Position numbers and translations under genes: made by a program. A stretch of DNA of 64,000 bases. It comes from an uncultured bacterium (lineage in GTDB: Bacteria > Babelota > Babeliae > Babelales > Babelaceae). This document shows, in pieces, positions 1 through 64,000 of this stretch. The stretch covers positions 48,430-112,429 of the forward strand of contig CAVQBR010000001.1 of assembly GCA_963710865.1 (NCBI GenBank), written 5' to 3'. The notes beneath the pieces are model-generated. The model was not told the DNA's origin. It ran no database searches and worked only from the letters and a program-made list of their open reading frames with translations. How positions within the stretch are numbered: position 1 is the stretch's first letter; each line of letters begins with the position of its first letter.

Positions 1-141
1 AGCCCCACGGCCACAGCCAATGAGATTAAATCTGCTTATGAAACGCGTAGAGCATCGATTGTTGGTCTTGTAAAAGCGCAGAACCGGAAAGGGCTATATG
101 ATAGACTTGAAGAGATTTATAAGGATGCTCTCAAGCACTAA
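1..141 (+). CDS. C-terminal end of a CDS entering from the left edge (hypothetical; carries the J-like helical motif also seen at 4485..4880 and 51260..52060)
   Basis: Frame 1 is open from base 1 to TAA at 139..141. Translation: SPTATANEIKSAYETRRASIVGLVKAQNRKGLYDRLEEIYKDALKH. It is absent from the ORF track because no start codon lies in the window. Confidence 0.4.
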   Translation, partial: SPTATANEIKSAYETRRASIVGLVKAQNRKGLYDRLEEIYKDALKH

Positions 142-390
142 AACTCAGCGGGTGCACCACTCGTTCAGTAAATTTTGGGCGTTATTCTTGTACGTTCATA
201 GTAATCACTGCCGAACTATTGTTTGGCGACTGGGCGATTTGGAAATAAGATTGAATTAAAAAAAAACTCAAATCGGTGGATATATGGTTAAAGGGCAATA
301 GAAATGTTCTACCATTGCGATTGGTGGTCCGGTATTTTGGCACCAAGGAAAGCTGCGCTGCTTCATCAATTAATAACTTAGGGAGTTCAC

Positions 391-642
391 ATGAATGCAT
401 TAAAACTCGCAGCCCTAGTTGCTGTAACATTTGCCGTAACACATAGCTTTGCTGCGGTAAATCTTGAAAATACGGCTAATTACTTTGCGGTAGATTTCAC
501 TGTACACACGATGCCTGAAAACCAAGAATATAATTTCGTCCTCAACAAGAAAAATCTAACTGGCGCAAAGTTCAAACTGCCGCTCTTACCTGGCAATTGT
601 GTTGATCGTATCACCATTAACAGGGTAATCCAGCAAAAATAA
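391..642 (+). CDS. small secreted hypothetical protein
   Basis: 83-aa ORF with a GGGAG Shine-Dalgarno a few nt upstream of the ATG. N-terminal signal-peptide-like segment MNALKLAALVAVTFAVTHSFAA. No family recognised. Confidence 0.45.
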   Translation: MNALKLAALVAVTFAVTHSFAAVNLENTANYFAVDFTVHTMPENQEYNFVLNKKNLTGAKFKLPLLPGNCVDRITINRVIQQK

Positions 643-828
643 GTAATCAAGAGAACCATCCAGCTTCAAAGGATCCACGTTTTACTTTAACAATCACGTC
701 TCAAGTTGAACGGAGGCAGGTCGCAAAAAACCTGTTGAAAGGAACTTCTCGCAAGTTCGATAGCAACGATATCTGCCAGCGTAGAACAGTTGGGAAAAAA
801 TCAATCCGCAAATAGAGAAAGGAAAAGA

Positions 829-1176
829 ATGAAGATCAAAATCAAACGAGTTTATGAGCAACCAGAAAAAGAAGACGGAACTCGCATCCTCGTTGACAGG
901 CTCTGGCCACGGGGTATGACAAAGGAAAAAGCACATATTGACCTCTGGCTGAAAGAAATTGCCCCCAGCACGGAGCTCCGTGAGTGCTGCGGCCATAACC
1001 CTGAAAAGTGGGCTGAGTTCAAGAAGCGTTATCGAGCGGAGCTCAAAAAAAACATCGATCTGGTCGACCACCTGAAGGATGTAGCTAAGAAGAGGACCTT
1101 GACATTGGTCTACGCCGCGAGAGATGAAGAACATAATGAGGCAGTAGTTCTTGAAGATTTCCTTAGACACTCATGA
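829..1176 (+). CDS. DUF488 (YeaO-like) family protein
   Basis: ATG at 829 preceded by the purine-rich AGAGAAAGGAAAAG. MKIKIKRVYEQPEKEDGTRILVDRLWPRGMTKEKAHIDLWLKEIAPSTELRECCGHNPEKWAEFKKRY matches the DUF488 consensus as I remember it (LVDRLWPRG ... W.KEIAPS.ELR). The track start at 790 (TTG) is probably too far upstream. Confidence 0.85.
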   Translation: MKIKIKRVYEQPEKEDGTRILVDRLWPRGMTKEKAHIDLWLKEIAPSTELRECCGHNPEKWAEFKKRYRAELKKNIDLVDHLKDVAKKRTLTLVYAARDEEHNEAVVLEDFLRHS

Positions 1177-1399
1177 CAAAAGCACTATTCAAGCTACAGT
1201 AAGATTTGAATTTAGGGGAGACTATTTCACCGCTATTCATTAACGCGTTTATAGATCGAAGCGCTCGATCTGGATGAATATGTCGATCCTGTCAAATAAC
1301 AAGTAAATCAATCAGATACCATTCTTCATGGTACCTAGGTCAAATACAGAGCCAGATAGGGCGATAACATCAACTACCCAGCCACCCGGCCGAACTAAA

Positions 1400-1891
1400 T
1401 CAGGCATTCAAATCTACAATCTTGAGATTATTACCCAACGATAGAATGAACGTCCTCAGATCCTCCGGGGCGATAGATGTTGTAGCTTTGTTTGTTAAGG
1501 GATGCACATTAATAACCTCATGATCGAACAAAGCCTTTTCAAGAATAACAGTAACAACGTGCTCCGCATCGTTAATAATGCCGAATGGCGTTACGGATCC
1601 AGGCTCTAATCCCAAATAGTTCTTTAATAGCTGCGCATCTGCAAAGCGAAGTTTAGGGGCATGAAACTCTTTACCTAATGTTTTTAAATCAATCTTTGTA
1701 TCCCAGAGGGCAGTAATCAGCTACAACCGTTTAGCAGCATCCATTAAAAACAAGTTCTTACAATGGCCGCCCGCTATCTTGTCATAGATCACGCGAGCCT
1801 GCTCACAGGTAAAAAGGGGCTCATGCCACGCGGTAACAGTTTTTATAGAAAGCGTAGAAAGATACGAAAACAGATCTTCCGGACTCTTCAT
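1400..1891 (-). pseudogene. YbaK/ProX-type aminoacyl-tRNA editing-domain gene interrupted by an in-frame TAG
   Basis: Minus strand from ATG at 1891 reads MKSPEDLFSYLSTLSIKTVTAWHEPLFTCEQARVIYDKIAGGHCKNLFLMDAAKRL, then TAG at 1721..1723. The same frame continues LITALWDTKIDLKTLGKEFHAPKLRFADAQLLKNYLGLEPGSVTPFGIINDAEHVVTVILEKALFDHEVINVHPLTNKATT. The track reports only the last 71 aa (1400..1615). KNLFL ... PGSVTPFG ... HPL are YbaK-domain-like motifs. Confidence 0.7.
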
Positions 1892-2583
1892 CCTCAGGCT
1901 CCAAATTTAAAGGGTTTCTCCGAGCAGTAGCTATGATGAAGCATAGCAAAAGATAAACAAACTGCAATCACACGAGACAGAAAGCAATTGCAGCTGAGTG
2001 TAAGCAAATTATATAGCCCAAATAATCGCAATGGCTGCATGCATGTTCAATATGATGCCTCTAAAAGGCTTCAATTAAAATACAGACTACGGTGGGACTG
2101 CAAACTTGATCTTCTCATATTCAATCGAACAATTTAAATGTAAATACAGCGATATACCAAGTCTGACTCAATCTGCGCATAGCGCTAATGCCGATATGAA
2201 ACTTAGCCGTCATCCACTGCGGTAAATCTACATTTGCCTTGTCACAATCCCGAACTGCTTATTACTTCGAACTTTCATTTTAAACGAACGCTTATAGAGC
2301 CTTAAACGAGCAGAAATAGCAAATAACCTTACGCACTTTTTTAAGTGAACTGGCACAAATAAGGTATTTTTCATTGCCAGGCAACAGATTATTTTCAACT
2401 TTGGTATCTTCTGCTCTCCTTGACTAGTGAAATGTCGGTAAAGAGCCAGTTGCACAATAGTTTATTTTGCTACAAATTCAAACTAAAAATTATATTTAAT
2501 TTCAAAATCATTGACGTGACTATTTTGCCTTTAGTATGCTAATGGTAGGAAAAGAATTTTTCAATCACTCCTCGGGGGACATC

Positions 2584-3372
2584 ATGAACTTGAAACAAAG
2601 TCTACTGCTTATTCTTTCATGCTTTATGCTTACTTCTTTACAAGCAAACCAGCCAAACCAGCAGAAGCTTATTGAAAAATATGCTATTAACCATAAGCTT
2701 AAGAGCATTTTGGATGATCACAGTGATGAATTAATCGCGCTCATGGATGAGCATGTTAATTTAGGAAAAGTTAAACATGGGGTATGGAAATTCTCCTGGC
2801 TTCCGGGATATTACGTAAAGTATAATCTTGATCGAATATACGGTGTTGAGAATATGAAACGGTGTATTGATAAATTTGAACTGGATTCTTTAGTTGTGGC
2901 AGAAAAAAGCCTCTATCATGTAAAAGGTAGACCAATGGAACTCAGTAACGACAACTATCTTGTTATAGCCAAGGCTGTTAAACCAGGAAAGAGATTACCA
3001 CCACTGAGTCTCAAGCAAATTGAGCAAATGTGTAAACTCATGCATGAAACAAGCTATGTAAGTCTCCATACAAAAAATTATATTCGAACAGCCGATAATA
3101 AAATTGCGCTTATTGATACTGAAAGTACTTTCGACAGCAACGACTTACTACTTGGTTATGCACGAATGATAGGTGCAGAAGGAAGATACCACGCATTTAC
3201 GAAAGAAGCATTTAGCTATTTGTTGCACAGGGCACTTAAAGAGCTTAAGCATCACAAGATCCCTGCAAAGAAAGACTACTTCGAGCGTATGATTAACTAT
3301 TTAAACGGCAAAAGAAAGAAAGATGGTCTAGATACCTTAAAGCTGTTTAACGATTCGTTTGCTCAACACTAG
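2584..3372 (+). CDS. secreted hypothetical protein, possibly with a protein-kinase-like fold
   Basis: The likely start is the ATG at 2584 (MNLKQSLLLILSCFMLTSLQA signal peptide, GGGGGA SD upstream). The track start at 2536 is less likely. Segments YYVKY, LVIAKAV, SLHTKNYI and ALIDTES are arranged like kinase beta3-Lys, hinge, catalytic loop and DFG-equivalent. Confidence 0.6.
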   Translation: MNLKQSLLLILSCFMLTSLQANQPNQQKLIEKYAINHKLKSILDDHSDELIALMDEHVNLGKVKHGVWKFSWLPGYYVKYNLDRIYGVENMKRCIDKFELDSLVVAEKSLYHVKGRPMELSNDNYLVIAKAVKPGKRLPPLSLKQIEQMCKLMHETSYVSLHTKNYIRTADNKIALIDTESTFDSNDLLLGYARMIGAEGRYHAFTKEAFSYLLHRALKELKHHKIPAKKDYFERMINYLNGKRKKDGLDTLKLFNDSFAQH

Positions 3373-3813
3373 ATGTTTTACAATCCACGCCCAACGAACA
3401 ACTTGATAGGTGGTAATCGCTTGCCGAATCACCACCTATCAGTTACAACAGCGCAATCATTGTTACCCTTGATGTCTTTCCCCACAAAGGTAAGAGATTT
3501 GGGTTTGCTGGGTGACACAAAGTGGTCTGAGTCAGCAGAACAGTGTTAAGAAGGGTGATCGTGCCAAGTTTTAGAACCTCAAAGAAATTATCACCATTAA
3601 ACGATAACCGATAGATGATTATTTGGAAAAAAATAATAACACATCGATTATCAAACTTAACAGCTTCGCAAGCCCTTTTATGTTATTAGAATGACACTTC
3701 AGGCAATGCAAGCGGGGTGAAGCTAAAGAACCCATCTAGCTTGCAATTAGTTTTTAAGTTTGATAAACTATAGATAATTAGTTTTGAAAAATTCATAATC
3801 TATAGGTTATAAC

Positions 3814-4275
3814 ATGAAAGAAACGTTTCGGAAATTAATCCAGCAGCAGATTCAAGAAGACCTAAATAATCCAGCCCGACTGAAGGACAAACCGGCACCT
3901 AAGGGCGGATGGCTTCAAACCATCCGAACTATCTTGGGGCTGTCTGCACGGCAACTTGCTAAGAAAATGGGATGTTCCCAAGTCAATATAACAGCTTTTG
4001 AGCGACGTGAACGGGAGGGAACCATCTCTTTAAATGCTCTTAACAAAGTTGCTCAAGCGATGGATTGTCATCTCGTTTATTTCTTGGTACCAAAGGAGCC
4101 TTTCAAGAAGTTATTAGAAAATCGGGCTCGCATTGTTGCTAGAAGATATTTACAAAGAGTCGGTGTCTCGATGGAACTTGAAGACCAAGGTCTCAAGCCT
4201 GCTCAAAGAAAACATCAGGAGCGCGAATTAGTCAATGAATTTCTCCAAAACAGCCCTAAAAAACTATGGGATTAA
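3814..4275 (+). CDS. mobile mystery protein A (XRE-type HTH)
   Basis: 153 aa. PKGGWLQTIRTILGLSARQLAKKMGCSQVNITAFERREREGTISLNALNKVAQAMDCHLVYFLVPKEP matches my memory of the mobile mystery protein A family (GW.R.IR.ALGMS..QLA.R.G.S...V...E..E..G.ITL..L...A.ALDC.LVYALVP). No Fic-domain partner (mobile mystery protein B) follows. Confidence 0.75.
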   Translation: MKETFRKLIQQQIQEDLNNPARLKDKPAPKGGWLQTIRTILGLSARQLAKKMGCSQVNITAFERREREGTISLNALNKVAQAMDCHLVYFLVPKEPFKKLLENRARIVARRYLQRVGVSMELEDQGLKPAQRKHQERELVNEFLQNSPKKLWD

Positions 4276-4484
4276 GATGGAATTTAATAAAATTAAACGT
4301 GTGAATTTGCAGTGCTCTTCGAGCCGAGCAATTTTTACCTCGGGCCCTCGCGTATAAGTGTCCAGGAATTCTCCTAATAGCTCGGGTGTTCAGCGCTTAA
4401 TGTTATCACGCATTAGCAGATAGAACAAAAAGCCTCGGAGCTTCATGCTACCAAGGCTTACAGTTTGTTGCGTCGATCAGAATT

Positions 4485-5224
4485 TTAAGATTGGGCTGCA
4501 CTTGCATAAAGGGTAGGGGTCGTCTCTATCCTGCCACCAATATCTGTTAGATGCTCCTGAATAAGTAGATGCTCCTGAATAAGATCATTAAGCGCATGCC
4601 TTTCAGCTACGCAACCCAAAATACTACGATAGGCATGTTCTACAAAATTGAGTGCCTGCCGGTAAAAATCAAACTCATCACTCGTTTTAGGAAGACTACT
4701 TTCCAAAATGGAGGCTAGTTGCGAATGCATACTTTTATATGCCGCATCCACTTCCTGACGCGAGGCATGCTCCTTCAGGCCGAGAAAATCATATGCTGTT
4801 ATTGTTCTTTCTTCGCTGATTGCATGATTAACTGTAGAAAAATATTCCTTAAGTCTGAGGTTGCAATATAATTCGCCCATGGGTATTCAAGAAAGACTTT
4901 CAATTTATTAGGAAGGCTCTCACGCTCTACAAGCGCTTGAATCATATTTTCAAAGCCATGATTTTCACCAAAAATAAGTACTTTTTGGGGAGGGAAGGCT
5001 GCTCGCACGGGAGATTTTAAGCCGGCAAACGTGTAGAAATAGCAGTAGGCTGGCTGAGTAATAAGAAACGCTATCAGAATAACTGAGCAATGAGATCTCA
5101 CCTCGAATTTACTGAGGAAGTCTCTAATACAGCTAGAACAATACAACATCGAAAGGCCCTTTCTTAAAGTGCCTCCCTTCAGCTTGAGTATATAAAAGGG
5201 CGAAGATTTTGCAAATGGATACAA
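4485..5224 (-). pseudogene. possibly frameshifted secreted-protein gene: an N-terminal part paralogous to 46346..47380 and a C-terminal part with an HPD-less J-like motif
   Basis: Two ORFs overlap by 82 nt in different frames (4799..5224 and 4485..4880). The upstream ORF has QKVLIFGENHGF ... KLKVFLEYPWANYI, matching KKVIYLYGDDHRV ... KLMIYIEYPQANYI in 46346..47380. The downstream ORF has AYDFLGLKEHASRQEVDAAYKSM ... FYRQALNFVEHAYRSI. These could also be two genuine overlapping genes. Confidence 0.35.
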
Positions 5225-5301
5225 GAAAATTGAGTCGATGGGGCGACCATTTTGTGTTGGTATTAAGAAAACCTAGATGAAAATATAGACTTTCTTAATA
5301 G

Positions 5302-5604
5302 ATGATTTATGATGTTCAAAATTTCTTGCATTTTTGTCGCATAAACGGCAGGATGGCTCGTATAGATTCGTGCAATTTTGGCAACTGCAAGCCGATTACT
5401 GGCATAAAGGATCTATCGGAAATAGTTATTGACTATGGACCGGGCTACAGGATTTACTTTTGTATAGAGAATAGAGCAAAAAGCACAATTATTACCATGC
5501 TACTTGGCGGCAAAAAAGACAACCAAAGTCGAGACATAGCAACTGCCGCAAAATATTTGGCTCATTACAAAGGAGAAAAACGTGAAAAAGAGAAATGCCA
5601 TTGA
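5302..5604 (+). CDS. type II toxin, RelE/ParE-superfamily addiction-module killer protein (HigB-like)
   Basis: 100 aa. NFGNCKPITGIKDLSEIVIDYGPGYRIYF ... LLGGKKDNQSRDIATAAKY matches the killer-protein pattern GNFGD.KPVG.GV.ELRIDYGPGYRVYF ... GGDKSTQ..DI..A. It overlaps the downstream antitoxin by 23 nt. Confidence 0.75.
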   Translation: MIYDVQNFLHFCRINGRMARIDSCNFGNCKPITGIKDLSEIVIDYGPGYRIYFCIENRAKSTIITMLLGGKKDNQSRDIATAAKYLAHYKGEKREKEKCH

Positions 5605-5887
5605 CTGGCAACCAGAATTGCTAAAAATATTAAAAGACCCGGAAGATGCCATAGCTTATCTTAACGTAGCCATGGCTGACGAAGATCCGACAATATTCTT
5701 GATAGCACTTAAAAACGTTATTGAGGCTCAGGATCTTCAAATTCAAGAAGTTGCGGAGCGTTCACATCTGAGTCGTCAAAATATTTATCGCATCCTCAGC
5801 GAAAAAGGAAATCCCCGATTGAAGTCAATTAAATCGCTACTCAATTCGGTAGGATTTAACTTATGCATCTCTAGCTTACAAAGATAA
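5582..5887 (+). CDS. addiction-module antidote protein (HigA-like HTH antitoxin)
   Basis: GTG start at 5582 with AAAGGAG 5 nt upstream. DPEDAIAYLNVAMADEDPTIFLIALKNVIEAQ ... VAERSHLSRQNIYRILSEKGNPRLKSIKSLLNSVGFNL is the typical antidote-protein layout. Confidence 0.8.
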   Translation: MKKRNAIDWQPELLKILKDPEDAIAYLNVAMADEDPTIFLIALKNVIEAQDLQIQEVAERSHLSRQNIYRILSEKGNPRLKSIKSLLNSVGFNLCISSLQR

Positions 5888-6046
5888 GAAACAAGAACAT
5901 CTTAATAGAGGCGACTTTTCTGATCTTAAATACCATAAAATACCCCTTTCATGTCCGGAAAGCGCACATTGCAGACATGCCATGAATGCCCATGCGCGCT
6001 TTTTTCCCAGACTTCCAATCAGGTAAGGTGCGAATAGTTCAATTTC

Positions 6047-6307
6047 TCAGTTTCCGTAGTAATCCCCCCAACCGTAGTCCCCCCAAGATTCATGCTTGGT
6101 CCTTCTTGCTTGAGAGACCGATCTTTTAATTTGATCTCGCCATTCCGCCGCTAAATACAGAACGTCTAACAGTAGAAAATGTTCCTCAGGAGTCAGTGTA
6201 GAATCGGCTGGGCTTCCGGTGCATATATAGCCATAATGACGCTCATCATCTTGATCTCGGCTTTTGAGGAATCGGTGACAATGCATGATAGATTCGGGAT
6301 TTTCCAT
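6047..6307 (-). CDS. hypothetical protein (start uncertain)
   Basis: 86-aa ORF from ATG. The same frame stays open upstream to about 6510 without any ATG/GTG/TTG (Cys-rich CNICCICK ... IEIDQLKKLKDEGLSYKVVIVSEAREISEE). The gene may therefore be longer, or may be a 5-prime-truncated remnant. Confidence 0.3.
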   Translation of the reverse strand: MENPESIMHCHRFLKSRDQDDERHYGYICTGSPADSTLTPEEHFLLLDVLYLAAEWRDQIKRSVSQARRTKHESWGDYGWGDYYGN

Positions 6308-6853
6308 TGACTGTTTAAAATAATCGATACTACCATCCCCTCTCTCAAACCGAGTAAGCTCAGACTGCTCACGCTCTTCAGATATTTCACGCGCTTCGGA
6401 TACTATTACTACCTTGTAAGATAAGCCTTCATCTTTGAGCTTCTTGAGCTGATCGATTTCTATCGACGCTGAAGATTTGCAAATGCAGCAAATATTACAA
6501 ATGATAAACTACGAAATTGTATGTGCCCTCGCATTGATTTTTAATTGTTGATACTGAACTTTTTCAAAGATAACAGACACTTGTTTGGCATGCAACCGCC
6601 CTTTCAGTCCCACACTTTTATAAAGAGCGGCTTATCCACAAAGTTAATATTTCCATAGGTTACGGGTTCCCCATCGGTGGCGTTGCTGCATTTGCTCTCC
6701 CCCGGTGGAATTGAGAAACTCGAATCGCAGAAGCAGTCCAGTTTTGGCCGTTTATTGCAGCTTAGCGAGAGTTCCTGAAGAGTCTGAGTATATCTTGTAG
6801 AATCCACCATTATTTCATATACTTGATTATAGAAAATTTCATAAGGATGTACC

Positions 6854-8566
6854 ATGAAAAAGCTACTTCCCATCGGTATAGCAAACTATAAAGATCTTCG
6901 AGAAGGCAATAAATACTATGTCGACAAAACACTCCTCATAAAAGATATTGAGGAGAATGGCAAAGTAATTCTTGTCCCTCGTCCACGTCGTTTTGGCAAA
7001 ACCCTCAATCTTTCAATGCTCTATTATTTCTATACTATCTCAGAATCAAGCAACACCCACCTCTTTGTTGATACAGAGATTTGGAAACTGCCAGAATATC
7101 ATAAGTTGCAGGGAGCTTTTCCCGTAATCTTTATTACTTTTCGAGAAATTACTCAGACAGATTTTGAGAGCATGCAAGCTTGGTTTCAATATGTGATTGC
7201 ACGAGAATTTAAGAAACATGCATACCTTCTAGATGGGACAACATTAGATGCCGATGAAAAAGATCGGTTTATAAGAATCAGCGGAGAAAGAGCTACCAAA
7301 GTCGATCTTGGAACTTCACTTGAATTTCTTGTGAGAATACTTGCTCGCTATCATGGGAAAAAAGTTATCCTACTCATTGATGAGTATGATATTCCGGTTC
7401 AAATCGCATATATCCACGGATTTTATGATAAGACCATAGCCCTTGTCAAAGAGCTTTTAACAGGCCCACTCAAAGATCAGGACGACCTTGAAAAAGGCGT
7501 AATAACAGGCAATCTAGCGCTTGCGAAAGCAAGCATCTTTTCTGGCCTTAACAATCTTACCGTCCTTAACATTACTAATTCAATTATGGCAGATAGATTT
7601 GGTTTCACGCAAGCCGAAATAGGTGAACTTTTAACATACTATGAACTAGGCTCGAAGCAGGATGATATTCGTGCCTGGTATAACAGTTATAAATTTGGCG
7701 AAACAGCTGGAATTTATAATCCGTGGTCAGTGCTTCAATGCATCCTTCATAAAGGCTTCTGTAGAAGCTATTGGTCTGGCACCAGTGATAATCTTCTCCT
7801 TAAAAAAATAATCGGCGGTGGTCCCTACCCCCTAAAAGCCGACCTTGAGCTTCTTCTTCAAAACAAGCCAGTTATTAAAACAATTGAAGAGACGATCGTG
7901 TTTCCTGACTTGCCCAAAAAACCAAACCTCGTCTGGAGTTTGCTCCTTTATTCAGGCTATGTAACCTATACGCACAGCAGAATTAAGGATGATAAAGAAG
8001 AATGGTTTCTCGTCATTCCCAATAAAGAAATAACCACCATGCTCGATGCCTTAATCACAGATATTTTCAGCGAATCTATTCTCGCTGAAGACGCTCAAAA
8101 ACTACTTCTAGATCTAACTCAAGGAAATGTTGAATCCTTTTCTGATATTCTTCAAAGCTTCGTCGAAAATAGCATGAGTGCTTTCGATATTACAAATGAT
8201 GAGCCTGAGAGAAGTTATCATCTGTTTGTACTGGGTATCTTAGTTATGCTTAAAAATACTTACGATATCAAATCAAACAGGGAAAGTGGTAGAGGAAGAT
8301 ATGATATAATGATCATTCCTAAAAATGTCCGCTCGCCAGGTATCATCATAGAGTTTAAAAAAGTCCGACCTGGTTCAAAGGAAACACTTGAAACTGTAGC
8401 GAAAAAGGCTCTTGATCAAATTTTAGCAAAAAATTATCAGCAAGAACTCACTCAGCGAGGCGTTCAGGTCATTATCGCTTATGGGATAGCCTTCGAAAAA
8501 AGAACAGTTTTAGTAAAATGTATGCGACTTGAAAAAGGAACTGAGCAATCTTGTCAGATAGATTGA
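6854..8566 (+). CDS. AAA-ATPase-like domain plus PD-(D/E)XK nuclease (PDDEXK_9-type) family protein
   Basis: The N-terminus LPIGIANYKDLREGNKYYVDKTLLIKDIEENGKVILVPRPRRFGKTLNLSML is the hallmark of the predicted AAA-ATPase family. The C-terminus ERSYHLFVLGILVMLKNTYDIKSNRESGRGRYDIMIIPKN ... GIIIEFKKV is the associated PD-(D/E)XK module. Confidence 0.85.
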   Translation: MKKLLPIGIANYKDLREGNKYYVDKTLLIKDIEENGKVILVPRPRRFGKTLNLSMLYYFYTISESSNTHLFVDTEIWKLPEYHKLQGAFPVIFITFREITQTDFESMQAWFQYVIAREFKKHAYLLDGTTLDADEKDRFIRISGERATKVDLGTSLEFLVRILARYHGKKVILLIDEYDIPVQIAYIHGFYDKTIALVKELLTGPLKDQDDLEKGVITGNLALAKASIFSGLNNLTVLNITNSIMADRFGFTQAEIGELLTYYELGSKQDDIRAWYNSYKFGETAGIYNPWSVLQCILHKGFCRSYWSGTSDNLLLKKIIGGGPYPLKADLELLLQNKPVIKTIEETIVFPDLPKKPNLVWSLLLYSGYVTYTHSRIKDDKEEWFLVIPNKEITTMLDALITDIFSESILAEDAQKLLLDLTQGNVESFSDILQSFVENSMSAFDITNDEPERSYHLFVLGILVMLKNTYDIKSNRESGRGRYDIMIIPKNVRSPGIIIEFKKVRPGSKETLETVAKKALDQILAKNYQQELTQRGVQVIIAYGIAFEKRTVLVKCMRLEKGTEQSCQID

Positions 8567-8638
8567 TTAATTTCATACGTCGCTGACCATTCGGTGAAAA
8601 GGAATGTATGCAAAACATTACCTATGACTCATGTTTGA

Positions 8639-9871
8639 TCACTTTGAAAAATACCGCCACACTGCTACAATCACTTTAAAAACGAGAAAACAAATTACCG
8701 CCGCTATAGCAATTGGTATCAATAGCATTAGTATCAAAATTAAAAGCATACCAATATCTACACTATCGAAAGGTTCTGCGAACCATTTGCGAGGAACTTC
8801 CGGGTGAGCTTGATACAGTATTGTCCTAAATCTCCTAATATTACGAACATCTCCTCCCATCGTGTAGCTCTTGCTCAAAAGATGTTTCATCGTGGCTATC
8901 GAGAGCGAAGTTGGGTGAGATAGGATTATCGTACTAAGTGCATCCCAATCAATTTTCTCAGCGAACGCAAGTTTGTCAATAATCTTCTTCAAATCGTCAT
9001 TAGTAATATTTTTTGCGAGCCATTCTTTTGCTGCAGGCATTTCGCTCTCTTTAACCATAATTACCGCGACCTGTGACGGATCAAATTCAATAATCTCCTT
9101 CAATATTTTCTTGTCGAGAGGAGAATTTCTCTCTAATGCAGCAATCACGAAGTTACTCCTCGTAACACCAAGCCAGTCATTGGGAGCCTCCAGCATTTTC
9201 CAATGAGCTATATTTTCAGCAAACCATTCCTTCGCCCCAGGTATTGACTCGTGATTAGCGCTCCAACTAATTTGCCTCACGTGTGATTTATCATAGGCGA
9301 CAATCTTTTGTACTATTTCCTTGTCGAGAGGTAAGTTTCTCTTTAATGCAGTAATAACAATGGCGTCAAGAGTGGGGCTGAGAAGGTCCGGGGTCGTAAC
9401 TTGCCATAAATGGGCAGCAGCAGGAAGACCTGCGATATCAATGCAAATCAAAACTTCTGTTGTGGTTCTCTTGAACTTTTTCGCTAATGCTTCAGCAAAA
9501 GTGGGTAACAATAGCCTTACAACTCCTTCGTCAAGTTGCTTGAGACGCTTTGCCATATTATTCGTTACCATTGCCAAATCATCGCCCTGCACAGCCTGAC
9601 CTGCTTTAAGGGCTAACAGAGCTTGCCCTGGGTCTATTTGAAATTTCTCAGCTAGTTCTTGTGCTGCTAATTCTTGACTACCTTTTTGTCGCAGCTCCGT
9701 GAGATAGTTCGCAACAGTTAGAACTGCGTCAGCCATTTTTGCGTTTGCAACACCTGACCTACTTAGAATGCTATCGTTTACCCTTATCTTTAGACTGGGG
9801 TGCTCTGGTTGCTCGCCTAATAGCACGGTTGAACAGAGTCCAATTAATGTTAATAGAACTGCTTGCTTCAT
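8639..9871 (-). CDS. secreted, C-terminally membrane-anchored repeat protein (hypothetical)
   Basis: Signal peptide MKQAVLLTLIGLCSTVLLG and a C-terminal TM segment GMLLILILMLLIPIAIAAVICFLVFKVIV. It has two internal repeats of roughly 75 aa (ITALKRNLPLDKEIVQKIVAYD ... PGAKEWFAENI and IAALERNSPLDKKILKEIIEFD ... PAAKEWLAKNI). Confidence 0.6.
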   Translation of the reverse strand: MKQAVLLTLIGLCSTVLLGEQPEHPSLKIRVNDSILSRSGVANAKMADAVLTVANYLTELRQKGSQELAAQELAEKFQIDPGQALLALKAGQAVQGDDLAMVTNNMAKRLKQLDEGVVRLLLPTFAEALAKKFKRTTTEVLICIDIAGLPAAAHLWQVTTPDLLSPTLDAIVITALKRNLPLDKEIVQKIVAYDKSHVRQISWSANHESIPGAKEWFAENIAHWKMLEAPNDWLGVTRSNFVIAALERNSPLDKKILKEIIEFDPSQVAVIMVKESEMPAAKEWLAKNITNDDLKKIIDKLAFAEKIDWDALSTIILSHPTSLSIATMKHLLSKSYTMGGDVRNIRRFRTILYQAHPEVPRKWFAEPFDSVDIGMLLILILMLLIPIAIAAVICFLVFKVIVAVWRYFSK

Positions 9872-10031
9872 CTTCCCCTCTTTCCATGTGCTTAGAGCCC
9901 TCTTGTACTTAACTATGAGTATAATATTCGGACATGTTGATTGTAAACTATTTGCAAAGTAGATATTTTATACAAGAGCCAAAGCAATTCGACAGCTATT
10001 TAGGGAATGTCTTGAGTAGTTGCCCCTGACC

Positions 10032-11576
10032 TTACATTTGCCATACATGAATCGTCTTATTCTCAAACTGTTCGACACTTGATGAAATCTTCTCATCCCA
10101 AGACTTGTGAGGATCTCTATCAAACACAACAAGATGTCCTTCTGCACCCTTACTTATATCCATGTACTTGGCAGTTTGTGCAACTCCCTCGGGGACTGTG
10201 TGTGCACCATACGAAAGCTTTACTTCAATAACAATCCGCTGTTTTTTCCAAACAACGAGAAGATCCAAATGCTTGTTCCCATAGGCATATTCTCGTCTGA
10301 CATCTCCCCCACCGTTAACAATACGTTGTAACCAAGCCATGAGCACAAAATGTGGCCCAGATTCCTTGTAGTCATTATTTTTGAGCATATCGTAGGAGTT
10401 TTCACGGTAGAATTGCGTAAAGCGCTCAAAAAGCTTATGCATATCTAAGTTTCCCGACTCATCCAGATAGAACAAGGTCTTTTCAGGTAACATCGATTGC
10501 ATGACATACGTAAGTTCTCGAGGTATAACTTCTTGATAGATAGGATTAGCAATGCGAAATTCATCTTGCTTAATGAGCCCCAAATCACGGGTATATTGAA
10601 TATCTTCTATGCTAAAAGGTTCAGATGCTTTTCCGCCAATAATGGCATCGATAATCGTTCTGACACGCTTATCATGTAAGCGATGATAGAGTGCATCGAG
10701 ATGCGTATCTCGTCTTAAAATGAGAGTTTTCTTTGCCCTTTCGACAACTTCGACAGTAATAGGCTTAGTTCTATCTGTAACATCTCTAAAACAAGCTTCA
10801 AAAGCAATCGCATTAACAAGCCATGGTTGTCCTTGAGTAAGCTGAAAAGCAAATTCTATTGCATCTTGAGTGAAGATTTGACCAGTTGCTTCGGTGTGTT
10901 GTAAATAGAGTGCAGCTATTTCCTCTTTTGAAAAATCAGCTAAACGGATCGATTCTGCAGTAATATTAAATGGACTATCGTCCGAATTTTGATTGCTCTC
11001 TTGCTTAGATTTAACTTTGTAATCTCTTAAGTCACGAAGGCCAATAAGTACCATAGAATGAGGAAAATCACCTGGTCGATCGGGAAATCCGGTACATACT
11101 TGCTTGAAAAATGAAATAAGTGGCTCTTCGGTAAGCCCATCAACCTCATCAAAAAAAAGGATCAGTTGCTTGGCGCTTTCTTGAGACCAAAAGGTTAAGA
11201 AATCGAGAAAAGCATTTTCAGGAAACGGCTTACTCTTGAGCAAAGTGGTTATATAATTTAACACTTTCTTTTCTTCGGGAAACTGCAACTTCAGGCCTCT
11301 TTGACAGTTCTCAAGAATGGCAATGAATGTTTGCTCAACGGTTGGTTTTTTATGACCAGGCTCAAAGGAAAGGTAAAATGCCGTATAGCTCTCCTTTGCA
11401 TTGAGATAGTTTATGTATTCTTTTATCCCAGATGTTTTGCCACTCTGCCGTGGTGCATAGAGCACGCAATAAAATCCACTCTTAATATAAGAATCAAAAC
11501 GATTCCAATCTAATCGTTTCGGAAGATAATAATTTTTAACCGGGTCTATAGGACCGGCAATACAGAACTCTTTCAA
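10032..11576 (-). CDS. AAA-like ATPase with a C-terminal PD-(D/E)XK nuclease-like domain
   Basis: Walker A in LYAPRQSGKTS, Walker B in LILFFDEVDGL. The C-terminal segment GPHFVLMAWLQRIV ... HLDLLVVWKKQRIVIEVKL resembles a restriction-endonuclease-fold D ... E.K core. Confidence 0.8.
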   Translation of the reverse strand: MKEFCIAGPIDPVKNYYLPKRLDWNRFDSYIKSGFYCVLYAPRQSGKTSGIKEYINYLNAKESYTAFYLSFEPGHKKPTVEQTFIAILENCQRGLKLQFPEEKKVLNYITTLLKSKPFPENAFLDFLTFWSQESAKQLILFFDEVDGLTEEPLISFFKQVCTGFPDRPGDFPHSMVLIGLRDLRDYKVKSKQESNQNSDDSPFNITAESIRLADFSKEEIAALYLQHTEATGQIFTQDAIEFAFQLTQGQPWLVNAIAFEACFRDVTDRTKPITVEVVERAKKTLILRRDTHLDALYHRLHDKRVRTIIDAIIGGKASEPFSIEDIQYTRDLGLIKQDEFRIANPIYQEVIPRELTYVMQSMLPEKTLFYLDESGNLDMHKLFERFTQFYRENSYDMLKNNDYKESGPHFVLMAWLQRIVNGGGDVRREYAYGNKHLDLLVVWKKQRIVIEVKLSYGAHTVPEGVAQTAKYMDISKGAEGHLVVFDRDPHKSWDEKISSSVEQFENKTIHVWQM

Positions 11577-12113
11577 GTGCGCCTTTTGTCAGTTACTATG
11601 ATGCATCATGCATTCTTCTCCATAAGCACGGAAGCTAGCCCTTGAGAGGACGGAGGAACTGTACCATTTGAACGCTCTAAGCTTTAGAATCCTGAGAGGA
11701 GTGAGTATGATAGAAAGATACCATAACGTGCGGGGCATAGCAAACTTTCAGACTGGATACATCAGCTGATCCAGCAGCAATGAACAAAGTCTACTTCTCT
11801 ACCTCAATAGCATATGCAGCTACCGTAGAAGATAACATTAGAAATAAGCTTATTCATTTTCCAAATCCGAAAATCATGAGATTGGCCTGCAGTAAGCAAA
11901 GAAGCACAGAATTGATCGAGAGACTCAGCGTAAGTAAGCATAGTATGAAGCTAGCGTTTACGATTAGCTCATGAGCACGGTGGATAAAACATGCTGATTA
12001 TGATGCCCCAAATAATTACAGATCACTTTGATCTAGAGCACTCTATAATCATTTGGGAAAGCAATTGATTCTGACGAAATACCCTTAGAACATACTAGCA
12101 GTTCTACAGAGCG

Positions 12114-14024
12114 TTATTTTTCAACTGTAGCAGCCTGTGCATCTAATAAAAGATTGACTATGGCACTGCGATTCTTACGAATTGCAATACCCAAAGGTGA
12201 AACTCCCTTACAGAGGGTTTCAGTCTTAGCACCATGCCGTAAGAGTATAACAACCACACCCAAATGACCTTTCTGGCAAGCAATAAACAATGGAGTTTTT
12301 CCATTGACCGCACAAACTTTCTCAAGATCCGCGCCTTTGGACAAAAGTAGACCAACAACCTCCTCATGACCCTCTTGTGATGCAAGATATAAAGCTGATG
12401 TATCATTCACTGTCTCGTTCACATTCCAAGGTTCAGCACAAGCGGAAACTCTATCTGCCCTGCCATGATAAGAGTCAGATACCAAGCTACGCGCTTCTTT
12501 CATTATCTGCGTCTTAAGATCGGCATGAAGCTTCTTTCTTCTAGTAAGTTGTGCAGCATGCAGTAATTTAACTATCTCATGATATTCCTTTAACTCAGCT
12601 ATGAGAAGCGGTGTACATCCTCGGTATGGAATTTCCGGATTGGCACCTGCTTGTAATAAGCACTTTACAACAGCGGCGTGGCGATTGTACGTAGCTATAC
12701 TGAGCGGTGTAGCCCCGCGAAGCTCCTTATTTACCGAAGCTCTCGCTCGTAAAAGCAGCTTAACTATCTCCAGATTTCCATTTGCAGATGCAATATGCAA
12801 GAGATGAGGTACTTTATTAACTATATCCGGGTTTATGAGAGCAGTAAGATCGTCAAACTTCCCCTTTGAAACGAGATCAATAATACGATAGCTTGTCAGC
12901 ATCCTTGCCACATGGTTATGTCCACCTTGTAGAGCTATTTCTTCTGGAGTTAAGCCATTGCACGAATTGTCAGCCCGAGCACCAGCTTGCAATAATAGTA
13001 TCACGAGTTCGATGGAGCCTAACTCCGCAGCTCTAAAAAGTGGAGTTTTTCCATTGCATAGTACTTCTTTGTTAGCTCGTGCTTCTAAGAGTGTTTTTAC
13101 TACTTGAATATGACCTTGTTCGATAGCAAAATAGAGTGAAGTACGTCCACTATGCGAAGCCTCAATTCGCGCACCATTGCTTATGAGCAGTTTCACCACC
13201 TGAGCGTAACCCAAGTATGATGCTACGATCAAGGGAACTGATCCCTGCGATAGTTTCTCAGGATCAGCGCCCTTAGACAGAAGAAGAGCAACTACATCTG
13301 CATGACCATGCTGTGCGGCGAGATATAAGGGTGTAAACCCATCGCTTTCTAGATTTACGTTCCAAGCAGATACAATCTTTTCAACCAAAGAAAGATCTCC
13401 AACACGAGCAGCATGCGCCAACTCATCAATATGACGAGATACGCGCATTCTTAACTGTTGAGTATGTTTTTGACGAAGTACGGGGACTACTTGATTATAA
13501 TCTAACAATGTGGTGGAATCATCCTGCTCGTCTAAAGGCCCTCTCTCAGGAATTGTACCAGCCAACAACACTTCTGCGATATCAGAGTACTCAAGAAATA
13601 GGGCAAGGTTTAAAGGCGTTATCATACCCAGAACGTCAGGATCAAACCATAAAAAGTTTTTGTCTGCACCCGCATTTAATAAACATCTAACAATATCAGC
13701 GGAGCGTGCTCGCACCGCCACATGCAATGGATTCTGGAGCAAAGATCCTTTATGAACATCTACCCCAAAATCTATTAAAATCTGCACAGCGCGACTCTTA
13801 TTTTGGGCAATCATCTGCAAGAGAAGCTCCTTACCAGAATCACTTTCCAGTCGCGACAGGTAGTCAGGGTTACTTTCTATACGAAGGCATTTTGCTTCAT
13901 CTGACTCTGTTGATATTAAAAGTTCATACAAATAATCCGGGTGATGCATTGTTTGCATCTGCATCCCATTTATACTATAAGTAACCAACAGAAGCAGAGC
14001 TCCTTTTTTTATCCTATCAAGCAT
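12114..14024 (-). CDS. ankyrin-repeat protein with N-terminal signal peptide (636 aa)
   Basis: Many tandem units of about 33 aa of the type G.TPL..A...GH..VV..LL..GA. Hydrophobic N-terminus MLDRIKKGALLLLVTYSING. Confidence 0.9.
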   Translation of the reverse strand: MLDRIKKGALLLLVTYSINGMQMQTMHHPDYLYELLISTESDEAKCLRIESNPDYLSRLESDSGKELLLQMIAQNKSRAVQILIDFGVDVHKGSLLQNPLHVAVRARSADIVRCLLNAGADKNFLWFDPDVLGMITPLNLALFLEYSDIAEVLLAGTIPERGPLDEQDDSTTLLDYNQVVPVLRQKHTQQLRMRVSRHIDELAHAARVGDLSLVEKIVSAWNVNLESDGFTPLYLAAQHGHADVVALLLSKGADPEKLSQGSVPLIVASYLGYAQVVKLLISNGARIEASHSGRTSLYFAIEQGHIQVVKTLLEARANKEVLCNGKTPLFRAAELGSIELVILLLQAGARADNSCNGLTPEEIALQGGHNHVARMLTSYRIIDLVSKGKFDDLTALINPDIVNKVPHLLHIASANGNLEIVKLLLRARASVNKELRGATPLSIATYNRHAAVVKCLLQAGANPEIPYRGCTPLLIAELKEYHEIVKLLHAAQLTRRKKLHADLKTQIMKEARSLVSDSYHGRADRVSACAEPWNVNETVNDTSALYLASQEGHEEVVGLLLSKGADLEKVCAVNGKTPLFIACQKGHLGVVVILLRHGAKTETLCKGVSPLGIAIRKNRSAIVNLLLDAQAATVEK

Positions 14025-14392
14025 TGGTATCTCATTTTTGTATTTGATTTATAAGTACATAGGGGCATCTTTTGGGGGTAGCTTAAGCTGCAGCAAGCAT
14101 AGCACAATAGAAATGTTTTCGCAATCCAGCCCCTATCTTAGCGCTATTCATTAATCAAAAAAAGTGCGGCTTGTGCAAGATCGGCTTCTTTTTTAAGATC
14201 GAATTCTCATCATCAGCGGTGACCTGGCCAGTGAAGACTGCACAATGAGGGTAAGAGCGTTATATGGTTAATCTTACTTACTCTCAACTGCGGCAGTTGT
14301 AGCTTTCTGCTCGTCGGTAAACTAGACTGAAGGTAGAAAAACGCGGGTATAGTGTTTTCAAAAAAATCATAATACCATCCCCGAGCGGAAAC

Positions 14393-14416
14393 GCCCTCCG
14401 CTACTTAACGGAGGGC
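14393..14416 (-). terminator. hairpin immediately downstream of the beta-helix gene stop
   Basis: GCCCTCCG-CTACTTAA-CGGAGGGC (8-bp stem), 14 nt after the stop at 14431..14433. The paralogous copy at 19947..19971 keeps the pairing through compensatory changes. Confidence 0.55.
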
Positions 14417-14430
14417 GAGAATATCGAGGG

Positions 14431-17400
14431 TTAGGACGCAGGAAGCAACTGAGTTGCTTGAATTCCCCAACCATTTACAACAGCTGCCCATTCTCCGGTA
14501 CTCCAAATAATTAAATCATTACTTGGATCTGGAGCTAAGGATGACAGATCTCCCCAACGTTGGCCAATGTTCGCATTTAGGTAAGCGTTGAGTGGTCCAA
14601 CATTATACGGATTACTCGTATTATTGGTAATCAAAACAGGATCTCGCAACGTACCAAGTGGATCCGAGGCCTTTCGTCCGGCATAAAAGACATTCGTATA
14701 GTCATTGTTACCAGATACTGTTCCCTCGATAACAAGATCACCATTCTTATTGGTCATGATAGCTGGAATGTAATAAAACTTTGGGTTATCTGTTATGGCA
14801 GTATCAAAGACCGTACCCCATTGTACCAATGCGGGACAGGTTGTCTCTGTTTCAATACCACACCCATTACCTGTAGGATCACCAGTTAGATCAAATTGAT
14901 ACCAACGCACACCGACTCGGTCTCCGGCAGGATTTCCTGTTCCAGTACTATCAACTTGAATGTTATGACAAACATACAACTGTTTATTGCGCACATGAGG
15001 GGCTTTTAATGCACTAGAGCTTGTTTGTAAATACATAGCATTGACATTGCCAGGAGGAAGCTCGAGGGTCGTATAGAGATTGCCCGCATGAGGAGCATTT
15101 GCAGGATCAGTATAATTAGGAACATCTAAAAGAATCTGTTGTCCAAGAGTTGGTTGAGCCGATCCTGGGTTAAGAATGCGATAGAAAAAGAGTTGATTAT
15201 AGGTACAGCATTCTGTCGGAGTACTGGGGGGCGGACAAAAGGGAACTATGTTTGGTAGGCAAGGATATTCAAATGCTACAGCATTTATAAGATACCCAAA
15301 TTCGGCATCCGGATCAAAATTATCCGCCGGAGGAGTAAATGCAGAGATATTTGCTAATATTCCCGGGATTACGGTAAATGCTGGAGAGGTATTACCTGTT
15401 ATTATAGCGCTGTTAGGAATAACCAGCGTTGAAGTACCAAGGAAAGCACCAGTAGTAGCATCAAATGTATCCATGCTAATGTAAACAGCATTTACATCGG
15501 TTGCTAATTGTTGGTAATCAAGAGGCGCAGGGCCATCAGCTGGAATGTTTTGAGGAACCAATTGCTCATTAGTAAACGTAACAACAGTCCACACTGTCTC
15601 AGAAGTTATCACACCAGAATCGCTCCAAGCAATAATGAGCTCTGAAGGATAGCCAATATTCATATTTTCAGCACTCAAGATCCACCGGTCAAGGAAGCGG
15701 CTGTAAGTGATACGAGGATCCCCTATAGATGCTCCCAAAAAGCTAGACCCATCAATATTAAGGACACCATCTGGTTTTCCTGTAGCTTTATCAAAACTAC
15801 GAATAACACTATAGGAGAACATAATATACTGCTGAGGACCAACCGACCCAGTTAAGTTTTGATCTCCTCGCGCATCAAAAGGCTGGACAGTGTTACTTAC
15901 TGTAGCAGCTTCAAAGTTTAAACCAAGCGTTTGTGCGGGGATTGCATTCGTTGGCCAGCTTGCCCTTGGAGAGTACAGCGTCGGAGATTGTTTTTGGACA
16001 CCGCTATCTGATGCTTTACGAGGCTTGGACTTCCTATGTCTTCTCTCAAAAGCAGATTCTTTAACCATAGAAATGAGCTGCTCTCTTGTTACGGGTTGAC
16101 TTTGATTCTCATCCGATAACCCTATGCTATTACCAAGCGCTCCTCCTAAAGCACCATTGAGACCTATCTGTATCCCATTTCCTCCGTTTGGCAACGGCTG
16201 CGTCCCGGTACAATCTGTGCCAATATAATTAGCTGTAATGAGATTACCCGTGGTATTAGGCGTACCATACAAGAGAATACCACCCGCACGATTACCTGAA
16301 ATGACATTCTGCTGACCCGAAGTGCCTCCTATAGTATTTTGGCCATCATTGACTTCAATACCATAGTAGTTGTTCGCAAGCGCTCTGCTCCCGCTCACAT
16401 CGGTGCCAATTAAATTGCACTGCACAACATTAAGTGTTGAGCCTGGTGTTTTGACATCTCCTAGAGAGATGCCAGAGCCGTTACCCGAGATCACATTGCT
16501 TATAAGACTATTCGATCCTGCTCCGAGGAGTATTATCCCCTTATTAGCATTGCCCAACGGTTTTGTTCCTGTAACATCTGTACCTATATAATTTCCTTGA
16601 ATAGTAGTCTGAACACTGTTTCTAAGACGAATGCCCACCATGGACTGTCCTGAGATTAGATTCCTTTCGAAATCATTCGATCCACCTACAATATCATCAA
16701 AATCAAGGCGCAAGTGTAGACCGACTTGGCTCGTACCAAGTGAGACAGTACCGGTTCTATCAACTCCAATGTAATTATTTTGAATGAGCGTTCCTACATT
16801 GAAGAGTGAATTAATACACCCACCACCAACGCTGTAGGAATCGTCTACATCCCATCCAAAACTGCCAGCAATAAGATTACGATCTGCACACAAGGGCGTT
16901 CCTATCTGGACATTGGTACAATATGTGTTAATTGCACCGGCCAAACCAACTCCAGTGCGATTCGCCATTACCAATGTACCGCTTGCGTCTGTCCCTATAA
17001 AACAACCAAGAATCTGCACGTTGCTGATGTTGGCATTGGAAGCATCAAGTAAAATACCACTCGCAAGCCATTGATTAATAACTAATCCTCGAACTATTGA
17101 CCCATCAACAGATGTGTTTGCAAGAGGAGCAAAATGCAATCCATTACCGGTAACGTACCCATCGCCCGTAGTATAGTTGTTACCATTAAGCACAATAGTA
17201 AGAACTGCACTATCACCTTGAGCCCTCGTATTAACTGCTGAACCCGGTTGGGTATATCCATCGATAGTTACCTGTTGTGTAATAGAATCTAAATCCTGCA
17301 CTGGCTGTATGGTCCAGGTATTTGTGGCAGAATCGTATCCAGGGTCAGATGTCGCAATATTAAAACTGATCGTATCGCCCGTTCCTGCACCTGCATTTAC

Positions 17401-17562
17401 TTGCTGAATTGCCCAGCGCAATGTTCCGACCGGTGGAGTGAGCGCATCTGCTGTTGAAGTAACTTGATACGTTACTGCATGAAGTGGCAACAGGGTTGCA
17501 CACATGAGGCCACAGGCAAGAGCCGCTCGCGACCAAACAGTTTTATACATGTATAATTTCAT
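14431..17562 (-). CDS. large secreted protein: N-terminal right-handed parallel beta-helix repeats plus a C-terminal propeller-like domain
   Basis: The likely start is the ATG at 17562 (AAGGAG 5 nt upstream; MKLYMYKTVWSRAALACGLMCATLLPLHA signal). N-terminus: VTSTADALTPPVGTLRWAIQQVN ... TISFNI ... VTIDGYTQPG, then many N.I.GN...GI/IG.D..G repeats. C-terminal half: DPRITYSRFLDRW ... QRWGDLSSLAPDPSNDLIIW. Confidence 0.85.
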   Translation of the reverse strand: MKLYMYKTVWSRAALACGLMCATLLPLHAVTYQVTSTADALTPPVGTLRWAIQQVNAGAGTGDTISFNIATSDPGYDSATNTWTIQPVQDLDSITQQVTIDGYTQPGSAVNTRAQGDSAVLTIVLNGNNYTTGDGYVTGNGLHFAPLANTSVDGSIVRGLVINQWLASGILLDASNANISNVQILGCFIGTDASGTLVMANRTGVGLAGAINTYCTNVQIGTPLCADRNLIAGSFGWDVDDSYSVGGGCINSLFNVGTLIQNNYIGVDRTGTVSLGTSQVGLHLRLDFDDIVGGSNDFERNLISGQSMVGIRLRNSVQTTIQGNYIGTDVTGTKPLGNANKGIILLGAGSNSLISNVISGNGSGISLGDVKTPGSTLNVVQCNLIGTDVSGSRALANNYYGIEVNDGQNTIGGTSGQQNVISGNRAGGILLYGTPNTTGNLITANYIGTDCTGTQPLPNGGNGIQIGLNGALGGALGNSIGLSDENQSQPVTREQLISMVKESAFERRHRKSKPRKASDSGVQKQSPTLYSPRASWPTNAIPAQTLGLNFEAATVSNTVQPFDARGDQNLTGSVGPQQYIMFSYSVIRSFDKATGKPDGVLNIDGSSFLGASIGDPRITYSRFLDRWILSAENMNIGYPSELIIAWSDSGVITSETVWTVVTFTNEQLVPQNIPADGPAPLDYQQLATDVNAVYISMDTFDATTGAFLGTSTLVIPNSAIITGNTSPAFTVIPGILANISAFTPPADNFDPDAEFGYLINAVAFEYPCLPNIVPFCPPPSTPTECCTYNQLFFYRILNPGSAQPTLGQQILLDVPNYTDPANAPHAGNLYTTLELPPGNVNAMYLQTSSSALKAPHVRNKQLYVCHNIQVDSTGTGNPAGDRVGVRWYQFDLTGDPTGNGCGIETETTCPALVQWGTVFDTAITDNPKFYYIPAIMTNKNGDLVIEGTVSGNNDYTNVFYAGRKASDPLGTLRDPVLITNNTSNPYNVGPLNAYLNANIGQRWGDLSSLAPDPSNDLIIWSTGEWAAVVNGWGIQATQLLPAS

Positions 17563-18389
17563 AACTTCTCCTTTGAAAAATAATAAACACTTCATTACAC
17601 TATCTACTTCGCTTTCAGAGCTCTCATCCAATCAATCTACCCTTCTTAAAAGCTCCATACAAAAAGCATACTCATTCCTACACTCGAAGATCAAGAGATT
17701 GTTTGTTGAATAAGCAAAGAATTGAAGAGAAAGCGATTTATTTGAAAGAATTCCGCTCTGTATGACCGAGGCTAACAAGAACAGTCAACGTATTGCGCAC
17801 CCTGCTTACCAGCCTGAAATAGTCCGCATCAGATCCCAAGGGAAGGATCAAGATTTTCAGAATATTTTCTTTCGTTTTCTGCGAGCTCAGAAAGCATAGA
17901 AGTACGACCTCGGTTCACCAGCTGAGGTAGCCGAACATAGAATGTAAAAAGGAGTTCATAGTATACAAAATACAAGGGGTGCAGCGACATGAAAAACCTG
18001 ATTAACACGATATTTTAAGTTTTCAAATCCGTCGAAAATAAAGCCTTTAAGGTATCGAATGCCATCCCCAGTACAAGACAAGCCACACAAATACTTCACC
18101 ATATCAGCCATTCCGAATGCCAGCAATACAACGCAATGTGCTCCCGCTGTTTTTTTAGCGATAGTGCCTGGCAATCTCCTAAACCTAGCAATTGCTTGCT
18201 CGTTCGAAATAGTCGCTCAATTGGCCATCGCAACAAATAATTAAATAAGCAATTTCATATTCGCCAGAGGAGTTTTTGCTTTTCGTTGCAATCAAATAAC
18301 GCCATTTTCGGTTCAAGAGTACCTTGAATTGTTTTTTTCGGGTATTTCTAGTGAGCCTTACTCCTGGGTGGTCTTTGATTTTTTTTAGA

Positions 18390-19543
18390 GAGGTACTTTT
18401 TTAACTATGTCCGGGTTTATTAGAGCAGTAAGCTCGTCAAACTTCTCCTTTGAAACAAGATCAATAATACGCTAGCTTGTCAGCATCCTTGCCACACGGC
18501 TATGTCCACCCTGTAGAGCTATTTCTTCTGGCGTTAAGCCATGGCACGAATTGTCAGCACTGGCACAAGCTTGCAATAATAATGTCACAAGTTCGATGGA
18601 GCCTAACTCCGCAGCTCTAAAAAGTGGAGTTTTTCCATTGCATATTACTTCTTTGTTAGCTTGTGCTTGCAAGAGTGTTTTTACTACCTGAACATGGCCT
18701 TGTTCGATAGCAAAATAGAGTGAAGTACGTCCACCATGCGAAGCCTCAATCCGCGCACCATTGCTTATGAGCAGTTTCACCACCTGAGCGTAACCCAAGT
18801 ATGATGCTACGATCAAAGGAACTGATCCCTGCGATGGTTTCTCAGGATCAGCGCCCTTAGACAGAAGAAGAGCAACTACATCTGCATGACCATGCTGTGC
18901 GGCGAGATATAAGGGTATAAACCCATCGCTTTCTAGATTTACGTTCCAAGCAGAACACTCTTTTCAACCAAAGAAAGATCTCCAACGCGAGCAGCATGTG
19001 CCAACTCATCAATATGACGAGATACGCGCATTCTTAACTGTTGAGTATGTTTTTGACGAAGTACGGGGACTACTTGATTATAATCTAACAATGTGGTGGA
19101 ATCATCCTGCTCGTCTAAAGGCCCTCTCTCAGGAATTGCACCAGCAGCCAACAACACTTCTGCGATATCAGAGTACTCAAGAAATAGGGCAAGGTTTAAA
19201 GGCGTTATCATACCCGGAACGTCAGGATCAGACCACAAAAAGTTTTTGTCTGCACCCGCATTTAATAAACATCTAACGATGTCAGCGGAACCCGCAAAGA
19301 ACCTTTATTAGCATCTACCCCAAAATCTATTAAAATCTGCACAGCACGACTCTTATTTTGAGCAATCATCTGCAAGAGAAGCTCCTTACCAGAACTACTT
19401 TCCAGTCGCGACAAGTAGTCAGGGCTATTAGCTATGAGAAAGCATTTTGCCTCATCTGGCATTGTTGCCATTAGAAGCTCGTACAAATAATCGGGGTGAT
19501 GCATTGTTTGCATCTGCATCCCATTTATACTATAAGTAACCAA
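18390..19543 (-). pseudogene. degraded paralog of the 636-aa ankyrin gene
   Basis: Three ORF fragments in different frames (18472..18816, 18939..19238, 19262..19543) each align to 12114..14024. There is a TAG at 18472..18474 where the intact copy reads TAT. The poly-T tract at the 5-prime end is one nt shorter than in the intact copy (6 versus 7). The segment matching the C-terminal roughly 230 aa is missing. Confidence 0.8.
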
Positions 19544-19946
19544 CAGAAGCAGAGCTCCTTTTTTATCCTATCAAGCATTGGTATCTCATTTTGTATTTGA
19601 TTTATAAGTACATACCTGGCATCTTTTGGGGGTAGCTTAAGCTGCACTCAAAAGCGTAGCAAGCATAGCACAATAGAAATATTTTCGCAATCCAGCCCCT
19701 ATCTTAGCGCCATTAATTAATCAAAAAAAATGCGGTTCGCGCAAACTCGGATTCTCTTTTTTTTAAGATCTAATTCTCATTATCCTATAAATAAAGGAGA
19801 TCGTTATAGGGTTAATCTTGATCACTCTCAACTACGGCAGTTGTTAGCTTTCTGCTCGTCGGTAAAGTAGACTGAGGGGCGACGGATAAGAAAACCATGG
19901 GTAAAGTGTTTTCGAAGGAATCATAATGCCATCACCAAACGGAAAC

Positions 19947-19971
19947 GCCCTCTGCTATGTAAGCAGAGGGC
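19947..19971 (-). terminator. hairpin downstream of the second beta-helix gene
   Basis: GCCCTCTGC-TATGTAA-GCAGAGGGC. Relative to 14393..14416 the stem changes C to T and G to A at paired positions. Confidence 0.55.
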
Positions 19972-19985
19972 GCGAATATCGAAGG

Positions 19986-22900
19986 TTAGGGCGCAGGAAG
20001 CAACTGAGTTGCTTGAATTCCCCAACCATTTACAACGGCCGCCCATTCTCCGGTACCCCAAATAATTAAATCATTACTCGGATCTGGGGCTAAAGATGAT
20101 TCATCTCCCCAGCGTTGGCCAATGTTCCCATTAGCAGAATTATTTAATGGTCCAAAATTATACGGATTACTTGTATTATTGGTAATCAAAACAGGATCTC
20201 GTGTTGTGCCTAAGGGGTCTGTAGCCTTTCGTCCTGCATAAAAGACATTCGTATAGTCATTGTTACCAGAAACCGTCCCCCCAATAACGAGATCATCATT
20301 TTTATTAGTCATAATAGCTGGAACATAATAAAACTTAGGACTATCAGTTATAGTTGGATCAAAAACCGTCCCCCATTGTACCAGAGCAGGACAGGTTGTC
20401 TCTGTTTCAATGCCACATCCGTTTCCTGTTGGATCTCCAGTGAGATCGAATTGATACCAACGCGTCCCAACACGATCACCAGCTGGATTTCCTGCTCCAG
20501 TGCTATCAACTTGGATGTTGTGGCAGACATATAACTGCTTGTTTCGCACATGAGGGGCATTTAATTTGCTAAATGTTGTTTGTAAATACATAGCATTGAC
20601 ACCACCCAGTTCAAATGTATAGAGATTGCCCTTATGGGGAGCATTTGCTGGATCAGTATAATTAGGCACATCTAACAGAATCTGTTGCCCAAGAGTCGGT
20701 TGAGCCGATCCTGGGTTAAGAATACGAAAGAAGAAGAGTTGATTATAGCTACAGCACTCTGTCGGAGTACTAGGTGGTGGACAAAAGGGAACAATGTTTG
20801 GTAAACAAGGGTATTCAAATCCTACAGCATTTATCAGATACCCAAATTCTGCATGAGGATCAAAATTATCTGCCGGAGGAGTAAATCCAGAGATATTTGC
20901 TAATATTCCCGGGATTACGGTAAAGGCTGGAGAGGTATTACCTGTTATTATAGCGCTGTTAGGAATAATAAGCGCCGATGATCCTAAGAAGTTACCAGTA
21001 GTATCAAAGGTGTCTACGCTAATATACACAGCATTGGAATCAGTTGCTAATTGTTGATAATCAAGAATCGCAGGTCCATCGGCTATAATGTTTTGTGGAA
21101 CTAATTGTTCATTGGTAAATGTAGTAATCGTCCAGACAGTTTCCGGAGTTATTACACCAGAGTCACTCCAGGCAACAATAAGTTCAGTAGGACCACCAAC
21201 TGCGAAGTCAAAGTTTTCGCAACTAAATATCCAACGGTCAAGAAAGCGACTATAATCGATACGAACATCTGCGGCATTAGTTCCAAAAAAACTTGCCGAA
21301 TCAATATTAAGCACCCCGTCAGGCTGTCCGGTAATTTTATCAAAGCTACGAATGGCACCATAGGACATCAGAATATACTGCTTGGGGCCAACCCAACCAT
21401 TTAGATTCTGATTCCCTGCCACGAACGTGGGTTGCACAGTATTACTCACTGTGGCAGCTTCAAAGTTTAACCCAATTATTTGGGCGGGCTCAGAAAGTGA
21501 TTGCTGCAGAGACTTATCCATTACAGGAACCGAAAATCTTCCAGCTTGCGCTACCCTATGAGTCCCCGGAGTTTTTTGAATATTAAGTTTGCGCACGGGC
21601 CTCTGACGTTGAAAATCTTTAACCAAACCAAGAAATTGCTCTCTCGTCACGGGCTGGTCTCTTTGTATCTCTTTTTCGCTCATAGCAGGTATGCTTGAAG
21701 ATGACCCAATGCTATTGCCCGATGCCCCTCCAAGTCCACCGGCGAGACCAATCTGTACACCATTGCCTCCGTTTGGTACCGGTTGTGTACCCGTTATATC
21801 AGTGCCGATATAATTATTAGTAACTATATTGGCCGTAGTAGTAGGAGTACCATAGATGAGAACACCACCCCTCCCATTTCCTGAGATAACATTTTGCATA
21901 CCGGTACCTCCGACAGTGTTTTGGGCATCATTGAGCTCAATACCGTAGAAACTATTTGGAAGAGCCTTCGTTCCACTCACATCGGTACCAATCAAATTTC
22001 CCTGCATGGTATTAAGAATTGAGCCAAATTGCCCAACTATTCCTATATGGATGCCAGAGCCATTACCAGAGATTAGATTCCTTAACATAGTGTTTCCGAA
22101 TGCTGCATCCCCATCTATCTGTATACCCTTATTAGCATTGCCCAAAGGCTTCGTTCCTGTAACATCGGTACCTACATAATTTCGTTGAATAGTAGTCTGA
22201 GCACTATTTCTAATACGAATGCCGACCATGGAATGGCCTGAAACTATATTCCCTTCAAAATCATTCGGCCCCCCTACAATATCATTAAAATCAGTCCGTA
22301 AGCTCAGACCGATTTGGCTCATACCAAGCGAAATAGTACCTGTTCTATCAACACCAACATAATTATTTTGAATGATCGTTCCTTCGCTGAATGTTGAATT
22401 AATGCATCCGCCATCAACGTTGTAGGTATCAACTACATCCCATCCAAAACTGCCTGCTATAAGATTACGATCTGCAAAAAGAGGAGTACCAATCTGAATA
22501 TTAATACAATGTTTGCTACTCCCGCCTGACAAACCAATTCCGGCCCGATTCGCCATCACTCGTGTACCGCTTGCATCTGTCCCGATAAAACAGCCAATAA
22601 TCTTCACGCTGCTAACATTAGCATGGGAAGGATCAAGCAAAATACCACTCGCAAGCCATTGATTAATAACTAATCCTCGAACTATTGACCCATCAACAGA
22701 GGTGTTTGCAAGAGGAGCAAAATGCAATCCATTACCGGTAACGTACCCATCGCCCGTAGTATAGTTGTTACCATTAAGCACAATAGTAAGAACTGCATTA
22801 TCACCTCGAGCCCTCGTATTAACTGCTGAACCCGGTTGGGTATATCCATCGATAGTTACCTGTTGTGTAATAGAATCTAAATCCTGCACTGGCTGTATGG

Positions 22901-23150
22901 TCCAGGTATTTGTGGCAGAATCGTATCCAGGGTCAGATGTCGCAATATTAAAACTGATCGTATCGCCCGTTCCTGCACCTGCATTTACTTGCTGAATTGC
23001 CCAGCGCAATGTCCCGACTGGTGGAGTGAGCGCATCTACTGTTGAAGTAACCTGATACGTTACTGCATGAAGTGGCAACATGGTTGCACACATGAGGCCA
23101 CAGGCAAATGCCGCTTGCACCCAAACGGTTTTATACATGTATAATTTCAT
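19986..23150 (-). CDS. large secreted parallel beta-helix plus propeller-like protein (paralog of 14431..17562)
   Basis: The likely start is the ATG at 23150 (same AAGGAG context; MKLYMYKTVWVQAAFACGLMCATMLPLHA). The N-terminal roughly 200 aa and the C-terminal roughly 450 aa are close to the paralog. The central beta-helix and linker are clearly more diverged. Confidence 0.85.
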   Translation of the reverse strand: MKLYMYKTVWVQAAFACGLMCATMLPLHAVTYQVTSTVDALTPPVGTLRWAIQQVNAGAGTGDTISFNIATSDPGYDSATNTWTIQPVQDLDSITQQVTIDGYTQPGSAVNTRARGDNAVLTIVLNGNNYTTGDGYVTGNGLHFAPLANTSVDGSIVRGLVINQWLASGILLDPSHANVSSVKIIGCFIGTDASGTRVMANRAGIGLSGGSSKHCINIQIGTPLFADRNLIAGSFGWDVVDTYNVDGGCINSTFSEGTIIQNNYVGVDRTGTISLGMSQIGLSLRTDFNDIVGGPNDFEGNIVSGHSMVGIRIRNSAQTTIQRNYVGTDVTGTKPLGNANKGIQIDGDAAFGNTMLRNLISGNGSGIHIGIVGQFGSILNTMQGNLIGTDVSGTKALPNSFYGIELNDAQNTVGGTGMQNVISGNGRGGVLIYGTPTTTANIVTNNYIGTDITGTQPVPNGGNGVQIGLAGGLGGASGNSIGSSSSIPAMSEKEIQRDQPVTREQFLGLVKDFQRQRPVRKLNIQKTPGTHRVAQAGRFSVPVMDKSLQQSLSEPAQIIGLNFEAATVSNTVQPTFVAGNQNLNGWVGPKQYILMSYGAIRSFDKITGQPDGVLNIDSASFFGTNAADVRIDYSRFLDRWIFSCENFDFAVGGPTELIVAWSDSGVITPETVWTITTFTNEQLVPQNIIADGPAILDYQQLATDSNAVYISVDTFDTTGNFLGSSALIIPNSAIITGNTSPAFTVIPGILANISGFTPPADNFDPHAEFGYLINAVGFEYPCLPNIVPFCPPPSTPTECCSYNQLFFFRILNPGSAQPTLGQQILLDVPNYTDPANAPHKGNLYTFELGGVNAMYLQTTFSKLNAPHVRNKQLYVCHNIQVDSTGAGNPAGDRVGTRWYQFDLTGDPTGNGCGIETETTCPALVQWGTVFDPTITDSPKFYYVPAIMTNKNDDLVIGGTVSGNNDYTNVFYAGRKATDPLGTTRDPVLITNNTSNPYNFGPLNNSANGNIGQRWGDESSLAPDPSNDLIIWGTGEWAAVVNGWGIQATQLLPAP

Positions 23151-23794
23151 AACTTCTCCTTTGAAAATAATAAACAATAACTTCATTACACTATCTACTT
23201 CGCTTTCAGAGTCTCGTTCAATCAATCCACCCTTCTTAAAAGCGCCATACAAAAAGCATACTCATTTCTACAATCGAAGATCAAGAGATTGTTAGTTGAG
23301 TAAGCAAAGAAAAGGAAACTGGGTTCACAAGCAACTGTTAGGGAAACCATTGCACCGAAAGCGATTTATTTGTAAAAATTCCGCATTCTATGACCAAGGC
23401 TAGCAAGATCAGTCAACGTATTGCGCACCCTGCTCACCAGCCTGAAATAGTCCGCATCAGATCCCAAGGGAAGGATCAAGATTTTCAGAATATTTTCTTT
23501 CGTTTTCTGCGAGCTCAGCATACTTAGAAGTACGACCTCGCATGTAGCTGAACAGAGAATGTGAAAAGGGTGAAGTGGAAAGAACTGCTATGCGCAAAAT
23601 TCAGAATGTGGAATCGACCGAACCACTTAAATTTCGCAGCAAATCATTGAACAAAAGCTGAGAGTAATCTAGATGTTCATCAGATCATCATAAACATTCA
23701 TAAGTGATATGATGCCACTGCAAAACAATACAAACCATCGAGAGTTGTGGCAGACAGGATCAGCCAGAAACGAAATAGCACTCTCTCTAGTTAT

Positions 23795-26092
23795 TTATCC
23801 TTCCCAGGGCTTCTTTATTCGTTTACCATTTTTCGCTTTTAGCTCAGCCTGAGAATCAGTTCGTCCCCTGCCTTCGCTCTCCTCTGTCAGCTCAAAGGAA
23901 GTCTCAAAAGAATCTTTTTTTGCCACATGAGATGCTATCAATTTGAGTATTTCTCGATTACGAGTAACTATTGATTTTGGGTCTATATCATCTGCACGCA
24001 CTCCATTGCTCAATAGCAATCTTACAATCGAAGCATGCCCAGCTTTCGCGGCAGCATAAAACGCAGATCTCAACGCCTCTTCGCTGCAAGCATCAGCTGC
24101 CAACAAGCTCTTCACTACTTCCAAATGTCCCCTCTCACATGCAGCATGAAGAGGCGATTCTCCATTACAATCTCTCTGAACAGCCTTATACTTCAAAAGC
24201 CATTCAACAACTCCAACATGATTAAAATAACATGCTGCAAATAATGGTGTTACCCCAGAAGAAGATGGCAGTTCTGGATCAGCGCCTCGAGCCAAAAGTA
24301 TCGCAACGAGGGAAAAGTGCCCCCCAAGTGAGGCAACAAATAAGGCCGTGACTCCATTTTCGTAAGCATTTACATTCCAGTCTGCAGCAACCAAATCGAG
24401 CAACTTTTCATCCCCACTACGAGCAGCCATGAACAAAACACGTATTTGTTTCTCCATGACCTCTTCTAAGCTAGAACTCTGTGCCATGAGTATTAAACGT
24501 GCAGTACGTGCATGCTGGCCAGCAAAAGCAGCGCTCAGGGCCGCAGTTGTACAGTATCCTGCTCCGGCTTTCAACAAAAGCTCTACCACCGAATTATGCC
24601 CATGCCGAGCAGCCACAATCAACGGAGTATCGGTGCAAGGTGGAATACAAGGAGTATGCACTGAAGCTTCAGCTTGCAAGAGGAATTCAACCACATCCAC
24701 CCTTCCTCGTTCTGATGCTAACACAAGCAAAGTACGTCCATCACTACAGTGTTTATTTACCATATCTGGTGTTACCAATGGCTTGAGATAATCAAAATGA
24801 GGAGCATCCACGAGCAGCAGTCCGGCAATCCTGTTGATGCGATATTGTTCGAGCAACTTCAATATTTCATAAAACCCATTTTTCCGAGCAATCGATTCTG
24901 GAGTTACGCCATTACAAGAGCTTGTAGAAGCATTCGCCTGCAATAACAAACGTACAATTTCAATATTGCCGATCTGAACAGCCTTAAACAGAGGCGTCTC
25001 TCCTTTTGATGTAGTTTCCTTTTTCACCCCAGCTGCTAATAATTGAGCAACTACTTGAGCATGCCCTGCTTTGACTGCACCAAAGAGAGGCGTTTCTTCT
25101 TTATACACTGCCTCCGCGTCTACACCGTACTTGAGGAGCAGACTGACTGTCTCAACATGTCCATTTTGGCATGCTAACAATAAGGGCGTCTCCTGATTAT
25201 AAGGTATAGCAGGATAAGCGCCTCTCTTCAAAAGCAAGTCAACAACCGGAGCATGACCTGCAAAAGCTGCTAGGCACAATGCAGCTGGTCCATTTTCTTT
25301 TATATTCCATTCTTCTGCGCACCTCTCAACCTGTTCTACTTCACCACCACTAGCAGCAGACAGCAAAGTGATTGTTTGCTTTATACGGTACTCAACAAGT
25401 CGTTCGTTGGAATAAGCTGCTAGCACCTGCACTATGTCACTATAAGGCTTTTTAATCAATACAGACGCAGCAGTACCATTTGCAAATGCAATATTTAATG
25501 GTGAGCGCCCCTTGTACTTTTTATCCGGATCAGCACGATTATTTACCAATAACTTCACAACCGCTAAATGACCAAAATAAGCAGCAATATACAATGGTGT
25601 CATTCCAGAAGTTTCCACAGGATCAGGAAAATACAACGCATTGATCTGGGCGCCCCTAGACAACAAGAGGTCAACAATTTCTACTAATCCCTTGCTTGCA
25701 GCCACGTGCAAAGGTCTCATGAAAGATGCAGTTCCTTCATTAACGTCTACTCCTAATTCGACCAGGATCCTTACAACCTTAATATCTTCTTCTTTAACCA
25801 TTTTCAAAAGCAGTGTTTCACCGTTAGAATTCCTTAAAGTACTCAAAGTACTCAGAGCAAAACTATTTGAAATCAGCTCCTTTTTTTGATCGTCAGGCAG
25901 TGACGATTTTAACAGAGCATGTACATAGTGATAAGTATACAGATGCTCATAGTCCAGCAATTGCTGTAAAACCATAGCATCGATACTCGCATACGCGAGC
26001 AACTGAAGCAGGAGGATTGTTCCTATTGCATTAAACTTTTGTAGTTTCTTGTTCAGAATAATAAACCTCACTTGATAATTCGGTGAACCCAC
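23795..26092 (-). CDS. ankyrin-repeat protein (765 aa) with probable signal peptide
   Basis: About 20 ankyrin-like units (G.TPL..A...GH..VV..LL). The N-terminus KKLQKFNAIGTILLLQLLAYASIDA is signal-like. The start codon is uncertain (non-ATG start in the track). Confidence 0.85.
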   Translation of the reverse strand: MGSPNYQVRFIILNKKLQKFNAIGTILLLQLLAYASIDAMVLQQLLDYEHLYTYHYVHALLKSSLPDDQKKELISNSFALSTLSTLRNSNGETLLLKMVKEEDIKVVRILVELGVDVNEGTASFMRPLHVAASKGLVEIVDLLLSRGAQINALYFPDPVETSGMTPLYIAAYFGHLAVVKLLVNNRADPDKKYKGRSPLNIAFANGTAASVLIKKPYSDIVQVLAAYSNERLVEYRIKQTITLLSAASGGEVEQVERCAEEWNIKENGPAALCLAAFAGHAPVVDLLLKRGAYPAIPYNQETPLLLACQNGHVETVSLLLKYGVDAEAVYKEETPLFGAVKAGHAQVVAQLLAAGVKKETTSKGETPLFKAVQIGNIEIVRLLLQANASTSSCNGVTPESIARKNGFYEILKLLEQYRINRIAGLLLVDAPHFDYLKPLVTPDMVNKHCSDGRTLLVLASERGRVDVVEFLLQAEASVHTPCIPPCTDTPLIVAARHGHNSVVELLLKAGAGYCTTAALSAAFAGQHARTARLILMAQSSSLEEVMEKQIRVLFMAARSGDEKLLDLVAADWNVNAYENGVTALFVASLGGHFSLVAILLARGADPELPSSSGVTPLFAACYFNHVGVVEWLLKYKAVQRDCNGESPLHAACERGHLEVVKSLLAADACSEEALRSAFYAAAKAGHASIVRLLLSNGVRADDIDPKSIVTRNREILKLIASHVAKKDSFETSFELTEESEGRGRTDSQAELKAKNGKRIKKPWEG

Positions 26093-26511
26093 CTAGTCAG
26101 TTTCACTGAAAATACCCGATGTTCTCGATTCTCGTTATCTCATCGAACTATTGGCCTACGAGCTTCTATATTTTCATACACCAGGAAATACTGGTCAACC
26201 TTACAAATTTTTGAGACATTACTATATATGCCACAAAAAAATGCGGTCATGAAAACACCGTTGTTGTATAGCCAATTATAGCAAGTTACATTGTTTTCAC
26301 AATCGTGTATCACTAAAACTATTCACTTAGTCGGGCTTGACAGCCGGAGCAGTCAAAGCAATTTCATATAATAGCTTACTCATGCTCATCTGGATGGATA
26401 CGACTGTAAAATTGAAAGATCCATGCTACCATTAATTGCTTAGCTCTTTAGATTTTTTTCAGTCACTGCCCCACAGAGACAATCCTTGAGAAAGGAATCT
26501 GTTTATATATG

Positions 26512-27537
26512 CTATTTTATCTGATTGAGTTCATCGATCAATTTTTTAAGATCATCGAAACGCACATCATAGAAATCAACAAATATATAATTTGGATACC
26601 TCTTGGTAATTTCCTTGAACCGTTCAACATGAGCCTTCACAATATCATATTGATTCGCTTGCTTGGCGAGATCAGCACTCCCAACGAGGGGAGTTACAAA
26701 GTGATTCAACTGGCCGAGCTTATACAAACTCCGAGAGCTACGCTCTAAAAGGTCCTTACTCCTATTGTCAGTTTCCAAATCCATTTTCAAAGCAGCAATC
26801 GATTTAAAATCATAGTGATTTCGCGTTAGTCTATTGCTACTGAGAATCCCAGCAACCCACGGCCGATTAGCAACCAGACCACTAAGCTCATCATTATCAG
26901 AAAAAACTACAAGCCGCTTGTTCCTCTTTATCATTGCTTCGAGCGTTGGCCAGATATTCTTGTCAGCACTCAAATTATATACATACTCAGAAAGACCTGA
27001 CTTCTCGAAGCTGATGAGGATTTTTTCGAGCTGTTTTTCCGTAATAAAAATATTAAGAAATAAGGTAATAATTTCTCGTGGATTATCCTCGAGAAATTTC
27101 TTAATCTGCGTAAGAAACTTTTGCAAAGATTGATTGCTCGCGTCCATAAGCCAGAGATTCTTGCCAACCTTTGATTTAAGCTGATTTCTCAGAACTTTTA
27201 CTTTAACATTTTTATCTATCAGATCAGTAAACTCGTTGAGAGGGAGTGTATGTGCTATCCAAGGCTCATCACCCTTAAGATGAAGCGGTATTTTAAAAGC
27301 ACGAATACCATCGTTTAATTGCCCCGCAACCCTGTTATGCTGATTTGCTACAGGGTTAGGCACAACTTGAAACAATCTGTCCTTCGTACTAGAAGTTGCA
27401 TTATGTGTCACCAATTGTGAAACTTCATTATACGGCTTATTACAAAGCCCTTTCCCATTGCAAAGATCAGCAAAGAGCTGAACATAAACAGACAGCACAA
27501 TCAGACAGAACCAATAGAAAAGTTGTTTTCTCAGCAT
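26512..27537 (-). CDS. secreted PLC-like phosphodiesterase (PI-PLC X-domain-like TIM barrel)
   Basis: Signal peptide MLRKQLFYWFCLIVLSVYVQLFA. PYNEVSQLVTHNATSS ... NQHNRVAGQLNDGIRAFKIPLHL ... WIAHT ... FLEDNPREIITLFLN parallels the Y..vtflgTHNS ... NQ...v..QLndGvR.l.l..H ... CH ... fL..NPnEvvtl pattern of PLC-like phosphodiesterases. Confidence 0.6.
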   Translation of the reverse strand: MLRKQLFYWFCLIVLSVYVQLFADLCNGKGLCNKPYNEVSQLVTHNATSSTKDRLFQVVPNPVANQHNRVAGQLNDGIRAFKIPLHLKGDEPWIAHTLPLNEFTDLIDKNVKVKVLRNQLKSKVGKNLWLMDASNQSLQKFLTQIKKFLEDNPREIITLFLNIFITEKQLEKILISFEKSGLSEYVYNLSADKNIWPTLEAMIKRNKRLVVFSDNDELSGLVANRPWVAGILSSNRLTRNHYDFKSIAALKMDLETDNRSKDLLERSSRSLYKLGQLNHFVTPLVGSADLAKQANQYDIVKAHVERFKEITKRYPNYIFVDFYDVRFDDLKKLIDELNQIK

Positions 27538-27753
27538 TTCTCACCCTTAAGCATTAATAGAACTAATTTCAACATACACTAGCCAGTGGACGACTTTCAA
27601 GAGTCTGATCTTTTTGAGCAATTTTTCTAGTCCTCACAACGTAGACACAAATCTTGCTATCATTAATCTTTATTTGCTAATCTGAAAATTGAGAGGGCTT
27701 AAAATCTCGCATTAAAAAATTGATACATCGACTTCAACAAAGAGGAGCTATTC

Positions 27754-28593
27754 ATGAAAAAAATACTGGTTTGTTTACTCAGCTTACTCTCCATTCACCT
27801 AATGGAAGCTGTCACCTTGCACAGAGTTATCCTTTCTACAAACTGTAATCGTATGTATAGAGATTTTTGGCCGATAGTCGCGCCGCTCTGGAAAGCAATG
27901 GGGCTCAGACCAACAGTAGTCTTAGTAAATGAGGAGAATTGCCCTCTTGATGAATCATTGGGAGACGTTATACACTTCAAGCCTCTTGCCGATGTTCCGG
28001 TAGCACAACAAGCACAAGTACTACGCCTCCTGGTACCAGCGCTCTTTCCAGATGATGTCTGCCTCATCTCAGATATCGATATGATACCGATTTCTTTAAC
28101 GTATTTTACTCAAGGAGCAGCGCTGTGTAAAAATGACAATGCCTTTATGGTATACAAAAGTGAACAGTATGCACGCGCTAAAACTCCACTTTTTAAAAAT
28201 CGATGGCCGATGTGCTACGTAGCTGCTAAGGGACGCATCTTTAGTGAAATATTTGGAGCTACTCGCATTGAAGAGTTTCCTAAAATTCTCAGACAGTGGA
28301 ACGCACTTGGACATGGATGGCATACTGATGAAAAAGTGATGTATATGCTTGTAAAGAAATGGGAAGCTGAGAAAGGCGGGGTCATTTGGCTTAAGGGAGA
28401 TGGAAGCAAGCACAGAATTAACCGTGACAATTCAAACTATATGAAAGCACTTAAAACTGGCACCTTAGCATTGGACACGCTGATTGATTTTCATGCTCCT
28501 CGACCCTATCAAAACCATGCAAAAGAAATCGATACTGTCATTGCAGCAATTTATAAGCAGTGGGCTCTCCAGGCAAACCGAAAGAAAGCATAG
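27754..28593 (+). CDS. secreted hypothetical protein with a DxD motif (possible GT-A-type glycosyltransferase)
   Basis: Signal peptide MKKILVCLLSLLSIHLMEA. QVLRLLVPALFPDDVCLISDIDMIP resembles the sugar-binding DXD region of small glycosyltransferases. The assignment is weak. Confidence 0.45.
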   Translation: MKKILVCLLSLLSIHLMEAVTLHRVILSTNCNRMYRDFWPIVAPLWKAMGLRPTVVLVNEENCPLDESLGDVIHFKPLADVPVAQQAQVLRLLVPALFPDDVCLISDIDMIPISLTYFTQGAALCKNDNAFMVYKSEQYARAKTPLFKNRWPMCYVAAKGRIFSEIFGATRIEEFPKILRQWNALGHGWHTDEKVMYMLVKKWEAEKGGVIWLKGDGSKHRINRDNSNYMKALKTGTLALDTLIDFHAPRPYQNHAKEIDTVIAAIYKQWALQANRKKA

Positions 28594-28792
28594 ACGTAGA
28601 TCTTTCAGAGTACCCTTTCATAGCCGCTACAAAGCGAGGAAAGCTGCTCGCCTAGAATCTCTCTGGGCTCAGAGAGCGAGAGCCATCTTCTTTCCAACGA
28701 CAGGAAAACCAAGAATTTACGCACTTTTGCAAGTTAAGCTCACATTTTTACCCTGATTCTAAAGTCAAAATCCCACGACTTGCACAGATTAG

Positions 28793-28817
28793 GGATAGGA
28801 CTCCCAAATCTGTCACA
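28793..28817 (+). repeat. direct repeat copy 1 upstream of the AAA_14 ATPase gene
   Basis: GGATAGGACTCCCAAATCTGTCACA, versus GGATAGGACTCCCAAAAATGTCACA at 28866..28890 (23 of 25 identical, 73-nt spacing). Confidence 0.6.
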
Positions 28818-28865
28818 GAAATTCTGGTAAATCAGGAGATTTAAGAGTAAAATGAGACAGATATT

Positions 28866-28890
28866 GGATAGGACTCCCAAAAATGTCACA
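28866..28890 (+). repeat. direct repeat copy 2, overlapping the first ATG of the ATPase ORF
   Basis: See 28793..28817. Confidence 0.6.
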
Positions 28891-30076
28891 AAGGATGAAG
28901 ATGATTTACCGCACAATCACAGAGAAGCTCCTTAAAAGCAGTACTCAGTACCCTGTTATAGCCCTGACTGGACCACGACAGTCGGGCAAGACGACTCTTG
29001 TGCGATCAACGTTTGTTAATTATACCTATGTTTCCTTAGAAAACGACGACGTGCGACAATTTGCAGACCAAGATCCCATCAAATTCTTGGATACCTATGG
29101 GAGCGGCGAAGGAATTATTATTGACGAGATCCAACATGTACCCAAACTACTTTCCTACATTCAAACAATCGTTGATGAGGATAAGCGTTTTGGGAGATTC
29201 ATTATAACTGGCTCGCAAAATTTTCTTGTAAATGAGGCAGTTACCCAAAGCTTAGCAGGAAGAGTCGCGCTGCTCACCTTATTTCCTTTTTCAATCGAAG
29301 AATTAAAAAACGCATCTTTGCTCCCAACAATACTAGAGGAAGCCCTCTTCAAGGGATCCTACCCCGGCGCATATGTAAACGAGCATTCACCACACGAACT
29401 TTATACTAATTACATTCGTACCTATGTAGAACGAGACGTACGCACTATTAAGAATGTGCAAAATCTAAGCATGTTTCAAAACTTCATGAAACTATGCGCT
29501 GGTCGTGCTGGACAGGTACTTAATATCAGTTCATTAGCAAACGATTGTGGCATAGATCATAAAACTGCGCATGGCTGGATCTCCCTGCTAGAAGCAAGTT
29601 ATGTCCTTTTCTTGGTATACCCATATCACAAAAAATTTGGAAAGCGCGTTACCAAGGCGCCAAAGCTCTATTTTACCGATACAGGCATGGTCTGCGCACT
29701 GTTGCGAATTCGATCTGCCGAGGAGCTTTCTTCATCATACCTGCTGGGTTCACTCTTTGAAAATCTCATTATTGCAGATCTGTTCAAACAATATTATAAC
29801 CAAGGAATCACCCCCTCAATATACTTCTGGAGAGATCAGCGCCACGAGCTCGATTGTATAATCGACGAACCTCGGGGACCCTTTGCCATCGAAATTAAAT
29901 CTGGTGCAACGGTAACAAATAACTACTTCTCACAACTTACTTATTGGGCCGGTCTATCAGGAGCCCCTAGTTTCAATAATTTTGTCGTCTATGGTGGGTC
30001 CGAAAATCAAATACGTACGGCTGCTAACGTTGTTGCTTGGAAAGATTCAGGAACCCTTGTCAGTCGGTTCATCTAG
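28883..30076 (+). CDS. AAA_14 ATPase with a DUF4143 C-terminal domain
   Basis: Walker A in LTGPRQSGKTTL, Walker B/sensor in IIIDEIQHVP. The C-terminal half is typical of the DUF4143 family. The true start may be one of the downstream ATGs (MKMIYRT or MIYRT), because the first ATG lies inside a direct repeat. Confidence 0.85.
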   Translation: MSQRMKMIYRTITEKLLKSSTQYPVIALTGPRQSGKTTLVRSTFVNYTYVSLENDDVRQFADQDPIKFLDTYGSGEGIIIDEIQHVPKLLSYIQTIVDEDKRFGRFIITGSQNFLVNEAVTQSLAGRVALLTLFPFSIEELKNASLLPTILEEALFKGSYPGAYVNEHSPHELYTNYIRTYVERDVRTIKNVQNLSMFQNFMKLCAGRAGQVLNISSLANDCGIDHKTAHGWISLLEASYVLFLVYPYHKKFGKRVTKAPKLYFTDTGMVCALLRIRSAEELSSSYLLGSLFENLIIADLFKQYYNQGITPSIYFWRDQRHELDCIIDEPRGPFAIEIKSGATVTNNYFSQLTYWAGLSGAPSFNNFVVYGGSENQIRTAANVVAWKDSGTLVSRFI

Positions 30077-31387
30077 CTGTTTCTTGAGAAACAACTGCCA
30101 AGCGGGAATAACCTCGATTAATCCATGCGGACTTTCTATCACTTCCGATTCATCGAGAGTAACTATAAGGCCCTTTGGCACATTAAGCTCTTTCATACCC
30201 TGGGCGAGTGCCTCAAGTTCTCGCTTTCGAGTCCGAGGATCTTTAATCGTAAGAGATACCTGCACAAGATGCATCGTCTGGTCTGCCAGGAGTAGAACAA
30301 AATCTACTTCTTTACCGTCGATCGTTTTGTAGTAGAAGACATCTGAAGAATAGGCACGAAGGTAGGCAAAGACTGCAGTTTCCAATTGACTCGCCAAATC
30401 AAAATCACTCGCTATGGTGAAAGCAGTAATCAACCCTTGATCTATTGCGTATATTTTTTTAATCCCGTATGCCGATTTGGTAACGGACAAGTCAAACTTA
30501 GGAAGTGAAAATACGCAGTAGGCATCTTCAAAATAACCCATATACTCGTAGAGAGAATTCTTGCTTACCTCGTATCCCATTGATTTGAAAATGTGATACA
30601 TCTTATTAAGGCTGAAGCTCGTTGCACTATTGCGCAAAGCATGAGACAAGAGTAGTTTTAGAGCATGAGTATTACCAACTCCGTATCTATCGACAATATC
30701 TCTGTAAATCACCGAAGAAGTGTATCCTTGGAGCAATGTACGATGCACGTCGGGCGCCGCGCCCACCGTTTCAGGAAAGCCGCCCACTCGCAGAAACTTT
30801 TGCAAATGATGCATCAATTCAATTTTCTCAGATGACGACTTGTCACTCTTCCCAATTGCAAAACCAAGCCGATGCAGGTATTCCCGAAAGTTAAACGGAA
30901 ATATCTCCTGAACCATCGTTCTTCCTCGCAATGAGGAGGCAATCTCCTTACTAAGCATTTTGCTGGACGAACCAGTAAGATAGATATGCATTGCTTCTTG
31001 ATCGAGCAAACGCCTCACAAACTTCTCCCAACCCTCAACTTCATGTATCTCATCAAAAAAGAAATGGACATCCGGATCCACTAAATAGTCAGGGTACAAC
31101 TCAAAGTACGCTTTCAAAATATCTTGAAAGTTTTTGCCTTGCATGTCCGAAAGCCGATCATCTTCAAAATTAAGATAGAGAATTTTGGTACGGTCTACCC
31201 CCGTGGACATAAGATCATGCATTAATTGATACAAGTACCAGGTTTTACCCGAACGTCTCATTCCCAAAAAGACATATGCCTTTCTTACCCCCGGCGGGAC
31301 TACTTTGAGAGTAAGCTCACGCTTTGATGGCTTGGCAAGCAGCTTCCTCTGAAACTCTACTATCAGTTCTTTAAAAAGCTCTTTCAT
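30047..31387 (-). CDS. AAA_14 ATPase with a DUF4143 C-terminal domain (second, divergent member)
   Basis: Walker A in LGMRRSGKTW, Walker B in FFFDEIHEVEGW. It is convergent with 28883..30076, and the two 3-prime ends overlap by 30 nt. Confidence 0.85.
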   Translation of the reverse strand: MKELFKELIVEFQRKLLAKPSKRELTLKVVPPGVRKAYVFLGMRRSGKTWYLYQLMHDLMSTGVDRTKILYLNFEDDRLSDMQGKNFQDILKAYFELYPDYLVDPDVHFFFDEIHEVEGWEKFVRRLLDQEAMHIYLTGSSSKMLSKEIASSLRGRTMVQEIFPFNFREYLHRLGFAIGKSDKSSSEKIELMHHLQKFLRVGGFPETVGAAPDVHRTLLQGYTSSVIYRDIVDRYGVGNTHALKLLLSHALRNSATSFSLNKMYHIFKSMGYEVSKNSLYEYMGYFEDAYCVFSLPKFDLSVTKSAYGIKKIYAIDQGLITAFTIASDFDLASQLETAVFAYLRAYSSDVFYYKTIDGKEVDFVLLLADQTMHLVQVSLTIKDPRTRKRELEALAQGMKELNVPKGLIVTLDESEVIESPHGLIEVIPAWQLFLKKQLDEPTDKGS

Positions 31388-32140
31388 TTTTTCCCTTTAA
31401 TAAGGACAAACTTTCTACTTTCTTTCCCTTCATGAGGGATAAAATACCATATTTTTTTCCCTCTCGCAAGGAAAGAGGCAAAGCTTCTGCCACTAAGATC
31501 CTCACAGAAGGCCTTTACTAGTTTTTTGGTCACCGATCTGATTACTGAAAGCTGACAAGGGAGGGCTTCTGATGAGAAGTTTCTCGCAAAGACTTCATGG
31601 ATCCCAAGTGAGCGATTTCTCACATTCAGTTCAAAGTAGAGGCTGCCAAAAGCAGACACATTTTACTTTTTCTTCCCTCTATGAGGGACAAAATATCAGC
31701 TTCTTTCCCTCTTGCAAGGAAAGAGTACAAGCTTTTGCCCGTACGGTCCTCGCACAAGGCTTTTGCCAGCCTTTTGATCGCTGATCAGATGTCTGCAGGC
31801 TGATTTAACATAGAAGTTTCTCGCAAAGACTTCATGGTCCTCTTGTAGGCGATTTCTCACATTCAGTTCAAAGTAGAAGCTGCCAAAAGCAGACATATTT
31901 TAATTTTTCTTCCCTCTATGAGGGATAAAATATCATTTTCTTTCCCTCATGCAGGGAAAGAGGTCGCGATTGTGTCACTAAGGTCCTTGCACAAGGCCTT
32001 TACGATTCCTTTGATAGTCGATCATATGTCTGACAAAAAAGACAAGCGCTTAGAAATTTTTTGCAAAACGAAACACTGCACGGACCCCTTTTGGTCGGTT
32101 CCTTACATTAAATTCAAAATAGAGGTTGCCAAAAATGAAC
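31388..32140 (-). repeat. tandem array (periods about 246 and 237 nt): the real 3-prime end of the OMP gene plus two degenerate copies, each followed by a pair of hairpins
   Basis: FGNLYFEFNVRNR (real gene) is echoed by FGSFYFELNVRNR (from 31896) and FGSLYFELNVRNR (from 31659). Each unit ends with TCTTTCC(C/T)T-loop-AGGGAAAGA and TCCCTCAT(A/G)(G/A)AGGGA hairpins. Confidence 0.8.
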
Positions 32141-32970
32141 AAATCTTCTCGAGGCAATGTTAGAACGCCTGGTCCGATACCAACAACTCGTTCCTTGCTA
32201 TTGGGAACCTCAACTCCCTGAACCTTATTATTCTGCAGCTGCTGAAGATAGTAGCCATTTATGCCGATGTACCATTTCATAGGCTCTATCCGATAGGTGA
32301 GATCAAAATTCATATGGAAGGTATCCCCGAGTCTTCTACAATTTTTTTTATCAAAGCTGCACCATAAGTAGTGAAGCCGCCATGAAGAGCTTATTTTCTC
32401 GGTAATGAAAAGGGTTGCTGCCCAATGAGGTGAAATGACGTAAAAAGCGTTTCCCGGATTGATGCTAAACTCAGGAGCTTTATTCTTTCCTGTCGGAAAT
32501 GAGAAAATACAAGCTAACCGATGGACGAAGAAAGGTTTATCTGCTCGCCACATTAAATCCCATTGCAAAAAGGGGGCTACTACAAAATCAGAAAATCCGC
32601 TGCCACTGCTTTTTATTCCTAGCTGATTGCGATTCAACTGAGCGTAGAATGCGATAGGCAGCAAGACTGAGACACCAGGCTTTGCATTGAACAGAATGTT
32701 TTCTGGAGCCTGATAGGTACCCTGAGGACTCACAACCAAGACATTTAACTGGGGATTTGTGATACCTGGAAGAGGATTCCCCTGAAAGTCAGTAAAGGTA
32801 TTCGAATGATAAAACACTTGAAACTGTTGATAGGACCATTCTTTTCTATTTAACAAGCCAAATCCATCGAAAAAGCTTGTAGAGCCTAAGTTAACAGGTG
32901 GCAAACCATATCCTACAGCTTTCTGCAAACTGAAGAGAAAAAACAATAGCCAGATGTTTCTAGAGTACAT
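32050..32970 (-). CDS. outer-membrane beta-barrel protein (MetA-pathway/SphA-like transporter family)
   Basis: Signal peptide MYSRNIWLLFFLFSLQKAVG and an N-terminal LPPVNLGSTSFFDGFG motif. Alternating beta-strand pattern and a C-terminal aromatic residue (FRFAKNF-stop), typical of OMPs. Confidence 0.7.
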   Translation of the reverse strand: MYSRNIWLLFFLFSLQKAVGYGLPPVNLGSTSFFDGFGLLNRKEWSYQQFQVFYHSNTFTDFQGNPLPGITNPQLNVLVVSPQGTYQAPENILFNAKPGVSVLLPIAFYAQLNRNQLGIKSSGSGFSDFVVAPFLQWDLMWRADKPFFVHRLACIFSFPTGKNKAPEFSINPGNAFYVISPHWAATLFITEKISSSWRLHYLWCSFDKKNCRRLGDTFHMNFDLTYRIEPMKWYIGINGYYLQQLQNNKVQGVEVPNSKERVVGIGPGVLTLPREDLFIFGNLYFEFNVRNRPKGVRAVFRFAKNF

Positions 32971-33029
32971 ACCGCCCCGTTAACGAAAAAGGCACTTCCT
33001 GTGAAGTGCCCTCTTTATTTCTAAAAGAC

Positions 33030-33758
33030 TTATTTTCTTCGAGCTACTTTTGCGAGCAATCGCAAAAGCTCAACATAGAGCCAAATAAGTGTAACAAGAA
33101 CCATAAATGCAGCATACCATTCCATATAGTCTGGACGCTCTGCCTCTACACTTTCTTCAATCAACTGAAAATCGAGCAATAAATTAAACGCGGCAATACC
33201 AACCACAAAAAGGCTAAAGAGAATGCTCGTCATACTGCTACTTTGATAAAAGGCGGTCGTTTGGACACCGCAGAGAGCTAGACCAAACAGAAGGAGATAG
33301 GTAAGCCCAATACCAGCTGTAGCTGAAATAATTATTGCCTTAACCGTTTCAGTCACTTCAATAAGCTTAAGTCTATAGACGAGTAACATACCCACAGCCG
33401 TCGCAGACGTAAGAGCAAGCGCAAGTGTAGTAATACCACCATAGCGAAGTTCATACGCAGCAGAGATTCCTCCGAGAAGAAACCCTTGAAGCACAGCATA
33501 CGGCAAAGTCGTATAACGTGACAAGTGAGGTCTGAAGACTGTTACTATACTGAGTATCACACCTCCTATAAAAGCTCCCAAAGTAAGAGTACTGTTGAGA
33601 GAATTTCCTGAGAAAAACTGCCACCAACTAAGAGCTGCTGCCCCGATCATTGCAGCAATAAGCAATGTTACTTTGGTCAGCGTACCTTGCAACGTCATCG
33701 GCCTGTCAGCGTGAGAGCTCGTTGCCGAAAACACATTTTTTACGATATCAAATGCCAT
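33030..33758 (-). CDS. Bax-inhibitor-1-like (BaxI_1/YccA-related) integral membrane protein
   Basis: Seven predicted TM segments. N-terminus ... MTLQGTLTKVTLLI, C-terminus EWYAAFMVLVTLIWLYVELLRLLAK. This matches the eWYgAF.L.vtLvWLYlEiLRLL signature of the family. Confidence 0.8.
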   Translation of the reverse strand: MAFDIVKNVFSATSSHADRPMTLQGTLTKVTLLIAAMIGAAALSWWQFFSGNSLNSTLTLGAFIGGVILSIVTVFRPHLSRYTTLPYAVLQGFLLGGISAAYELRYGGITTLALALTSATAVGMLLVYRLKLIEVTETVKAIIISATAGIGLTYLLLFGLALCGVQTTAFYQSSSMTSILFSLFVVGIAAFNLLLDFQLIEESVEAERPDYMEWYAAFMVLVTLIWLYVELLRLLAKVARRK

Positions 33759-33853
33759 GAATCACCTCATTAAGTGAAAGATCAACTATACATTGTTAGT
33801 ATAGACCAAAATTCAAAAAACACCAGCTGCAGCTAACATAAAAGTAAACACTA

Positions 33854-34606
33854 TCACTGACTGAGAGGTCGCTCCCTATTTGAGCGAGGCAGCATCTGAT
33901 TATCTGCATGATGATGAAGGGCACTATCTAACCAATTAATAAGATTGTTACCCAAATGCCTCATCGGTATTTTTCCACTACGATACGCATGATAAAGCGC
34001 TTCTTTCATTTCTAATGTTTCATCGTAGCCATCTTTTATCAACTCAGTCCACCGATATGCAATGTCTCTGCCTACTTTACTACGCGGGTCTGCGTCAAGG
34101 CTTCTTTCTATATCATCGATAAGCTCTTGCCATCGTTTTCTATAGAGAGCAAGCTCCTTCGCTGCAGGCTGGTCAATTTCTGTGGCCTGTCTTCCAAGTA
34201 TCTTTCTCCTCAACTCCTCAAACAAATGCTCTTCAATAAGCCTTAGAAGTAGATGCAAATCGATACTGTCCCGAGTTCTCGAGTGTTGTAAAATAATTTC
34301 CAATGCCTTACAAGAAGTCTGGAGCTCTTCAAGTTGCTCCTGTGCTTCAAAACTTTGTCTTTGAAGGTCTTGCAAGCTCATAACACCATTTTTCTTGAGT
34401 ATCTCTTTAATTACTAATAAGGAAAATCCCAAAAACCGAAGCGCGAGGATCGGCTGAACTTTTAACAAATCAAACTGTGAATACACACGGTATCCATTTG
34501 ATAATCGTTTTGAAGGTTTTAACAAACCAATACGATCATAATGATGCAAAGAACGCACCGAAATGTTCGTCATAATACTAAATTCTTTTATCAACCAAGT
34601 AGCCAT
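33854..34606 (-). CDS. MerR-family transcriptional regulator with a TipAS-like C-terminal domain
   Basis: MATWLIKEFSIMTNISVRSLHHYDRIGLLKPSKRLSNGYRVYSQFDLLKVQPILALRFLGFSL is a MerR HTH. The C-terminus YRKRWQELIDDIERSLDADP ... MKEALYHAYRSGKIP is TipAS-like. Confidence 0.85.
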   Translation of the reverse strand: MATWLIKEFSIMTNISVRSLHHYDRIGLLKPSKRLSNGYRVYSQFDLLKVQPILALRFLGFSLLVIKEILKKNGVMSLQDLQRQSFEAQEQLEELQTSCKALEIILQHSRTRDSIDLHLLLRLIEEHLFEELRRKILGRQATEIDQPAAKELALYRKRWQELIDDIERSLDADPRSKVGRDIAYRWTELIKDGYDETLEMKEALYHAYRSGKIPMRHLGNNLINWLDSALHHHADNQMLPRSNRERPLSQ

Positions 34607-34899
34607 AGTTCCCTTTTATACTTTATCTTTGCATAAAACATCTCCTGTATTGAGGATATACCTCTGATACTTTTCCAAATAAGTCATTGCTCAAATCAAT
34701 GAATGATTCTAAATCATTTTTTTTCGAGTCTAATTATCTAATACAGCTCACGAATCTGCTTTGAATTGTTGTATACCGACATAAGGATGACAAGCAGATT
34801 GTGACTCATATGAACAATCACGTGATTGTTTAAGCATAAATCTCTATTTAAAAGTTATTTTGACTAGTTCTAGCAACAACCCGCAAGAAATAGATGCGA

Positions 34900-35238
34900 T
34901 TATTCGTAAACTCCTTTTTTGTGATAGGTTAGAGCAACCTCTAACCACAGTGTTAAATTTTTACTGAAATGAATGTTTGGTAATGTTCCATCACTATAAG
35001 CATTGTACAATGCTTCTTTTACTTTCGGGTTCTTTCCATCACACTCATTTACCAAATCAATCCAGTTATCAGCAACCCTCCTTCCCACGATACCCAAAGG
35101 ATCTTCATGAAGACATTCTTCAATTTCTTCAATGAGCTCTTCCCATCGTTTTCCATAGTGGGCAAGCTCTTGCTGAGCAGCCTGTTCAAGTTTACTCGTG
35201 TGTTTACAAAACAATTTCCTTCTTAGCTCTTCAAACAT
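34900..35238 (-). CDS. stand-alone TipAS-like domain protein (MerR paralog lacking the HTH)
   Basis: 112 aa, aligning from LFEELRRK onward with the C-terminal halves of both flanking MerR genes. It starts 19 nt after the stop of 35257..36009. No HTH-coding remnant is visible upstream. Confidence 0.55.
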   Translation of the reverse strand: MFEELRRKLFCKHTSKLEQAAQQELAHYGKRWEELIEEIEECLHEDPLGIVGRRVADNWIDLVNECDGKNPKVKEALYNAYSDGTLPNIHFSKNLTLWLEVALTYHKKGVYE

Positions 35239-35256
35239 TTTTACTCCCCATCTGCA

Positions 35257-36009
35257 CTACAGCTCCTTGAAAACTCTTCGTTTCTCCAGGCCAGGAGGAA
35301 GAGGTGCACAGTTCACTATTTTAAGCGCAACTTCTAACCAATCAACGACCTCCTTGCTAAAAGGGGTATTGGGTATTTTAGCACCTAGGTAAGCATCATG
35401 TAACGCTTGCTTCAATGCAGGTTCTCTGTCGCATGATTCATTTGCTAGTTTTGCCCATGCATAGGCAATTTGTTTACCTCTCTCGCCACACGGGTCTTCT
35501 TCAAGAGATGCTACTATTTCCGTAATAAGATCTTCCCATCGCTTTTTGTAGTAAGCAAACTCTTCGGCAAAGGATGGCTCAAGATTAGGAGCTGACTTGC
35601 CAAATACCTTTTTTTTGTCTTCGGCAGAAATATTCTCATTTATAAAGCTTATAATGTGAGGCAAATTAAGATTCACTTCATTCTCAGAATGTGCTATGAG
35701 CAACTCTAATACTTTATAGGCAGCTTGCAGTTGTTCAATCTCTGACTTCAGTGCAACACGCTGCTTTTGGAGATCTTCCAGTGCAAGGCTATCATTTTTG
35801 AGAATCTTGCTAATCTGTAGCAAAGAAAATCCCATGAAACGAAGTGCTACTATCGGATGAACCTTTGCCAGATCTAACTCGGAATATACCCGATATCCAT
35901 TTGCTAAACGTTTCGATGGTTTTAGCAGCCCAATACGATCATAATGCTGTAATGATCGCACTGTTATGTTAGTAATTTTACTAAATTCTTTGATAAACCA
36001 AGTAGCCAT
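35257..36009 (-). CDS. MerR-family transcriptional regulator with a TipAS-like C-terminal domain (paralog)
   Basis: The likely start is the ATG at 36009 (MATWFIKEFSKITNITVRSLQHYDRIGLLKPSKRLANGYRVYSELDL), parallel to 33854..34606. Confidence 0.85.
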   Translation of the reverse strand: MATWFIKEFSKITNITVRSLQHYDRIGLLKPSKRLANGYRVYSELDLAKVHPIVALRFMGFSLLQISKILKNDSLALEDLQKQRVALKSEIEQLQAAYKVLELLIAHSENEVNLNLPHIISFINENISAEDKKKVFGKSAPNLEPSFAEEFAYYKKRWEDLITEIVASLEEDPCGERGKQIAYAWAKLANESCDREPALKQALHDAYLGAKIPNTPFSKEVVDWLEVALKIVNCAPLPPGLEKRRVFKEL

Positions 36010-36306
36010 TTTCCCTCTCAATATAATGCCTGGATATAAGGTTAAGGCATACACCTATGTAAGAGTCAAGTAATTTTTTTTTTAAGAAAAATAAAATCAA
36101 ATAACCCTCAACAACCCTTCTTGGCAAAATCCACCTTAGTGGTCCCATGCTCTTATGAGATGGCTAATCGAGAGGTTAATTTACCAAAAAAATCAAAAAA
36201 TTCAATGAACTTTAGCATTATTCATGACAAAATCATTTTTATCGATAATTTGACTTTTTATCGATAAAGCTATACCTTGAAACTACACTACTTGAGGAAC
36301 ACTACC

Positions 36307-36975
36307 ATGAATGAACATCATACTCTTACCAGTAAATGTTACGAACAGCTGCAAAACGATATTATCGAAGGGACACTACACCCAGGGGAGAAGCTTATTA
36401 TTGAGAAGCTTAAACAACGTTACGGAGTAGGACCTACCCCCTTAAGAGAAGCACTCTCTCGCCTGCTCGATACGGGACTCGTTACAATACTTGAAAATAG
36501 GGGCTTTTATGTACGTCAGGTATCTGAGGCCGACATTCGAGATATTTATCATACGTTCTCTCTCATTGAGACCATAGCACTTACCGAAGCACTGGTACGG
36601 GGAGATGATCGCTGGGAGGCCGGAATTGTATCTACCCTTCATGAGCTCTCGCTCATCGAGCTAAAATCAGAAGTCAGTGATTACACAGTATGGAGAGAAC
36701 GAAATTACGCATTTCATTGTGCTCTCATAGCAGGATGCAATTCTCCCACCTTACTTCAAATACGCTCAACGCTCTACAAGAAATTTGATCGCTATTGTCG
36801 AATGAGTTTTCACCTTGCAAGCACTCACTTACCGTTCAATCATGAAGAGCATGTACAATTAAGCCAAGCCGCACTCAAACGAGATACAGCTGAGGCATGT
36901 GACCTTACTACGCATCATATTTTTGGTGCACTTGAAGAAATAATACAAGTACTCAAAACAAAACGGCTCATCTAG
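36307..36975 (+). CDS. GntR-family transcriptional regulator (FadR/FCD-type C-terminal domain)
   Basis: MNEHHTLTSKCYEQLQNDIIEGTLHPGEKLIIEKLKQRYGVGPTPLREALSRLLDTGLVTILENRGFYVRQVS is a GntR winged helix, followed by an all-helical C-terminal domain. ATG at 36307 is preferred over the track start at 36277. Confidence 0.85.
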   Translation: MNEHHTLTSKCYEQLQNDIIEGTLHPGEKLIIEKLKQRYGVGPTPLREALSRLLDTGLVTILENRGFYVRQVSEADIRDIYHTFSLIETIALTEALVRGDDRWEAGIVSTLHELSLIELKSEVSDYTVWRERNYAFHCALIAGCNSPTLLQIRSTLYKKFDRYCRMSFHLASTHLPFNHEEHVQLSQAALKRDTAEACDLTTHHIFGALEEIIQVLKTKRLI

Positions 36976-36988
36976 CAAGGAATTTTAA

Positions 36989-38410
36989 ATGAATTACGCT
37001 ATCCGCATTGCAATCCTCTATGGCATTGTCTGGTTTATCGATTTGCTGGATGCTTCTATTTTAAATGTAGCTCTCCCAAGTATTGCCCATGGCTTTAATA
37101 CAACTGCACCACATGCAGAATGGGCTATTATAGGATTTCTGTTAGCTCTCACCATAGCTATTCCCCTGAGTGGATGGCTCTCAAACGAGCATGGGGCAAA
37201 AAAGATTTTTTTTGGAGCACAGGTACTCTATACAATGAGCTCACTTGCCTGCGGACTCGCTCCTTCACTGAGCATACTCATTCTCTGCAGGGTTATACAA
37301 GGTGCTGCTGGTGGACTCCTCATACCGGTGGGAATGACGCTCTTGCTCCAAAATACACCGGCACATCAATGGGCTACCATCACTTCAAATATGAATATGA
37401 TTACTCTCATCGCACCCGCACTCGGCCCCTTACTTGCAGGGTATATAACTGCTTCATTCGGCTGGCGCTGGTTATTTTTATTTAAATTTCCTCTCTCAGC
37501 AGTGTGCCTTCTCCTCACCCAGCTATGGCTCCATGAAGAACCTACACAACCTCGCACCCCGTTTGATGGGACAGGATATGCTGCAGCAAGTATCTCATTG
37601 ATAACCCTGCTCCTTGCAGTATCAAATATTGGGCAACTGAGCACACCTCTTCTGCTTCTTTTTGGCGGGATATCTCTTATTACCGGACTGCTCTTTTGGA
37701 GAATCGAATCAAAGAGGGATCATCCTTTGATACCACCTTCGATTTTTAAGGTGCAGTTTTTTGGCGTGGGGAATATCATTCAATGCGCTGCTAATATGAT
37801 TTTCCTTGGGGCGACATTCATTACCGGCCTCTACTTACAAGAGGCGCTTGGATTTTCAATCGTTAAAACTGGCTGGATACTTGCAGCAATTACACCGGGC
37901 ATGCTAGCAGTATTACCGTTCATAAGCAGATATTACAATCGACTAGGGCCCCTCCCCTTTATTGTACCTGGTCTTATTGGCTTATCTGCTTCTATGTTCG
38001 CCCTCCTGTTTGTTACCCCACAAACGTCTCCCCTGATTATTGCTTGCATTATATTCTGTGAAGGAGCAACATCGACCCTTATACAAACCCCTAATGCACT
38101 CACTATCTTCTGCGAAGTCCCTTCAGAGCTTAAGGGAGTAGGAAGTTCAATCTATGCTCTTGGGAAACAGCTCTCAGCAAGCATAGGAGTTGCGCTCTCA
38201 ACGATGCTCTTAGCAATAGCACTCAAATGGCATGGGGTATCGGTACTCACGCTGGGCAGTCAACAGCTCTTCACTCTTGTATACCTCGCCCTTGGAACAA
38301 TACCGCTTCTCGCACTTATAGCCTGCCTTTTCATCGACAATCAGCGAGCGCGTAAGCAGTTTGCCAAAGCAAAGCACCTGCCTTCCGAAACTGAGCTGGC
38401 AACCGAATAA
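36989..38410 (+). CDS. MFS transporter, DHA2 (EmrB/QacA-like, 14-TMS) type
   Basis: 473 aa, about 14 hydrophobic segments, LDASILNVALPSI near the N-terminus and a G..L.R..QG.G.G motif. It starts 14 nt after the GntR gene, so the two are probably an operon. Confidence 0.9.
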   Translation: MNYAIRIAILYGIVWFIDLLDASILNVALPSIAHGFNTTAPHAEWAIIGFLLALTIAIPLSGWLSNEHGAKKIFFGAQVLYTMSSLACGLAPSLSILILCRVIQGAAGGLLIPVGMTLLLQNTPAHQWATITSNMNMITLIAPALGPLLAGYITASFGWRWLFLFKFPLSAVCLLLTQLWLHEEPTQPRTPFDGTGYAAASISLITLLLAVSNIGQLSTPLLLLFGGISLITGLLFWRIESKRDHPLIPPSIFKVQFFGVGNIIQCAANMIFLGATFITGLYLQEALGFSIVKTGWILAAITPGMLAVLPFISRYYNRLGPLPFIVPGLIGLSASMFALLFVTPQTSPLIIACIIFCEGATSTLIQTPNALTIFCEVPSELKGVGSSIYALGKQLSASIGVALSTMLLAIALKWHGVSVLTLGSQQLFTLVYLALGTIPLLALIACLFIDNQRARKQFAKAKHLPSETELATE

Positions 38411-38517
38411 ACCACTACGTACTTATTTTGCACAAACACTTGATTGTGGAATGCATACTTTCATATACTCATGAGGAGTAAGTTCACCGTGCATCACAAT
38501 GAAAGGAAAAAATTAGT

Positions 38518-40631
38518 ATGAATACGCATCAACTTTTATGGTGCTTATTAGCACTGTATCCAAGCATAGAGGGAGTAACCCAAATTGTTACGACAACATC
38601 GGATATACCAGTAAGCGGCCAGCTTACGTTAAGGGAAGCAATCAATGCTGTGAATGCGTCACAGGACGCTACTAACTTTATCACGTTTGCTATTCCAGGT
38701 ACAGAAGTTCAGATCATAACTCCTTTGAATACCTTACCTCAGATTGTTAAGAAAGTTACCATAGATGGGTACACACAGCCCGGCTCCGTAAAGAATAGTT
38801 CTACAGATCGCAGCAGTAATGCTCACCCTACAGTAGTCATTCAGGGTGATTTAATTAATCAAGTGACTGGAGAAATTAATCCAGCACCACAAACAACCTT
38901 CGGCCTGCGCTTTGGCGTTGCGGTATCTCCTGATGGCACCGTGCTCTCAACTTCCGAAGGATCAACGATTAGTGGCCTTGTCATTAATAATTGTTTTAGT
39001 GCGGGTATCGAAATACTCGGTGCAAGTTCTCTCACCATCAAGGGAAACTTTCTTGGAACTGATGATACCGGTGAAATCGTCATCCCAAATGGTTCAGCAA
39101 TTCGCATCGCTCCTGCCTCGGAATCACTACCAGCAAATACCTGCTGCATAGGTGGAGGCGACTCTGCTGATAAAAACCTTATCGCAGGTACCCTCTATCC
39201 CTTTAGAAATGGAGGGGTATTTCTTGCAGGGATCAAACAAAACGATAATCCGTAATAATATTATTGGAACTAATAAGGAAGGAACTGAAGCCTTAGGAAG
39301 TACAGACTTTGGTATCTTCATCTCTGGAGATTCTTCAACGACCCGCATTGACCATAATCTCATTTCCGGCTGTTCATACGCAGGAATTAACATTCGCAAC
39401 TCAAGTGGAACTCTCATTACCGATAATTTCATTGGGACAAATGTAAGTGGAACAAGCTCTCTCGCCAACGGTACGGGCATCATATATACAGGCGGGAATG
39501 TGATATTCTGACGATGACACCATCATTGGTGGATATAATCCTGCAGAACGCAATATTATTTCTGGAAATGCTGGACATGGTATTTTGTTAGCAAGCTTTG
39601 GGAAGTTTATGTATTCTTACAATGATCGGGTATACCAAACGTATATCTATAATAATTTTATCGGTGTCGATGTCACGGGCCTTGCAGCCCTTCCTAACGC
39701 CGCTTCTGGGGTATATCTTGGTCCGAGTGCCTACACTGAGCTAGAAAAAAACATTATTTCTGGAAATGGAGAACATGGGGTAACCATTGCCGAAGATAGC
39801 TATGGCACAACCCTTGGAGGTAACTTCATAGGAACAGATAGCTCAGGATCTGGTGCAATACCAAATAGCGGCGATGGAATTTGGATCGGAAAAGCGCAAG
39901 GTGCTGCATCCGACACGTATATTTCGGACTTATCTGATAGAGGTGGTAATATTATTTCAGGAAATCGAGGAAATGGCGTCAGTATTAGATCATTTTCAGA
40001 CTACATCACCATTCAAAATAATCTCATTGGGAGAGCAAAGGATACTACCGAACTAGGTAATGGTGGCGCCGGTATCTTCATCCAGTGTTCCTCAGATAAT
40101 CAAATAGGAAATGACTATTATGTAGACGATAAAATTGAAGGAAATACGATAAGCGCCAATGGCGGTCCAGGAGTCATTATCCTTGACCCTACAAACAATG
40201 ATGCATCGGTAAGAAATACCATTCTCTCCAATAGCATTTACTGTAATGGTGGTAAGGGCATTCAGCTTGGCGCTTCTTCCTGTAAAAATCTTTCTGGGCC
40301 TAATAAATGCCTCCATCATCCAATAATTACTTCAGTTACTACGGACGGTACATCAACGCTCATCAAGGGAGAGCTTCGTAATATGGAAGATGGATATCAT
40401 AATTATTACAAAGTTCAATTATTTGATACAAGCGCAACCTGTATCTCCACAGCCAATGGAGAGACCTTTGTCAAAGAGCTCTCTGTAGATGCGGATGGAA
40501 AGAAGCATGTTTTATTTGAAGAACGCATAGATCGTGTTCTGCAATCGGTAAGCGCAACCGCTACCGGTTCGAGCGGTAATACGTCTGAATTGAGCCCCAA
40601 TGTAAATGCTGTAATTGTCGATACCCTTTAA
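38518..40631 (+). pseudogene. parallel beta-helix repeat protein (third family member), broken by two single-nt frameshifts
   Basis: Three consecutive ORFs (38518..39255, 39152..39511, 39585..40631) all carry the same repeat family. The N-terminus VTTTSDIPVSGQLTLREAINAVN ... ITFAIPG ... VTIDGYTQPG parallels the two big paralogs. The frame changes lie near the GGG run at about 39229..39231 and the TT at about 39505. Sequencing error cannot be excluded. Confidence 0.7.
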
Positions 40632-40640
40632 GGAGAACCT

Positions 40641-42119
40641 ATGTTTAAAGCTCTACTTATGACTGCTTGCTTAACTGCACAAGCACAAAATGTAACAATT
40701 CCTTTAGCAGTTACCGCTCTCGTACAAGATAAGACGCCTGCTCCACCAGGAGCACCTCTTCCTTCCGCCATAGGGGGCGCTGTCGGCACAACACAGATTG
40801 TGGTCTGCACAAATTCAGGCGTTAAAAGCTTAGATAAGATAACTGGGCTACCAGATAATGTGCTCAATATAGCCGTCTCTTCTCTCTTTAATGAAAGCGG
40901 CTACGCCATTACGGGCTGTCATATTCGTTTTGATGCATATACTCAGCGATGGATTGCTATCGGAATTTTGAGTAATCCTGGAGATGGCAATAGTAATGTG
41001 CTCTATATCGCAGTAGCTGATACAAGCACGACTAATGGTACTATCACTCCTTATACCAGCTGGCAGGTTTTCAGCTTTAATCCAGATAACATCCCCAATG
41101 GGCCGGGCAGTTGCCAAACTGACGAAATTCTCTATCTAAGTTCACCTACGCTCGCCATTGATGCTAAAGCTGTTTATATAGGCGCCAATATGCTTTCAAC
41201 TGAGGGTACGCTTCGGCGGGCCACTGCGTATGTTATACAGAAAGAATCACTGTTTCAACCTGATAAGTACGCAGTTAAGATTGTAGCTTTCAATAATATA
41301 TCATCCTATGAACTCTTTTATGATCTGCAGGGAGTCGATACGCTCAGTGACCCCAATCCTCCCTTTGGTGGATTCATTGCAACAAGTATCAAAAGACCAA
41401 CAAGTACCTTGGGCTATTACAAAATCCTCAACCAGGACTTTGTCACGAGTAGCAAGTTTCCTGAGGGACTGCCACGGATTGAAGGGCCGTATCTCATTGA
41501 GGGAGGTCCTCTGATAGATACCGATACCGTCTACGCTCCTCATAAAGGCAACCTTGGTGGCTCAGAAGGCCTCATACAATCTGCAACCGGAAAATTACTC
41601 ACGGCCTCTATGCAAAAAAAGCCAGGATCAGACGACTTTCTCCTTCATACAACACTATGTGCGCCAGTCAATGGACAAGGCACAGGAGTAACACCAACCG
41701 ATCGGTTAGGAATCTATTGGTATGAAATTGAAAATCTAGCCACTAAGCCGCAATTAACTGATAATTGTGGGGTTATCTATGACCCCAGCTCCACTAATCC
41801 CAACTCCTATTACTTGCCTGCAATTATGACTGATAAAGAGGGGAATATGACCATTAGTTGCTCATCTTCTGGCAATGCTAGATTCATAGAAGCAGTTACG
41901 TTCGGCAGAAAATATACTGATGCACCTGGTCAACTTGGGCCTGAACAACTCATACAGGGCAGTAATGCAGCGTATAATTTTGAGTATCCTCTTCAACACT
42001 GGGGAGACTATACCTATACCAGCCTAGATCCAGTTAACCAAAAAGATATGTATACCTTCCAACAATATACTCACAAGGCCAATACATGGGGAATTATAGT
42101 GGCTCAATTGCAGGTATAG
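40641..42119 (+). CDS. stand-alone homolog of the C-terminal propeller-like domain of the big beta-helix proteins
   Basis: It starts 9 nt after the beta-helix ORF stop. VKSLDKITGLPDNVLNI ... IRFDAYTQRWIAI ... AIDAKAVYIG ... HWGDYTYTSLDPVNQKDMYTF aligns with IRSFDKATGKPDGVLNI ... ITYSRFLDRWILS ... ATDVNAVYIS ... QRWGDLSSLAPDPSNDLIIW of 14431..17562. Confidence 0.75.
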   Translation: MFKALLMTACLTAQAQNVTIPLAVTALVQDKTPAPPGAPLPSAIGGAVGTTQIVVCTNSGVKSLDKITGLPDNVLNIAVSSLFNESGYAITGCHIRFDAYTQRWIAIGILSNPGDGNSNVLYIAVADTSTTNGTITPYTSWQVFSFNPDNIPNGPGSCQTDEILYLSSPTLAIDAKAVYIGANMLSTEGTLRRATAYVIQKESLFQPDKYAVKIVAFNNISSYELFYDLQGVDTLSDPNPPFGGFIATSIKRPTSTLGYYKILNQDFVTSSKFPEGLPRIEGPYLIEGGPLIDTDTVYAPHKGNLGGSEGLIQSATGKLLTASMQKKPGSDDFLLHTTLCAPVNGQGTGVTPTDRLGIYWYEIENLATKPQLTDNCGVIYDPSSTNPNSYYLPAIMTDKEGNMTISCSSSGNARFIEAVTFGRKYTDAPGQLGPEQLIQGSNAAYNFEYPLQHWGDYTYTSLDPVNQKDMYTFQQYTHKANTWGIIVAQLQV

Positions 42120-42210
42120 CCACTCAAGCTCGAGAAGCTTATTTTTAGCAGCTCCCCTTTTGCCGAAGGGGAAGAGCGCAGATAAGCTCCACACAGCATA
42201 GTTAAATAGT

Positions 42211-42582
42211 TTGTGGTTACAGAGCGGAGAGGTCTTCTCTCCGCCCATCCCAGCATCTAAGCATCTGCATACAGTCCTTGTTCAAGCACGAACAGTAGTA
42301 CTGGTTACCTGGCTTTTAGGAAGCACCTTGCTTGCGTTTAATATGAAGCAAGACCATGTGCCGATTTGCAAACAAGGAATCTTTGCAAATCGTTTTGGAA
42401 CAATTTTGTTGATCACGATTATAGCGTTTATACTTGCAATAACACATGTATCATTTCTTTTCTCTTACCTACAAACAACGAGGCTTTCTTCTTCTCAGTG
42501 GGCGCTGATACTTTTGGTTTCCGTTGTTTCTACGTGTTGGATAGAATTAAAGAAAATAGTGTCTATTGCCTCAAAAGATTAG
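42211..42582 (+). pseudogene. C-terminal remnant of a P-type cation-transporting ATPase (last 3 TM segments)
   Basis: ARTVVLVTWLLGSTLLAFNMKQDHVPICKQGIFANRFGTILLITIIAFILAI ... WALILLVSVVSTCWIELKKIV resembles the conserved ARTM.F..LV..Q...AFN.RS ... G.F.N ... W......S......E..K tail of P2/P3-type ATPases. No upstream ATPase domains are present. Confidence 0.45.
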
Positions 42583-42772
42583 CGTGAACAATCAGTATGA
42601 CAGAGTGTGATTCTGGTTCAAAACTAAGTGCTTGGGCACAAGCGATTATCACGGGGCTCCGGTATTATGAATTTGCAAATCAATCATAATATTTTGAACA
42701 GGCTTGTCTGAAAACCGATTGACCTCCATGGCACTCAAAAGCACCAACGGAGGCCATTAGCGAAGTATAAAC

Positions 42773-43402
42773 TTACTTGTTCGTTTCGGGGAGCAACAAA
42801 GGCATAATCTCATAGAGAGAATTTTTATTCGCAATAGTGTAAGGGATAGCCTTACGCTTATCGGCTAGCGATTTATCTGCACCAGCAGCTAATAACAATT
42901 GAATCACTTGAACATGGCTAGACATCGCTTGCGCAAGTGCCGGGTCACGTTCATCAAAACGTTTTTCCTTTATAGCCAGCATCGTTGCATCATTTCTTGC
43001 TCTAGCAGCACCCTTAACAGCAGCCAATAAGGGAGTTCTGCCAAAATAATCACCTTTGTTTACATCTACCCCAGCATCTAATAATATACTCACAGCATTA
43101 CCAAGACCTTGGTAGGCGGCCATATGCAAAGCCGTTTGACCATTATAAAGACCCTTGTTCCAGGCCCCTGCTTCCAGCAACAATTGAACTGCTTCTGTAC
43201 TGCCTTTATTAGCTGCTTCAAAAAGCAGTTTATGCCCATTTGCCGTATTTTCGTTAAATGGGACCTGCAAGTCACGCAAGATTTGGAAAGCAGCTTCCAT
43301 AGCTTCTGATTGGGCATCTCGCTGATCTATTACTTCCGCTCCATACAGAGCTCCACAGCTCAAAAAAGATAAAAGGGCTAATGCCCCTACTGATGTATTC
43401 AT
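42773..43402 (-). CDS. small secreted ankyrin-repeat protein
   Basis: The likely start is the ATG at 43402 (GGGGGA SD; MNTSVGALALLSFLSCGALYG signal peptide). It has 4-5 ankyrin units (GQTALHMAAYQGLGNAVSILLDAGVDVN, GRTPLLAAVKG ...). Confidence 0.85.
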   Translation of the reverse strand: MNTSVGALALLSFLSCGALYGAEVIDQRDAQSEAMEAAFQILRDLQVPFNENTANGHKLLFEAANKGSTEAVQLLLEAGAWNKGLYNGQTALHMAAYQGLGNAVSILLDAGVDVNKGDYFGRTPLLAAVKGAARARNDATMLAIKEKRFDERDPALAQAMSSHVQVIQLLLAAGADKSLADKRKAIPYTIANKNSLYEIMPLLLPETNK

Positions 43403-43620
43403 AGGAAATCCCCCTAAAAATTTAAACATGTTAATAATATCTAATAGAATTATACTAGAGACAGAATCTGGTGTCAAATTCTTTGGCATTCGTCACTTTT
43501 TTCTCATCTCTTGACAGAAGCATGACTGATCACTGATACTCACCTAAAGACATCTGCAATCGAAGCTTCGCTAGCGATAGTGCGGTGACCACTGAAATAC
43601 GCATAGAACGGTAATTAACT

Positions 43621-43899
43621 ATGGTAAAGAAAAAAAAGCTCTGGGTAGCTCATGTCCAAGAAACTTCCAATGCTATGGATATTCCCCTCGGTCTGTTTAC
43701 ACGACCTGCTAAAGAGGTAGCTCAAGGCTTACAAAAAGCGGTCTACGAAAGTTCACGTACCAAAGGCACAAAGTTTCAATCGGCTATGTCTATGCTCAAT
43801 TTTTATATTAATCGTGCAGGGAAAAAGTTACCCACAGCAGATAAGAAGAGGCTCGAACAAGCGAAGATAGAGCTGAGAAAGCTCTTTGGCAAGATCTAA
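43621..43899 (+). CDS. DUF3175 family protein
   Basis: 92 aa. FQSAMSMLNFYINRAGKKLPTADKKRLEQAKIELRKLFG matches the SAMSML.FYINRAGK.L ... L..AK.ELR signature I associate with DUF3175. Confidence 0.8.
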   Translation: MVKKKKLWVAHVQETSNAMDIPLGLFTRPAKEVAQGLQKAVYESSRTKGTKFQSAMSMLNFYINRAGKKLPTADKKRLEQAKIELRKLFGKI

Positions 43900-43973
43900 G
43901 GATCCAGCTACGCAGACCAACAACGAAAAGAGGGGGTTACCCCCCTCGGTATTCAAAATTACATGTTCTGTTC

Positions 43974-44525
43974 TTATGGAGTAACAGCTGCTGCCGCTGC
44001 GCTGGGCTCACCTCGTAACCTACGCAGAGCTTCACGGGCAGGTGGATTTACTACTGTAACTGCCGTTTGACCTGCATAAGGAGCATACGTCACTGGGCCT
44101 TCGACAGATTGCATTTCAGTTGCTTTAAATACGAATGGACTATTCAGCTTTCCAATAGCATTTGAGCTTACTTTTATCACACGATTATCGGGCGTCCGAA
44201 CATACCATCCGATCACCTGAGAATGAGAAATAATAGGCGCTCCTAAAATTCCATAGTCATATTTCCGAACGGGAGTAGCTGTCCCCGTCGTTCTTGCATA
44301 GATGACCAACTCATTCTTCTTAAATTCATCCCCGGGAATGCCAAACCTAGCAAAGGTACGCACTCTCGAAGGGGCAAGCTCAGGAAATTCTGTTTCTGTA
44401 GTAGACGCCTTAGCTACTTCATTAACATGCGTAAGAAATTCTTCTTGCGTCATTCTCCAAGTATCCATGCCTTGTGCATAAGAACTGAGTAACAGCCCGA
44501 AGGTTGTGATAAGTATCATTTTCAT
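43974..44525 (-). CDS. secreted hypothetical protein (paralog of 44751..45392)
   Basis: ATG at 44525 with AAGGAG upstream and signal peptide MKMILITTFGLLLSSYAQG. Shared blocks with the neighbour: MTQEEFLTHVNEVAK ... EFPELAPSRVRTFARFGIPGDEFKKNELV. Confidence 0.65.
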   Translation of the reverse strand: MKMILITTFGLLLSSYAQGMDTWRMTQEEFLTHVNEVAKASTTETEFPELAPSRVRTFARFGIPGDEFKKNELVIYARTTGTATPVRKYDYGILGAPIISHSQVIGWYVRTPDNRVIKVSSNAIGKLNSPFVFKATEMQSVEGPVTYAPYAGQTAVTVVNPPAREALRRLRGEPSAAAAAVTP

Positions 44526-44750
44526 GAAAAACTCCTTTGCTAGATTATTTGTTTTTAAATAATAGGCATCCCCACAGATACTAACCATACTGCATGAGAG
44601 CCAAAACTATCGATGATTGTAAACTATTTCGTCGTCCCATTGGATGAAACAAGCTTCCGTAGTACATCCTGCTCACGAAAAAAGGGCAACTATAACGTCA
44701 CCCTTTCCCCAAACCTAGCTAGATGCCCGAGGTCCAGAAATTCGTTAAGC

Positions 44751-45392
44751 TTACATTGATCCCGGTTTCTTACCAATCTGCGCAAGCTCGGTAATAGTTT
44801 CTTCCATAGCAGACTCTGAAATACTAGGAGCACTTGGAGCTGCAGCTGCAGCCGCTGGAGTTACGGCAGAAACCGTTCGCCTGCTTCCTGCAACTGGCCT
44901 CAGTCCTACCGCTCCCGTAGTTGTTGGACGCGTCACTGATACGCCTGCTTGGCCGCTATAAGGCGCATAAGGCAGTGCCGCACCATGAGCTCGCATTTCC
45001 TGCTCTTTAAATTTCGGTTGATTTCTCAACTTTCCAATCTCTTTGGAGCTTCTTTCTATCACTGATCTCTCAGGAGTCTGGACCATCCATCCTCTTACTT
45101 CGCCACCAGATATAACGGGTACGGATAAAATACCGTACGTATACGTTCGAGATGGTGTTTCAAAAACAACCAATTCATCCTTATTAAAATCATGCCCAGG
45201 AAGGCCAAACTTGGCGAAGGTATTAATTTTAGCAGGATCAAGCTCAGGAAACTCCCGCGCTGTGTTCATTTCTCTTGCTACCTGACCAACATGCGTCAGA
45301 AATTCTTGCTTCGTCATTTGAGTAGTATCTACAGCTCGGATACTAGAACCTGCCAATAACCCGCAGGCTGCGATAAGTATAAGCTTATTCAT
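44751..45392 (-). CDS. secreted hypothetical protein (paralog of 43974..44525)
   Basis: ATG at 45392 with AAAGGAG upstream and signal peptide MNKLILIAACGLLAGSSIRA. MTKQEFLTHVGQVAR ... EFPELDPAKINTFAKFGLPGHDFNKDELV. Ala-rich C-terminal tail. Confidence 0.65.
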   Translation of the reverse strand: MNKLILIAACGLLAGSSIRAVDTTQMTKQEFLTHVGQVAREMNTAREFPELDPAKINTFAKFGLPGHDFNKDELVVFETPSRTYTYGILSVPVISGGEVRGWMVQTPERSVIERSSKEIGKLRNQPKFKEQEMRAHGAALPYAPYSGQAGVSVTRPTTTGAVGLRPVAGSRRTVSAVTPAAAAAAPSAPSISESAMEETITELAQIGKKPGSM

Positions 45393-45612
45393 AAGAAAAC
45401 TCCTTTTTATTATATGGAACCCTATTATTTTACATGGAGGCATCAGTTGTAGCTGAATTCTACCTCTATTATAACCATACTGCATTCAGGCTTGAAAAGT
45501 CAACGATTTGAAAAAAAAATTGCAAATCATTTCTAAATGTTCTCAGAGAAATTGAGGGTAATAAACAGGCATCAGCAAGAGATGTTTCTGAGGCAGACAA
45601 GTCTCGCAGACC

Positions 45613-46228
45613 TTACAATCCAGCTGATGACCTGACCACGCGAGTTAACTCATCAGCACCAATAATACCCGCATGTACTTTTGACAGACCATCATCAAGC
45701 ACTGTCGCCATACCTTCTTTGCGTGCTTGCTTACAAAGATCATCGTACGCAGGGTGGTCGACAAGTGCCTGTTTAAGGTCAGAAGAGAGCCTTAGAAACT
45801 CAAAGATACCGATTCTCCCTTTGCTCCTCGTGTAGTTACAAGTTGAGCAGCCTTTACTTACGAAGGTCCGCTCTAGTCCTTGTCTCTGTTCTTCAAGAGT
45901 CAGTTCCCGTTCAGAACGACAATCTAGGCAGAGGCGTCGAGCCAAGCGCTGAGCTAAGACCCCGGCCAACGGTCGCTGCTATAAGGTAGGGAGGAATGCC
46001 CATATCTATGAAATGTATAAAGGTCCCGGGGGCGTCGGAAGTATGGAGCGTACTAAGCACCAGATGACCAGTAATGGCAGCTTGTACAGCGACGTGCGCA
46101 GTCTCAGTATCACGTATTTCATCAATCATAATAATACCGGGATCTTGACGAAGAAAGGAACACAAGCCCGTGCAAAGGTCAATCCGATCTCCGAAGCAAC
46201 CTGCGTTATTCCTTCTATAGCGAGTCAA
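45613..46228 (-). pseudogene. frameshifted 3-prime fragment of a GspE/PilB-type ATPase gene (decayed copy of 52170..53333)
   Basis: ORFs 45613..45969 and 45911..46228 lie in two frames and align to the C-terminal roughly 200 aa of the intact gene ([37 protein letters not shown]; [12 protein letters not shown] ... GIIGADELTRVVRSSAGL). There is no N-terminal half and no Walker A. Confidence 0.85.
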
Positions 46229-46345
46229 GGCTAGATGCCTCCAGTTATCTTCTTGTATCAGATCACAAATTTTTATTGCATAATTCTGGACCTATTATAT
46301 ACTTCAGATTGAAGGGAGGCACTTGATCTACGAAAGGGCCTTGGG

Positions 46346-47380
46346 ATGTATTTGTCTTCCAGTTTTATACTATTCATATTCGTTTCAACCTTCGCACTTG
46401 ATGGATATTTTTCTAGCCGACACGTCTTTGTAGGACCAGATAAAAAAGTAATTTATCTATATGGAGATGATCATCGTGTATACGGCGATATCAACAAAAA
46501 GCAATTTGATGCAATGATGTATGTACTCCAAGAAGCAGAAAAATTGCCCAATACAAAACTAATGATATATATAGAATACCCACAGGCTAATTACATTGGA
46601 TACCGATACACTATACAATGCCCCATTAATGGTCTATTTTACTACACAAAAGATCTTAACTTGCAAAATAGTGTCCTCCAAGATTGTGATATACGAAAAG
46701 TTGTAAATGCAGCAAGAATTCTCCTTGAAATTAACCCAAAATTGACAGAAGAGCTCTGTTGTTCGGGCATACTCGATCCAGCATATGAAGGTCCTCGCAA
46801 ACAGTTTGCGATTGATTGTGTCAGAAATTTAGGTTGCCGAATTGATAGATTGACCTTTCAAGACATTCTCGACAGTTATGCTCAGTGGAAACAACAGTGC
46901 AAAATCTATCGGGATTCTTGGAGCTCTAAACGTATTAAGAAAGCTTTTGATGATCTCCTGATAGGGAATGAATGTGAGTACGATTGGTTTATAGAGAATC
47001 TGAACTCAGCTTCCATTGATCTCAATATGAAAGTACGTGACTATGCATGCCATTATTGGGAGACCTATGGATATGCAAATAGGGACTTAATTTTTTATCT
47101 CACAGGCGCCTTTTCAGATTTTCTTGATATGTACCTCATTAATAAAATTCTGCAACTACAAAGTGACTCATCTTTTAGCACCATTGTTATATGTGCAGGG
47201 GGCTCTCATACTAGCAATATTAGTGGGGCTCTCAAAGAACTAGGCTATAAGGAACTCGGGGAACCAATCGTTGGAAGCCCTACAGCTGAAAATATTATTA
47301 GTCGCGATAATATTCTGCAAATTCTCACCCCCCTTCCAGAATTGGAAGCGGCACAAGCTTCTCCATGTATCCTCATGTAA
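46346..47380 (+). CDS. hypothetical protein with hydrophobic N-terminus (paralogous N-terminal block to 4799..5224)
   Basis: 344-aa ORF with MYLSSSFILFIFVSTFALDG at the N-terminus. No family recognised. Confidence 0.6.
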   Translation: MYLSSSFILFIFVSTFALDGYFSSRHVFVGPDKKVIYLYGDDHRVYGDINKKQFDAMMYVLQEAEKLPNTKLMIYIEYPQANYIGYRYTIQCPINGLFYYTKDLNLQNSVLQDCDIRKVVNAARILLEINPKLTEELCCSGILDPAYEGPRKQFAIDCVRNLGCRIDRLTFQDILDSYAQWKQQCKIYRDSWSSKRIKKAFDDLLIGNECEYDWFIENLNSASIDLNMKVRDYACHYWETYGYANRDLIFYLTGAFSDFLDMYLINKILQLQSDSSFSTIVICAGGSHTSNISGALKELGYKELGEPIVGSPTAENIISRDNILQILTPLPELEAAQASPCILM

Positions 47381-47389
47381 GATTGAAAC

Positions 47390-47411
47390 TCTCTGGCTTA
47401 AAAGCCAGAGA
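47390..47411 (+). terminator. hairpin plus T-rich tail after 46346..47380
   Basis: TCTCTGGC-TTAAAA-GCCAGAGA followed by TTCTTGCTT, 10 nt after the stop. It lies in the 83-nt gap before the tnpB stop, so it could instead belong to the IS right end. Confidence 0.45.
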
Positions 47412-47463
47412 TTCTTGCTTCATCGGGTGAATCAACATTCATCCCTCCACAAGCTTTTGCAGG

Positions 47464-47875
47464 TCAAGCCTGCAGGAAGGATATTCCCGCCTTCCTTATG
47501 TTGAGTGCGGCATTCAGGTCACGATCCATGACCGAATCACACTGTGAACATTTATATGTCCTTTCCTTAAGCGGCATATCCTGCAATGCTCCACATGACG
47601 AGCACATTTTGCTGGACGGAAAAAATCTATCTACCACTATCAGTTTTTTTCCATACCACTCGCACTTATAAGAAAGAAGAGAAAAAAACCGACTCCAGGA
47701 GACGTCCGATATAGCAAAGGAGAGGCACCTATTTTTCACCATACCTCGCACATTCAAATTTTCAACTACGATAGCATCGTAGTTTTGCACGAGATGAGTT
47801 GTTAACTTGTGCAGAAAATCATCTCTTTGATTTCTTATATGCTCATGAAGTCTGCTGAACTTCTTTCTAATCTTA
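47464..47875 (-). CDS. tnpB: TnpB (IS200/IS605 OrfB) exon 2: RuvC-II, zinc finger, RuvC-III
   Basis: (L)KIRKKFSRLHEHIRNQRDDFLHKLTTHLVQNYDAIVVENLNVRGMVKN ... CSSCG ... CSQCDSVMDRDLNAALNI. The frame is open upstream of the track start (47790) as far as the intron boundary. Confidence 0.85.
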
Positions 47876-47960
47876 GTCGAGTAGTCGGGAATCGTCGGCT
47901 CGAGCTGACGATTCCCAACCCTCTAAGAACCGTACGTGAAGCTTTCGATTCATACGGCTC
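47876..47960 (-). ncRNA. group II intron domains V and VI
   Basis: Domain V is a 34-nt hairpin with the AGC triad and a GAAA tetraloop. Domain VI is a long stem with a single unpaired A (the A of GACTAC) at position -7 relative to the proposed 3-prime splice site. Confidence 0.8.
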
Positions 47961-49446
47961 AAGCCCTTGTAACGTCATTTCCTTCGTGACGCGGCAGCTT
48001 CTGGTTCGAGGTCTTCCTGCCTTCGAGATACGATTTCCAAGAGGGGTCATAGGGGTTGGCTTCGCCTTTTATCAGTCTATGCCGCTTGATCGGCACATCT
48101 GAGGCTTGGAACAACCTTATTGTCTTCTCGATTGCTCGCGTCACGTAGGTAGTTTGAAACACCCAGTTTCGACTTCCCATGCTTCCAAAGTATTTCTTTT
48201 TAATCCATCCTTTTGATTTATTAGGATGTCTTCGAAGACACCACCTCCACACCATTTCGAATATTCGATAATCCACATATGCGAATGTTCTTTTGCTACA
48301 GACATGCCTGTGATAGTTTGCCCATCCCCGGATAGCCTGGTTGAGCAACCTTATCAGCGTAGCTTGTTCTGATTGCCGATGTTGGTTGATGAGTTCTTGA
48401 ATATTGCGCAGGAACGTTAAGATATTCCTCTTGGAAGGCTTTGTGAGAGTTTTTCCTCCCTTATACCTTCGAAGGTTCTGCCCAAGAAAGTCAAACCCAT
48501 CGGAGATGTGCGTTATGAAGGTCTTCTCGGGAGAGAATACCAACCCACGTTCTCGCAGGAAATCCGCCACCACTGGCATGACTTGATTCTCAAGCAGTTC
48601 CTTAGAGATACCTGTGATTATAAAGTCATCACAGTACCGCACTAAATGGACCTTCGGACGTGGCGTCCGCGAAGGAAACAGCTTCCTTAGCAGGGCCTCT
48701 AATCCATTGAGAACAAAGTTTGCAAGGGTGGGGGATATGACTCCGCCCTGGGGCGTTCCCGCGTTTGCGTGGTAAAAGACGTTCTTCTCCATGTATCCCG
48801 CCTTGAGCCATTTTCGGAGCACTACCCTGTCCATTGGTGCATGTTTAAGTAGCCATTCGTGGCTGATGTTGTCAAAGCAACCTCGAATGTCAGCCTCCAT
48901 TAGATACACGGGCCCGTGCCTGCTTGCGAGTAGTAGGTGGCACCTATCCATTGCATCTGCTGTTGATCTGTATTTCCTGAACCCGTATGAGCTCGGATCT
49001 GACAGTGTTTCAACCACAGGGTCGAGCGCCAGGAGATAGAGCGCTTGCATTGCTCTGTCATGCATCGTCGGGATTCCCAATGGTCGCATTTTACCATTGG
49101 CTTTGGGAATGTACACACGTCGTAGCGGTTGGGGTTTATACCCTCTGCTACGCAGTTGCTTTATAGCCATGCACATTTGAAATGGGGTTACCCAGACCTC
49201 TCTATCAACACCAGGAGTTTTACTTCCCGAGTTGCCAGTTACACGTTCGACGGCTAATACCTTGCCGCTGTACGAGGTTGTAAGGAGGCGTTGCAAAGCT
49301 TTCACTTTGTTCCACTTTCCTTCCTCCACTGCCTTTACGATACGCGCTTGGATTCGATTCACAATCCGTTCGGCCTTATTCTTATCAATAGACTTCCAGC
49401 CCGTCGTTTTATGGAAAGCTGCACCAGTACCGCTAGATACCATCAT
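47959..49446 (-). CDS. group II intron-encoded reverse transcriptase/maturase (no obvious HNH endonuclease domain)
   Basis: 495 aa. RT blocks [47 protein letters not shown] and [11 protein letters not shown] (YxDD). Maturase X motif [10 protein letters not shown]. The C-terminus ends [17 protein letters not shown] with no Cys/His HNH motifs. The stop codon abuts domain V. Confidence 0.9.
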
Positions 49447-50019
49447 TTGCTATTGCCTCCTTAGTCGATTACCCAAGTTATCTCGTAATCTGGACCATAC
49501 GAAAAGTCTGCTCGCTTTCGCGCAGGATGATGTTTCAATCCTTATCCAGTCCATTACAGGCCGTCATTCGCTTTCTTTCGCGCTCCTCTACCTGCAGCTA
49601 ATTGCTTGCCTACAGGCTTACCACGTTCAGTATTCAGACCAGACCAGGTTAGGTTCTTCCTTTGCGCCGACGGCCATTATGTCTGCGAGGGGGGACAGAC
49701 TAGCCCAACCTCCGAGCCGTTCACCTTTTTTGGTCCAAGCATAACAGCATCTTTTGCTTGTTGCAAATAACGACGCTTAGTCAGAAGTTCACATACGTTA
49801 ACCTTACTGATCAACCCTAGATCCCGACCGCCTTGATGCTAGCAGTCAACACCTTTCCTTACAGGCCGGTATTCGCTTTCGCGAGGCTGCATTGTACCGA
49901 GAGCTTTGGACCGACAGGTTGCCCCGTGCGCCCATCTCGGTAGGGTACTATTGGCAGAACAATAGATTACATCATACTCCTTTTCGTGTAATAGCTCTGA
50001 ATACCGCTTCGTGTCGCAC

Positions 50020-50717
50020 AGTCTGTTTTTGCTACCTTTCTTGGTTTTTGAAAATTGCTTTTGCAGATACTTAACTTTAGAAAGTTGGGTTTTCAAAAAT
50101 TTAGGATTAGGGATCAGCTCACCTGAAGAAAGAGTAGCAAAGGTGAGGAGCCCAACATCGAGTCCAATTACATGCGATTCTCTGATTTCTACCTCAGGGA
50201 CTTCTTTTTCTATCTGACAGGTTAAATTAACATACCAATGATTGCGTTGCCGTTTAACTACAGCCTGTTTGATTGTCCCTTCAATTTCTCGAGATTTTAT
50301 AAAACGTACCCAACCTATTTTGGCTAGCAAAACATGATTATTATCAAGCTTTATATGTTGAGGAAATTTGATAGAATCATTAACGTATTTTTTTCTATAG
50401 CCGGGAAAGCCGTGGTCTCTTCCCTTTTTTCGTTCACGATAGAAACTCTTAATACCACGATCAAGATCTTTAATAGCCTGTTGAAGTGCTTGGGAGGGTG
50501 CATCAGCCAACCATTCAAAAAGAAACTTCAGCTCAGGAAGCTCATTTGCCATGTCAACATATGTTAGATAGTTTCCATCGCTCGCCGCTTCTTTTGCTCG
50601 ATTGAGCATATGGTTAAAAACAAATCGACTGCAACCAACTGCTTGAGCAATTTTTTCAAGCTGATCTTTGGTGAGCTTTAAACGATATTTAAATGTTATT
50701 ACAAGCGTCTTTGTCAT
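50020..50717 (-). CDS. tnpB: TnpB (IS200/IS605 OrfB) exon 1: N-terminal/WED-REC region and RuvC-I
   Basis: The likely start is the ATG at 50717 (MTKTLVITFKYRLKLTKDQLEKIAQAVGCSRFVFNHML, the typical OrfB N-terminus). RuvC-I is in HVIGLDVGLLTFATLS. The exon ends ... KKGSKNR + CT. The rest of track ORF 49839..50780 is read-through into intron RNA. Confidence 0.85.
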
Positions 50718-51037
50718 TGTTTTCTTTTGCTGAAATTTTCTTATATGCGATAAACTATCACCATATGAGACCAATGTCAACTCTCAGTTTAGACTATGAT
50801 TGATCTCATGATGACATTGACATACAGAAAATCCGATCCGGCCTTTTAGAAGGCTTAAATGCTAGGCTATTCAAAAAAAATGCCATATTTGCATTATTTA
50901 CCTGAATTGCGTGAAACGTATATAAGTTCTTAGCATATTCGGAATATCCATCCGATGCTCCAGCTGTGACAGACTCACGTGCCTTGAAAATACGATGGTT
51001 CATGCTCTCCAGTAACGCAATTTATGAATGTTTCTAC

Positions 51038-51083
51038 GTTTGATCTACAAGCAAAAACTTGAGGTTTTGCTTGTAGATCAAAC
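51038..51083. repeat. perfect 19-bp inverted repeat with an 8-nt loop
   Basis: GTTTGATCTACAAGCAAAA-ACTTGAGG-TTTTGCTTGTAGATCAAAC, about 320 nt upstream of the tnpB start. No T-tract follows on either strand. Confidence 0.7.
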
Positions 51084-51259
51084 AATGCACGGATGGATGA
51101 CCTTTCATCCCCGTCCTTAAAAGGTCCTTAAAAGGAACGGGGTTTTCAGGTCATAGAGAATAAAAAAGAAGCTTAAGAAGCTCTTGTTTTTTTGCAACAA
51201 TTTCTGATAGAATTAAAATAGCAATTAATATCAACTCTAATTCTAAAAAGGAAACGCTC

Positions 51260-52060
51260 ATGAAATTAAATAATACTCTGGTAGCTTTGCTCTACCTAAT
51301 GGCAGCTCCATCTCTACTTCAAGCAATGCAACCTCGCGAGCCTAGGCTTATAATAGTGAATAGCACGGGCACTACAATTAAGCTTTGGACAAAACAGGGT
51401 GAGCACAAGTCAACTTGGCACCTCGATCGAAGAAAACGTTCTGAGATACAATCACCGCAAACTCTCAATGAACTAGATGTAATCGCCCCAGGACGGGTAA
51501 TGGATACCCCATACCATATTATTAAAGACGTCAAAGCTAAACTCGCTGAGGCTCGGACTAGCAGAATGGATGTCCAAATAACCGTAACACCTTCCGCATC
51601 TACCTGGAATCCACTGGCAATCGCGTATGATCTAGTTGGAAGAACTACTCCTCAGCAGATATATAGGTATATCTACGAGTATTTTCCCCTGGTGAACGCA
51701 GCTATTGCCGAAAGAAGAGAAGTACTGCCTTATTATTTTCTCAACCTTCAAGCAAATGCTCCCTTAGCAAGTGTTACCAGTGCCTACGAGCAGGAAGTAC
51801 AGAAATTAAGCTCTTTGATTGCAAATAGCTCTTCCGACGATAAACGTTTTTATACGGATGCTCTCGAATTCGTCCAAATGGCTTATCAAGCTATCACAGG
51901 CGGAGCATCAAAGCTCAGTCAGTTCGCTAACTATGTTGAAGAAAAACTCGTTAATGCTCCAACGGCATACGAAGCTCATCGGCCAAGCCCATCTACTGCG
52001 ACAGCGTCAGCAGCAGTGTCAGCAGCGGCACCACCAGCGTCAGCAGCAGCACCACTCTAA
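51260..52060 (+). CDS. secreted hypothetical protein with an HPD-less J-like module and an Ala/Ser-rich tail
   Basis: Signal peptide MKLNNTLVALLYLMAAPSLLQA. YYFLNLQANAPLASVTSAYEQEVQKL ... FYTDALEFVQMAYQAI. The tail reads SPSTATASAAVSAAAPPASAAAPL. Confidence 0.65.
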   Translation: MKLNNTLVALLYLMAAPSLLQAMQPREPRLIIVNSTGTTIKLWTKQGEHKSTWHLDRRKRSEIQSPQTLNELDVIAPGRVMDTPYHIIKDVKAKLAEARTSRMDVQITVTPSASTWNPLAIAYDLVGRTTPQQIYRYIYEYFPLVNAAIAERREVLPYYFLNLQANAPLASVTSAYEQEVQKLSSLIANSSSDDKRFYTDALEFVQMAYQAITGGASKLSQFANYVEEKLVNAPTAYEAHRPSPSTATASAAVSAAAPPASAAAPL

Positions 52061-52169
52061 GAGAAAAATATTCGAGCCGGGCGGCGTTCGCTCGGCCTCG
52101 CACTTCGGAAAAAGATAGCAACTATACTGCTTCTGAGATAATCAGAACTAGCAGCCATGCGAAAATGCC

Positions 52170-53333
52170 TTACAATCCAGCTGATGACCTGACCACGCGA
52201 GTTAACTCATCAGCACCGATAATACCAGCATGTACTTTGGCCAGACCATCATCAAGCAATGTCGCCATACCTTCTTTGCGTGCTTGCTTACAAAGCTCAT
52301 CGTACGAAGGATGCTCGACAAGTGCCTGTTTCAGGTCAGAAGAGAGCTTTAGAAACTCAAAGATACCGATTCTCCCTTTGCTCCCCGTGTAGTTACAAGG
52401 TGCGCAGCCTTTACTTACAAAGGCCCGCTCTAGTCCTTGTCTCTGTTCTTCAAGAGTCAGTTCCCGTTCAGAACGACAAGCCATGCAAAGGCGCCGAGCC
52501 AAGCGTTGAGCTAACACCCCGGTAACGGTCGCTGCTATAAGATAAGGAGGAATGCCCATATCTATGAGACGTATAAGGGTCCCAGGGGCGTCGGAAGTAT
52601 GGAGCGTACTAAGCACCAGATGTCCCGTAAGGGCAGCTTGTACGGCAACGTGTGCAGTCTCAGTATCACGCATTTCACCAACCATAATAATATCGGGATC
52701 TTGACGCAGAAGGGAGCGCAAGCCCCGTGCAAAAGTCAATCCGATCTCAGGAGCAACCTGCGTTTGTGTTATTCCTTCTACAGCGTATTCAATCGGATCT
52801 TCCAAGGTAACGCTGTGCTTGTGAGGCGTATGAACCTGAGAGAGAAGTGCATGTAGAGTGGTCGTTTTACCACAGCCAGTTGGACCTGTTACGAGAAAGA
52901 AGCCCTGTGATGTTTCGCCTAGCTGAGCAAGGGCAGTACAAAGCTCAGGAGCAAGACCAAGTTCTGTCAAACGTAAGTTGGCTTTGGAGCGATCAAGAAG
53001 CCGCAGAACAACTGTTTCACCATAGAGGCTAGGAAAAGTAGAAACACGAATATCGAGCATCTGCCCAAAAAAGGTGCACGCGAATTTCCCATCTTGAGGA
53101 AGTCGGTGCTCGGTAATATTTAATCGTGCAAGGACTTTTATACGGGCAATAGTTTGAATACCCGGGACAACATCTATTGAACGCTCAGGAAAAAGGAGAC
53201 CATCAACACGAAACCGTACCCTAAATGCTTCCGGGTACGGTTCAACATGTATATCTGAAGCTCGAGCACTGAGCGCTCGCTTAATAAGCTCGTCGAGCAA
53301 CAAGGGAATATCGTGTATTACGCTAGCTTCCAT
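52170..53333 (-). CDS. GspE/PilB-family type II/IV secretion ATPase (short form, 387 aa)
   Basis: Walker A in GPTGCGKTT, Asp box in TLEDPIEY, Walker B in DPDIIMVGEMRD, His box in [12 protein letters not shown]-terminal tetracysteine CMACRS ... CAPCNYTG. Confidence 0.9.
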   Translation of the reverse strand: MEASVIHDIPLLLDELIKRALSARASDIHVEPYPEAFRVRFRVDGLLFPERSIDVVPGIQTIARIKVLARLNITEHRLPQDGKFACTFFGQMLDIRVSTFPSLYGETVVLRLLDRSKANLRLTELGLAPELCTALAQLGETSQGFFLVTGPTGCGKTTTLHALLSQVHTPHKHSVTLEDPIEYAVEGITQTQVAPEIGLTFARGLRSLLRQDPDIIMVGEMRDTETAHVAVQAALTGHLVLSTLHTSDAPGTLIRLIDMGIPPYLIAATVTGVLAQRLARRLCMACRSERELTLEEQRQGLERAFVSKGCAPCNYTGSKGRIGIFEFLKLSSDLKQALVEHPSYDELCKQARKEGMATLLDDGLAKVHAGIIGADELTRVVRSSAGL

Positions 53334-53662
53334 GCTAAAATAAATCCAAAGAATGCCGCCAATGATTCAATTTTATGAGTACGAACCCAGTCTACAGCAT
53401 TTGTGAAAACACTCTGTAACGTGCTATCAGCTGAGAGGCCCAAAAGAGATTTTAAGGTACTATAATTCACAGTAAGAACCTGCAAATAATCAAGAGCCCA
53501 GAGAGCTAACGCTGCGCCTATGAGAAGCAAAAAGAATAATCGACCGCCATACTTTACGAGAAAGCCAAAAATAAAGCCGGCTATGAGATAGCCCGCCATC
53601 TCAACATACCAGCTTGCAGGTCTGTCAAAGCTCTTTGTAACTTTTTCAAAAAAGCCTTCCAT
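53318..53662 (-). CDS. small membrane protein, FUN14-like
   Basis: 114 aa. AGYLIAGFIFGFLVKYGGRLFFLLLIGAALALWALDYLQVLTVNY resembles the FUN14 glycine-zipper TM pair. The stop overlaps the GspE-like gene start by 16 nt. Confidence 0.5.
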   Translation of the reverse strand: MEGFFEKVTKSFDRPASWYVEMAGYLIAGFIFGFLVKYGGRLFFLLLIGAALALWALDYLQVLTVNYSTLKSLLGLSADSTLQSVFTNAVDWVRTHKIESLAAFFGFILAWKLA

Positions 53663-53692
53663 TATAATCCTCCTGATGTCTTTTTAGAGAAA

Positions 53693-53718
53693 GAAGACGC
53701 TTATTTCTAAGCGCCTTC
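53693..53718 (-). terminator. intrinsic terminator of hup
   Basis: 11-bp stem with a TTTC/GAAA loop, 20 nt after the hup stop. The single non-Watson-Crick position is A-C on the plus strand but a G-U wobble on the minus-strand RNA. A T-rich run (TTTCTCT) follows on the minus strand. Confidence 0.65.
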
Positions 53719-53737
53719 TTTTGTTTTCTCAGTACTC

Positions 53738-54013
53738 TTACGCAGCTACTAAGTCGCGTAGAGCTTTTCCTGGCTTGAACTTTGCAACCTTCTTTGCAGG
53801 AATTTGCATCTTCTTACCAGTCGCTGGATTAATACCGACACGGCTCTTTCTCTTCATCATTGAGAAGGTACCAAAACCGGTTAATACAACGGATTTGCCC
53901 ACTTTTAGGCTACCACCAATAGACTTGATAAAAGATTCAAGAACCTTTTTGCAAGTTGCTTTTGGCAATTTAGACATTTTGGACATTTGTTCGATCAATT
54001 TAGCTTTATTCAT
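53738..54013 (-). CDS. hup: HU-family DNA-binding protein
   Basis: MNKAKLIEQMSKMSKLPKATCKKVLESFIKSIGGSLKVGKSVVLTGFGTFSMMKRKSRVGINPATGKKMQIPAKKVAKFKPGKALRDLV is the classic HU/IHF layout, including the GFG.F and R.GRNP.TG arm motif. Confidence 0.9.
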   Translation of the reverse strand: MNKAKLIEQMSKMSKLPKATCKKVLESFIKSIGGSLKVGKSVVLTGFGTFSMMKRKSRVGINPATGKKMQIPAKKVAKFKPGKALRDLVAA

Positions 54014-54094
54014 AGTCTTCCTTCGCTATAAATAGGGTACTACTTGTTTTTACCACACTAACACCTTGTTAGTGCTACTTTTCTTCCATATCTC

Positions 54095-54180
54095 TGGTGC
54101 CGAGAGCCGGACTCGAACCGGCACGAGTTTCCTCGAAGGATTTTAAGTCCTTTGCGTCTACCAAATTTCGCCACCTCGGC
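54095..54180 (-). tRNA. tRNA-Leu (anticodon UAA), CCA encoded
   Basis: GCCGAGGTGGCGAAATTTGGTAGACGCAAAGGACTTAAAATCCTTCGAGGAAACTCGTGCCGGTTCGAGTCCGGCTCTCGGCACCA folds by hand into a cloverleaf. Acceptor stem is 7 bp (one G-U), anticodon loop CTTAAAA, long variable arm CGAG-GAAA-CTCG, T-loop TTCGAGT. Confidence 0.9.
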
Positions 54181-54186
54181 GTCTTG

Positions 54187-54260
54187 TGGAGGCGGCACCC
54201 GGATTTGAACCGGGGATGGGGGATTTGCAGTCCCCTGCCTTACCACTTGGCTATGCCGCC
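54187..54260 (-). tRNA. tRNA-Cys (anticodon GCA), CCA encoded
   Basis: GGCGGCATAGCCAAGTGGTAAGGCAGGGGACTGCAAATCCCCCATCCCCGGTTCAAATCCGGGTGCCGCCTCCA has a perfect 7-bp acceptor stem, anticodon stem-loop GGGGA-CTGCAAA-TCCCC and T arm CCCGG-TTCAAAT-CCGGG. Confidence 0.9.
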
Positions 54261-54266
54261 CATCCA

Positions 54267-54782
54267 TTACTGTTTAGCAGCAACAATAAGCTTACTAAAC
54301 TCTTCCGCGCTAATGTCACCAGCTTTTGGTGCCGTAGCCGGAATCTCTTTGCTAAAGTACTCAAGATTCGCTTCTCCTACTACAGGATAAGCTACTTTGT
54401 CTGCTTTAGACAATCTAACCCAATCAGCAATCCCGCCAGCAAACACTTTTACATCAGCAAAGCCTAGATCAGCTAGTTGCTTAGCTACAACGTGACTTGT
54501 CGGGCACTGGAATGAACCGCAATACACAACAATCGGTGTTTGCTTATTCCAATGTGCTGCTTCTTCAGCAATTTTTTCAGCCGGTACGTTAATAGCTCCA
54601 TCAATATGAGCATTCGCGTATACGTCAGCCGGATTAACGTCAATGATACGCAGCTTTGGTTCGGACACAGCTTCCTTAGATGCTACGCCCGTTTCAGCCT
54701 TTTTTCCCCAGGGAAGGCACGCTGGTAACAGAAGCACTAAACCTAATGCTGAAGCAGCCATGATTGTATTTTTTATTCTCAT
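54267..54782 (-). CDS. rhodanese-domain lipoprotein
   Basis: Lipobox LLLPAC after MRIKNTIMAASALGLV. Rhodanese-like core IDVNPADVYANAHIDGAINVP ... IVVYCGSFQCPTSHVVAKQLADLGF with an active-site-loop Cys. Confidence 0.8.
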   Translation of the reverse strand: MRIKNTIMAASALGLVLLLPACLPWGKKAETGVASKEAVSEPKLRIIDVNPADVYANAHIDGAINVPAEKIAEEAAHWNKQTPIVVYCGSFQCPTSHVVAKQLADLGFADVKVFAGGIADWVRLSKADKVAYPVVGEANLEYFSKEIPATAPKAGDISAEEFSKLIVAAKQ

Positions 54783-54876
54783 TTTTTTCCATTAAGAATT
54801 AAACATATAGTATTATACTCTACCACATTTGTGATTGCACACAACTTTTTTTAGCTCCTTGCCGACGACACCCCCT

Positions 54877-55758
54877 CTAATGCACTAGCTGTAAACAGCG
54901 ACTCCAACGTATCTTCTTCCAAAAAGCGAGTGGATTTTTAATAAGATCCACAAACCACCAGGATTCAGTGCTATCCATCGACCAAATCCTAAACACTATC
55001 CTCCCATGAATTAATTTTCCATCTAAGGGACCCCACTCTCGTGAATCTCCGCTGCCCAGTCTATTGTCTCCCATAACCCAGTACTGATTTTCACCAAGAG
55101 TAATATCAAAAATATCTGTACCTGAATGTACAGGCGTTCCTGGATATAAAATTGTTTGAGGTTCCATAGTTTGCGCATTTAAGATAATAAGATGCGGATT
55201 TATTTTATAAAAAGGTTGCTTATCCCAGGGAACGTTAGGATCAAATGAAAGACTGTCATACGTACGCTCTTGCGAATCACGACTGTGCTCGTGCGGTAAT
55301 GATCGCCAGACATAGATAAGTGGATACTTATTAATATAGGCAGACTCATCTAGTTTCTTACCATTTACATAGACCACAGGATGACCATCTTCAATTACTC
55401 CCTTAACTCTGTCTCCCGGCAGTCCGATAATACGTTTCGTCCAATTTGAGATGTGCCACGATGCATAGCGCTGCCACACATTGACCGCAGAATTGGTTGA
55501 GTATGGATAGCGAGGCTCATTAAACGCTATTATTTCTCCACGCTGAGGTTTTCTCACCCAATATGAAAGCTTGTCAGCAAAGAATCGTTCACCGATGAGT
55601 AAGGTAGTTTCCATAGAACCGCTCGGAACCTGGTACAAACCAAAGCCAAAGGTACGTATAACAAAAGCGATAGGTAAGATGACAAAAATCAATTCGAACG
55701 GTACCCGAACGAAAGCTACATCGTGCCATTTACCTAAAATCCGCTTTAATAGTTTCAT
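54877..55758 (-). CDS. lepB: signal peptidase I (copy 1)
   Basis: Catalytic Ser box YQVPSGSMETTL, box D/E GDNRLGSGDSREWGPL, N-terminal TM anchor. About 90 percent aa identity by eye to 56202..57080. Confidence 0.9.
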   Translation of the reverse strand: MKLLKRILGKWHDVAFVRVPFELIFVILPIAFVIRTFGFGLYQVPSGSMETTLLIGERFFADKLSYWVRKPQRGEIIAFNEPRYPYSTNSAVNVWQRYASWHISNWTKRIIGLPGDRVKGVIEDGHPVVYVNGKKLDESAYINKYPLIYVWRSLPHEHSRDSQERTYDSLSFDPNVPWDKQPFYKINPHLIILNAQTMEPQTILYPGTPVHSGTDIFDITLGENQYWVMGDNRLGSGDSREWGPLDGKLIHGRIVFRIWSMDSTESWWFVDLIKNPLAFWKKIRWSRCLQLVH

Positions 55759-55903
55759 TTTAAACCTTTTCAGAGTACTTACAATTCCGCTCTTTTCTTC
55801 CGAGCTACCTCTCGTGCCGTCTTATATCTTTTATTCTTCTTTTTACCATCTTACTCACTAATGAATCAGATTGCAACAGGAGAGTAAAAATGAATATACC
55901 GCC

Positions 55904-56128
55904 TTAATAAAAACAATGCAAGAAAAAAAGGGGATTAACGGCTTTGCCCCTCTTATCTATTTCAAAATGTACCTGGAAACCGGAGCCACCTCTCTTACTT
56001 TTACGTAGAAAACCGGTAGCTCCACCACGGCAAGCATGGTCGACGACCACTCCTTTTTGCCCTTCCAACACAAATCTTTTATCAAGATGGGCATACCTTG
56101 GTTTAAACATATCAGTCCGGGTGATCAT
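55904..56128 (-). pseudogene. 3-prime fragment of an M23 peptidase gene (decayed duplicate of the end of 57234..58094)
   Basis: FKPRYAHLDKRFVLEGQKGVVVDHACRGGATGFLRKSKRGGSGFQVHFEIDKRGKAVNPLFFL aligns to FKTRYAHLDKIFVSVGQKVEVGDHIGRVGATGFVRKSKRGGSGSHLHFEIYKRGKAVNPLFFL. The HLH metal-binding motif has become QVH, and there is no N-terminal part. Confidence 0.75.
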
Positions 56129-56201
56129 ACTCTACTTCCCATAGTCTGCAGACTGGCAGGTGCCGGATATTCATGATGTACACACATTTTTTTGCACCTT
56201 T

Positions 56202-57080
56202 TTAATGCACAGGCTGTAAACAGCGGCTCCAGCGAACTTTTTTCCAAAACGCAAGTGGGTTTTTAATAAGATCGACAAACCACCATGATTCAGAACTATC
56301 CATAGACCAAATCCTAAACACTATCCTCCCGTGAATTAACTTTCCATCTAACGGGCCCCAGTCTCGTGAATCAGAGCTCCCTAATCTATTATCTCCCATG
56401 ACCCAATATTGATTTTCACCAAGAGTGATATCAAAAATATCTACCCCTGAGTGAGCAGGAGTTCCTGGATACAAGATTGTCTGTGGCTCCATAGTTTGTG
56501 GATTTAATATAATAAGATGGGGGTCTATTCGATAAAAAGGTTGCTTATCCCACGGTACCGCAGGATCAAATGAGCGACTATCATAATTGCGCTCTTGCGA
56601 ACGACGATGTTCATACGGTAATGATCGCCAGACATAGATAAGGGGATACTTATTAATATAGGCAGACTCATCTAATTTCTTACCATTTACGTAGATGACA
56701 GGATGACCGTCTTCAATCACTCCTTTTACTCTATCTCCTGGCAGTCCAATAACACGTTTCGTCCAATTTGAGATGTTCCATGATGCATAGCGCTGCCAGA
56801 GATTGACCGTAGAATTGGTTGCGTAGGGATAGCGAGGTTCATTAAAAGCTATTATTTCCCCACGTTGTGGCTTTCTCATCCAATACGAAAGCTTATCTGC
56901 AAAGAATCGCTCACCTACGAGCAAGGTTGTTTCCATAGAACCGGTAGGAACTTGGTATAAACCAAAGCCAAAAGTACGTATCACAAAAGCGATAGGTAAG
57001 ATAACAAAAATCAGTTCGAACGCTCCTCGAACAAGAGCTACATCGTGCCATTTACCTAAAATCCGCTTAAATAATTTCAT
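56202..57080 (-). CDS. lepB: signal peptidase I (copy 2)
   Basis: YQVPTGSMETTL and GDNRLGSSDSRDWGPL. Same architecture as copy 1. Confidence 0.9.
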   Translation of the reverse strand: MKLFKRILGKWHDVALVRGAFELIFVILPIAFVIRTFGFGLYQVPTGSMETTLLVGERFFADKLSYWMRKPQRGEIIAFNEPRYPYATNSTVNLWQRYASWNISNWTKRVIGLPGDRVKGVIEDGHPVIYVNGKKLDESAYINKYPLIYVWRSLPYEHRRSQERNYDSRSFDPAVPWDKQPFYRIDPHLIILNPQTMEPQTILYPGTPAHSGVDIFDITLGENQYWVMGDNRLGSSDSRDWGPLDGKLIHGRIVFRIWSMDSSESWWFVDLIKNPLAFWKKVRWSRCLQPVH

Positions 57081-57233
57081 CTTATGCCTTTCTAAATGAT
57101 TACAAGTAAGCTCTTTTCTTCCAAGCTTCCTCTCTTGCTATCTTCTTTCATTTGTTCTTCTTTATACCATCTTACTGCTTATGAAATAGAATACATGAGG
57201 AGCGTAAAAATGAATATACCGCCTTACTCTAAA

Positions 57234-58094
57234 CTATGCAAGAAAAAAAAGAGGATTAACAGCCTTACCCCTCTTATATATCTCAAAATGTAAGTGAGAA
57301 CCCGAGCCACCCCTCTTACTTTTACGTACAAAACCGGTCGCTCCAACACGGCCAATATGGTCGCCGACCTCTACTTTTTGCCCTACCGATACGAATATTT
57401 TATCAAGATGAGCATACCTCGTCTTAAACGTACCGGTATGAGTGATCATAATATAATTGCCGTAACCGGTTGCGTAACAAGCCTCGGTAACCACCCCTTC
57501 CCCAGCAGCATGGACTATTGTCCCTTTCTGCGCGGCCATATCTACTCCAGCATGAAACGCAATGCGACCATTAGGATTTCTTCGTGGACCGTAGAGCGAG
57601 CTTACCCAGAAGTCCCGTGGTTCAACCGGCCAGGAAAACCGTGCTTCCTTGCGCACCTTTTTCCATTCAGCCAATGCTTTTGCCGGCTTAACCTTCATAC
57701 CACCTGCTATCATTTGAGCACCGTTTCCCACAAGTGGTTCTGTGGTATAGGTCCTTTTTTGTTTCAAGCGGCCAGGTTTTCTTCTTGGGCGAGGAGGCAC
57801 AGCCCGAAGGACACCCCTGCGTCGTTTACTCTTTTTACGAACAGTAGTTCTCTGGGGCTTCACTTCCTCTTGAGGGGAAGTTTCAGCCTCGATGTGATAT
57901 AAAGGAGAGGCATCAAAGGTTATCAGTTTCTGATGTTGTAAAAAATCTGAACGGTGTATATATGAAGAAGAATTTTGTACTGAAACTTCAGGTAAATCAG
58001 TCGGACGGGAAAAATGATATTCTGCTACAAGACAACCGGTTGCTACGAGGAAGGAGCTTGCCCAGGCACACATCATACTTTGCTGAATTGTCAT
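57234..58094 (-). CDS. M23-family (LytM-type) metallopeptidase, probable lipoprotein
   Basis: HAGVDMAAQKGTIVHAAGEGVV ... GYGNYIMITH ... YAHLDKI ... GDHIGRVGATG ... SHLHFE contains the HxxxD and HxH motifs. The N-terminus FLVATGC is lipobox-like. It starts 4 nt after the batD stop. Confidence 0.85.
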   Translation of the reverse strand: MTIQQSMMCAWASSFLVATGCLVAEYHFSRPTDLPEVSVQNSSSYIHRSDFLQHQKLITFDASPLYHIEAETSPQEEVKPQRTTVRKKSKRRRGVLRAVPPRPRRKPGRLKQKRTYTTEPLVGNGAQMIAGGMKVKPAKALAEWKKVRKEARFSWPVEPRDFWVSSLYGPRRNPNGRIAFHAGVDMAAQKGTIVHAAGEGVVTEACYATGYGNYIMITHTGTFKTRYAHLDKIFVSVGQKVEVGDHIGRVGATGFVRKSKRGGSGSHLHFEIYKRGKAVNPLFFLA

Positions 58095-58097
58095 CCG

Positions 58098-60131
58098 TCA
58101 AACCTCTCGTTTTAAGGCAACCTGTGCGCTCTCAATCCACCCGCTTCCCTCAGGAGAAGACACATAATACCATGCGCCTGCTTTTTTCGCAAGCACCACA
58201 ACGCTTTGATGAGGGAGTTTCCCCCGTATCGGATAGCTTTTATCGGGTCCTACGTAGAGAATGCCCGGATCACTCATCACTATCATCCGGGGATAATAGT
58301 GTCTATATGCATGTAAAGACCACCAACAAAACAGCAGTATACAGATGAATGAAAGACCAAGCTTTCGAGTAGGTGAAAACCATACTGCCCACCAACTTAT
58401 AAGAGCGAGCACCTGCCAGACGATAAAAGGAATAGTGGAAGTATAAGATACTATTTGATCAATCGAAGGATGAGCAGACAGCGTCTGCACCATCACAAGA
58501 CTCAGAAGGAGTGCCACCTTTTTTTGAGAAAGCTGCTTAAGCCACACAGTAATATCCTTATATATATGTGGTCGTACCGGTCTTTGTCCGCCTTGTGTAT
58601 ACTCGGTATAATGCACTACCTCATGTACCAGTGCTTGCCAGGTCCTATCATCATACCCCTGCTGTTGTAAAGCTTCGGTGACAGCATCTTCACTCGACTC
58701 GGGAGGAAGATCACAATATTCAATCATTGCACGTTTAAGCGTATCATAGAGTCCTGATGGATCATGTAAGCGTTCACTTTTCTTAATTGCCCGCCGTGCG
58801 CGGCGCAGTATTAATGCCCGCCGCACCCGTTGTATGAAACGAGGCATGCGAGGCGTATAATGCCGGACAATCCAAGACCCAGCTTGCACACAGGGAGGGA
58901 TAAGAAAGAGAAGCAGAAATACCATCCAGGGCAGCTCAGCTGGTCGCTCCTGCGGGCGTTCCTGTTTAACCTCCTGCTTAACAGGCTCTACAGGTCGCTC
59001 CACTGCCCGCGTACTTGGAGTAGCGGTAATAGTAAGCGGTTCTGTCTTCAGCGTCTTATACTGTCTGCTGCTCGTATCAAAAAATCGTATCGATTGTGCA
59101 GGAATGGTAAATGTACCTGGCTTCAGCCCCTGGACTACATATTCCCAGGTCTGAACGGTAGTACCATGTTCGGCTCTCGTTTTGCTTGTCGATTCATACG
59201 ATCGAAGCTCAGAAGGGAGGTTTAATCGAGGTGTCTGAACCGACTCAGGATAGTCTCCTTCAAGAGCAAGCGTTAAGAGTGCCGCTTCCCCTTCAGCCAA
59301 TTGTGAAGTATTTAATGAGGCAGTAAATCGCGTAAAATGACCAACACCTTGGCACGGCTTATCCGTTGGAGGAAGAGGCTTACCCTCGATTACCATCTTA
59401 TCAGTAAAAACAGCATTACGGTCACTTAAGCCTGCAAATGCAAAAACCGACCACCCTCCCACGCGTGGCTCTTGATAATCGGCACGCAACGGAGGAATCG
59501 TAACAGTCCCTGGCTTATCGAGAAAGAGATACCCTGTATACTCAACCACTGACGAGCCGTCCAGTTCAGCTTTTGCGGCACCTTGCGAGAGCGGACCGAC
59601 AGTCATCCCCGAAGCATGCGGCGTCTCTAAATGTATAAGCTTTATGTCTAGATCATGCGAAATAAATCGTAAAACAAAAGGAATACGTTCCAATGGAACA
59701 GCAGTCTTAGCCTTCAGCTTCAATTCATAGCGAGGAGCTGCCTGTTGGGCCTTCTGAGCCTGCACGACGGTGAGCGTAGCGGTCCCTGATGAACTACCAT
59801 CAATACGAGCAGGACCAATGTGATAGGTACCTGGCTGTTCTGCTATCACGGTATATACAAACTGCTGTACCTGTTCTGCTTGCCCTTGCACTGAAGTCAT
59901 CCGAGTTTCCATTCGCTGACCAACAACCTGCAACTTCTCAAGTGATTCTATCACAGGCCTGCTTCGGACTTTTTCAGGCGAGGTGCTACTCACGACTACT
60001 AAAAAAGGGGTCCCAACGCCGACAGAGCTCAGCTCTATACCCTGATTATTGGTAATGCGTAACTCAAGTCCTTGAGCACAGACCCCTAGGGTAAAAAACA
60101 AACAAAGGTTACCAATTTTTCGTACCATCAT
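58098..60131 (-). CDS. batD: BatD-like oxygen-tolerance protein with TM segments and a C-terminal SH3b-like domain
   Basis: Signal peptide, then a long beta-rich periplasmic region with repeated P(G/A)T(Y/F/V)(H/T)IP blocks (PGTYHIGPA, PGTVTIPPL, PGTFTIPAQ), as in BatD. Several TM segments follow. The last roughly 60 aa, ILYVGPDKSYPIRGKLPHQSVVVLAKKAGAWYYVSSPEGSGWIES, are SH3b-like. Its position after batA-batB-batC supports the call. Confidence 0.7.
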   Translation of the reverse strand: MMVRKIGNLCLFFTLGVCAQGLELRITNNQGIELSSVGVGTPFLVVVSSTSPEKVRSRPVIESLEKLQVVGQRMETRMTSVQGQAEQVQQFVYTVIAEQPGTYHIGPARIDGSSSGTATLTVVQAQKAQQAAPRYELKLKAKTAVPLERIPFVLRFISHDLDIKLIHLETPHASGMTVGPLSQGAAKAELDGSSVVEYTGYLFLDKPGTVTIPPLRADYQEPRVGGWSVFAFAGLSDRNAVFTDKMVIEGKPLPPTDKPCQGVGHFTRFTASLNTSQLAEGEAALLTLALEGDYPESVQTPRLNLPSELRSYESTSKTRAEHGTTVQTWEYVVQGLKPGTFTIPAQSIRFFDTSSRQYKTLKTEPLTITATPSTRAVERPVEPVKQEVKQERPQERPAELPWMVFLLLFLIPPCVQAGSWIVRHYTPRMPRFIQRVRRALILRRARRAIKKSERLHDPSGLYDTLKRAMIEYCDLPPESSEDAVTEALQQQGYDDRTWQALVHEVVHYTEYTQGGQRPVRPHIYKDITVWLKQLSQKKVALLLSLVMVQTLSAHPSIDQIVSYTSTIPFIVWQVLALISWWAVWFSPTRKLGLSFICILLFCWWSLHAYRHYYPRMIVMSDPGILYVGPDKSYPIRGKLPHQSVVVLAKKAGAWYYVSSPEGSGWIESAQVALKREV

Positions 60132-61185
60132 GCTCCGGTTTGGTAGGCATTGCTCTACGAATTATTATTCGCTGGGCTTGTCGATCACCTTTTTCAACCT
60201 GTTCTAGCAAGCGCTTTTCCTGGTCATTTAACTGCTCTTCTGCTATACTTTTTTCTCCAGCATGAGCTGTTGTATCACTTGTATCATCCTTTTGATCTTT
60301 TGACAACTCTGAGCCTGGTTTTTTCTCAGATCGTTCTTCAGACTTTTTCTCAGGAGGCCCCTGATGTTGACCATCTTGACCATTATTTTGAGTACGCTTC
60401 TGCTCCTTGGGTTGCTTTGTATCATCAACCTCGGAGTCATCCTCTCCGTCGGATCCATCATTTTGTTCAGCGTCCTCGCCCTGATCTCGGTCTGTGCCAT
60501 CTTGCTTTCTCTGATTCTGCTTCCCTTTATCTTCCTTATTGGGCTCTTGAGCGCCTTTCTGGGATTCAGACTCCTTATCTTCATTCTTGCGCTCATCTTT
60601 TTGTTCCTGCTTAGATGAGTCGTTTTGCTCTCCTTGAGAGTTCTGCTTATCCTTACCACCATCTTGAGAATCAGATTTCTGATTGCCCTTCTTGTTCTTA
60701 TCGTCTTTTTCCTTATTATTCTCTTGTTTTTGATCCTGCTTCTTGTTCTTTTCTTCTTGCTCGTTCTTTTTCTGTTCTTCCATCAACTTCTTCACCAGAT
60801 CAATCCTTTTTTTGGCATGCTCATTATCCGGATTTAAGGCAAGTACCTCCTGATATGCTTTCAATGCAGGTTCATACTGATGCTGGGAAAGATAGCTATC
60901 GCCAAGATTAAACGATGCATACTCCTTCAAACTCTTCGTACTTTTTTCTGAATGAGCTACCTTTTCAAACGCTTGAACTGCAGCAGAGTAATCTTTCATC
61001 GTATAGGCAGTTTTCCCTACCTTATAAAGTGCTCCCATATCATCAGGATGCTTCATAACCGCTTCTTCATACAAAGCACGAGCCTCCTCCAGTTCTCCCT
61101 TTTTATATACCTGGTCACCTTTCCACGAGGAGAAGGATGCAGCCTGGAGCGAGCTAAAGCTCAGGGCTATAATAAGTTTCTTCAT
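60109..61185 (-). CDS. batC: BatC-like TPR protein with a long K/E/D/Q-rich low-complexity tail
   Basis: The likely start is the ATG at 61185 (MKKLIIALSFSSLQA signal; GAGGA SD). About three TPR units (YKKGELEEARALYEEAV ... YKVGKTAY ... NLGDSYLSQHQYEPALKAYQEVLALNPDN). These are followed by roughly 200 aa of charged low complexity. Confidence 0.7.
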   Translation of the reverse strand: MKKLIIALSFSSLQAASFSSWKGDQVYKKGELEEARALYEEAVMKHPDDMGALYKVGKTAYTMKDYSAAVQAFEKVAHSEKSTKSLKEYASFNLGDSYLSQHQYEPALKAYQEVLALNPDNEHAKKRIDLVKKLMEEQKKNEQEEKNKKQDQKQENNKEKDDKNKKGNQKSDSQDGGKDKQNSQGEQNDSSKQEQKDERKNEDKESESQKGAQEPNKEDKGKQNQRKQDGTDRDQGEDAEQNDGSDGEDDSEVDDTKQPKEQKRTQNNGQDGQHQGPPEKKSEERSEKKPGSELSKDQKDDTSDTTAHAGEKSIAEEQLNDQEKRLLEQVEKGDRQAQRIIIRRAMPTKPEHDGTKNW

Positions 61186-61192
61186 GAAATCC

Positions 61193-62182
61193 TCAAATCG
61201 TCGCAACAACCCATTCAAGCAACAGGCTCAAAAGGCTGAGCGCAGCAAAATACCAATAGTGTTCTTGTTTTGCCACCACCGATGTGTCAGCAAACTTCTC
61301 TTTTTCAAACCGCTGTACCCCGGTAACAAGAGCTCGAATATCCGAGCCATCTTCAGTCGCCTTGATAAACTCAGCTCCCGTTTCTGCCGCTAATGAACGG
61401 AGCAGCTGTTCATGTAACCGAGTAATAACAACCGCGCCATTCTCATCCTTTTGGTGGCCCTGCTGGACGCCTTCATCAGTATACAAAGGTATCGGCGCAC
61501 CTTCTGGAGTGCCAATACCGAGAGTAAAGATGCTCAATCCCAATTCTTTTGCTTGCTTATTAACTCCCTCGAGATGCCCTGAAAAATCTTCACCATCCGT
61601 TACAATAACCATAAGGGGGTGCTTATGTAGAGGCATAGCTTTAAACATTTCAAGAGCTTTCATAATTGCCTTATCAAAAGCAGTCGTTCCCGATGAAATA
61701 GTTTCTACATCAACCGCATCTAAAAAACTCATGAATGCATTCGTGTCAGTAGTAAACGGGCATTGAATAAATGGACTGCCTGAAAATATCATCAGAGCAA
61801 CCCGCTCTGCCTTGAGCGACTCTACTAAGCGTTTGATCTTGTTCTTTGCAAACTCTAAGCGAGATGGCTTCATATCCTGGGCTAGCATACTGCGAGAGAT
61901 ATCAAGCGCAATAAGCACATCTCTTCCCTCTTGGGAAACCATCTGACGCAGATCATCCCATTGAGGCCGTGCCAAAGCAAGGAGTAAGAATACGAGTGCA
62001 CTTGCTAGTAGAAGGCCACTCAGGGATCTTCGCATCAGAGAAACATTGCGCAAATTCATTTCGCCAAGCACAGTGATCGTCTTTCTTTGCCAGACAAAGT
62101 GCTTACCAAGGAGCACAAGAGCTGCAGCGACCAAAAGTCCTGCATAGACTGCATTGTGCAGATTCGCCCAAAATATAGTCAT
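61193..62182 (-). CDS. batB: BatB-like von Willebrand factor A domain membrane protein
   Basis: The likely start is the ATG at 62182, overlapping the batA stop as ATGA (MTIFWANLHNAVYAGLLVAAALVLL). MIDAS motif DVLIALDISRSM and a C-terminal TM segment. Confidence 0.8.
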   Translation of the reverse strand: MTIFWANLHNAVYAGLLVAAALVLLGKHFVWQRKTITVLGEMNLRNVSLMRRSLSGLLLASALVFLLLALARPQWDDLRQMVSQEGRDVLIALDISRSMLAQDMKPSRLEFAKNKIKRLVESLKAERVALMIFSGSPFIQCPFTTDTNAFMSFLDAVDVETISSGTTAFDKAIMKALEMFKAMPLHKHPLMVIVTDGEDFSGHLEGVNKQAKELGLSIFTLGIGTPEGAPIPLYTDEGVQQGHQKDENGAVVITRLHEQLLRSLAAETGAEFIKATEDGSDIRALVTGVQRFEKEKFADTSVVAKQEHYWYFAALSLLSLLLEWVVATI

Positions 62183-63159
62183 AAGCGCACCCATACCAGT
62201 GATACCAGAACAATGTAGATGAGTAACAACATGAGTGCGAGCCATAAAAAGAACATAAAGTGCTCCTTATACCGAGCATAGATCGGCGTTTCATACTCTG
62301 TTCGTTCAAGTGTATCTATCGTATCATAGATCGCAACCATATCTGCCGGATTACGTGCATGAAAGAACTGCCCTCCTGTTTCATGAGCAAACTTTTCAAG
62401 AAGCGGAACATTAAGGGCTGATTGCGCTCGTACCAGTCCATACATTGGATCCTCTATCCAGCCACCCCGCTCTGAACCAATGCCGACAGTATAAATTTTA
62501 ATGCCGAGCTTCTTGGCAAGATCGATGCTCAGTTCTGGCCGAGTATCGTTACCGGTCGGTTCACCATCGGTAAGCACAATCATAATTTTATTCTTAGCAG
62601 TCGATTTTTTCAAACGATTAGCTGCCGTTAATATAGCACGAGAAAGAACGGTACCCGGAACAGCAATCGTCGCGGTCGTCGTCTCATGTAATATCTCTTT
62701 TAAAATACCTTTATCGAGGGTAAGCGGACAGCGCGATAGCGCAACCCCAGCAAATAATACGAGACCTATAGGGTCGTTTTCTCGCTTATCAATAAATCGT
62801 AACGCCTCATCCCGAGCGACATCCCAACGGGTTCGCCTATCTTGCGGATCATCAAAGATAATCATACTTTGCGATGCATCCAAAACGAGCATAATATCTA
62901 CCCCCTGTACGGGAATTTTAGATCGCTCATCGGGCGTTTGAAACCGTGCAAGAGCACAACATAAAGCTACTAACGTTCCCACACGCGTCAAGAACAGTAC
63001 TAGTGTTCGCCAGCGAGGCGGTGGCGTAAATCGCTGTAAAGGCGCAAGTGAAGAAAAAAGATAGAGAGGTGTTTTATGGTATACCCAATACAACCAGCTA
63101 CATACAAGGAGCAATGGAAGTCCTACATATATAACATATGGATACAGCATCTGAATCAT
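62179..63159 (-). CDS. batA: BatA-like von Willebrand factor A domain membrane protein
   Basis: N-terminal TMs, MIDAS motif DIMLVLDASQSM, VWA core IMIVLTDGEPTGN, C-terminal TM. Confidence 0.8.
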   Translation of the reverse strand: MIQMLYPYVIYVGLPLLLVCSWLYWVYHKTPLYLFSSLAPLQRFTPPPRWRTLVLFLTRVGTLVALCCALARFQTPDERSKIPVQGVDIMLVLDASQSMIIFDDPQDRRTRWDVARDEALRFIDKRENDPIGLVLFAGVALSRCPLTLDKGILKEILHETTTATIAVPGTVLSRAILTAANRLKKSTAKNKIMIVLTDGEPTGNDTRPELSIDLAKKLGIKIYTVGIGSERGGWIEDPMYGLVRAQSALNVPLLEKFAHETGGQFFHARNPADMVAIYDTIDTLERTEYETPIYARYKEHFMFFLWLALMLLLIYIVLVSLVWVRL

Positions 63160-63172
63160 AGATCACAACCTC

Positions 63173-63892
63173 TTAAGCAGCTTGCTCAATAAACCACTGT
63201 CTCACTCGCCGAGTAAACTCAGCTTCAGTTTCAGTTTCTTGAAAATAGAATGGTGCGCCAATACGAATAACAACATCCACTGGATATATATAAAAGCTAT
63301 ACGGCGGATAGAGTTTGCCATTATTAGGCATATACACCGGAATGACCGGCCTTCCTGTTTTCTTTGCTATCATAGCAAAGCCTTCATAAAAAGGATGAAT
63401 AGTCCCATCGGTAAATCTGCCCCCTTCAGGGAAAATAAGAAGATGGCGATTCTTGCCTTCGATAAACCGGTACAACTGTATCAATGAACGAGCTGACGAT
63501 CCTGCGAGCTTTTTATCAACTGGGACGAACATACGAGTAATAAAAAAACCCAATACTGGAGTTGAAACATAGTAGGCTAAGACAAGCCATACATGGGATG
63601 TCCCTTCGCACAAAGAACCAAGGGCAGGTATATCAAATGCAGATTGATGATTCGCTACAAAAATTGCAGGACCTTGAGGGAGATGCTCTTCGCCGGTAAT
63701 ATGAACAGGAGTGAGTGGAGCATACAGTACTATCTTATAAAAATAATCAAGCAGGAGAAAGAAAAGACGATTATCATATCTATACTTTGCAGGCAAACAA
63801 GCAATAATTAAACAGGGCGGCACAAGCACGGCACCTGCAACGAACACAAGGATATAGCTCACACAGCTACGCCACAACAAAGTAAAATTCAT
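63173..63892 (-). CDS. plsC: 1-acyl-sn-glycerol-3-phosphate acyltransferase
   Basis: HxxxxD acyltransferase motif in VANHQSAFD, then FPEGGR and a P..PV block. N-terminal TM segment. Confidence 0.85.
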   Translation of the reverse strand: MNFTLLWRSCVSYILVFVAGAVLVPPCLIIACLPAKYRYDNRLFFLLLDYFYKIVLYAPLTPVHITGEEHLPQGPAIFVANHQSAFDIPALGSLCEGTSHVWLVLAYYVSTPVLGFFITRMFVPVDKKLAGSSARSLIQLYRFIEGKNRHLLIFPEGGRFTDGTIHPFYEGFAMIAKKTGRPVIPVYMPNNGKLYPPYSFYIYPVDVVIRIGAPFYFQETETEAEFTRRVRQWFIEQAA

Positions 63893-64000
63893 CTTTTTTT
63901 GCCTCTTTTTAGATCACTAGTTTCAGTATGCCAGAAATTTAAAAAATCTGGAACCAGCCGGTGCAGCCGATCTGATTAGAATCTTTTATTCAATGCTTTT

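Follow-up and report, generated by a model that had tools for sequence, protein, structure and literature searches.

A secreted beta-helix and an un-named propeller, adjacent or fused, as a putative two-part extracellular module in an uncultured bacterium

Two secreted parts, a parallel beta-helix and a predicted beta-propeller, are encoded together three times within the window, the whole 64,000-nucleotide stretch of DNA from an uncultured bacterium that was analysed here. Twice they form one polypeptide, and once they are separate, adjacent genes. Comparison with relatives points to fusion rather than fission, in a single event and from an ancestral two-gene operon, and it places the window's split locus as a deep paralog that keeps the operon form. 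Because they appear to have been fused once into one protein, the beta-helix and the propeller almost certainly work together. With a moderate degree of confidence, we propose that the ancestral operon fused once and that its products make up a two-part extracellular module, which would most likely bind or process glycans or a host surface.

Three loci, and no more, were recovered in the window by tblastn: fused A, fused B and the split locus (Table 1). In each fused protein a signal peptide and an N-terminal cap (GTLRWAIQQVN, DGYTQPG) precede the beta-helix repeats, and a basic linker leads on to a C-terminal domain of about 480 aa. Both are indeed single polypeptides in which a basic linker joins the two parts, as an earlier note on this DNA had stated; with products of only about 1040 aa, its description of them as giant does not apply. 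The two proteins share 78% identity overall and only 30% in the linker. A comparison of the linker sequences gave lengths of 55-77 aa with 11-15 lysines and arginines and without a hydrophobic core. In the AlphaFold2 model of fused A, residues 30-470 form regular short strands at a pLDDT of about 90, the beta-helix and propeller domains are both confidently folded, and the linker has a pLDDT of 23-49. The model has no confident interdomain contact and a whole-protein pTM of 0.58. The linker is therefore predicted to be a disordered, flexible tether between two folded parts. In the fused proteins both domains evolve under purifying selection, with dN/dS values of 0.25 (beta-helix) and 0.13 (propeller).

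Table 1. Positions of the beta-helix/propeller features in the window
Feature	Position	Strand	Remarks
Fused paralog A (P0161)	14431..17562	(-)	single ORF, 1043 aa
Parts of fused paralog A	signal peptide ~1-29, beta-helix ~30-482, basic disordered linker ~483-568, propeller ~546/570-1043 (residues)		approximate boundaries
Fused paralog B	19986..23150	(-)	single ORF, 1054 aa, architecture as in A
Split-locus beta-helix gene	38518..40631	(+)	three ORFs in the window; intact 703 aa in other assemblies
First single-A insertion (frameshift)	39219	(+)	relative to three other assemblies
Second single-A insertion (frameshift)	39503	(+)	relative to three other assemblies
~110-aa C-terminal domain of split-type beta-helix (HHPIITSVTTDG...SATATGSSGNTSELSPNV)	40314..40628	(+)	missing from fused proteins
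Stop and spacer	40629..40640	(+)	TAA 40629..40631, then 9 nt; AAGGAG 40630..40635 overlaps the stop; propeller ATG 40641
Stand-alone propeller gene	40641..42119	(+)	492 aa, own signal peptide (MFKALLMTACLTAQAQ)

At the split locus, the beta-helix protein likewise has a signal peptide, an N-terminal cap (LTLREAINAVN, DGYTQPG) and parallel beta-helix repeats. Its intact form is 34% identical to the fused N-terminus (E 9e-45) and the stand-alone propeller is 28% identical to the fused C-terminus (E 1e-31), values that put the homology of split and fused parts far above chance. The two are separate ORFs, as reported earlier, and the AAGGAG ahead of the propeller ATG implies co-transcription and translational coupling of the pair. 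Counts from a promoter and terminator scan of the locus were at chance level. The only RNA genes found in the window were tRNA-Leu and tRNA-Cys, and no rRNA was found.

The propeller domain escaped the family databases that were searched. No Pfam family matched it at E <= 10, BNR, BNR_2 and sialidase included, NCBIfam gave no match, and sequence-profile searches of the PDB with three family alignments matched no solved structure. These searches speak against placement of the C-terminal domain in a well-known family, and the AlphaFold2 model describes it as a propeller. An HMM built from 23 members, with the window's own proteins excluded, recovered fused A (E 3e-86), fused B (4e-84) and the split copy (4e-78), and an exhaustive search returned 22,902 representatives of 50% identity clusters at E <= 1e-3, with 8,449 at E <= 1e-30. 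By their sequences, the window's three propellers thus belong to an un-named secreted propeller family, with which they have the motifs GxVGPxQ, RW, DxxAVYI, RWY and RWGD...DP in common. Members of the wider family carry PEP-CTERM, T9SS, dockerin, BACON, Ig-like and FG-GAP domains. In its 150 best-scoring members the propeller is N-terminal, ahead of Ig-like, FG-GAP, BACON or sorting domains, whereas in the window it lies C-terminal to a beta-helix or is encoded beside one.

The 492-aa propeller was modelled by AlphaFold2 at a pLDDT of 77 and a pTM of 0.84. Because DSSP assigns 28 strands to the model, it fits seven four-stranded blades rather than six. Sialidases head the Foldseek list (E 4e-8, probability 1.0), and the matches include pseudaminidase 2w38, KDNase, GH93, paramyxovirus H/G and PfCyRPA, as well as WD40, semaphorin and GH43 propellers. 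The top match has a TM-score of 0.39-0.43 (up to 0.54 when the shorter target sets the length), and the 20 best matches show 7-11% identity. The earlier impression of a sialidase-like, BNR-type propeller is therefore upheld loosely, at the level of the fold; it fails as BNR membership, given the missing profile match, the lack of Asp-boxes and the 28 strands that suggest seven blades instead of six. Sialidase-fold propellers are extracellular and serve both catalysis and host-receptor binding.

Whether the propeller would catalyse or bind can be approached through its conserved residues. The wider family has invariant polar residues at the blade starts (PPD, DPR, DYP, DDRL and the R of RWGDY), and R103, R355, R423, D174, Y179 and D456 (numbering of the 492-aa protein) are conserved across the whole family. 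Judging by the strand positions in the model, the blade-start residues may form a pocket. Both parts could be enzymatically active, as a new glycoside hydrolase or lyase system, instead of serving as binding modules: acidic and basic residues are strictly conserved at the blade starts of the wider family, a dockerin occurs in one family member and a BACON domain in another, and the nearest folds are enzymes. However, the window's copies have replaced many of these invariant residues (PPD by PSA or RGD, DPR by GCH, DDRL by TGKL or SSAL, RWGDY by HWGDY or RWGDL), most strongly in the split copy. We consider such a catalytic pair unlikely and, because of these replacements, incline to a binding role, not a catalytic one, for the propellers of the window.

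The link between the two parts was followed into other genomes, in a survey of domain co-occurrence that found both adjacent split pairs and fused proteins. Contigs of relatives were found by a profile search with a multi-sequence alignment as query; a contig scan with one fused protein as query gave no confirmed relative. Nine homologous split pairs in MAGs (loci L007-L011 and L013) are separate, adjacent and co-directional genes, each partner with its own signal peptide. In these pairs the beta-helix ORF ends in GGxxNxIGS and TAA, the spacer after it measures -11 to 46 nt and contains an AGGA-type RBS, and the propeller ORF opens with ATG and a hydrophobic signal peptide. Propeller and beta-helix also adjoin in the deep-clade loci L005 and L006, in reversed order. 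The two genes stay adjacent even where identity has dropped to 26-30%, in MAGs labelled Dependentiae as well as in MAGs labelled Pseudomonadota. In the four wider-family loci examined, no beta-helix gene lies beside the propeller, so that the partnership is clade-specific.

Fused forms are monophyletic and nested inside the split forms (200/200 bootstraps), with the split pair L008a as their sister (200/200). The window's split locus groups with other split loci in a deep clade, outside the fused clade (199/200). This nesting argues that the ancestor was a two-gene operon that fused once. The earlier picture of fission, or of a rapidly rearranging family, gives way here, as the fused forms make up one clade within the split forms and both domains are under purifying selection. 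The partners co-evolve: their distances correlate with a mirror-tree r of 0.83, a value that none of 2000 permutations reached.

These observations form a Rosetta-stone pattern, in which the separate form (nine pairs of the core clade, two loci of the deep clade and the split locus of the window) stands against at least 12 full-length fused proteins, and they bear out the earlier claim that beta-helix and propeller constitute one functional module. The alternative is that the two are independent neighbours, kept side by side by tandem duplication or shared regulation, which have no common target and were fused by a neutral accident. Such a history would be compatible with the missing confident interdomain contact in the fused model and with wider-family propellers that occur without a beta-helix beside them. 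It is nonetheless improbable in view of adjacency that persists in such distant relatives, of the correlated partner distances, and of a fusion that at least 12 proteins retain, with purifying selection acting on each half.

Profile matches identify the N-terminal part as a right-handed parallel beta-helix repeat protein. The split beta-helix fragments score 40.6 bits against Pfam Beta_helix (PF13229, cut-off 25.9) and 37.1 bits against NosD (PF05048, cut-off 23.6). The intact 703-aa protein reaches 46.3 bits and fused A 20.2 bits against TIGR03804 (cut-off 19.45), and fused A falls just below the NosD cut-off at 22.6 bits. The xTLRxAIxxxN cap resembles the CSLREA motif. Against the CSLREA model TIGR04214 the intact protein scores 16.9 bits (E 0.004, residues 24-46), below the cut-off of 25, and the fused proteins had no match at E <= 0.1; the relatives P0221 and P0249 pass the cut-off. 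Relatives at 30-40% identity that bear the name of CSLREA or beta-helix proteins number in the thousands, and they are signal-peptide proteins. To our knowledge, these proteins have not been described as partners of this propeller or as fused to it. Among solved folds, alginate epimerase A-modules, tailspikes and DFA-IIIase come nearest to the beta-helix. In Acinetobacter, proteins with a CSLREA domain are substrates of type II secretion (PMC9245377).

Chlamydial Pmps or autotransporters were a first guess, made from GC content and the beta-helix. As multi-copy, tandemly duplicated beta-helix surface proteins of host-associated bacteria they are similar to the proteins described here. However, the window's C-terminal domain models as a soluble propeller and not as a beta-barrel. 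We rejected this candidate, as the proteins have no GGA(I/L/V)/FxxN repeats and no barrel profile match, and Pfam scans detected no autotransporter or Pmp family in the window's proteins.

The beta-helix could also help to assemble the propeller or act as its chaperone, loading a cofactor into it, so that the two would be a maturation pair like NosD and NosZ. The catalytic domain of NosZ is a seven-bladed propeller. The likeness lies in a periplasmic beta-helix protein next to a seven-bladed propeller protein. The Pfam NosD model picks up the repeats here, and the 28 strands of the propeller model are consistent with seven blades. Yet with the NosD subfamily model TIGR04247 (NosD_copper_fam) the beta-helix proteins of L005 and L006 reach only 13-17 bits, where the cut-off is 300, and at E <= 1 this model does not come up for the 703-aa protein of the window. 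The nosZFYL context is missing as well, with no NosZ, NosF, NosY or cupredoxin profile match in the scanned proteins and neighbours and no Nos family in the contig gene tables. The residues conserved throughout the propeller family are R, D, Y and W, with no cluster of histidines that could act as ligands, and a permanent 1:1 covalent fusion would be odd for a chaperone. We regard a maturation pair as very improbable.

The split itself deserves a closer look, since its beta-helix gene is broken in the window. In L001, L002 and L003 the same gene is an intact 703-aa ORF, and the broken products (245 and 340 aa) were found only on the 187,835-bp NCBI/ENA contig. A synonymous G>A at 39126 also separates the window from L001 and L003; together with the two insertions it accounts for all differences from these assemblies over 19.7 kb and 13 kb, so that three changes are packed into 378 bp of an otherwise identical 19.7 kb. 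Both frameshifts are specific to the window's assembly, and the split is genuine and ancestral, which answers the earlier concern that the split copy might be an assembly artefact. Programmed frameshifting at 39219 and 39503 was considered and ruled out because the gene is simply intact in other assemblies.

According to the earlier note, the break between the split ORFs fell exactly at the linker of the fused proteins. This is correct on the propeller side, where the start of the split ORF does correspond to the start of the fused domain. On the beta-helix side the break is not at a strictly homologous point, because the fused protein aligns only up to residue 457 of 703; beyond it lie extra coils and the C-terminal domain of about 110 aa, a candidate beta-sandwich cap. 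A similar C-terminal tail is present in the beta-helix partner of L005. That the third locus is a fused gene recently broken at its linker and now degrading, as the two frameshifts and the tight packing of the three changes might suggest, is scarcely credible for a locus that sits in the deep split clade outside the fused clade, has only 28-34% identity to the fused copies, gives its propeller a proper RBS and signal peptide and its beta-helix an extra C-terminal domain, and is intact in three other assemblies.

We therefore return to the fusion of an ancestral operon. The ancestral unit was a gene for a Sec-exported right-handed beta-helix of the CSLREA/NosD-like repeat type, followed immediately by a gene for a Sec-exported, probably seven-bladed propeller. 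One lineage lost the stop codon, the spacer and the signal peptide of the propeller, which left a single protein of about 1040 aa with a basic linker, and the fused gene then multiplied into tandem paralogs, two of which lie in the window. Signal peptides are found with all parts, and the two proteins may cooperate outside the cytoplasm, in a 1:1 complex or by each acting on one extracellular polymer. Their likeliest target would be a glycan or glycoconjugate at the surface of a protist host or of a cell. As the part that evolves faster, the beta-helix could be a variable platform for binding a substrate or surface, and the more conserved propeller a second binding or catalytic unit. Because the fold matches of both parts are low (TM-score about 0.5 or less, identity about 8-13%), the carbohydrate-type target is a reading by analogy of fold class.

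The neighbouring genes encode MFS, GntR, MerR and ankyrin proteins. From the flanking ankyrin-repeat genes and one relative labelled Dependentiae, the carriers are probably protist- or host-associated. Our literature search retrieved nothing relevant on Dependentiae beta-helix proteins, on the motif RWGDY or on seven-bladed PEP-CTERM propellers. The proteins may represent an undescribed class of adhesin or effector, as the earlier note suggested. More tentatively, the propeller family may be a new class of extracellular enzyme or lectin that gained an obligate beta-helix partner in a protist-associated lineage, giving rise to an undescribed host-surface effector or adhesin system, two-component or single-chain, in tandem arrays.

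For sequence derived from MAGs, the frameshifts described here, absent from three other assemblies, illustrate that apparent pseudogenes should be checked against other assemblies. The propeller family also exposes an annotation gap, as it counts about 22,900 cluster representatives and yet no Pfam or NCBIfam model or solved structure matched it. The multi-copy exported proteins of these uncultured, ankyrin-rich and probably protist-associated bacteria are reasonable candidates for surface or host-interaction factors. Finally, fusion, a conserved operon and co-evolution tie two uncharacterised secreted families firmly to each other, and therefore a function found for one part constrains the other.

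Exactly three beta-helix/propeller loci were found in the window by tblastn, and ORF listings and alignments agree with this result, confirming the fused and split copies described in the earlier note. Fused A and fused B share 78% identity along their entire length; calling them giant, at the lengths listed in the table, is an overstatement. The stand-alone propeller of the third locus shares 28% identity (E 1e-31) with the C-terminal ~480 residues of the fused proteins and begins with the signal-peptide-like sequence MFKALLMTACLTAQAQ. At its junction, the TAA at 40629..40631 ends the beta-helix frame, AAGGAG spans 40630..40635 and the ATG stands at 40641.

Beta-helix and propeller ORFs of the three loci in the window
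Feature	Coordinates	Strand	Length	Remarks
Fused A	14431..17562	minus	1043 aa	from ATG at MKLYMYKT; ORF listing and translation
Fused B	19986..23150	minus	1054 aa	ORF listing and translation
Beta-helix ORF fragments, split locus	38518..39255, 39152..39511, 39585..40631	plus		ORF listing
Stand-alone propeller ORF	40641..42119	plus	492 aa	3' of the three beta-helix fragments

Scanning species-representative genomes with an alignment of the fused proteins returned seven loci. Two MAGs whose isolate names have an MFD prefix contributed four of these, a Candidatus Dependentiae MAG one, and MAGs labelled 'uncultured Pseudomonadota' the other two. One of them (L012) is cut by a contig end and was left out of the pair reading; in the six others, six-frame analysis places beta-helix and propeller in different reading frames or separates them by a stop, with tandem pairs at L011 (three) and L013 (two). 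The same layout is shared by all nine junctions: the beta-helix ends in ...GGxxNxIG(S/G/N) followed by TAA, the spacer of -11 to 46 nt comes with an AGGA-type ribosome-binding site, and the propeller ORF opens with an ATG of its own and encodes a hydrophobic signal peptide (12-residue Kyte-Doolittle maximum 2.1-2.7), then a basic stretch ahead of the conserved QTIGLNFTAATVSN start. The linkers of the fused proteins, measured in fused B and in nine relatives from metagenomes (P0162-P0172), are 55-77 aa long, contain 11-15 K+R and have no hydrophobic core. In a neighbour-joining tree of the propeller domains, rooted on wider-family members, every fused protein falls within one clade (bootstrap 200/200), whose sister is the split pair L008a (200/200), and both are nested among further split lineages. 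The earlier note had spoken of fusion/fission; this nesting argues for a direction from operon to fusion, and not for fission. The simplest history is that the ancestor would have been a two-gene operon of beta-helix and propeller, and that a single fusion would have occurred as stop, spacer and second signal peptide were lost.

The third locus of the window is not a fission product. A deep clade (199/200) unites its propeller with those of the homologous loci L005 and L006; at both of these, the propeller gene precedes an adjoining CSLREA-like beta-helix gene. These two loci also carry a third conserved beta-helix-like gene of ~800 aa with faint Beta_helix matches (L005:5291..7705, minus; L006:2..2326, plus), a counterpart of which is absent from 8-46 kb of the window. 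None of four wider-family propeller loci has a beta-helix neighbour, and the partnership appears to be clade-specific within the propeller family.

The beta-helix gene of the split locus is broken in the window, and in all three other assemblies carrying this locus (L001-L003) the gene upstream of the propeller is a single intact 703-aa ORF. These three, which contain the exact 492-aa propeller sequence, are ENA ERZ25039481 (282-kb contig), ENA ERZ25039529 and Logan ERR11523659. Base-by-base comparison identified three changes specific to the window, one extra A at each of 39219 and 39503 and a synonymous G>A at 39126, with no further differences from L003 over 13 kb or from L001 over 19.7 kb, up to the mobile-element region. 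The broken products (245 and 340 aa) are confined to the 187,835-bp NCBI/ENA contig, and the intact protein is encoded on Logan and ENA contigs. Both frameshifts that the earlier note wished to see checked are present in the window and absent from the three other assemblies; they are peculiar to the window's assembly or strain. They may be a real lesion or a consensus error. Three changes packed into 378 bp of one gene, with both inserted A's outside homopolymers, are odd for random sequencing error, and the chance of such clustering for three events over 19.7 kb is roughly estimated at ~1e-3. Between-assembly differences are otherwise concentrated at 50.3-51.1 kb. A group II intron lies at 47876..49966 (minus; Rfam RF00029, RF02012) with its reverse transcriptase ORF at 47959..49446; the 5' end of the intron is shared with an overlapping IS605 OrfB-type transposase gene (49839..50780). 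An intact T2SSE-family ATPase gene (52170..53333, 387 aa) has a ~92% identical partial copy 6.5 kb upstream (45609..46205), present as two fragments in other assemblies.

The fold of the beta-helix part is a familiar one. The split-locus fragments exceed the cut-offs of Pfam Beta_helix and NosD; on TIGR03804 the intact 703-aa protein reaches 46 bits, and it stays under the CSLREA_Nterm threshold (16.9 bits vs 25). Thousands of relatives at 30-40% identity match the fused N-terminal half, under the names 'parallel beta-helix repeat protein' or 'CSLREA domain-containing protein'; in Acinetobacter, proteins of the CSLREA type turn up repeatedly among the substrates of type II secretion (PMC9245377). 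Residues 27-467 of the fused protein can be aligned with the 703-aa protein (34% identity, E 9e-45). Because the latter extends past the aligned region, with extra coils and a ~110-aa tail that the fused proteins lack, the claim that the break falls exactly at the linker holds, at this locus, on the propeller side but not on the beta-helix side.

The C-terminal domain indeed has no named family: Pfam gave no family at E <= 10, NCBIfam no model, and no PDB sequence matched profiles built from three alignments (A1, A2 and A3). Only 11 relatives were retrieved by word-indexed search; an exhaustive profile search returned 22,902 cluster representatives at E <= 1e-3, of which 8,449 reach E <= 1e-30. 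Among the best 150 of the 22,902, the propeller begins within the first 203 residues of proteins of up to ~2,400 aa, and partner domains in the wider family include Ig-like, FG-GAP, BACON, P-domain, CarboxypepD_reg, Calx-beta, dockerin, PEP-CTERM and T9SS tails. An HMM built from 23 wider-family members, with the window's proteins left out, matches the three copies at E 3e-86, 4e-84 and 4e-78; since this independent model recovers all of them, their assignment by profile similarity to an un-named secreted propeller family is secure. AlphaFold2 models the 492-aa protein with pLDDT 77, pTM 0.84 and 28 strands, which we read as seven four-stranded blades closed by an N-terminal strand. Foldseek against the PDB ranks pseudaminidase, human Neu2, KDNase and trypanosome sialidases on top (E ~4e-8), at a TM-score of ~0.4 and 7-11% identity in the top 20, with other propellers close behind. 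The sialidase-like impression of the earlier note survives as a loose resemblance of fold, but not as family membership.

Beta-helix and propeller are both exported, and either their genes lie side by side or a single gene encodes the two. Across 22 pairs, the distance matrices of beta-helix and propeller correlate at r = 0.83, a value reached in 0 of 2000 permutations, and the propeller is consistently the more conserved (84% vs 55% identity between L011a and L011b). Comparing fused A with fused B gives dN/dS values of 0.25 (beta-helix) and 0.13 (propeller), with dS ~0.6-0.7, and an identity of only 30% in the linker. The two parts are co-inherited under purifying selection, and 'rapidly rearranging' overstates the case for what these ratios show to be a maintained family. 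In the first ~150 codons (17110..17562 and 22700..23150), dS is ~0-0.05 compared with 0.6-0.7 elsewhere in the genes; these near-identical synonymous sites suggest recent gene conversion at the 5' ends, over signal peptide and N-cap. Tandem copies also occur on a metagenomic contig (L017:10001..23096), with three fused paralogs (1031, 1030 and 1003 aa) and, after them on the opposite strand, two genes for 590-aa proteins that consist of the beta-helix only; a further contig from that sample carries a fourth fused paralog (P0162).

Ankyrin-repeat genes border all three window loci (12114..14024, 23795..26092 and 42773..43489, with fragments at 18472..19304) and are also present at distances of up to 10 kb from the homologous loci L004, L008, L010, L011 and L013. 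Together with the Dependentiae relative, these neighbours would fit a protist-associated lifestyle. Elsewhere in the window, a tandem repeat (31575..32001; 237-bp unit, 1.8 copies, 86% matches) is located between the AAA_14/DUF4143 and Phenol_MetA_deg genes, and two tandem signal peptidase I (Peptidase_S26) paralogs (54877..55758 and 56202..57080) adjoin a Bat-like cluster (58098..63159) of BatD, TPR and two VWA proteins plus an M23 peptidase.

How might the two parts work? In the AlphaFold2 model of the fused protein, a beta-helix (residues 30-470, pLDDT ~90) and a propeller (570-1040, ~80) are joined by a linker (484-568) of pLDDT 23-49, with an overall pTM of 0.58; the model describes two folded units that are flexibly tethered, and predicts no fixed interface between them with confidence. 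Its Foldseek matches, all at TM-score <= 0.5, include CylK (beta-roll plus propeller), phage tailspikes, alginate C-5 epimerase A-modules, DFA-IIIase, GH93, henipavirus attachment proteins, sialidases and semaphorins. In the wider family, strictly conserved residues sit at inner-strand starts (PPD, DPR, DYP, DDRL, RWGDY). The split copy has PSA, GCH, SSP, TGKL and HWGDY at these positions, and the fused copies have RGD or NQN, an unchanged DPR, SSAL, and RWGDL or RWGDE; the 'RW', 'D..AVY', 'RWY' and 'DP' positions are unchanged in all copies. The RGD (15862..15870, fused A residues 565-567) occupies the invariant PPD position and is NQN in fused B, so the motif is not conserved. The wider family probably has a central polar pocket, and the clade of the window, above all its split copy, would have drifted towards a binding role.

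Fusion, adjacency, correlated distances and purifying selection place the reading of both parts as one functional module on firmer ground than the earlier note could offer. Beta-helix and propeller would act jointly outside the cytoplasm, and extracellular recognition of carbohydrates or surfaces is suggested by both folds and by the domains that accompany the propeller in the wider family. The propeller family is annotated by no current profile library; these bacteria encode a secreted module, in two components or fused, that is undescribed and combines a known fold class with a very large propeller family.

What the first reader, a model, noticed from the sequence alone, without database searches (positions are those of the whole stretch)
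45610..52800. A roughly 5.9-kb island bracketed by roughly 620-bp direct repeats of the 3-prime half of the GspE-like ATPase gene
- **Layout:** the intact ATPase gene (52170..53333, minus) is followed downstream, about 5.9 kb away, by a second copy of only its 3-prime roughly 620 nt (45613 to about 46230). This copy is now frameshifted and roughly 10 percent diverged at protein level by eye.
- **Repeat edges:** similarity starts at the same CCTTACAATCC just beyond both stop codons.
- **Island content:** a hydrophobic-N-terminus hypothetical gene, the tnpB::intron element, and a secreted J-like protein.
- **Interpretation:** a full gene, then cargo, then a displaced decaying 3-prime end is what integration leaves when an element carries its own replacement 3-prime end of the target gene. 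No integrase is present, so either the recombinase is lost or acts in trans, or the structure arose by duplication plus insertion.
Basis: partly seen in the sequence, partly recalled or inferred. Interest (0 to 1): 0.6.

Follow-up and report, generated by a model that had tools for sequence, protein, structure and literature searches.

The report
Relocated gene pair beside duplicated gene-end
In an uncultured amoeba-associated bacterium (Dependentiae), two of the cell's own secreted-protein genes were copied from their old chromosomal site to just behind a pilus/secretion ATPase gene. This duplicated the last 618 bases of that gene, so the result is a rearrangement scar (one of about ten in this genome), not a mobile island that has lost its integrase.

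Summary
A 612/618-nt direct repeat (92% identity) of the ATPase 3' end brackets 5,945 bp, and the distal copy is a frameshifted pseudogene. A sister-species contig has the empty site, with the synteny break exactly at the repeat edges.

The mobile-island reading fails on four counts:
- **Cargo is resident.** ORF344 and ORF266 form a lineage-specific two-gene cassette. Their orthologues (72% and about 61% aa) lie between an ankyrin gene downstream of PPDK and VKOR in the sister species. At that locus this genome keeps only stubs.
- **Cargo is as old as the core.** Cargo dS against the sister (0.75-0.77) falls within the range of neighbouring core genes.
- **No foreign gene end.** The 5' and 3' halves of the ATPase gene are equally diverged from the sister (dS 0.95 and 0.91).
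- **No recombinase.** The genome holds one Xer-like tyrosine recombinase, no serine recombinase and one broken TnpA.

The middle 3.8 kb is a later insertion: tnpB split by a splice-competent group II intron, present as four 99% copies.

About ten loci in this genome show [quoted passage not shown]. One of them (LeuRS-transaldolase) is confirmed as an insertion by relatives.

Best reading: recombinase-independent duplication plus insertion, followed by loss of the donor copy. Whether this took one step or two is unresolved.

The parts
44751..45485 (-). Native downstream neighbour (secreted protein with an Ala-rich tail, no Pfam family). It is contiguous with repeat copy A, just as its homologue is contiguous with the intact ATPase gene in the sister contig.
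   Evidence: L024 9486-11743 aligns to window 46207-43936; the flank downstream of copy A matches the flank downstream of the L024 ATPase (p <= 0.001); no Pfam hit.
45611..46222 (-). Repeat copy A: an orphan, frameshifted copy of ATPase codons 183-387 plus the stop and 2 nt. It is a decaying pseudogene fragment.
   Evidence: Polarisation against two outgroups gives 19 changes derived in A (15 at codon positions 1 or 2) and 6 derived in B (4 at position 3).
46223..47381 (+). Left part of the relocated cassette. It comprises about 120 nt of upstream region (including a piece of an older ORF344-family 3' remnant) and ORF344 (46346..47380; 344 aa, hydrophobic N-terminus, no Pfam family).
   Evidence: L047 1495-2621 aligns to window 46263-47388 at 78.9%; orthologue P0121 at 72% aa; dN/dS 0.22; five paralogues in the same genome. 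AlphaFold model is low-confidence (pLDDT 46).
47382..51166 (-). A 3,785-bp IS200/IS605-type element without tnpA, inserted in the ORF344-ORF266 spacer. One of four 99.2% identical copies in the genome.
   Evidence: copies at C2:638484-642255, 260261-264030 and 1449280-1453049, with shared ends and different flanks; the sister spacer is uninterrupted.
47464..47875 (-). tnpB exon 2
   Evidence: joining the exons gives an open 369-aa TnpB that is collinear with an intron-less paralogue at C2:~1210000.
47876..50019 (-). Group II intron (2,144 nt, GTGCG...GAC) in the same orientation as tnpB. Its reverse transcriptase/maturase ORF is at 47959..49446.
   Evidence: RF02012 (103 bits) and RF00029 (55 bits). 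RVT_1, RVT_N and GIIM; intron boundaries.
50020..50717 (-). tnpB exon 1 (HTH_OrfB_IS605 and OrfB_IS605 domains). The element's left end, with a 19-bp perfect palindrome, lies further upstream at 50718-51166.
51167..52167 (+). Right part of the relocated cassette. It holds the rest of the spacer, ORF266 (51260..52060; signal peptide, Ala-rich tail, no Pfam family), its terminator hairpin, and about 45 nt of uncertain origin next to the ATPase stop codon.
   Evidence: L047 2625-3469 aligns to window 51179-52022 at 71.6%; 147/241 aa identical, dN/dS 0.34; terminator shared with the sister and with the C2 stub; the 45-nt stretch.
52168..52785 (-). Repeat copy B: the functional 3' end of the ATPase gene.
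52170..53333 (-). Intact 387-aa GspE/PilB-type (T2SSE) ATPase gene. Its start overlaps the end of the FUN14-like gene (53318..53662).
   Evidence: the HU - FUN14-like - ATPase order is conserved in many relatives.

Best explanation
**What the island is.** It is the cell's own DNA moved within the lineage, not a mobile element. A two-gene cassette (ORF344 then ORF266, secreted proteins of a lineage-specific multi-copy family) once sat, together with an adjacent ankyrin gene, between the PPDK and VKOR genes. A copy of about 2.1 kb of that locus came to lie just behind the stop codon of the GspE/PilB-type ATPase gene. At the same time, or in a closely linked step, the last 618 nt of the ATPase gene were duplicated.

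**What happened to the copies.** The gene-proximal repeat copy (B) stays under purifying selection as part of the gene. The distal copy (A) is still joined to the native downstream DNA and decays as a promoter-less pseudogene fragment. The donor copy of the cassette then became redundant and was reduced by two deletions to stubs. The net result is a gene relocation. Much later, a 3.8-kb tnpB element already carrying a group II intron inserted into the spacer between the two cargo genes.

**Mechanism.** No site-specific recombinase is involved. The process is illegitimate, recombinase-independent duplication plus insertion, filtered by selection so that the ATPase gene stays intact. I hold two routes about equally likely:
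- (i) One step. Either a replication template switch (copy through the gene end, jump to the donor locus, jump back 618 nt upstream), or a single homologous crossover of a circularised chimeric fragment.
- (ii) Two steps. A tandem duplication of the gene end creates neutral DNA. The cassette then lands in it, and deletions erode the redundant DNA down to the selected stop codon.

**Shown.** The repeat, the pseudogene decay of copy A, the empty site in the sister, the resident origin of the cargo and the donor stubs, the later IS insertion, the lack of recombinases, and the recurrence of the same layout elsewhere in this genome.

**Inferred.** The order and coupling of the duplication and the insertion, and the molecular route.
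For: - **Empty site.** Sister contig L024 aligns through the ATPase gene to window 52168. From its ATPase 3' end it also aligns to 46207-43936, so its gene is followed directly by the native neighbours.
- **Cargo orthologues elsewhere.** In L046, L047 and L048 the order is PPDK - Ank710 - ORF344 orthologue - ORF266 orthologue - VKOR. The flanks of that locus match own-genome C2:1520253-1515305 and C2:1515147-1508577. The cassette itself matches only the island.
- **Donor stub.** The 158-bp gap at C2 still holds the last ~50 nt of ORF344, ~45 nt of the spacer, the last ~45 nt of ORF266 and its terminator.
- **Ages.** dS against the sister is 0.77 for ORF344 and 0.75 for ORF266, against 0.56-1.13 for five neighbouring core genes. 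The ATPase 5' half gives 0.95 and the 3' half 0.91. Copy A against copy B gives 0.167.
- **Direction of decay.** Copy A carries 19 derived changes, mostly at codon positions 1 and 2. Copy B carries 6, mostly at position 3.
- **Recombinases.** One Phage_integrase hit (305 aa), no Resolvase hit, one broken Y1 transposase.
- **IS is separate and later.** Four copies at 99.2% identity, with the flanks of this copy reconstituting the sister spacer.
- **Recurrence.** A genome scan finds nine to ten loci with an intact gene plus a downstream orphan copy of its 3' end. The mirror class (5' end upstream) has four.
- **Second locus confirmed.** LeuRS and transaldolase are directly adjacent in seven relatives, up to order level. 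Here they are separated by 5.8 kb of inserted paralogous secreted-protein genes plus LeuRS 3' fragments.
- **Background.** The genome is rich in local duplications: 421 nearby pairs of at least 250 bp.
Against: - **Breakpoints.** The exact breakpoints in the donor cannot be fixed, because donor and island are now only 66-82% alike in the stubs. Microhomology and the order of events are therefore untestable here.
- **Timing.** The stubs are no closer to the island than to the sister (74% against 76% overall). The copy may be older than the 8% divergence of the repeat suggests, or it may have come from a close relative rather than from this chromosome.
- **Fewer replacements than expected.** If copy A had been neutral ever since the split, about 40 non-synonymous differences would be expected. 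Only 27.5 are seen, which leaves room for some divergence while both copies were functional.
- **Stop-codon junction.** The junction sits 2 nt past the stop, and within about 5 nt of the stop in 5 of 10 such loci. A one-step random event does not predict this.
Confidence: 0.7

Rival explanations
1. First reader's reading. The island is the remnant of an integrative element that targets the ATPase gene and carries a replacement 3' end. Its integrase has been lost or acts in trans. Copy A is the displaced original end.
For: - The layout is the same as e14 / phage 21 at icd.
- The sister has an empty site and the repeat edges coincide with the synteny break.
- The repeat ends 2 nt after the stop codon.
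Against: - No integrase in the island.
- The genome has only one Xer-like tyrosine recombinase and no serine recombinase.
- The cargo consists of vertical orthologues of a sister-species locus, and stubs remain at that locus in this genome.
- The two halves of the ATPase gene are equally diverged from the sister.
- About ten different genes in this genome carry the same scar, which would require about ten target-specific elements.
Confidence: 0.06
2. Import from a closely related strain. A donor strain already had the cassette behind its ATPase gene. A fragment consisting of that gene's 3' end plus the cassette entered by transformation or a similar route. It integrated by a homologous crossover in the ATPase gene at one end and an illegitimate join (or circle integration) at the other. 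Part of the 8% divergence between the repeat copies therefore pre-dates the event.
For: - dN/dS between the copies is 0.38, and there are fewer replacement changes than pure decay of copy A predicts.
- The stubs are not clearly closer to the island than to the sister.
- Earlier notes on other Dependentiae proposed this route. These are leads only.
Against: - Copies A and B are each other's closest relatives (92%, against 80-82% to the sister), so any donor was nearly conspecific.
- The 3' half of the gene shows no excess divergence from the sister.
- The model only moves the original insertion step into another strain.
- All four conspecific assemblies have the same structure.
Confidence: 0.13
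3. Old structure. The repeat-cargo-repeat arrangement pre-dates the split from the sister species. Gene conversion keeps the repeats similar, and the sister lost the insert by recombination between its repeats.
For: - Recombination between the repeats would restore a perfect empty site.
- The sister has one lepB copy where this genome and the more distant L025 have two, so such losses do occur.
- The ~45 nt past the stop of copy B match the native flank only at 67% (p about 0.05).
Against: - Differences are spread along the whole repeat with no clear conversion tracts.
- The frameshifts and the 6-bp deletion in copy A have not been converted.
- The sister keeps the cassette at PPDK/VKOR, so an extra reciprocal loss would be needed.
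Confidence: 0.08
4. Assembly artefact: the two repeat copies, or the join across the 3.8-kb multi-copy IS, are mis-assembled.
For: One contig from another sample (L070) leaves this IS copy into the flank of a different IS copy.
Against: - The copies differ by 8% and by indels.
- Both novel junctions recur at 99.5-100% in independent assemblies.
- The two IS flanks reconstitute the sister's ORF344-ORF266 spacer.
Confidence: 0.01

Closest known systems
Prophage e14 / phage 21 integrated in the E. coli icd gene, leaving the icdC pseudo-end (from general knowledge; not fetched here)
   Same: An intact gene, then inserted DNA, then an orphan copy of the gene's 3' end. The inserted side keeps the gene whole.
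   Different: - No integrase, att core or phage genes here.
- The cargo is resident DNA of the same lineage.
- The functional 3' end shows no separate ancestry.
- The repeat is long (618 nt), and the same scar occurs at about ten unrelated genes in one genome.
Campbell-type insertion-duplication: single homologous crossover of a circular DNA that carries a piece of the target, as used in insertion-duplication mutagenesis (general knowledge)
   Same: - It produces exactly repeat-insert-repeat.
- It needs no dedicated recombinase.
- Only fragments that include the gene's 3' end leave the gene intact.
   Different: It requires a circular chimera of two unlinked chromosomal pieces, the ATPase 3' end and the PPDK/VKOR-locus cassette. 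There is no evidence for such a molecule.
Segmental duplication followed by loss of the parent copy (gene relocation by duplication and differential loss); compare 'Transposed genes in Arabidopsis are often associated with flanking repeats' (PMC2869330; title and abstract seen, paper not read)
   Same: A non-transposon gene block appears at a new locus flanked by direct repeats, while the old locus decays.
   Different: This case is bacterial. The flanking repeats are a duplicated piece of the target gene rather than of the moved segment.
Replication template switching (long-distance template switching / FoSTeS / MMBIR models of duplication with templated insertion; general knowledge)
   Same: It predicts a duplication whose junction holds a copied stretch from elsewhere, with everything copy-based and no recombinase.
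   Different: Microhomology at the joints cannot be checked here because of later divergence. Only the youngest similar locus (C1:144625-148791) shows a possible 6-nt microhomology, CAAACA.
IS200/IS605-family tnpB-only elements and bacterial group II introns (for the 3.8-kb middle part)
   Same: - TnpB domains, subterminal hairpins and multiple near-identical copies.
- The intron has an RT/maturase ORF, domains D1-D4 and V-VI, and GUGCG...AY ends.
   Different: The intron sits inside tnpB in the sense orientation, and the composite element is what has multiplied (four copies). The only tnpA in the genome is broken.

Membership tests
Integrative element / genomic island in the 3' end of a protein gene with a replacement gene end (e14-icd type) | Site-specific recombinase encoded in the element or available in trans | tested here: not met
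   None in the island. Across the genome there is one Phage_integrase hit (305 aa, Xer-like), no Resolvase hit and one broken Y1 transposase.
Integrative element / genomic island in the 3' end of a protein gene with a replacement gene end (e14-icd type) | Direct repeats consisting of the gene's 3' end, one within the intact gene and one orphan, bracketing the insert | tested here: met
Integrative element / genomic island in the 3' end of a protein gene with a replacement gene end (e14-icd type) | Cargo of separate (foreign) ancestry that travels as a unit | tested here: not met
   - Orthologues lie at PPDK/VKOR in the sister, with dS equal to core genes.
- Stubs of the donor copy remain in this genome.
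- The IS part is an independent, later insertion.
Integrative element / genomic island in the 3' end of a protein gene with a replacement gene end (e14-icd type) | The functional 3' end has a different history from the 5' part of the gene | tested here: not met
   dS against the sister is 0.946 for the 5' half and 0.914 for the 3' half. Copies A and B are mutually closest.
Integrative element / genomic island in the 3' end of a protein gene with a replacement gene end (e14-icd type) | Empty site in relatives, with edges at the repeat boundaries | tested here: met
   L024.
Campbell-type insertion-duplication | Insert flanked by direct copies of one continuous piece of the target, with both outer junctions native | tested here: met
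   The gene's 5' part is contiguous with copy B. Copy A is contiguous with the native downstream DNA, as in the sister.
Campbell-type insertion-duplication | Circular intermediate that carries the target fragment | not testable with these tools
Simple tandem segmental duplication | The whole unit (repeat plus spacer) is repeated head to tail | tested here: not met
   Native downstream DNA follows copy A, not a second copy of the island. Apart from the IS copies, the spacer matches elsewhere only at the ~60-nt donor stub on C2.
IS200/IS605-family tnpB element (part 47382-51166) | TnpB with HTH_OrfB_IS605 / OrfB_IS605 domains, conserved ends, multiple copies with different flanks | tested here: met
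IS200/IS605-family tnpB element (part 47382-51166) | Y1 (HUH) TnpA transposase in cis | tested here: not met
   Absent from the element. The only genomic Y1_Tnp match is interrupted by a stop or frameshift.
Bacterial group II intron (part 47876-50019) | Ribozyme domains, RT/maturase ORF, GUGCG...AY ends, and exon joining that restores the host ORF | tested here: met
   - Rfam RF02012 and RF00029.
- RVT_N, RVT_1 and GIIM.
- Boundaries and an open 369-aa spliced TnpB.

The most novel reading that the evidence does not exclude
In Dependentiae, and perhaps in other amoeba-associated intracellular bacteria, secreted and ankyrin-type effector-like genes are gained and moved mainly by a recombinase-independent insertion-duplication process. 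This process lands at the 3' ends of conserved housekeeping genes. It leaves 'gene - cargo - orphan 3' end' scars (about ten in this 1.95-Mb genome), with the joint often trimmed or targeted to within a few bases of the stop codon. Duplicated gene ends would then be the lineage's regular landing pads for turnover of the effector repertoire.
Probability: 0.3. Interest if true: 0.6.

Novelty: new variant of a known kind. Interest (0 to 1): 0.4.

Why it matters
- **A caution for island-finding.** The rule 'direct repeats of a gene end plus cargo means an integrated mobile element' fails here. The same footprint arises when a genome reshuffles its own genes without any integrase.
- **A rare traced source.** The origin of the cargo could be followed to an intact locus in the sister species and to stubs in this genome.
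- **Genome dynamics.** The scar recurs about ten times in one small genome. This suggests that duplication-linked insertion behind housekeeping genes is a regular way for these intracellular bacteria to rearrange and expand their secreted-protein repertoire.
- **Element biology.** The nested tnpB::group II intron that multiplies as one unit is a tidy example of an intron riding on, and not disabling, a guide-RNA nuclease element.

Tried and rejected
- **Similarity past the stop codon.** The flanks downstream of the two copies are not significantly alike over 113 nt (p = 0.29). Over the first ~50 nt the match is marginal (18/27, p about 0.05). I left this as unexplained.
- **Apparent half-ATPase in G001.** A hit covering residues 183-386 is simply cut by the end of a 4.7-kb contig.
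- **Source of the youngest similar insert.** For the ankyrin gene at C1:145524-148322 the best database relative is only 40% identical, so nothing could be learned.
- **Structure of ORF344.** The AlphaFold model from a 3-sequence alignment had pLDDT 46. That is too poor for a fold search, so none was run.
- **Ancestral home of the cassette.** The distant G003 pair is not at a PPDK/VKOR locus, which is uninformative.
- **Microhomology at the joints of this island.** Donor and island are too diverged to tell.
- **Literature.** Two searches found no description of this scar type in bacteria.
- **Empty-site or variant contigs in the same species.** All four conspecific assemblies have the same junctions.

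Full report
**1.

The repeat finder and direct alignment show two direct copies: A at 45611-46222 and B at 52168-52785, spaced 6557 nt apart. They are 92.1% identical (563/611).

Copy B is the last 205 codons, the stop and 2 further bases of an intact 387-aa ATPase gene at 52170..53333 on the minus strand (Pfam T2SSE, E = 2e-120).

Copy A has a 6-bp deletion and two single-base indels that break the frame. The repeat occurs only twice in the 1.95-Mb genome.

Similarity stops 2 nt past the stop codon, and the flanks beyond show no significant likeness (p = 0.29).

Both new junctions are present at 99.5-100% identity in independent assemblies of four other samples or runs. The structure is therefore real and appears fixed in the sampled population.

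**2. Organism and setting**

Database relatives of the ATPase are labelled Candidatus Dependentiae. The window lies on a 188-kb contig of a two-contig, 1.95-Mb assembly.

The gene order upstream (HU, a FUN14-like membrane protein, the ATPase) is conserved in many relatives. The downstream side varies.

**3. Empty site**

The closest ATPase relatives are on contig L024 (ENA, 81% aa) and contig L025 (JGI, 77% aa).

L024 aligns continuously from the bat operon to the ATPase stop codon (window 56143-52168, 84%). From the ATPase 3' end it also aligns into window 46207-43936. In that sister species the gene is therefore followed directly by the homologues of 44751..45485 and its neighbours.

The synteny break thus falls exactly at the repeat edges. 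The flank downstream of copy A is the native one.

**4. Which copy decays**

I polarised the differences with L024 and L025. Where both outgroups agree, 19 changes are derived in A (15 at codon positions 1 or 2) and 6 in B (4 at position 3).

Overall the substitutions fall 18/6/26 on codon positions 1/2/3, with dN/dS = 0.38 and dS = 0.167. A is a neutral pseudogene fragment and B is under selection.

**5. The cargo is resident, not foreign**

ORF344 and ORF266 have no Pfam family. They belong to a family of adjacent gene pairs found at several loci of this genome, namely C2:502540-504178 and a cluster at C2:1240645-1248076. A same-genus relative also has such a pair.

The closest homologue of ORF344 (P0121, 72% aa) lies on three sister-species contigs in the order PPDK - 710-aa ankyrin protein - ORF344 orthologue - 253-aa ORF266 orthologue - VKOR.

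The flanks of that locus match this genome at C2:1520253-1515305 and C2:1515147-1508577 (86-91%). The cassette itself matches only the island: window 46263-47388 at 78.9% and 51179-52022 at 71.6%.

The 158-bp gap at C2 still contains four remnants:
- the last ~50 nt of ORF344;
- ~45 nt of the inter-gene spacer;
- the last ~45 nt of ORF266;
- its terminator hairpin.

The lineage therefore had the cassette at PPDK/VKOR. A copy now sits behind the ATPase gene, and the old copy was deleted down to stubs.

**6. Ages**

| Comparison | dS | dN/dS |
|---|---|---|
| ORF344 vs sister | 0.77 | 0.22 |
| ORF266 vs sister | 0.75 | 0.34 |
| Five neighbouring core genes vs sister | 0.56-1.13 | - |
| ATPase 5' half vs sister | 0.946 | - |
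| ATPase 3' half vs sister | 0.914 | - |
| Repeat copy A vs copy B | 0.167 | 0.38 |

The cargo is as old as the genome's split from the sister. The functional 3' end has no separate history. The repeat is younger than the species split, unless gene conversion has homogenised it.

**7. No recombinase**

The island encodes none. Across the whole genome there is one Phage_integrase-family gene (305 aa, Xer-like), no serine recombinase, and a single Y1 transposase gene that is broken.

**8. The middle 3.8 kb is a later, separate insertion**

Window 47382-51166 is one of four 99.2% identical copies of the same element, with shared ends and unrelated flanks. Its two flanks join to give the sister's uninterrupted spacer.

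The element is a tnpB gene interrupted by a 2,144-nt group II intron (47876-50019, GTGCG...GAC) in the sense orientation. The intron has an RT/maturase ORF and matches Rfam models for D1-D4 and for domains V-VI.

Joining the exons gives an open 369-aa TnpB that is collinear with an intron-less paralogue. The composite element, not the bare IS, is what multiplied.

**9. The same scar recurs in this genome**

A whole-genome self-comparison finds 421 nearby repeat pairs of at least 250 bp.

A rule-based scan finds nine to ten loci in which an intact gene is followed by inserted gene(s) and then an orphan copy of its own 3' end. The mirror class (a 5'-end copy lying upstream) has four.

The genes concerned are:
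- this ATPase;
- a DAO-type oxidoreductase;
- a CCA-adding/poly(A)-polymerase-like enzyme (repeat 99.2% identical);
- RNase HII;
- enolase;
- LeuRS;
- GroEL;
- a thioredoxin-reductase fusion;
- an ATP-cone/Mrr protein;
- one unassigned protein.

These assignments come, except that enolase, LeuRS and GroEL were assigned by eye from the protein sequences. Where I examined them, the inserts encode signal-peptide or ankyrin-repeat proteins.

For LeuRS I checked relatives. LeuRS and transaldolase are directly adjacent (10-110 nt apart) in seven relatives, up to order level. Here they are separated by 5.8 kb holding two paralogous secreted-protein genes and LeuRS 3' fragments. In that locus the duplicated piece runs into the transaldolase 5' end, and the copy next to LeuRS has lost the transaldolase start codon through a 38-nt deletion.

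One locus (C2:1648404-1656746) looks like a tandem duplication of two convergent gene ends with extra DNA in one unit.

Earlier notes of this scan report the same layout in other Dependentiae and in a chlamydial genome. I treat those as leads only.

**10. Mechanism**

Firmly supported: a copy of resident DNA was inserted behind the ATPase gene, the gene's 3' end was duplicated, no site-specific recombinase took part, and the donor copy then decayed.

Not settled: how these steps were linked.

- **One-step routes.** These are a replication template switch, or a single crossover of a circular chimera. They fit the absence of leftover DNA at the joints. They also fit the very young CCA-enzyme locus (3 differences in 359 nt), whose joint shows a possible 6-nt microhomology.
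- **Two-step route.** A tandem duplication of a gene end creates neutral DNA, the cargo lands in it, and deletions erode the redundant DNA. This fits four things:
  - the genome's many plain tandem duplications, including the lepB/M23 one nearby;
  - the erosion seen at the LeuRS locus;
  - the excess of 3'-end scars over 5'-end scars (promoter-less fragments are harmless);
  - the joint lying within about 5 nt of the stop codon in 5 of 10 loci, because erosion can proceed only as far as selection on the gene allows.

I hold the two routes about equally likely. Import of the 3' end plus cassette from a near-conspecific strain, and an older structure kept similar by gene conversion, remain minor possibilities. 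The evidence for those is the dN/dS of 0.38, the stub identities, and the weak 67% match just past the stop of copy B.

**11. Verdict**

The scar itself is ordinary.

Three things add some value:
- the traced origin of the cargo;
- the recurrence at about ten housekeeping genes in one small genome;
- the intron-bearing tnpB element that spreads as a unit.

Noticed in passing
window 47382-51166; genome C2:638484-642255, C2:260261-264030, C2:1449280-1453049: A tnpB gene carrying a sense-oriented, apparently splice-competent group II intron exists as four 99.2% identical 3.77-3.79-kb copies. The composite has therefore transposed after the intron went in, although the only tnpA (Y1) gene in the genome is broken.
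   Followed up: partly
genome C2:1515147-1515305 (outside the window): Decayed donor locus between PPDK and VKOR. It holds only the 3' end of ORF344, part of the spacer, the 3' end of ORF266 and the terminator. The 710-aa ankyrin gene present in the sister species is also missing.
   Followed up: yes
genome C1:114617-119107, C1:144620-149840, C2:69612-71672, C2:603594-606568, C2:857568-865809, C2:942344-945609, C2:1648404-1656746, C2:1677403-1681637: Further loci with the layout 'intact housekeeping gene, inserted gene(s) (secreted or ankyrin-repeat proteins where examined), orphan copy of the gene's 3' end'. In half of them the joint lies within about 5 nt of the stop codon.
   Followed up: partly
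L055 (G008), L058 (G011), L067 (G010) versus L054, L056, L057, L060, L063, L064, L068: LeuRS and transaldolase are adjacent in most relatives, up to order level. In three other genomes they are separated by about 1 kb, so the spot behind LeuRS may be a recurrent insertion site.
   Followed up: no
window 54870-57520; L024 6103-7374; L025 399-2736: The tandem lepB (+ M23 3' fragment) duplication of this genome is also present in the more distant L025 but is single-copy in the closer L024. Either L024 lost a copy by recombination between the repeats, or the duplication arose twice.
   Followed up: no
L070 = ERZ25039481 contig_51766 (282 kb), positions 11037-21035: In another sample the contig runs from copy A and ORF344 through the IS, then exits into the flank of IS copy C2:638484-642255 (peptidase C11, UDG, NusA, IF-2) instead of ORF266. 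This is either an IS-mediated rearrangement in that population or a chimeric join at the 3.8-kb repeat.
   Followed up: partly
L024 about 9950-10083: The sister's ATPase gene carries a 1-nt insertion that truncates the called protein to 345 aa. This is either a sequencing error or a real frameshift.
   Followed up: no
genome C2:1244486-1248076: Three near-identical (95%) tandem copies of an ORF344-family gene sit next to two ORF266-family genes, which indicates ongoing amplification of this cassette family.
   Followed up: no
window 52118-52167: About 45 nt between the ATPase stop codon and the recognisable end of the relocated cassette are of uncertain origin. They match the native downstream flank only marginally (18/27).
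   Followed up: partly

Follow-up and report, generated by a model that had tools for sequence, protein, structure and literature searches.

The stretch of DNA analysed here, referred to as the window, spans 64,000 nucleotides and carries on its minus strand, at 47382..51164, a composite element made of a tnpB-only insertion sequence (IS) of the IS200/IS605 type and a group II intron. The host is a Candidatus Dependentiae bacterium. The size of the IS without the intron is 1,639 bp. The element starts with TTTATTCTCTATGACC at its left end and terminates with ...GCCAGAGAGTTTCAAT at its right end, and both ends were placed where copies diverge. The homology to the window stops exactly at the left end in loci L001, L003, L086, L088 and L091 and exactly at the right end in L003, L004, L086 and L087, and the flanks beyond both ends differ between copies. 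A preliminary description of this DNA had guessed the right end at 47381/47382, which is the same point where the independent copies lose homology. Every copy starts with TTTAT, preceded by sequence that is unrelated between copies; no empty insertion site was found among the retrieved loci, so a target-adjacent motif is inseparable from the left end. A GspE gene neighbours the element in the window, and its best hits, where named, all belong to Candidatus Dependentiae.

The folding of the element ends was analysed. The DNA fold revealed an imperfect subterminal hairpin at the left end (51097..51154, minus strand), the loop of which varies among the aligned copies by an 11-13-nt indel at about window position 51122..51132. 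The untranslated left part also contains a palindrome of 46 nt that is almost perfect (51038..51083; 91% over 46 nt as an inverted match in self-BLAST); it forms a long hairpin in the DNA fold and occurs in all copies. In the fold of 51170..51020 two hairpins together gave z = -8.6, and a further subterminal hairpin was folded at the right end (47390..47411, minus strand). No terminal inverted repeats were found at the element ends and no target-site duplication in the flanks of at least six copies, which together with the subterminal hairpins is the end structure of IS200/IS605 elements. A tblastn search for tnpA returned no match, either in the window or among the retrieved loci of the same IS type; the query, an approximate IS608 TnpA sequence, recovered tnpA in L097 and 15 control matches. 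Because no Y1 (HUH) transposase TnpA was found, the IS would be non-autonomous, having tnpB without tnpA.

The group II intron and its encoded protein

The intron (47876..50019, minus strand) is 2,144 nt long and splits tnpB after nt 698. It was delimited with the Rfam models RF02012 and RF00029 and is precisely missing from three intron-less alleles from other metagenomes (L001, L091 and L092; 94-98% identical DNA), which are contiguous exactly at 50020|47875, thereby fixing the proposed boundaries to the base. The 5' end reads GUGCGAC and the 3' end ...CUACUCGAC, and these termini fit the conserved 5' GUGYG and 3' AY (GUGCG at 50019..50015, GAC at 47878..47876). The domain I core (49820..49966, minus strand) gave a full-length match to the group-II-D1D4-7 model RF02012 with 103.4 bits (E 1e-20), while 47962..47876 matched RF00029 (D5-D6) with 55.3 bits (E 4e-8; gathering score 40). 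Domain V (47927..47960, minus strand) is a 34-nt structure with an AGC triad, a GAAA loop and a 2-nt bulge in the fold and in the RF00029 and RF04356 alignments, and in L097 it carries a compensatory change from U-A to G-C. The domain VI helix (47879..47923, minus strand; fold and RF00029 alignment) contains a single bulged A at 47882, which is the branch-point candidate and sits at a distance of 7 nt to the 3' end (...CUCGAC). The fold of 47965..47876, comprising the 34-nt D5 and the D6 helix, gave z = -5.3.

These observations are in accordance with the preliminary description, in which exon 1 ran through KKGSKNR into GTGCGAC at 50019 (seen in the translation, with exon 1 at 50717..50020), domain V was placed at 47927..47960 (the D5-only Rfam model aligns at exactly 47960..47927) and domain VI had one bulged A 7 nt before an AC end (the single unpaired A at 47882). 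The covariance-model check for group II domains proposed there gave Rfam matches to both the D1 core and D5-D6.

The pairing between the intron and its exons was also elucidated. EBS1 (AGUCUGU, 49695..49701, minus strand) pairs at 7/7 positions with the exon 1 end ACAGACU (50026..50020), and no other 7-mer complement occurs within the intron's first 700 nt. The complement search further gave a candidate EBS2 (UUUGC, 49763..49767, minus strand), which pairs at 5/5 positions with the sequence GCAAA of IBS2 (50032..50028, exon positions -13..-9). The EBS loops of the related introns in L093 and L097 pair with their own, different exon ends at the same positions as here, namely -1..-7 for EBS1 and -9..-13 for EBS2. 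In the scan for an EBS3-IBS3 pair of the IIB type, two alignment columns at intron positions 319 and 358 covary as A/G/U with the exon 2 +1 nucleotide U/C/A, in a set of three introns only. On the basis of sequence and predicted fold, 50019..47876 is confirmed as a group II intron.

In its domain IV the intron encodes a protein of 495 aa (47959..49446, minus strand), to which Pfam and TIGR04416 assign a reverse transcriptase (RT) with the YCDD motif, maturase X and a partial D domain. The RT/maturase reading frame earlier noticed downstream of the 5' splice site is therefore present at 49446..47959, with RVT_N, RVT_1 and GIIM matches and a TIGR04416 score of 344 bits against a cut-off of 300. 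The ribosome-binding site AAGGAGG lies 9 nt upstream of its ATG, and its stop codon falls within D5. A C-terminal HNH endonuclease domain is typical of the CL/IIB1 lineage. The protein gave no PF01844 match and ends about 30 residues past the ANPYDP..W motif, where HNH-bearing relatives extend about 85 residues further; the earlier impression that the HNH domain is lacking was thus upheld by both the Pfam search and the alignment to these relatives. The domain is also missing in P0122, P0124 and P0132 and is kept in relatives at about 60% identity. Among solved proteins, the Thermosynechococcus TeI4h protein is by far the nearest (6ME0_C, E 1e-165), followed by LtrA (4e-37). The T. elongatus introns have been assigned to CL/IIB1 (PMC2882425), and the present intron can be called CL/IIB1-like by its nearest solved protein relative. 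The distribution of the domain suggests that the endonuclease was lost secondarily, in a derived sublineage within an endonuclease-bearing CL/IIB1-like clade.

The predicted spliced tnpB product and the structured 3' region

Exon 1 (50020..50717, minus strand) comprises 698 nt, that is codons 1-232 and 2 nt, and encodes the HTH, the WED/REC region and RuvC-I (GLDVG), as given by translation, Pfam, NCBIfam and the alignment to 8BF8. Exon 2 (47464..47875, minus strand; translation and 8BF8 alignment) comprises 412 nt with the stop codon and encodes RuvC-II (VVENLN), the zinc finger (CSSCG...CSQCD) and RuvC-III (DRDLNAALNI). The insertion point after codon 232 hence falls between RuvC-I and RuvC-II, and the predicted exon junction reads AAAAACAGACT|TAAGATTAGAAAG. 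Joining 50020 to 47875 restored the frame as had been described, giving 1110 nt and 369 aa with one terminal stop. The joined product matches HTH_OrfB_IS605, OrfB_IS605 and Cas12f1-like_TNB, and scores 323 bits for NF040570 guided_TnpB (cut-off 100) and 359 bits for NF038281 IS200_TnpB, which is under the strict cut-off of 425. It aligns to ISDra2 TnpB (8BF8) over residues 9-363 (E 5e-68) with a gap-free junction, and this end-to-end alignment bears out the expected colinearity with intact TnpB; all RuvC acidic residues (D/E/D) and the zinc finger CxxC...CxxC are likewise kept.

The same description had called the product an apparently functional nuclease, which stands in part. The catalytic residues are kept and the spliced tnpB reading frame is intact in all copies (6/6 intron-bearing), but among the invaded copies 8 of the 11 coding substitutions are nonsynonymous. 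The dN/dS ratio was about 1.08 for one intron-bearing pair (the window and L086) and 0.2-0.26 between the intron-bearing and intron-less lineages. These small counts hint that the constraint on TnpB may be relaxed after the intron invasion. The unspliced exon 1 reading frame would give a 292-aa product.

The region from the tnpB 3' end to the right end of the element (47382..47560, minus strand) folds into an omega-RNA-like structure with z = -4.8 in the RNA fold, and the right-end subterminal hairpin is part of it. A consensus fold of 6 homologous loci showed compensatory changes in 11 of its 46 pairs, and the region gave no Rfam family match. With 494 nt separating it from the right end, the intron lies upstream of this region and has no overlap with it. 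The 20 positions 3' of the right end (47362..47381, minus strand) would be the guide position if the element works like ISDra2; this flank overlaps the stop codon of a convergent gene at 46346..47380.

Copies of the element and mobility of the intron

At least four intron-bearing copies were found in different flanks. Their left flanks are of types A, C and D and their right flanks of types B, E and G, and the combinations A-B, C-B, D-E and D-G could be due to real recombination or to assembly chimeras. The IS parts of these copies differ by about 1%. Among five full-length copies, 23 sites vary over the 1,639 nt of the IS and one over the 2,144 nt of the intron (Fisher p = 6e-8). As the intron is near-identical while the IS parts have diverged, the intron spread after the IS copies diverged. 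Retrohoming is the most likely route of this spread; DNA-level gene conversion, or repeat polishing or collapse in metagenome assembly, could be an alternative source of the intron identity. In line with recent mobility, one complete contig of 1.76 Mb encodes three distinct 292-aa exon-1 products, and none of the intact 369-aa proteins of the cluster is recorded on a contig as long as this one. In another Dependentiae genome (L097), a related endonuclease-less intron splits a different tnpB at a different site.

The strand of the insertions was also considered. In the window the tnpB sense strand is the one richer in G (plus-strand GC skew -0.077 over 64 kb), and the same holds at the other intron-bearing loci, whose flanks of 2-7 kb give a noisy GC skew. 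The sense strand would accordingly be the lagging-strand template, and this orientation matches the one favoured by endonuclease-less introns (PMC4615759).

From the above results it is very probable that a mobile CL/IIB1-like group II intron has invaded a non-autonomous IS200/IS605 element, from which it would splice, restoring TnpB, and retrohome. The sequences themselves show how the element is built, exactly where its exons join, that it occurs in several copies and that the intron is younger than the IS copies; splicing in vivo, the retrohoming route and the activity of TnpB are inferred. Being in sense orientation, the intron would be transcribed within the tnpB pre-mRNA, and the RT/maturase would be translated from this precursor by means of its own strong ribosome-binding site. 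The maturase would assist the folding of the ribozyme, with exon 1 held at its end by EBS1 and EBS2; the 5' splice site would then be attacked by the bulged D6 adenosine, and exon ligation would yield the 369-aa TnpB frame. The excised lariat-protein particle may reverse-splice into the same site of about 15 nt in other IS copies and, since the intron protein is without endonuclease, nascent DNA at the forks of replication is the presumed primer. Invaded copies would need splicing to make TnpB, and the omega-RNA-like region downstream is left untouched. The multicopy IS would serve as a harmless, self-multiplying landing site, which would make the intron a parasite of a parasite.

Another explanation is that the intron entered once and is now immobile, the 3.8-kb composite having been multiplied through TnpA in trans or through recombination or gene conversion, with tnpB as a decaying pseudogene. 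The intron-bearing copies do group together (99.2-99.8% identical overall, against about 95% for the intron-less ones over the left end and exon 1), the dN/dS among them is about 1, two 1-nt deletions disrupt the intron protein reading frame in one copy (L087), and the shuffled flank pairs indicate that inter-copy recombination may occur. However, a copied composite predicts equal divergence of both parts, which is contradicted by the 1/2,144 and 23/1,639 variable sites, although a gene conversion running across the intron but sparing exon 1 may have produced these. Furthermore, the ribozyme motifs, the EBS/IBS pairings and the intron protein reading frame are intact in 5 of the 6 copies, and no tnpA occurs in the retrieved sequence. 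This explanation is hence considered improbable.

It may also be argued that the intron is kept as a throttle on the IS, TnpB (and with it the RNA-guided homing or retention of the IS) being made only with an active maturase, or the 292-aa nuclease-dead fragment from unspliced transcripts being regulatory. Such a control of host IS mobility by splicing has been proposed for RmInt-type introns (PMC4615759). All retrieved copies of the IS in the one complete genome are invaded, and the related intron of L097 was inserted independently in its tnpB. Against this, the intron copies are near-identical and the insertions therefore recent, the sister intron in L093 is inserted in a non-IS gene, and no TnpB was found near any of 80 wider relatives (0/80), rendering a retained throttle very unlikely. 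A mis-assembly of metagenome repeats joining the intron to tnpB fragments is hardly conceivable, even though the source is a metagenome-assembled genome and the flank combinations vary between assemblies, since the same exon-intron junctions occur in at least eight contigs of independent ENA and Logan assemblies and match both the intron-less alleles and the EBS/IBS pairing with single-base precision.

Relation to known systems

The colonisation of IS elements by group II introns is an established pattern, as with RmInt1 in ISRm2011-2 (PMC4615759), and what is probably the same lineage is already known in an IS200-family element, ISEL1 of T. elongatus (PMC2882425). By analogy, the mechanism at the present locus would be the standard one of bacterial group II introns. 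Mohr, Ghanem and Lambowitz (2010) described the T. elongatus family F4 CL/IIB1 introns at a conserved ISEL1 site (PMC2882425). The intron studied here is probably of the same CL/IIB1 lineage; like it, the F4 introns occupy a conserved site in a multicopy IS200/IS605-family IS, occur several times in a genome and show good EBS/IBS pairing (PMC2882425). The F4 introns are, however, ORF-less and rely for their mobility on endonuclease-bearing proteins that other introns supply in trans (PMC2882425), whereas the present intron encodes its own protein without an endonuclease domain, and it resides in a Dependentiae bacterium instead of a thermophilic cyanobacterium.

RmInt1 and RmInt2 of Sinorhizobium meliloti resemble the present intron in the endonuclease-less protein, the IS target and the many identical or near-identical copies; their retrohoming is biased to the lagging-strand template, and their splicing has been proposed to affect IS mobility (PMC4615759). 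They differ in being of class D (IIB3), and their targets are the classical, non-IS200/IS605 elements ISRm2011-2 and ISRm17 or the inverted repeats of these, whereas here the gene of an RNA-guided nuclease is split. Their mobility was shown experimentally (PMC4615759), while that of the present intron is deduced from its copies. IStrons of the Clostridioides CdISt1 type also combine a self-splicing ribozyme and a TnpB/omega-RNA transposon at one locus, but there a group I ribozyme wraps the entire IS (IS605/IS607 with tnpB), splicing removes the IS from the host gene, and there is overlap between the omega RNA and the 3' splice site (PMC4227781, PMC10690162). In the present element a group II intron lies within tnpB, well away from the right end, so that splicing is needed by the nuclease mRNA and not by the host gene. 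ISDra2 (PDB 8BF8, 8EX9, 8H1J) shares the RuvC residues, the zinc finger, the subterminal hairpins and the structured 3' region; it has tnpA and no intron, whereas the present element has the intron and no tnpA, and its TnpB is a putative nuclease.

Since sister introns occupy two different tnpB genes, an endonuclease-less CL/IIB1-like branch in Dependentiae might be specialised on tnpB of IS200/IS605 elements, which we regard as doubtful. Both elements would rely on lagging-strand-template ssDNA, and this shared need would possibly pre-orient the tnpB sense strand for endonuclease-less primer capture. IS copies in the reverse orientation (the intron-less L001/L091 locus) or with a C at -15 could then be immune to invasion. 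Under such specialisation, the intron would act as a gate on the RNA-guided homing of the transposon: TnpB would appear only once the maturase had assisted splicing, and transcripts left unspliced would nevertheless give omega RNA together with a truncated nuclease-dead TnpB.

The locus illustrates cleanly how three selfish layers can be nested in nature, namely the host genome, the IS200/IS605 element and the group II intron, the middle one of which encodes an RNA-guided nuclease of a type now in genome-editing use. The intron-bearing and intron-less alleles, together with the sister intron in another tnpB, provide material on splicing-limited TnpB output, and endonuclease-less CL/IIB1 introns with readable EBS/IBS rules may be of interest for targetron design. 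The tnpB gene tolerates a 2.1-kb retroelement at a defined site, and the invaded copies persist at several loci.

Intron boundaries and the restored tnpB frame

The minus-strand open reading frame starting at 50717 encodes a TnpB N-terminus that continues to ...KKGSKNR and then runs into GTGCGAC at 50019. Rfam models applied at gathering thresholds found two group II intron pieces on the minus strand, a domain I piece at 49966..49820 (RF02012, group-II-D1D4-7; 103.4 bits, E 1e-20) and D5-D6 at 47962..47876 (RF00029; 55.3 bits), and alignment to a D5-only model placed domain V at 47960..47927 of the same strand. The fold of 47965..47876 gave a D5 of 34 nt with a 2-nt bulge (z = -5.3) and a D6 helix with a single unpaired A47882, 7 nt from the 3' end ...CUCGAC. 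These results are in agreement with the preliminary description, which had claimed the same intron edges and place of domain V and a bulged A in D6 7 nt before an AC end, and had proposed the Rfam group II models as a check.

The exon-binding sites were located on the minus strand. EBS1 (AGUCUGU, 49701..49695) forms 7 bp with exon positions -7..-1 without a mismatch, and EBS2 (UUUGC, 49767..49763) pairs with positions -13..-9. The sister introns at two loci of other assemblies, L093 and L097, provide a natural covariation test of these sites, since their homologous loops differ in sequence yet remain complementary to their respective exons, at the positions paired in the window intron (L093: EBS1 GUAGCC, EBS2 UGUAC, exon end ...GUACAAUGGUUAU; L097: EBS1 UCCAUU, EBS2 ACUUU, exon end ...AAGGUACAGUGGA). 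The search for EBS3 compared these three introns only and fixed no candidate. The insertion in tnpB is very likely a bona fide group II intron, structurally complete and recently mobile.

The predicted ligated-exon junction of the window is AAAAACAGACT/TAAGATTAGAAAG. Intron-less homologs had been named as a potential refutation of this junction, and a search of 5.8 billion proteins returned an intact 369-aa TnpB (P0001, 96% identical). Three intron-less DNA alleles, 94-98% identical to the exons, were contiguous exactly at the predicted insertion point (L001 5698/5699, L091 5045/5046 and L092 1044/1045). Across the site they read AAAAACAGACT/TAAGATTAGA, which equals the ligated exons of the window except for T to C at -15 and +17. 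Exon position -15 (window 50034) is T in all invaded copies and C in all three empty ones. In related introns of T. elongatus the intron protein recognises positions -15 and -16 (PMC2882425), and by this analogy C at -15 could lower the susceptibility to invasion, or it could be a mere lineage marker.

Joining 50020 to 47875 yielded 1110 nt encoding 369 aa with one, terminal, stop. The joined product carries HTH_OrfB_IS605, OrfB_IS605 and Cas12f1-like_TNB domains (NF040570, 323 bits), and its residues 9-363 align with ISDra2 TnpB (8BF8), gap-free at the junction (KKGSKNRLKIRKKFSRLH vs KKGSARYGKAKTKLARIH). In that alignment the RuvC residues D, E and D and both CxxC pairs are in position, so the earlier claim of an in-frame product with its acidic residues and zinc finger was borne out. 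Its best matches among genome contigs are archaeal and Alkalihalobacillus TnpBs, about 40% identical. Unspliced mRNA would yield a 292-aa product without RuvC-II, RuvC-III and the zinc finger.

The further claim that the nuclease is 'apparently functional' stood in part. The spliced 369-aa frame is intact in six of six intron-bearing copies, and dN/dS of 0.19-0.26 between intron-bearing and intron-less lineages indicates past purifying selection on tnpB. Against the claim, 8 of the 11 coding substitutions among intron-bearing copies are nonsynonymous, and dN/dS between the window and the intron-bearing locus L086 is 1.08, both from small counts. Given this substitution pattern, the open frame alone would be a poor ground for calling the TnpB functional.

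The intron protein and its relatives

The intron protein (495 aa, 49446..47959, minus strand) contains RVT_N, RVT_1 and GIIM domains and scored 344 bits against TIGR04416 (cut-off 300). Among proteins of solved structure, TeI4h of Thermosynechococcus is closest to it (6ME0, E 1e-165, residues 2-481 vs 7-482), followed by LtrA (4e-37); the T. elongatus introns have been placed in CL/IIB1 (PMC2882425). An exact copy of the protein occurs on six contigs in the search of 5.8 billion proteins. The domain search of the 495 residues gave no HNH domain, which, together with the alignment with HNH-bearing relatives, confirmed what had been supposed from the sequence. At about 60% identity, relatives have HNH and a length of about 566 aa, whereas the window protein, P0122 of L093 (77% identical), P0124 of L097 (63%) and P0132 stop some 30 residues past the conserved ANPYDP..W motif; because of this the endonuclease loss is probably secondary and would mark a small sublineage. 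The stop codon (47959-47961) lies within the 5' strand of D5, as it does in L093. This leaves no space for an endonuclease remnant, and it must set translation of the C-terminus in competition with ribozyme folding for one RNA.

The closest sister intron (3470..5561) lies in L093:1430-6341 (ERZ25039509 contig_123806) and splits an AAA-ATPase_like/PDDEXK_9 gene at WYNGY/RF. That gene is also disrupted upstream by a DDE_Tnp_1 insertion sequence, and in L086 the window-type IS sits between PDDEXK_9 and AAA-ATPase_like fragments. The second sister intron, of 2,118 nt (3451..5568) and endonuclease-less, is in L097:2771-6410 (ERZ25039519 contig_55632), a 1.73-Mb Dependentiae contig. Its host is a different, distantly related tnpB with a Y1 tnpA directly upstream, split after about codon 101, and predicted splicing restores a 381-aa TnpB-family ORF (NF040570, 157 bits across the junction). 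The RuvC-II glutamate position of this TnpB holds Gly-Asp (IGD) in the HMMER alignment.

With the intron protein as query, soil metagenomes yielded 80 relatives, 42-61% identical. None of the 80 had TnpB in its flanks, many of the contigs being only 2-6 kb, and the wider clade therefore does not share the tnpB association. In L182:2628-4128 (ERZ25039509 contig_76230), an intron belonging to a different group II class was seen (RF02001, D1D4-3, 130 bits). Its start, GTGCGCC at 2691, coincides exactly with the right end of an intact related tnpB element (...GCTGGTGAGATTCAA/GTGCGCC), the expected start of an omega-RNA guide; L184 is the intron-free relative. The right-end hairpin may be the target of this intron, or else the IS entered at the intron 5' junction.

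The host insertion sequence

The preliminary description had proposed that other copies would define the IS ends, and homology of independent copies to the window ends at 51164 and 47382, beyond which the flanks are unrelated. The element on the minus strand is thus 3,783 nt long with the intron and 1,639 nt without it. Folding gave subterminal hairpins at the left (51154..51097) and right (47411..47390) ends of this strand, and the ends and flanks of the copies compared showed no terminal inverted repeats or target duplication; this is the IS200/IS605 pattern. A tblastn search with an IS608 TnpA query found no tnpA in either the window or the loci of this IS type, and for this reason the element is considered non-autonomous; L097 and 15 control matches did give tnpA with the same query. 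All the IS copies start with TTTAT, which may be the target motif or include it, and there was no empty target site among all retrieved loci. Self-comparison of the window gave no second IS copy or intron remnant. No convincing minus-strand tnpB promoter was found upstream, with none in 50720..51164 (the scan gave 11 sites against 6.9 expected). The 447-nt left untranslated part holds a 46-nt near-perfect palindrome (51038-51083) conserved across all copies, and the loop of the left-end hairpin has an 11-13-nt indel polymorphism (51122-51132).

The tnpB 3' end and the right end together form a well-folded region (z = -4.8). A common structure including the terminal hairpin was obtained for six homologous loci, with compensatory changes in 11 of 46 pairs (for example GCUUG/CAAGC vs GCUAG/CUAGC). 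This region fits a putative omega RNA; Rfam gave no match to a known omega-RNA family at E <= 1 in 47000..51400. Placed 494 nt upstream of the right end, the intron leaves the omega-RNA-like region untouched. The right end adjoins the stop codon (47378..47380) of a convergent 344-aa orphan gene (46346..47380), so that the presumed guide region is antisense to the last codons of that gene.

The host is placed in Candidatus Dependentiae, since the GspE ATPase adjoining the element has only this name among its named best matches; ankyrin-repeat proteins and orphan ORFs abound in the window. Two adjacent tRNA genes are present on the minus strand at 54098-54260 (Rfam alignments), with anticodon loops GCA (Cys) and UAA (Leu, long variable arm).

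Orientation, precedents and spread of the intron

The GC skew of the window plus strand is -0.077 and negative in every 8-kb bin, which places tnpB and the intron on the G-rich strand. Sense-strand skew in flanking sequence is +0.05 to +0.09 at the other intron-bearing loci and at L097, and the intron-less loci gave -0.12 (L001, L091) and +0.12 (L092). The G-rich strand is the lagging-strand template. Retrohoming of endonuclease-less introns is biased to this template (PMC4615759), and a link of IS200/IS605 transposition with the lagging strand has also been described (summarised in PMC7923331). The intron orientation appears to agree with such a bias. Given the noise of short-range skew and the flanks that the loci have in common, this argument is no more than suggestive.

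Group II intron homing into insertion sequences is already well documented. RmInt1 targets ISRm2011-2 and RmInt2 the inverted repeats of ISRm17, both introns being endonuclease-less and lagging-strand-biased (PMC4615759). T. elongatus introns occupy a conserved site of the IS200-family element ISEL1, and insertion into another mobile element has been named as a proliferation strategy (PMC2882425, the only paper within the literature searched that names ISEL1). IStrons combine a group I intron with an IS605/IS607 tnpB, in a topology unlike that of the window element and in conflict with the omega RNA (PMC4227781, PMC10690162). The literature search found no paper describing a group II intron within a tnpB ORF; hence the intron, the host phylum and the type of target gene are new here, while the mechanism is standard.

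Among five full-length copies, the IS sequence has 23 variable sites in 1,639 nt, whereas the intron has one substitution and two 1-nt deletions in 2,144 nt, all of them in the locus L087 (Fisher p = 6e-8). The intron would thus be younger than the IS copies, and retrohoming into already diverged copies is the simplest reading of these sequences, because plain copying of the composite predicts equal divergence of intron and IS. Gene conversion, or repeat collapse in assembly, could also lie behind the identical introns. The retrieved copies with and without the intron stem from separate samples. The one complete contig, of 1.76 Mb, has records of three different exon-1 products of 292 aa, and no intact 369-aa protein of the cluster is recorded on any contig as large as this, so all copies retrieved from this genome appear to be invaded.

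The left flanks of intron-bearing copies are of types A (window), C (L002) and D (L003/L088, L086), and the right flanks of types B (window, L002), E (L003, L004, L087, L088) and G (L086). Compared at 47382 and 51164 of the window with L002, L003, L086 and L087, the pairs are shuffled across assemblies as A-B, C-B, D-E and D-G, which suggests either genome-rearranging recombination between IS copies or chimeric assembly at the 3.8-kb repeat. Across the shared flank, L002:7225-7836 matches part of the GspE-like ATPase gene (window 52168-52785) at 91% identity. This copy is broken into two short ORFs (105 and 118 aa) and has the look of a paralogue in decay or of a rearrangement.
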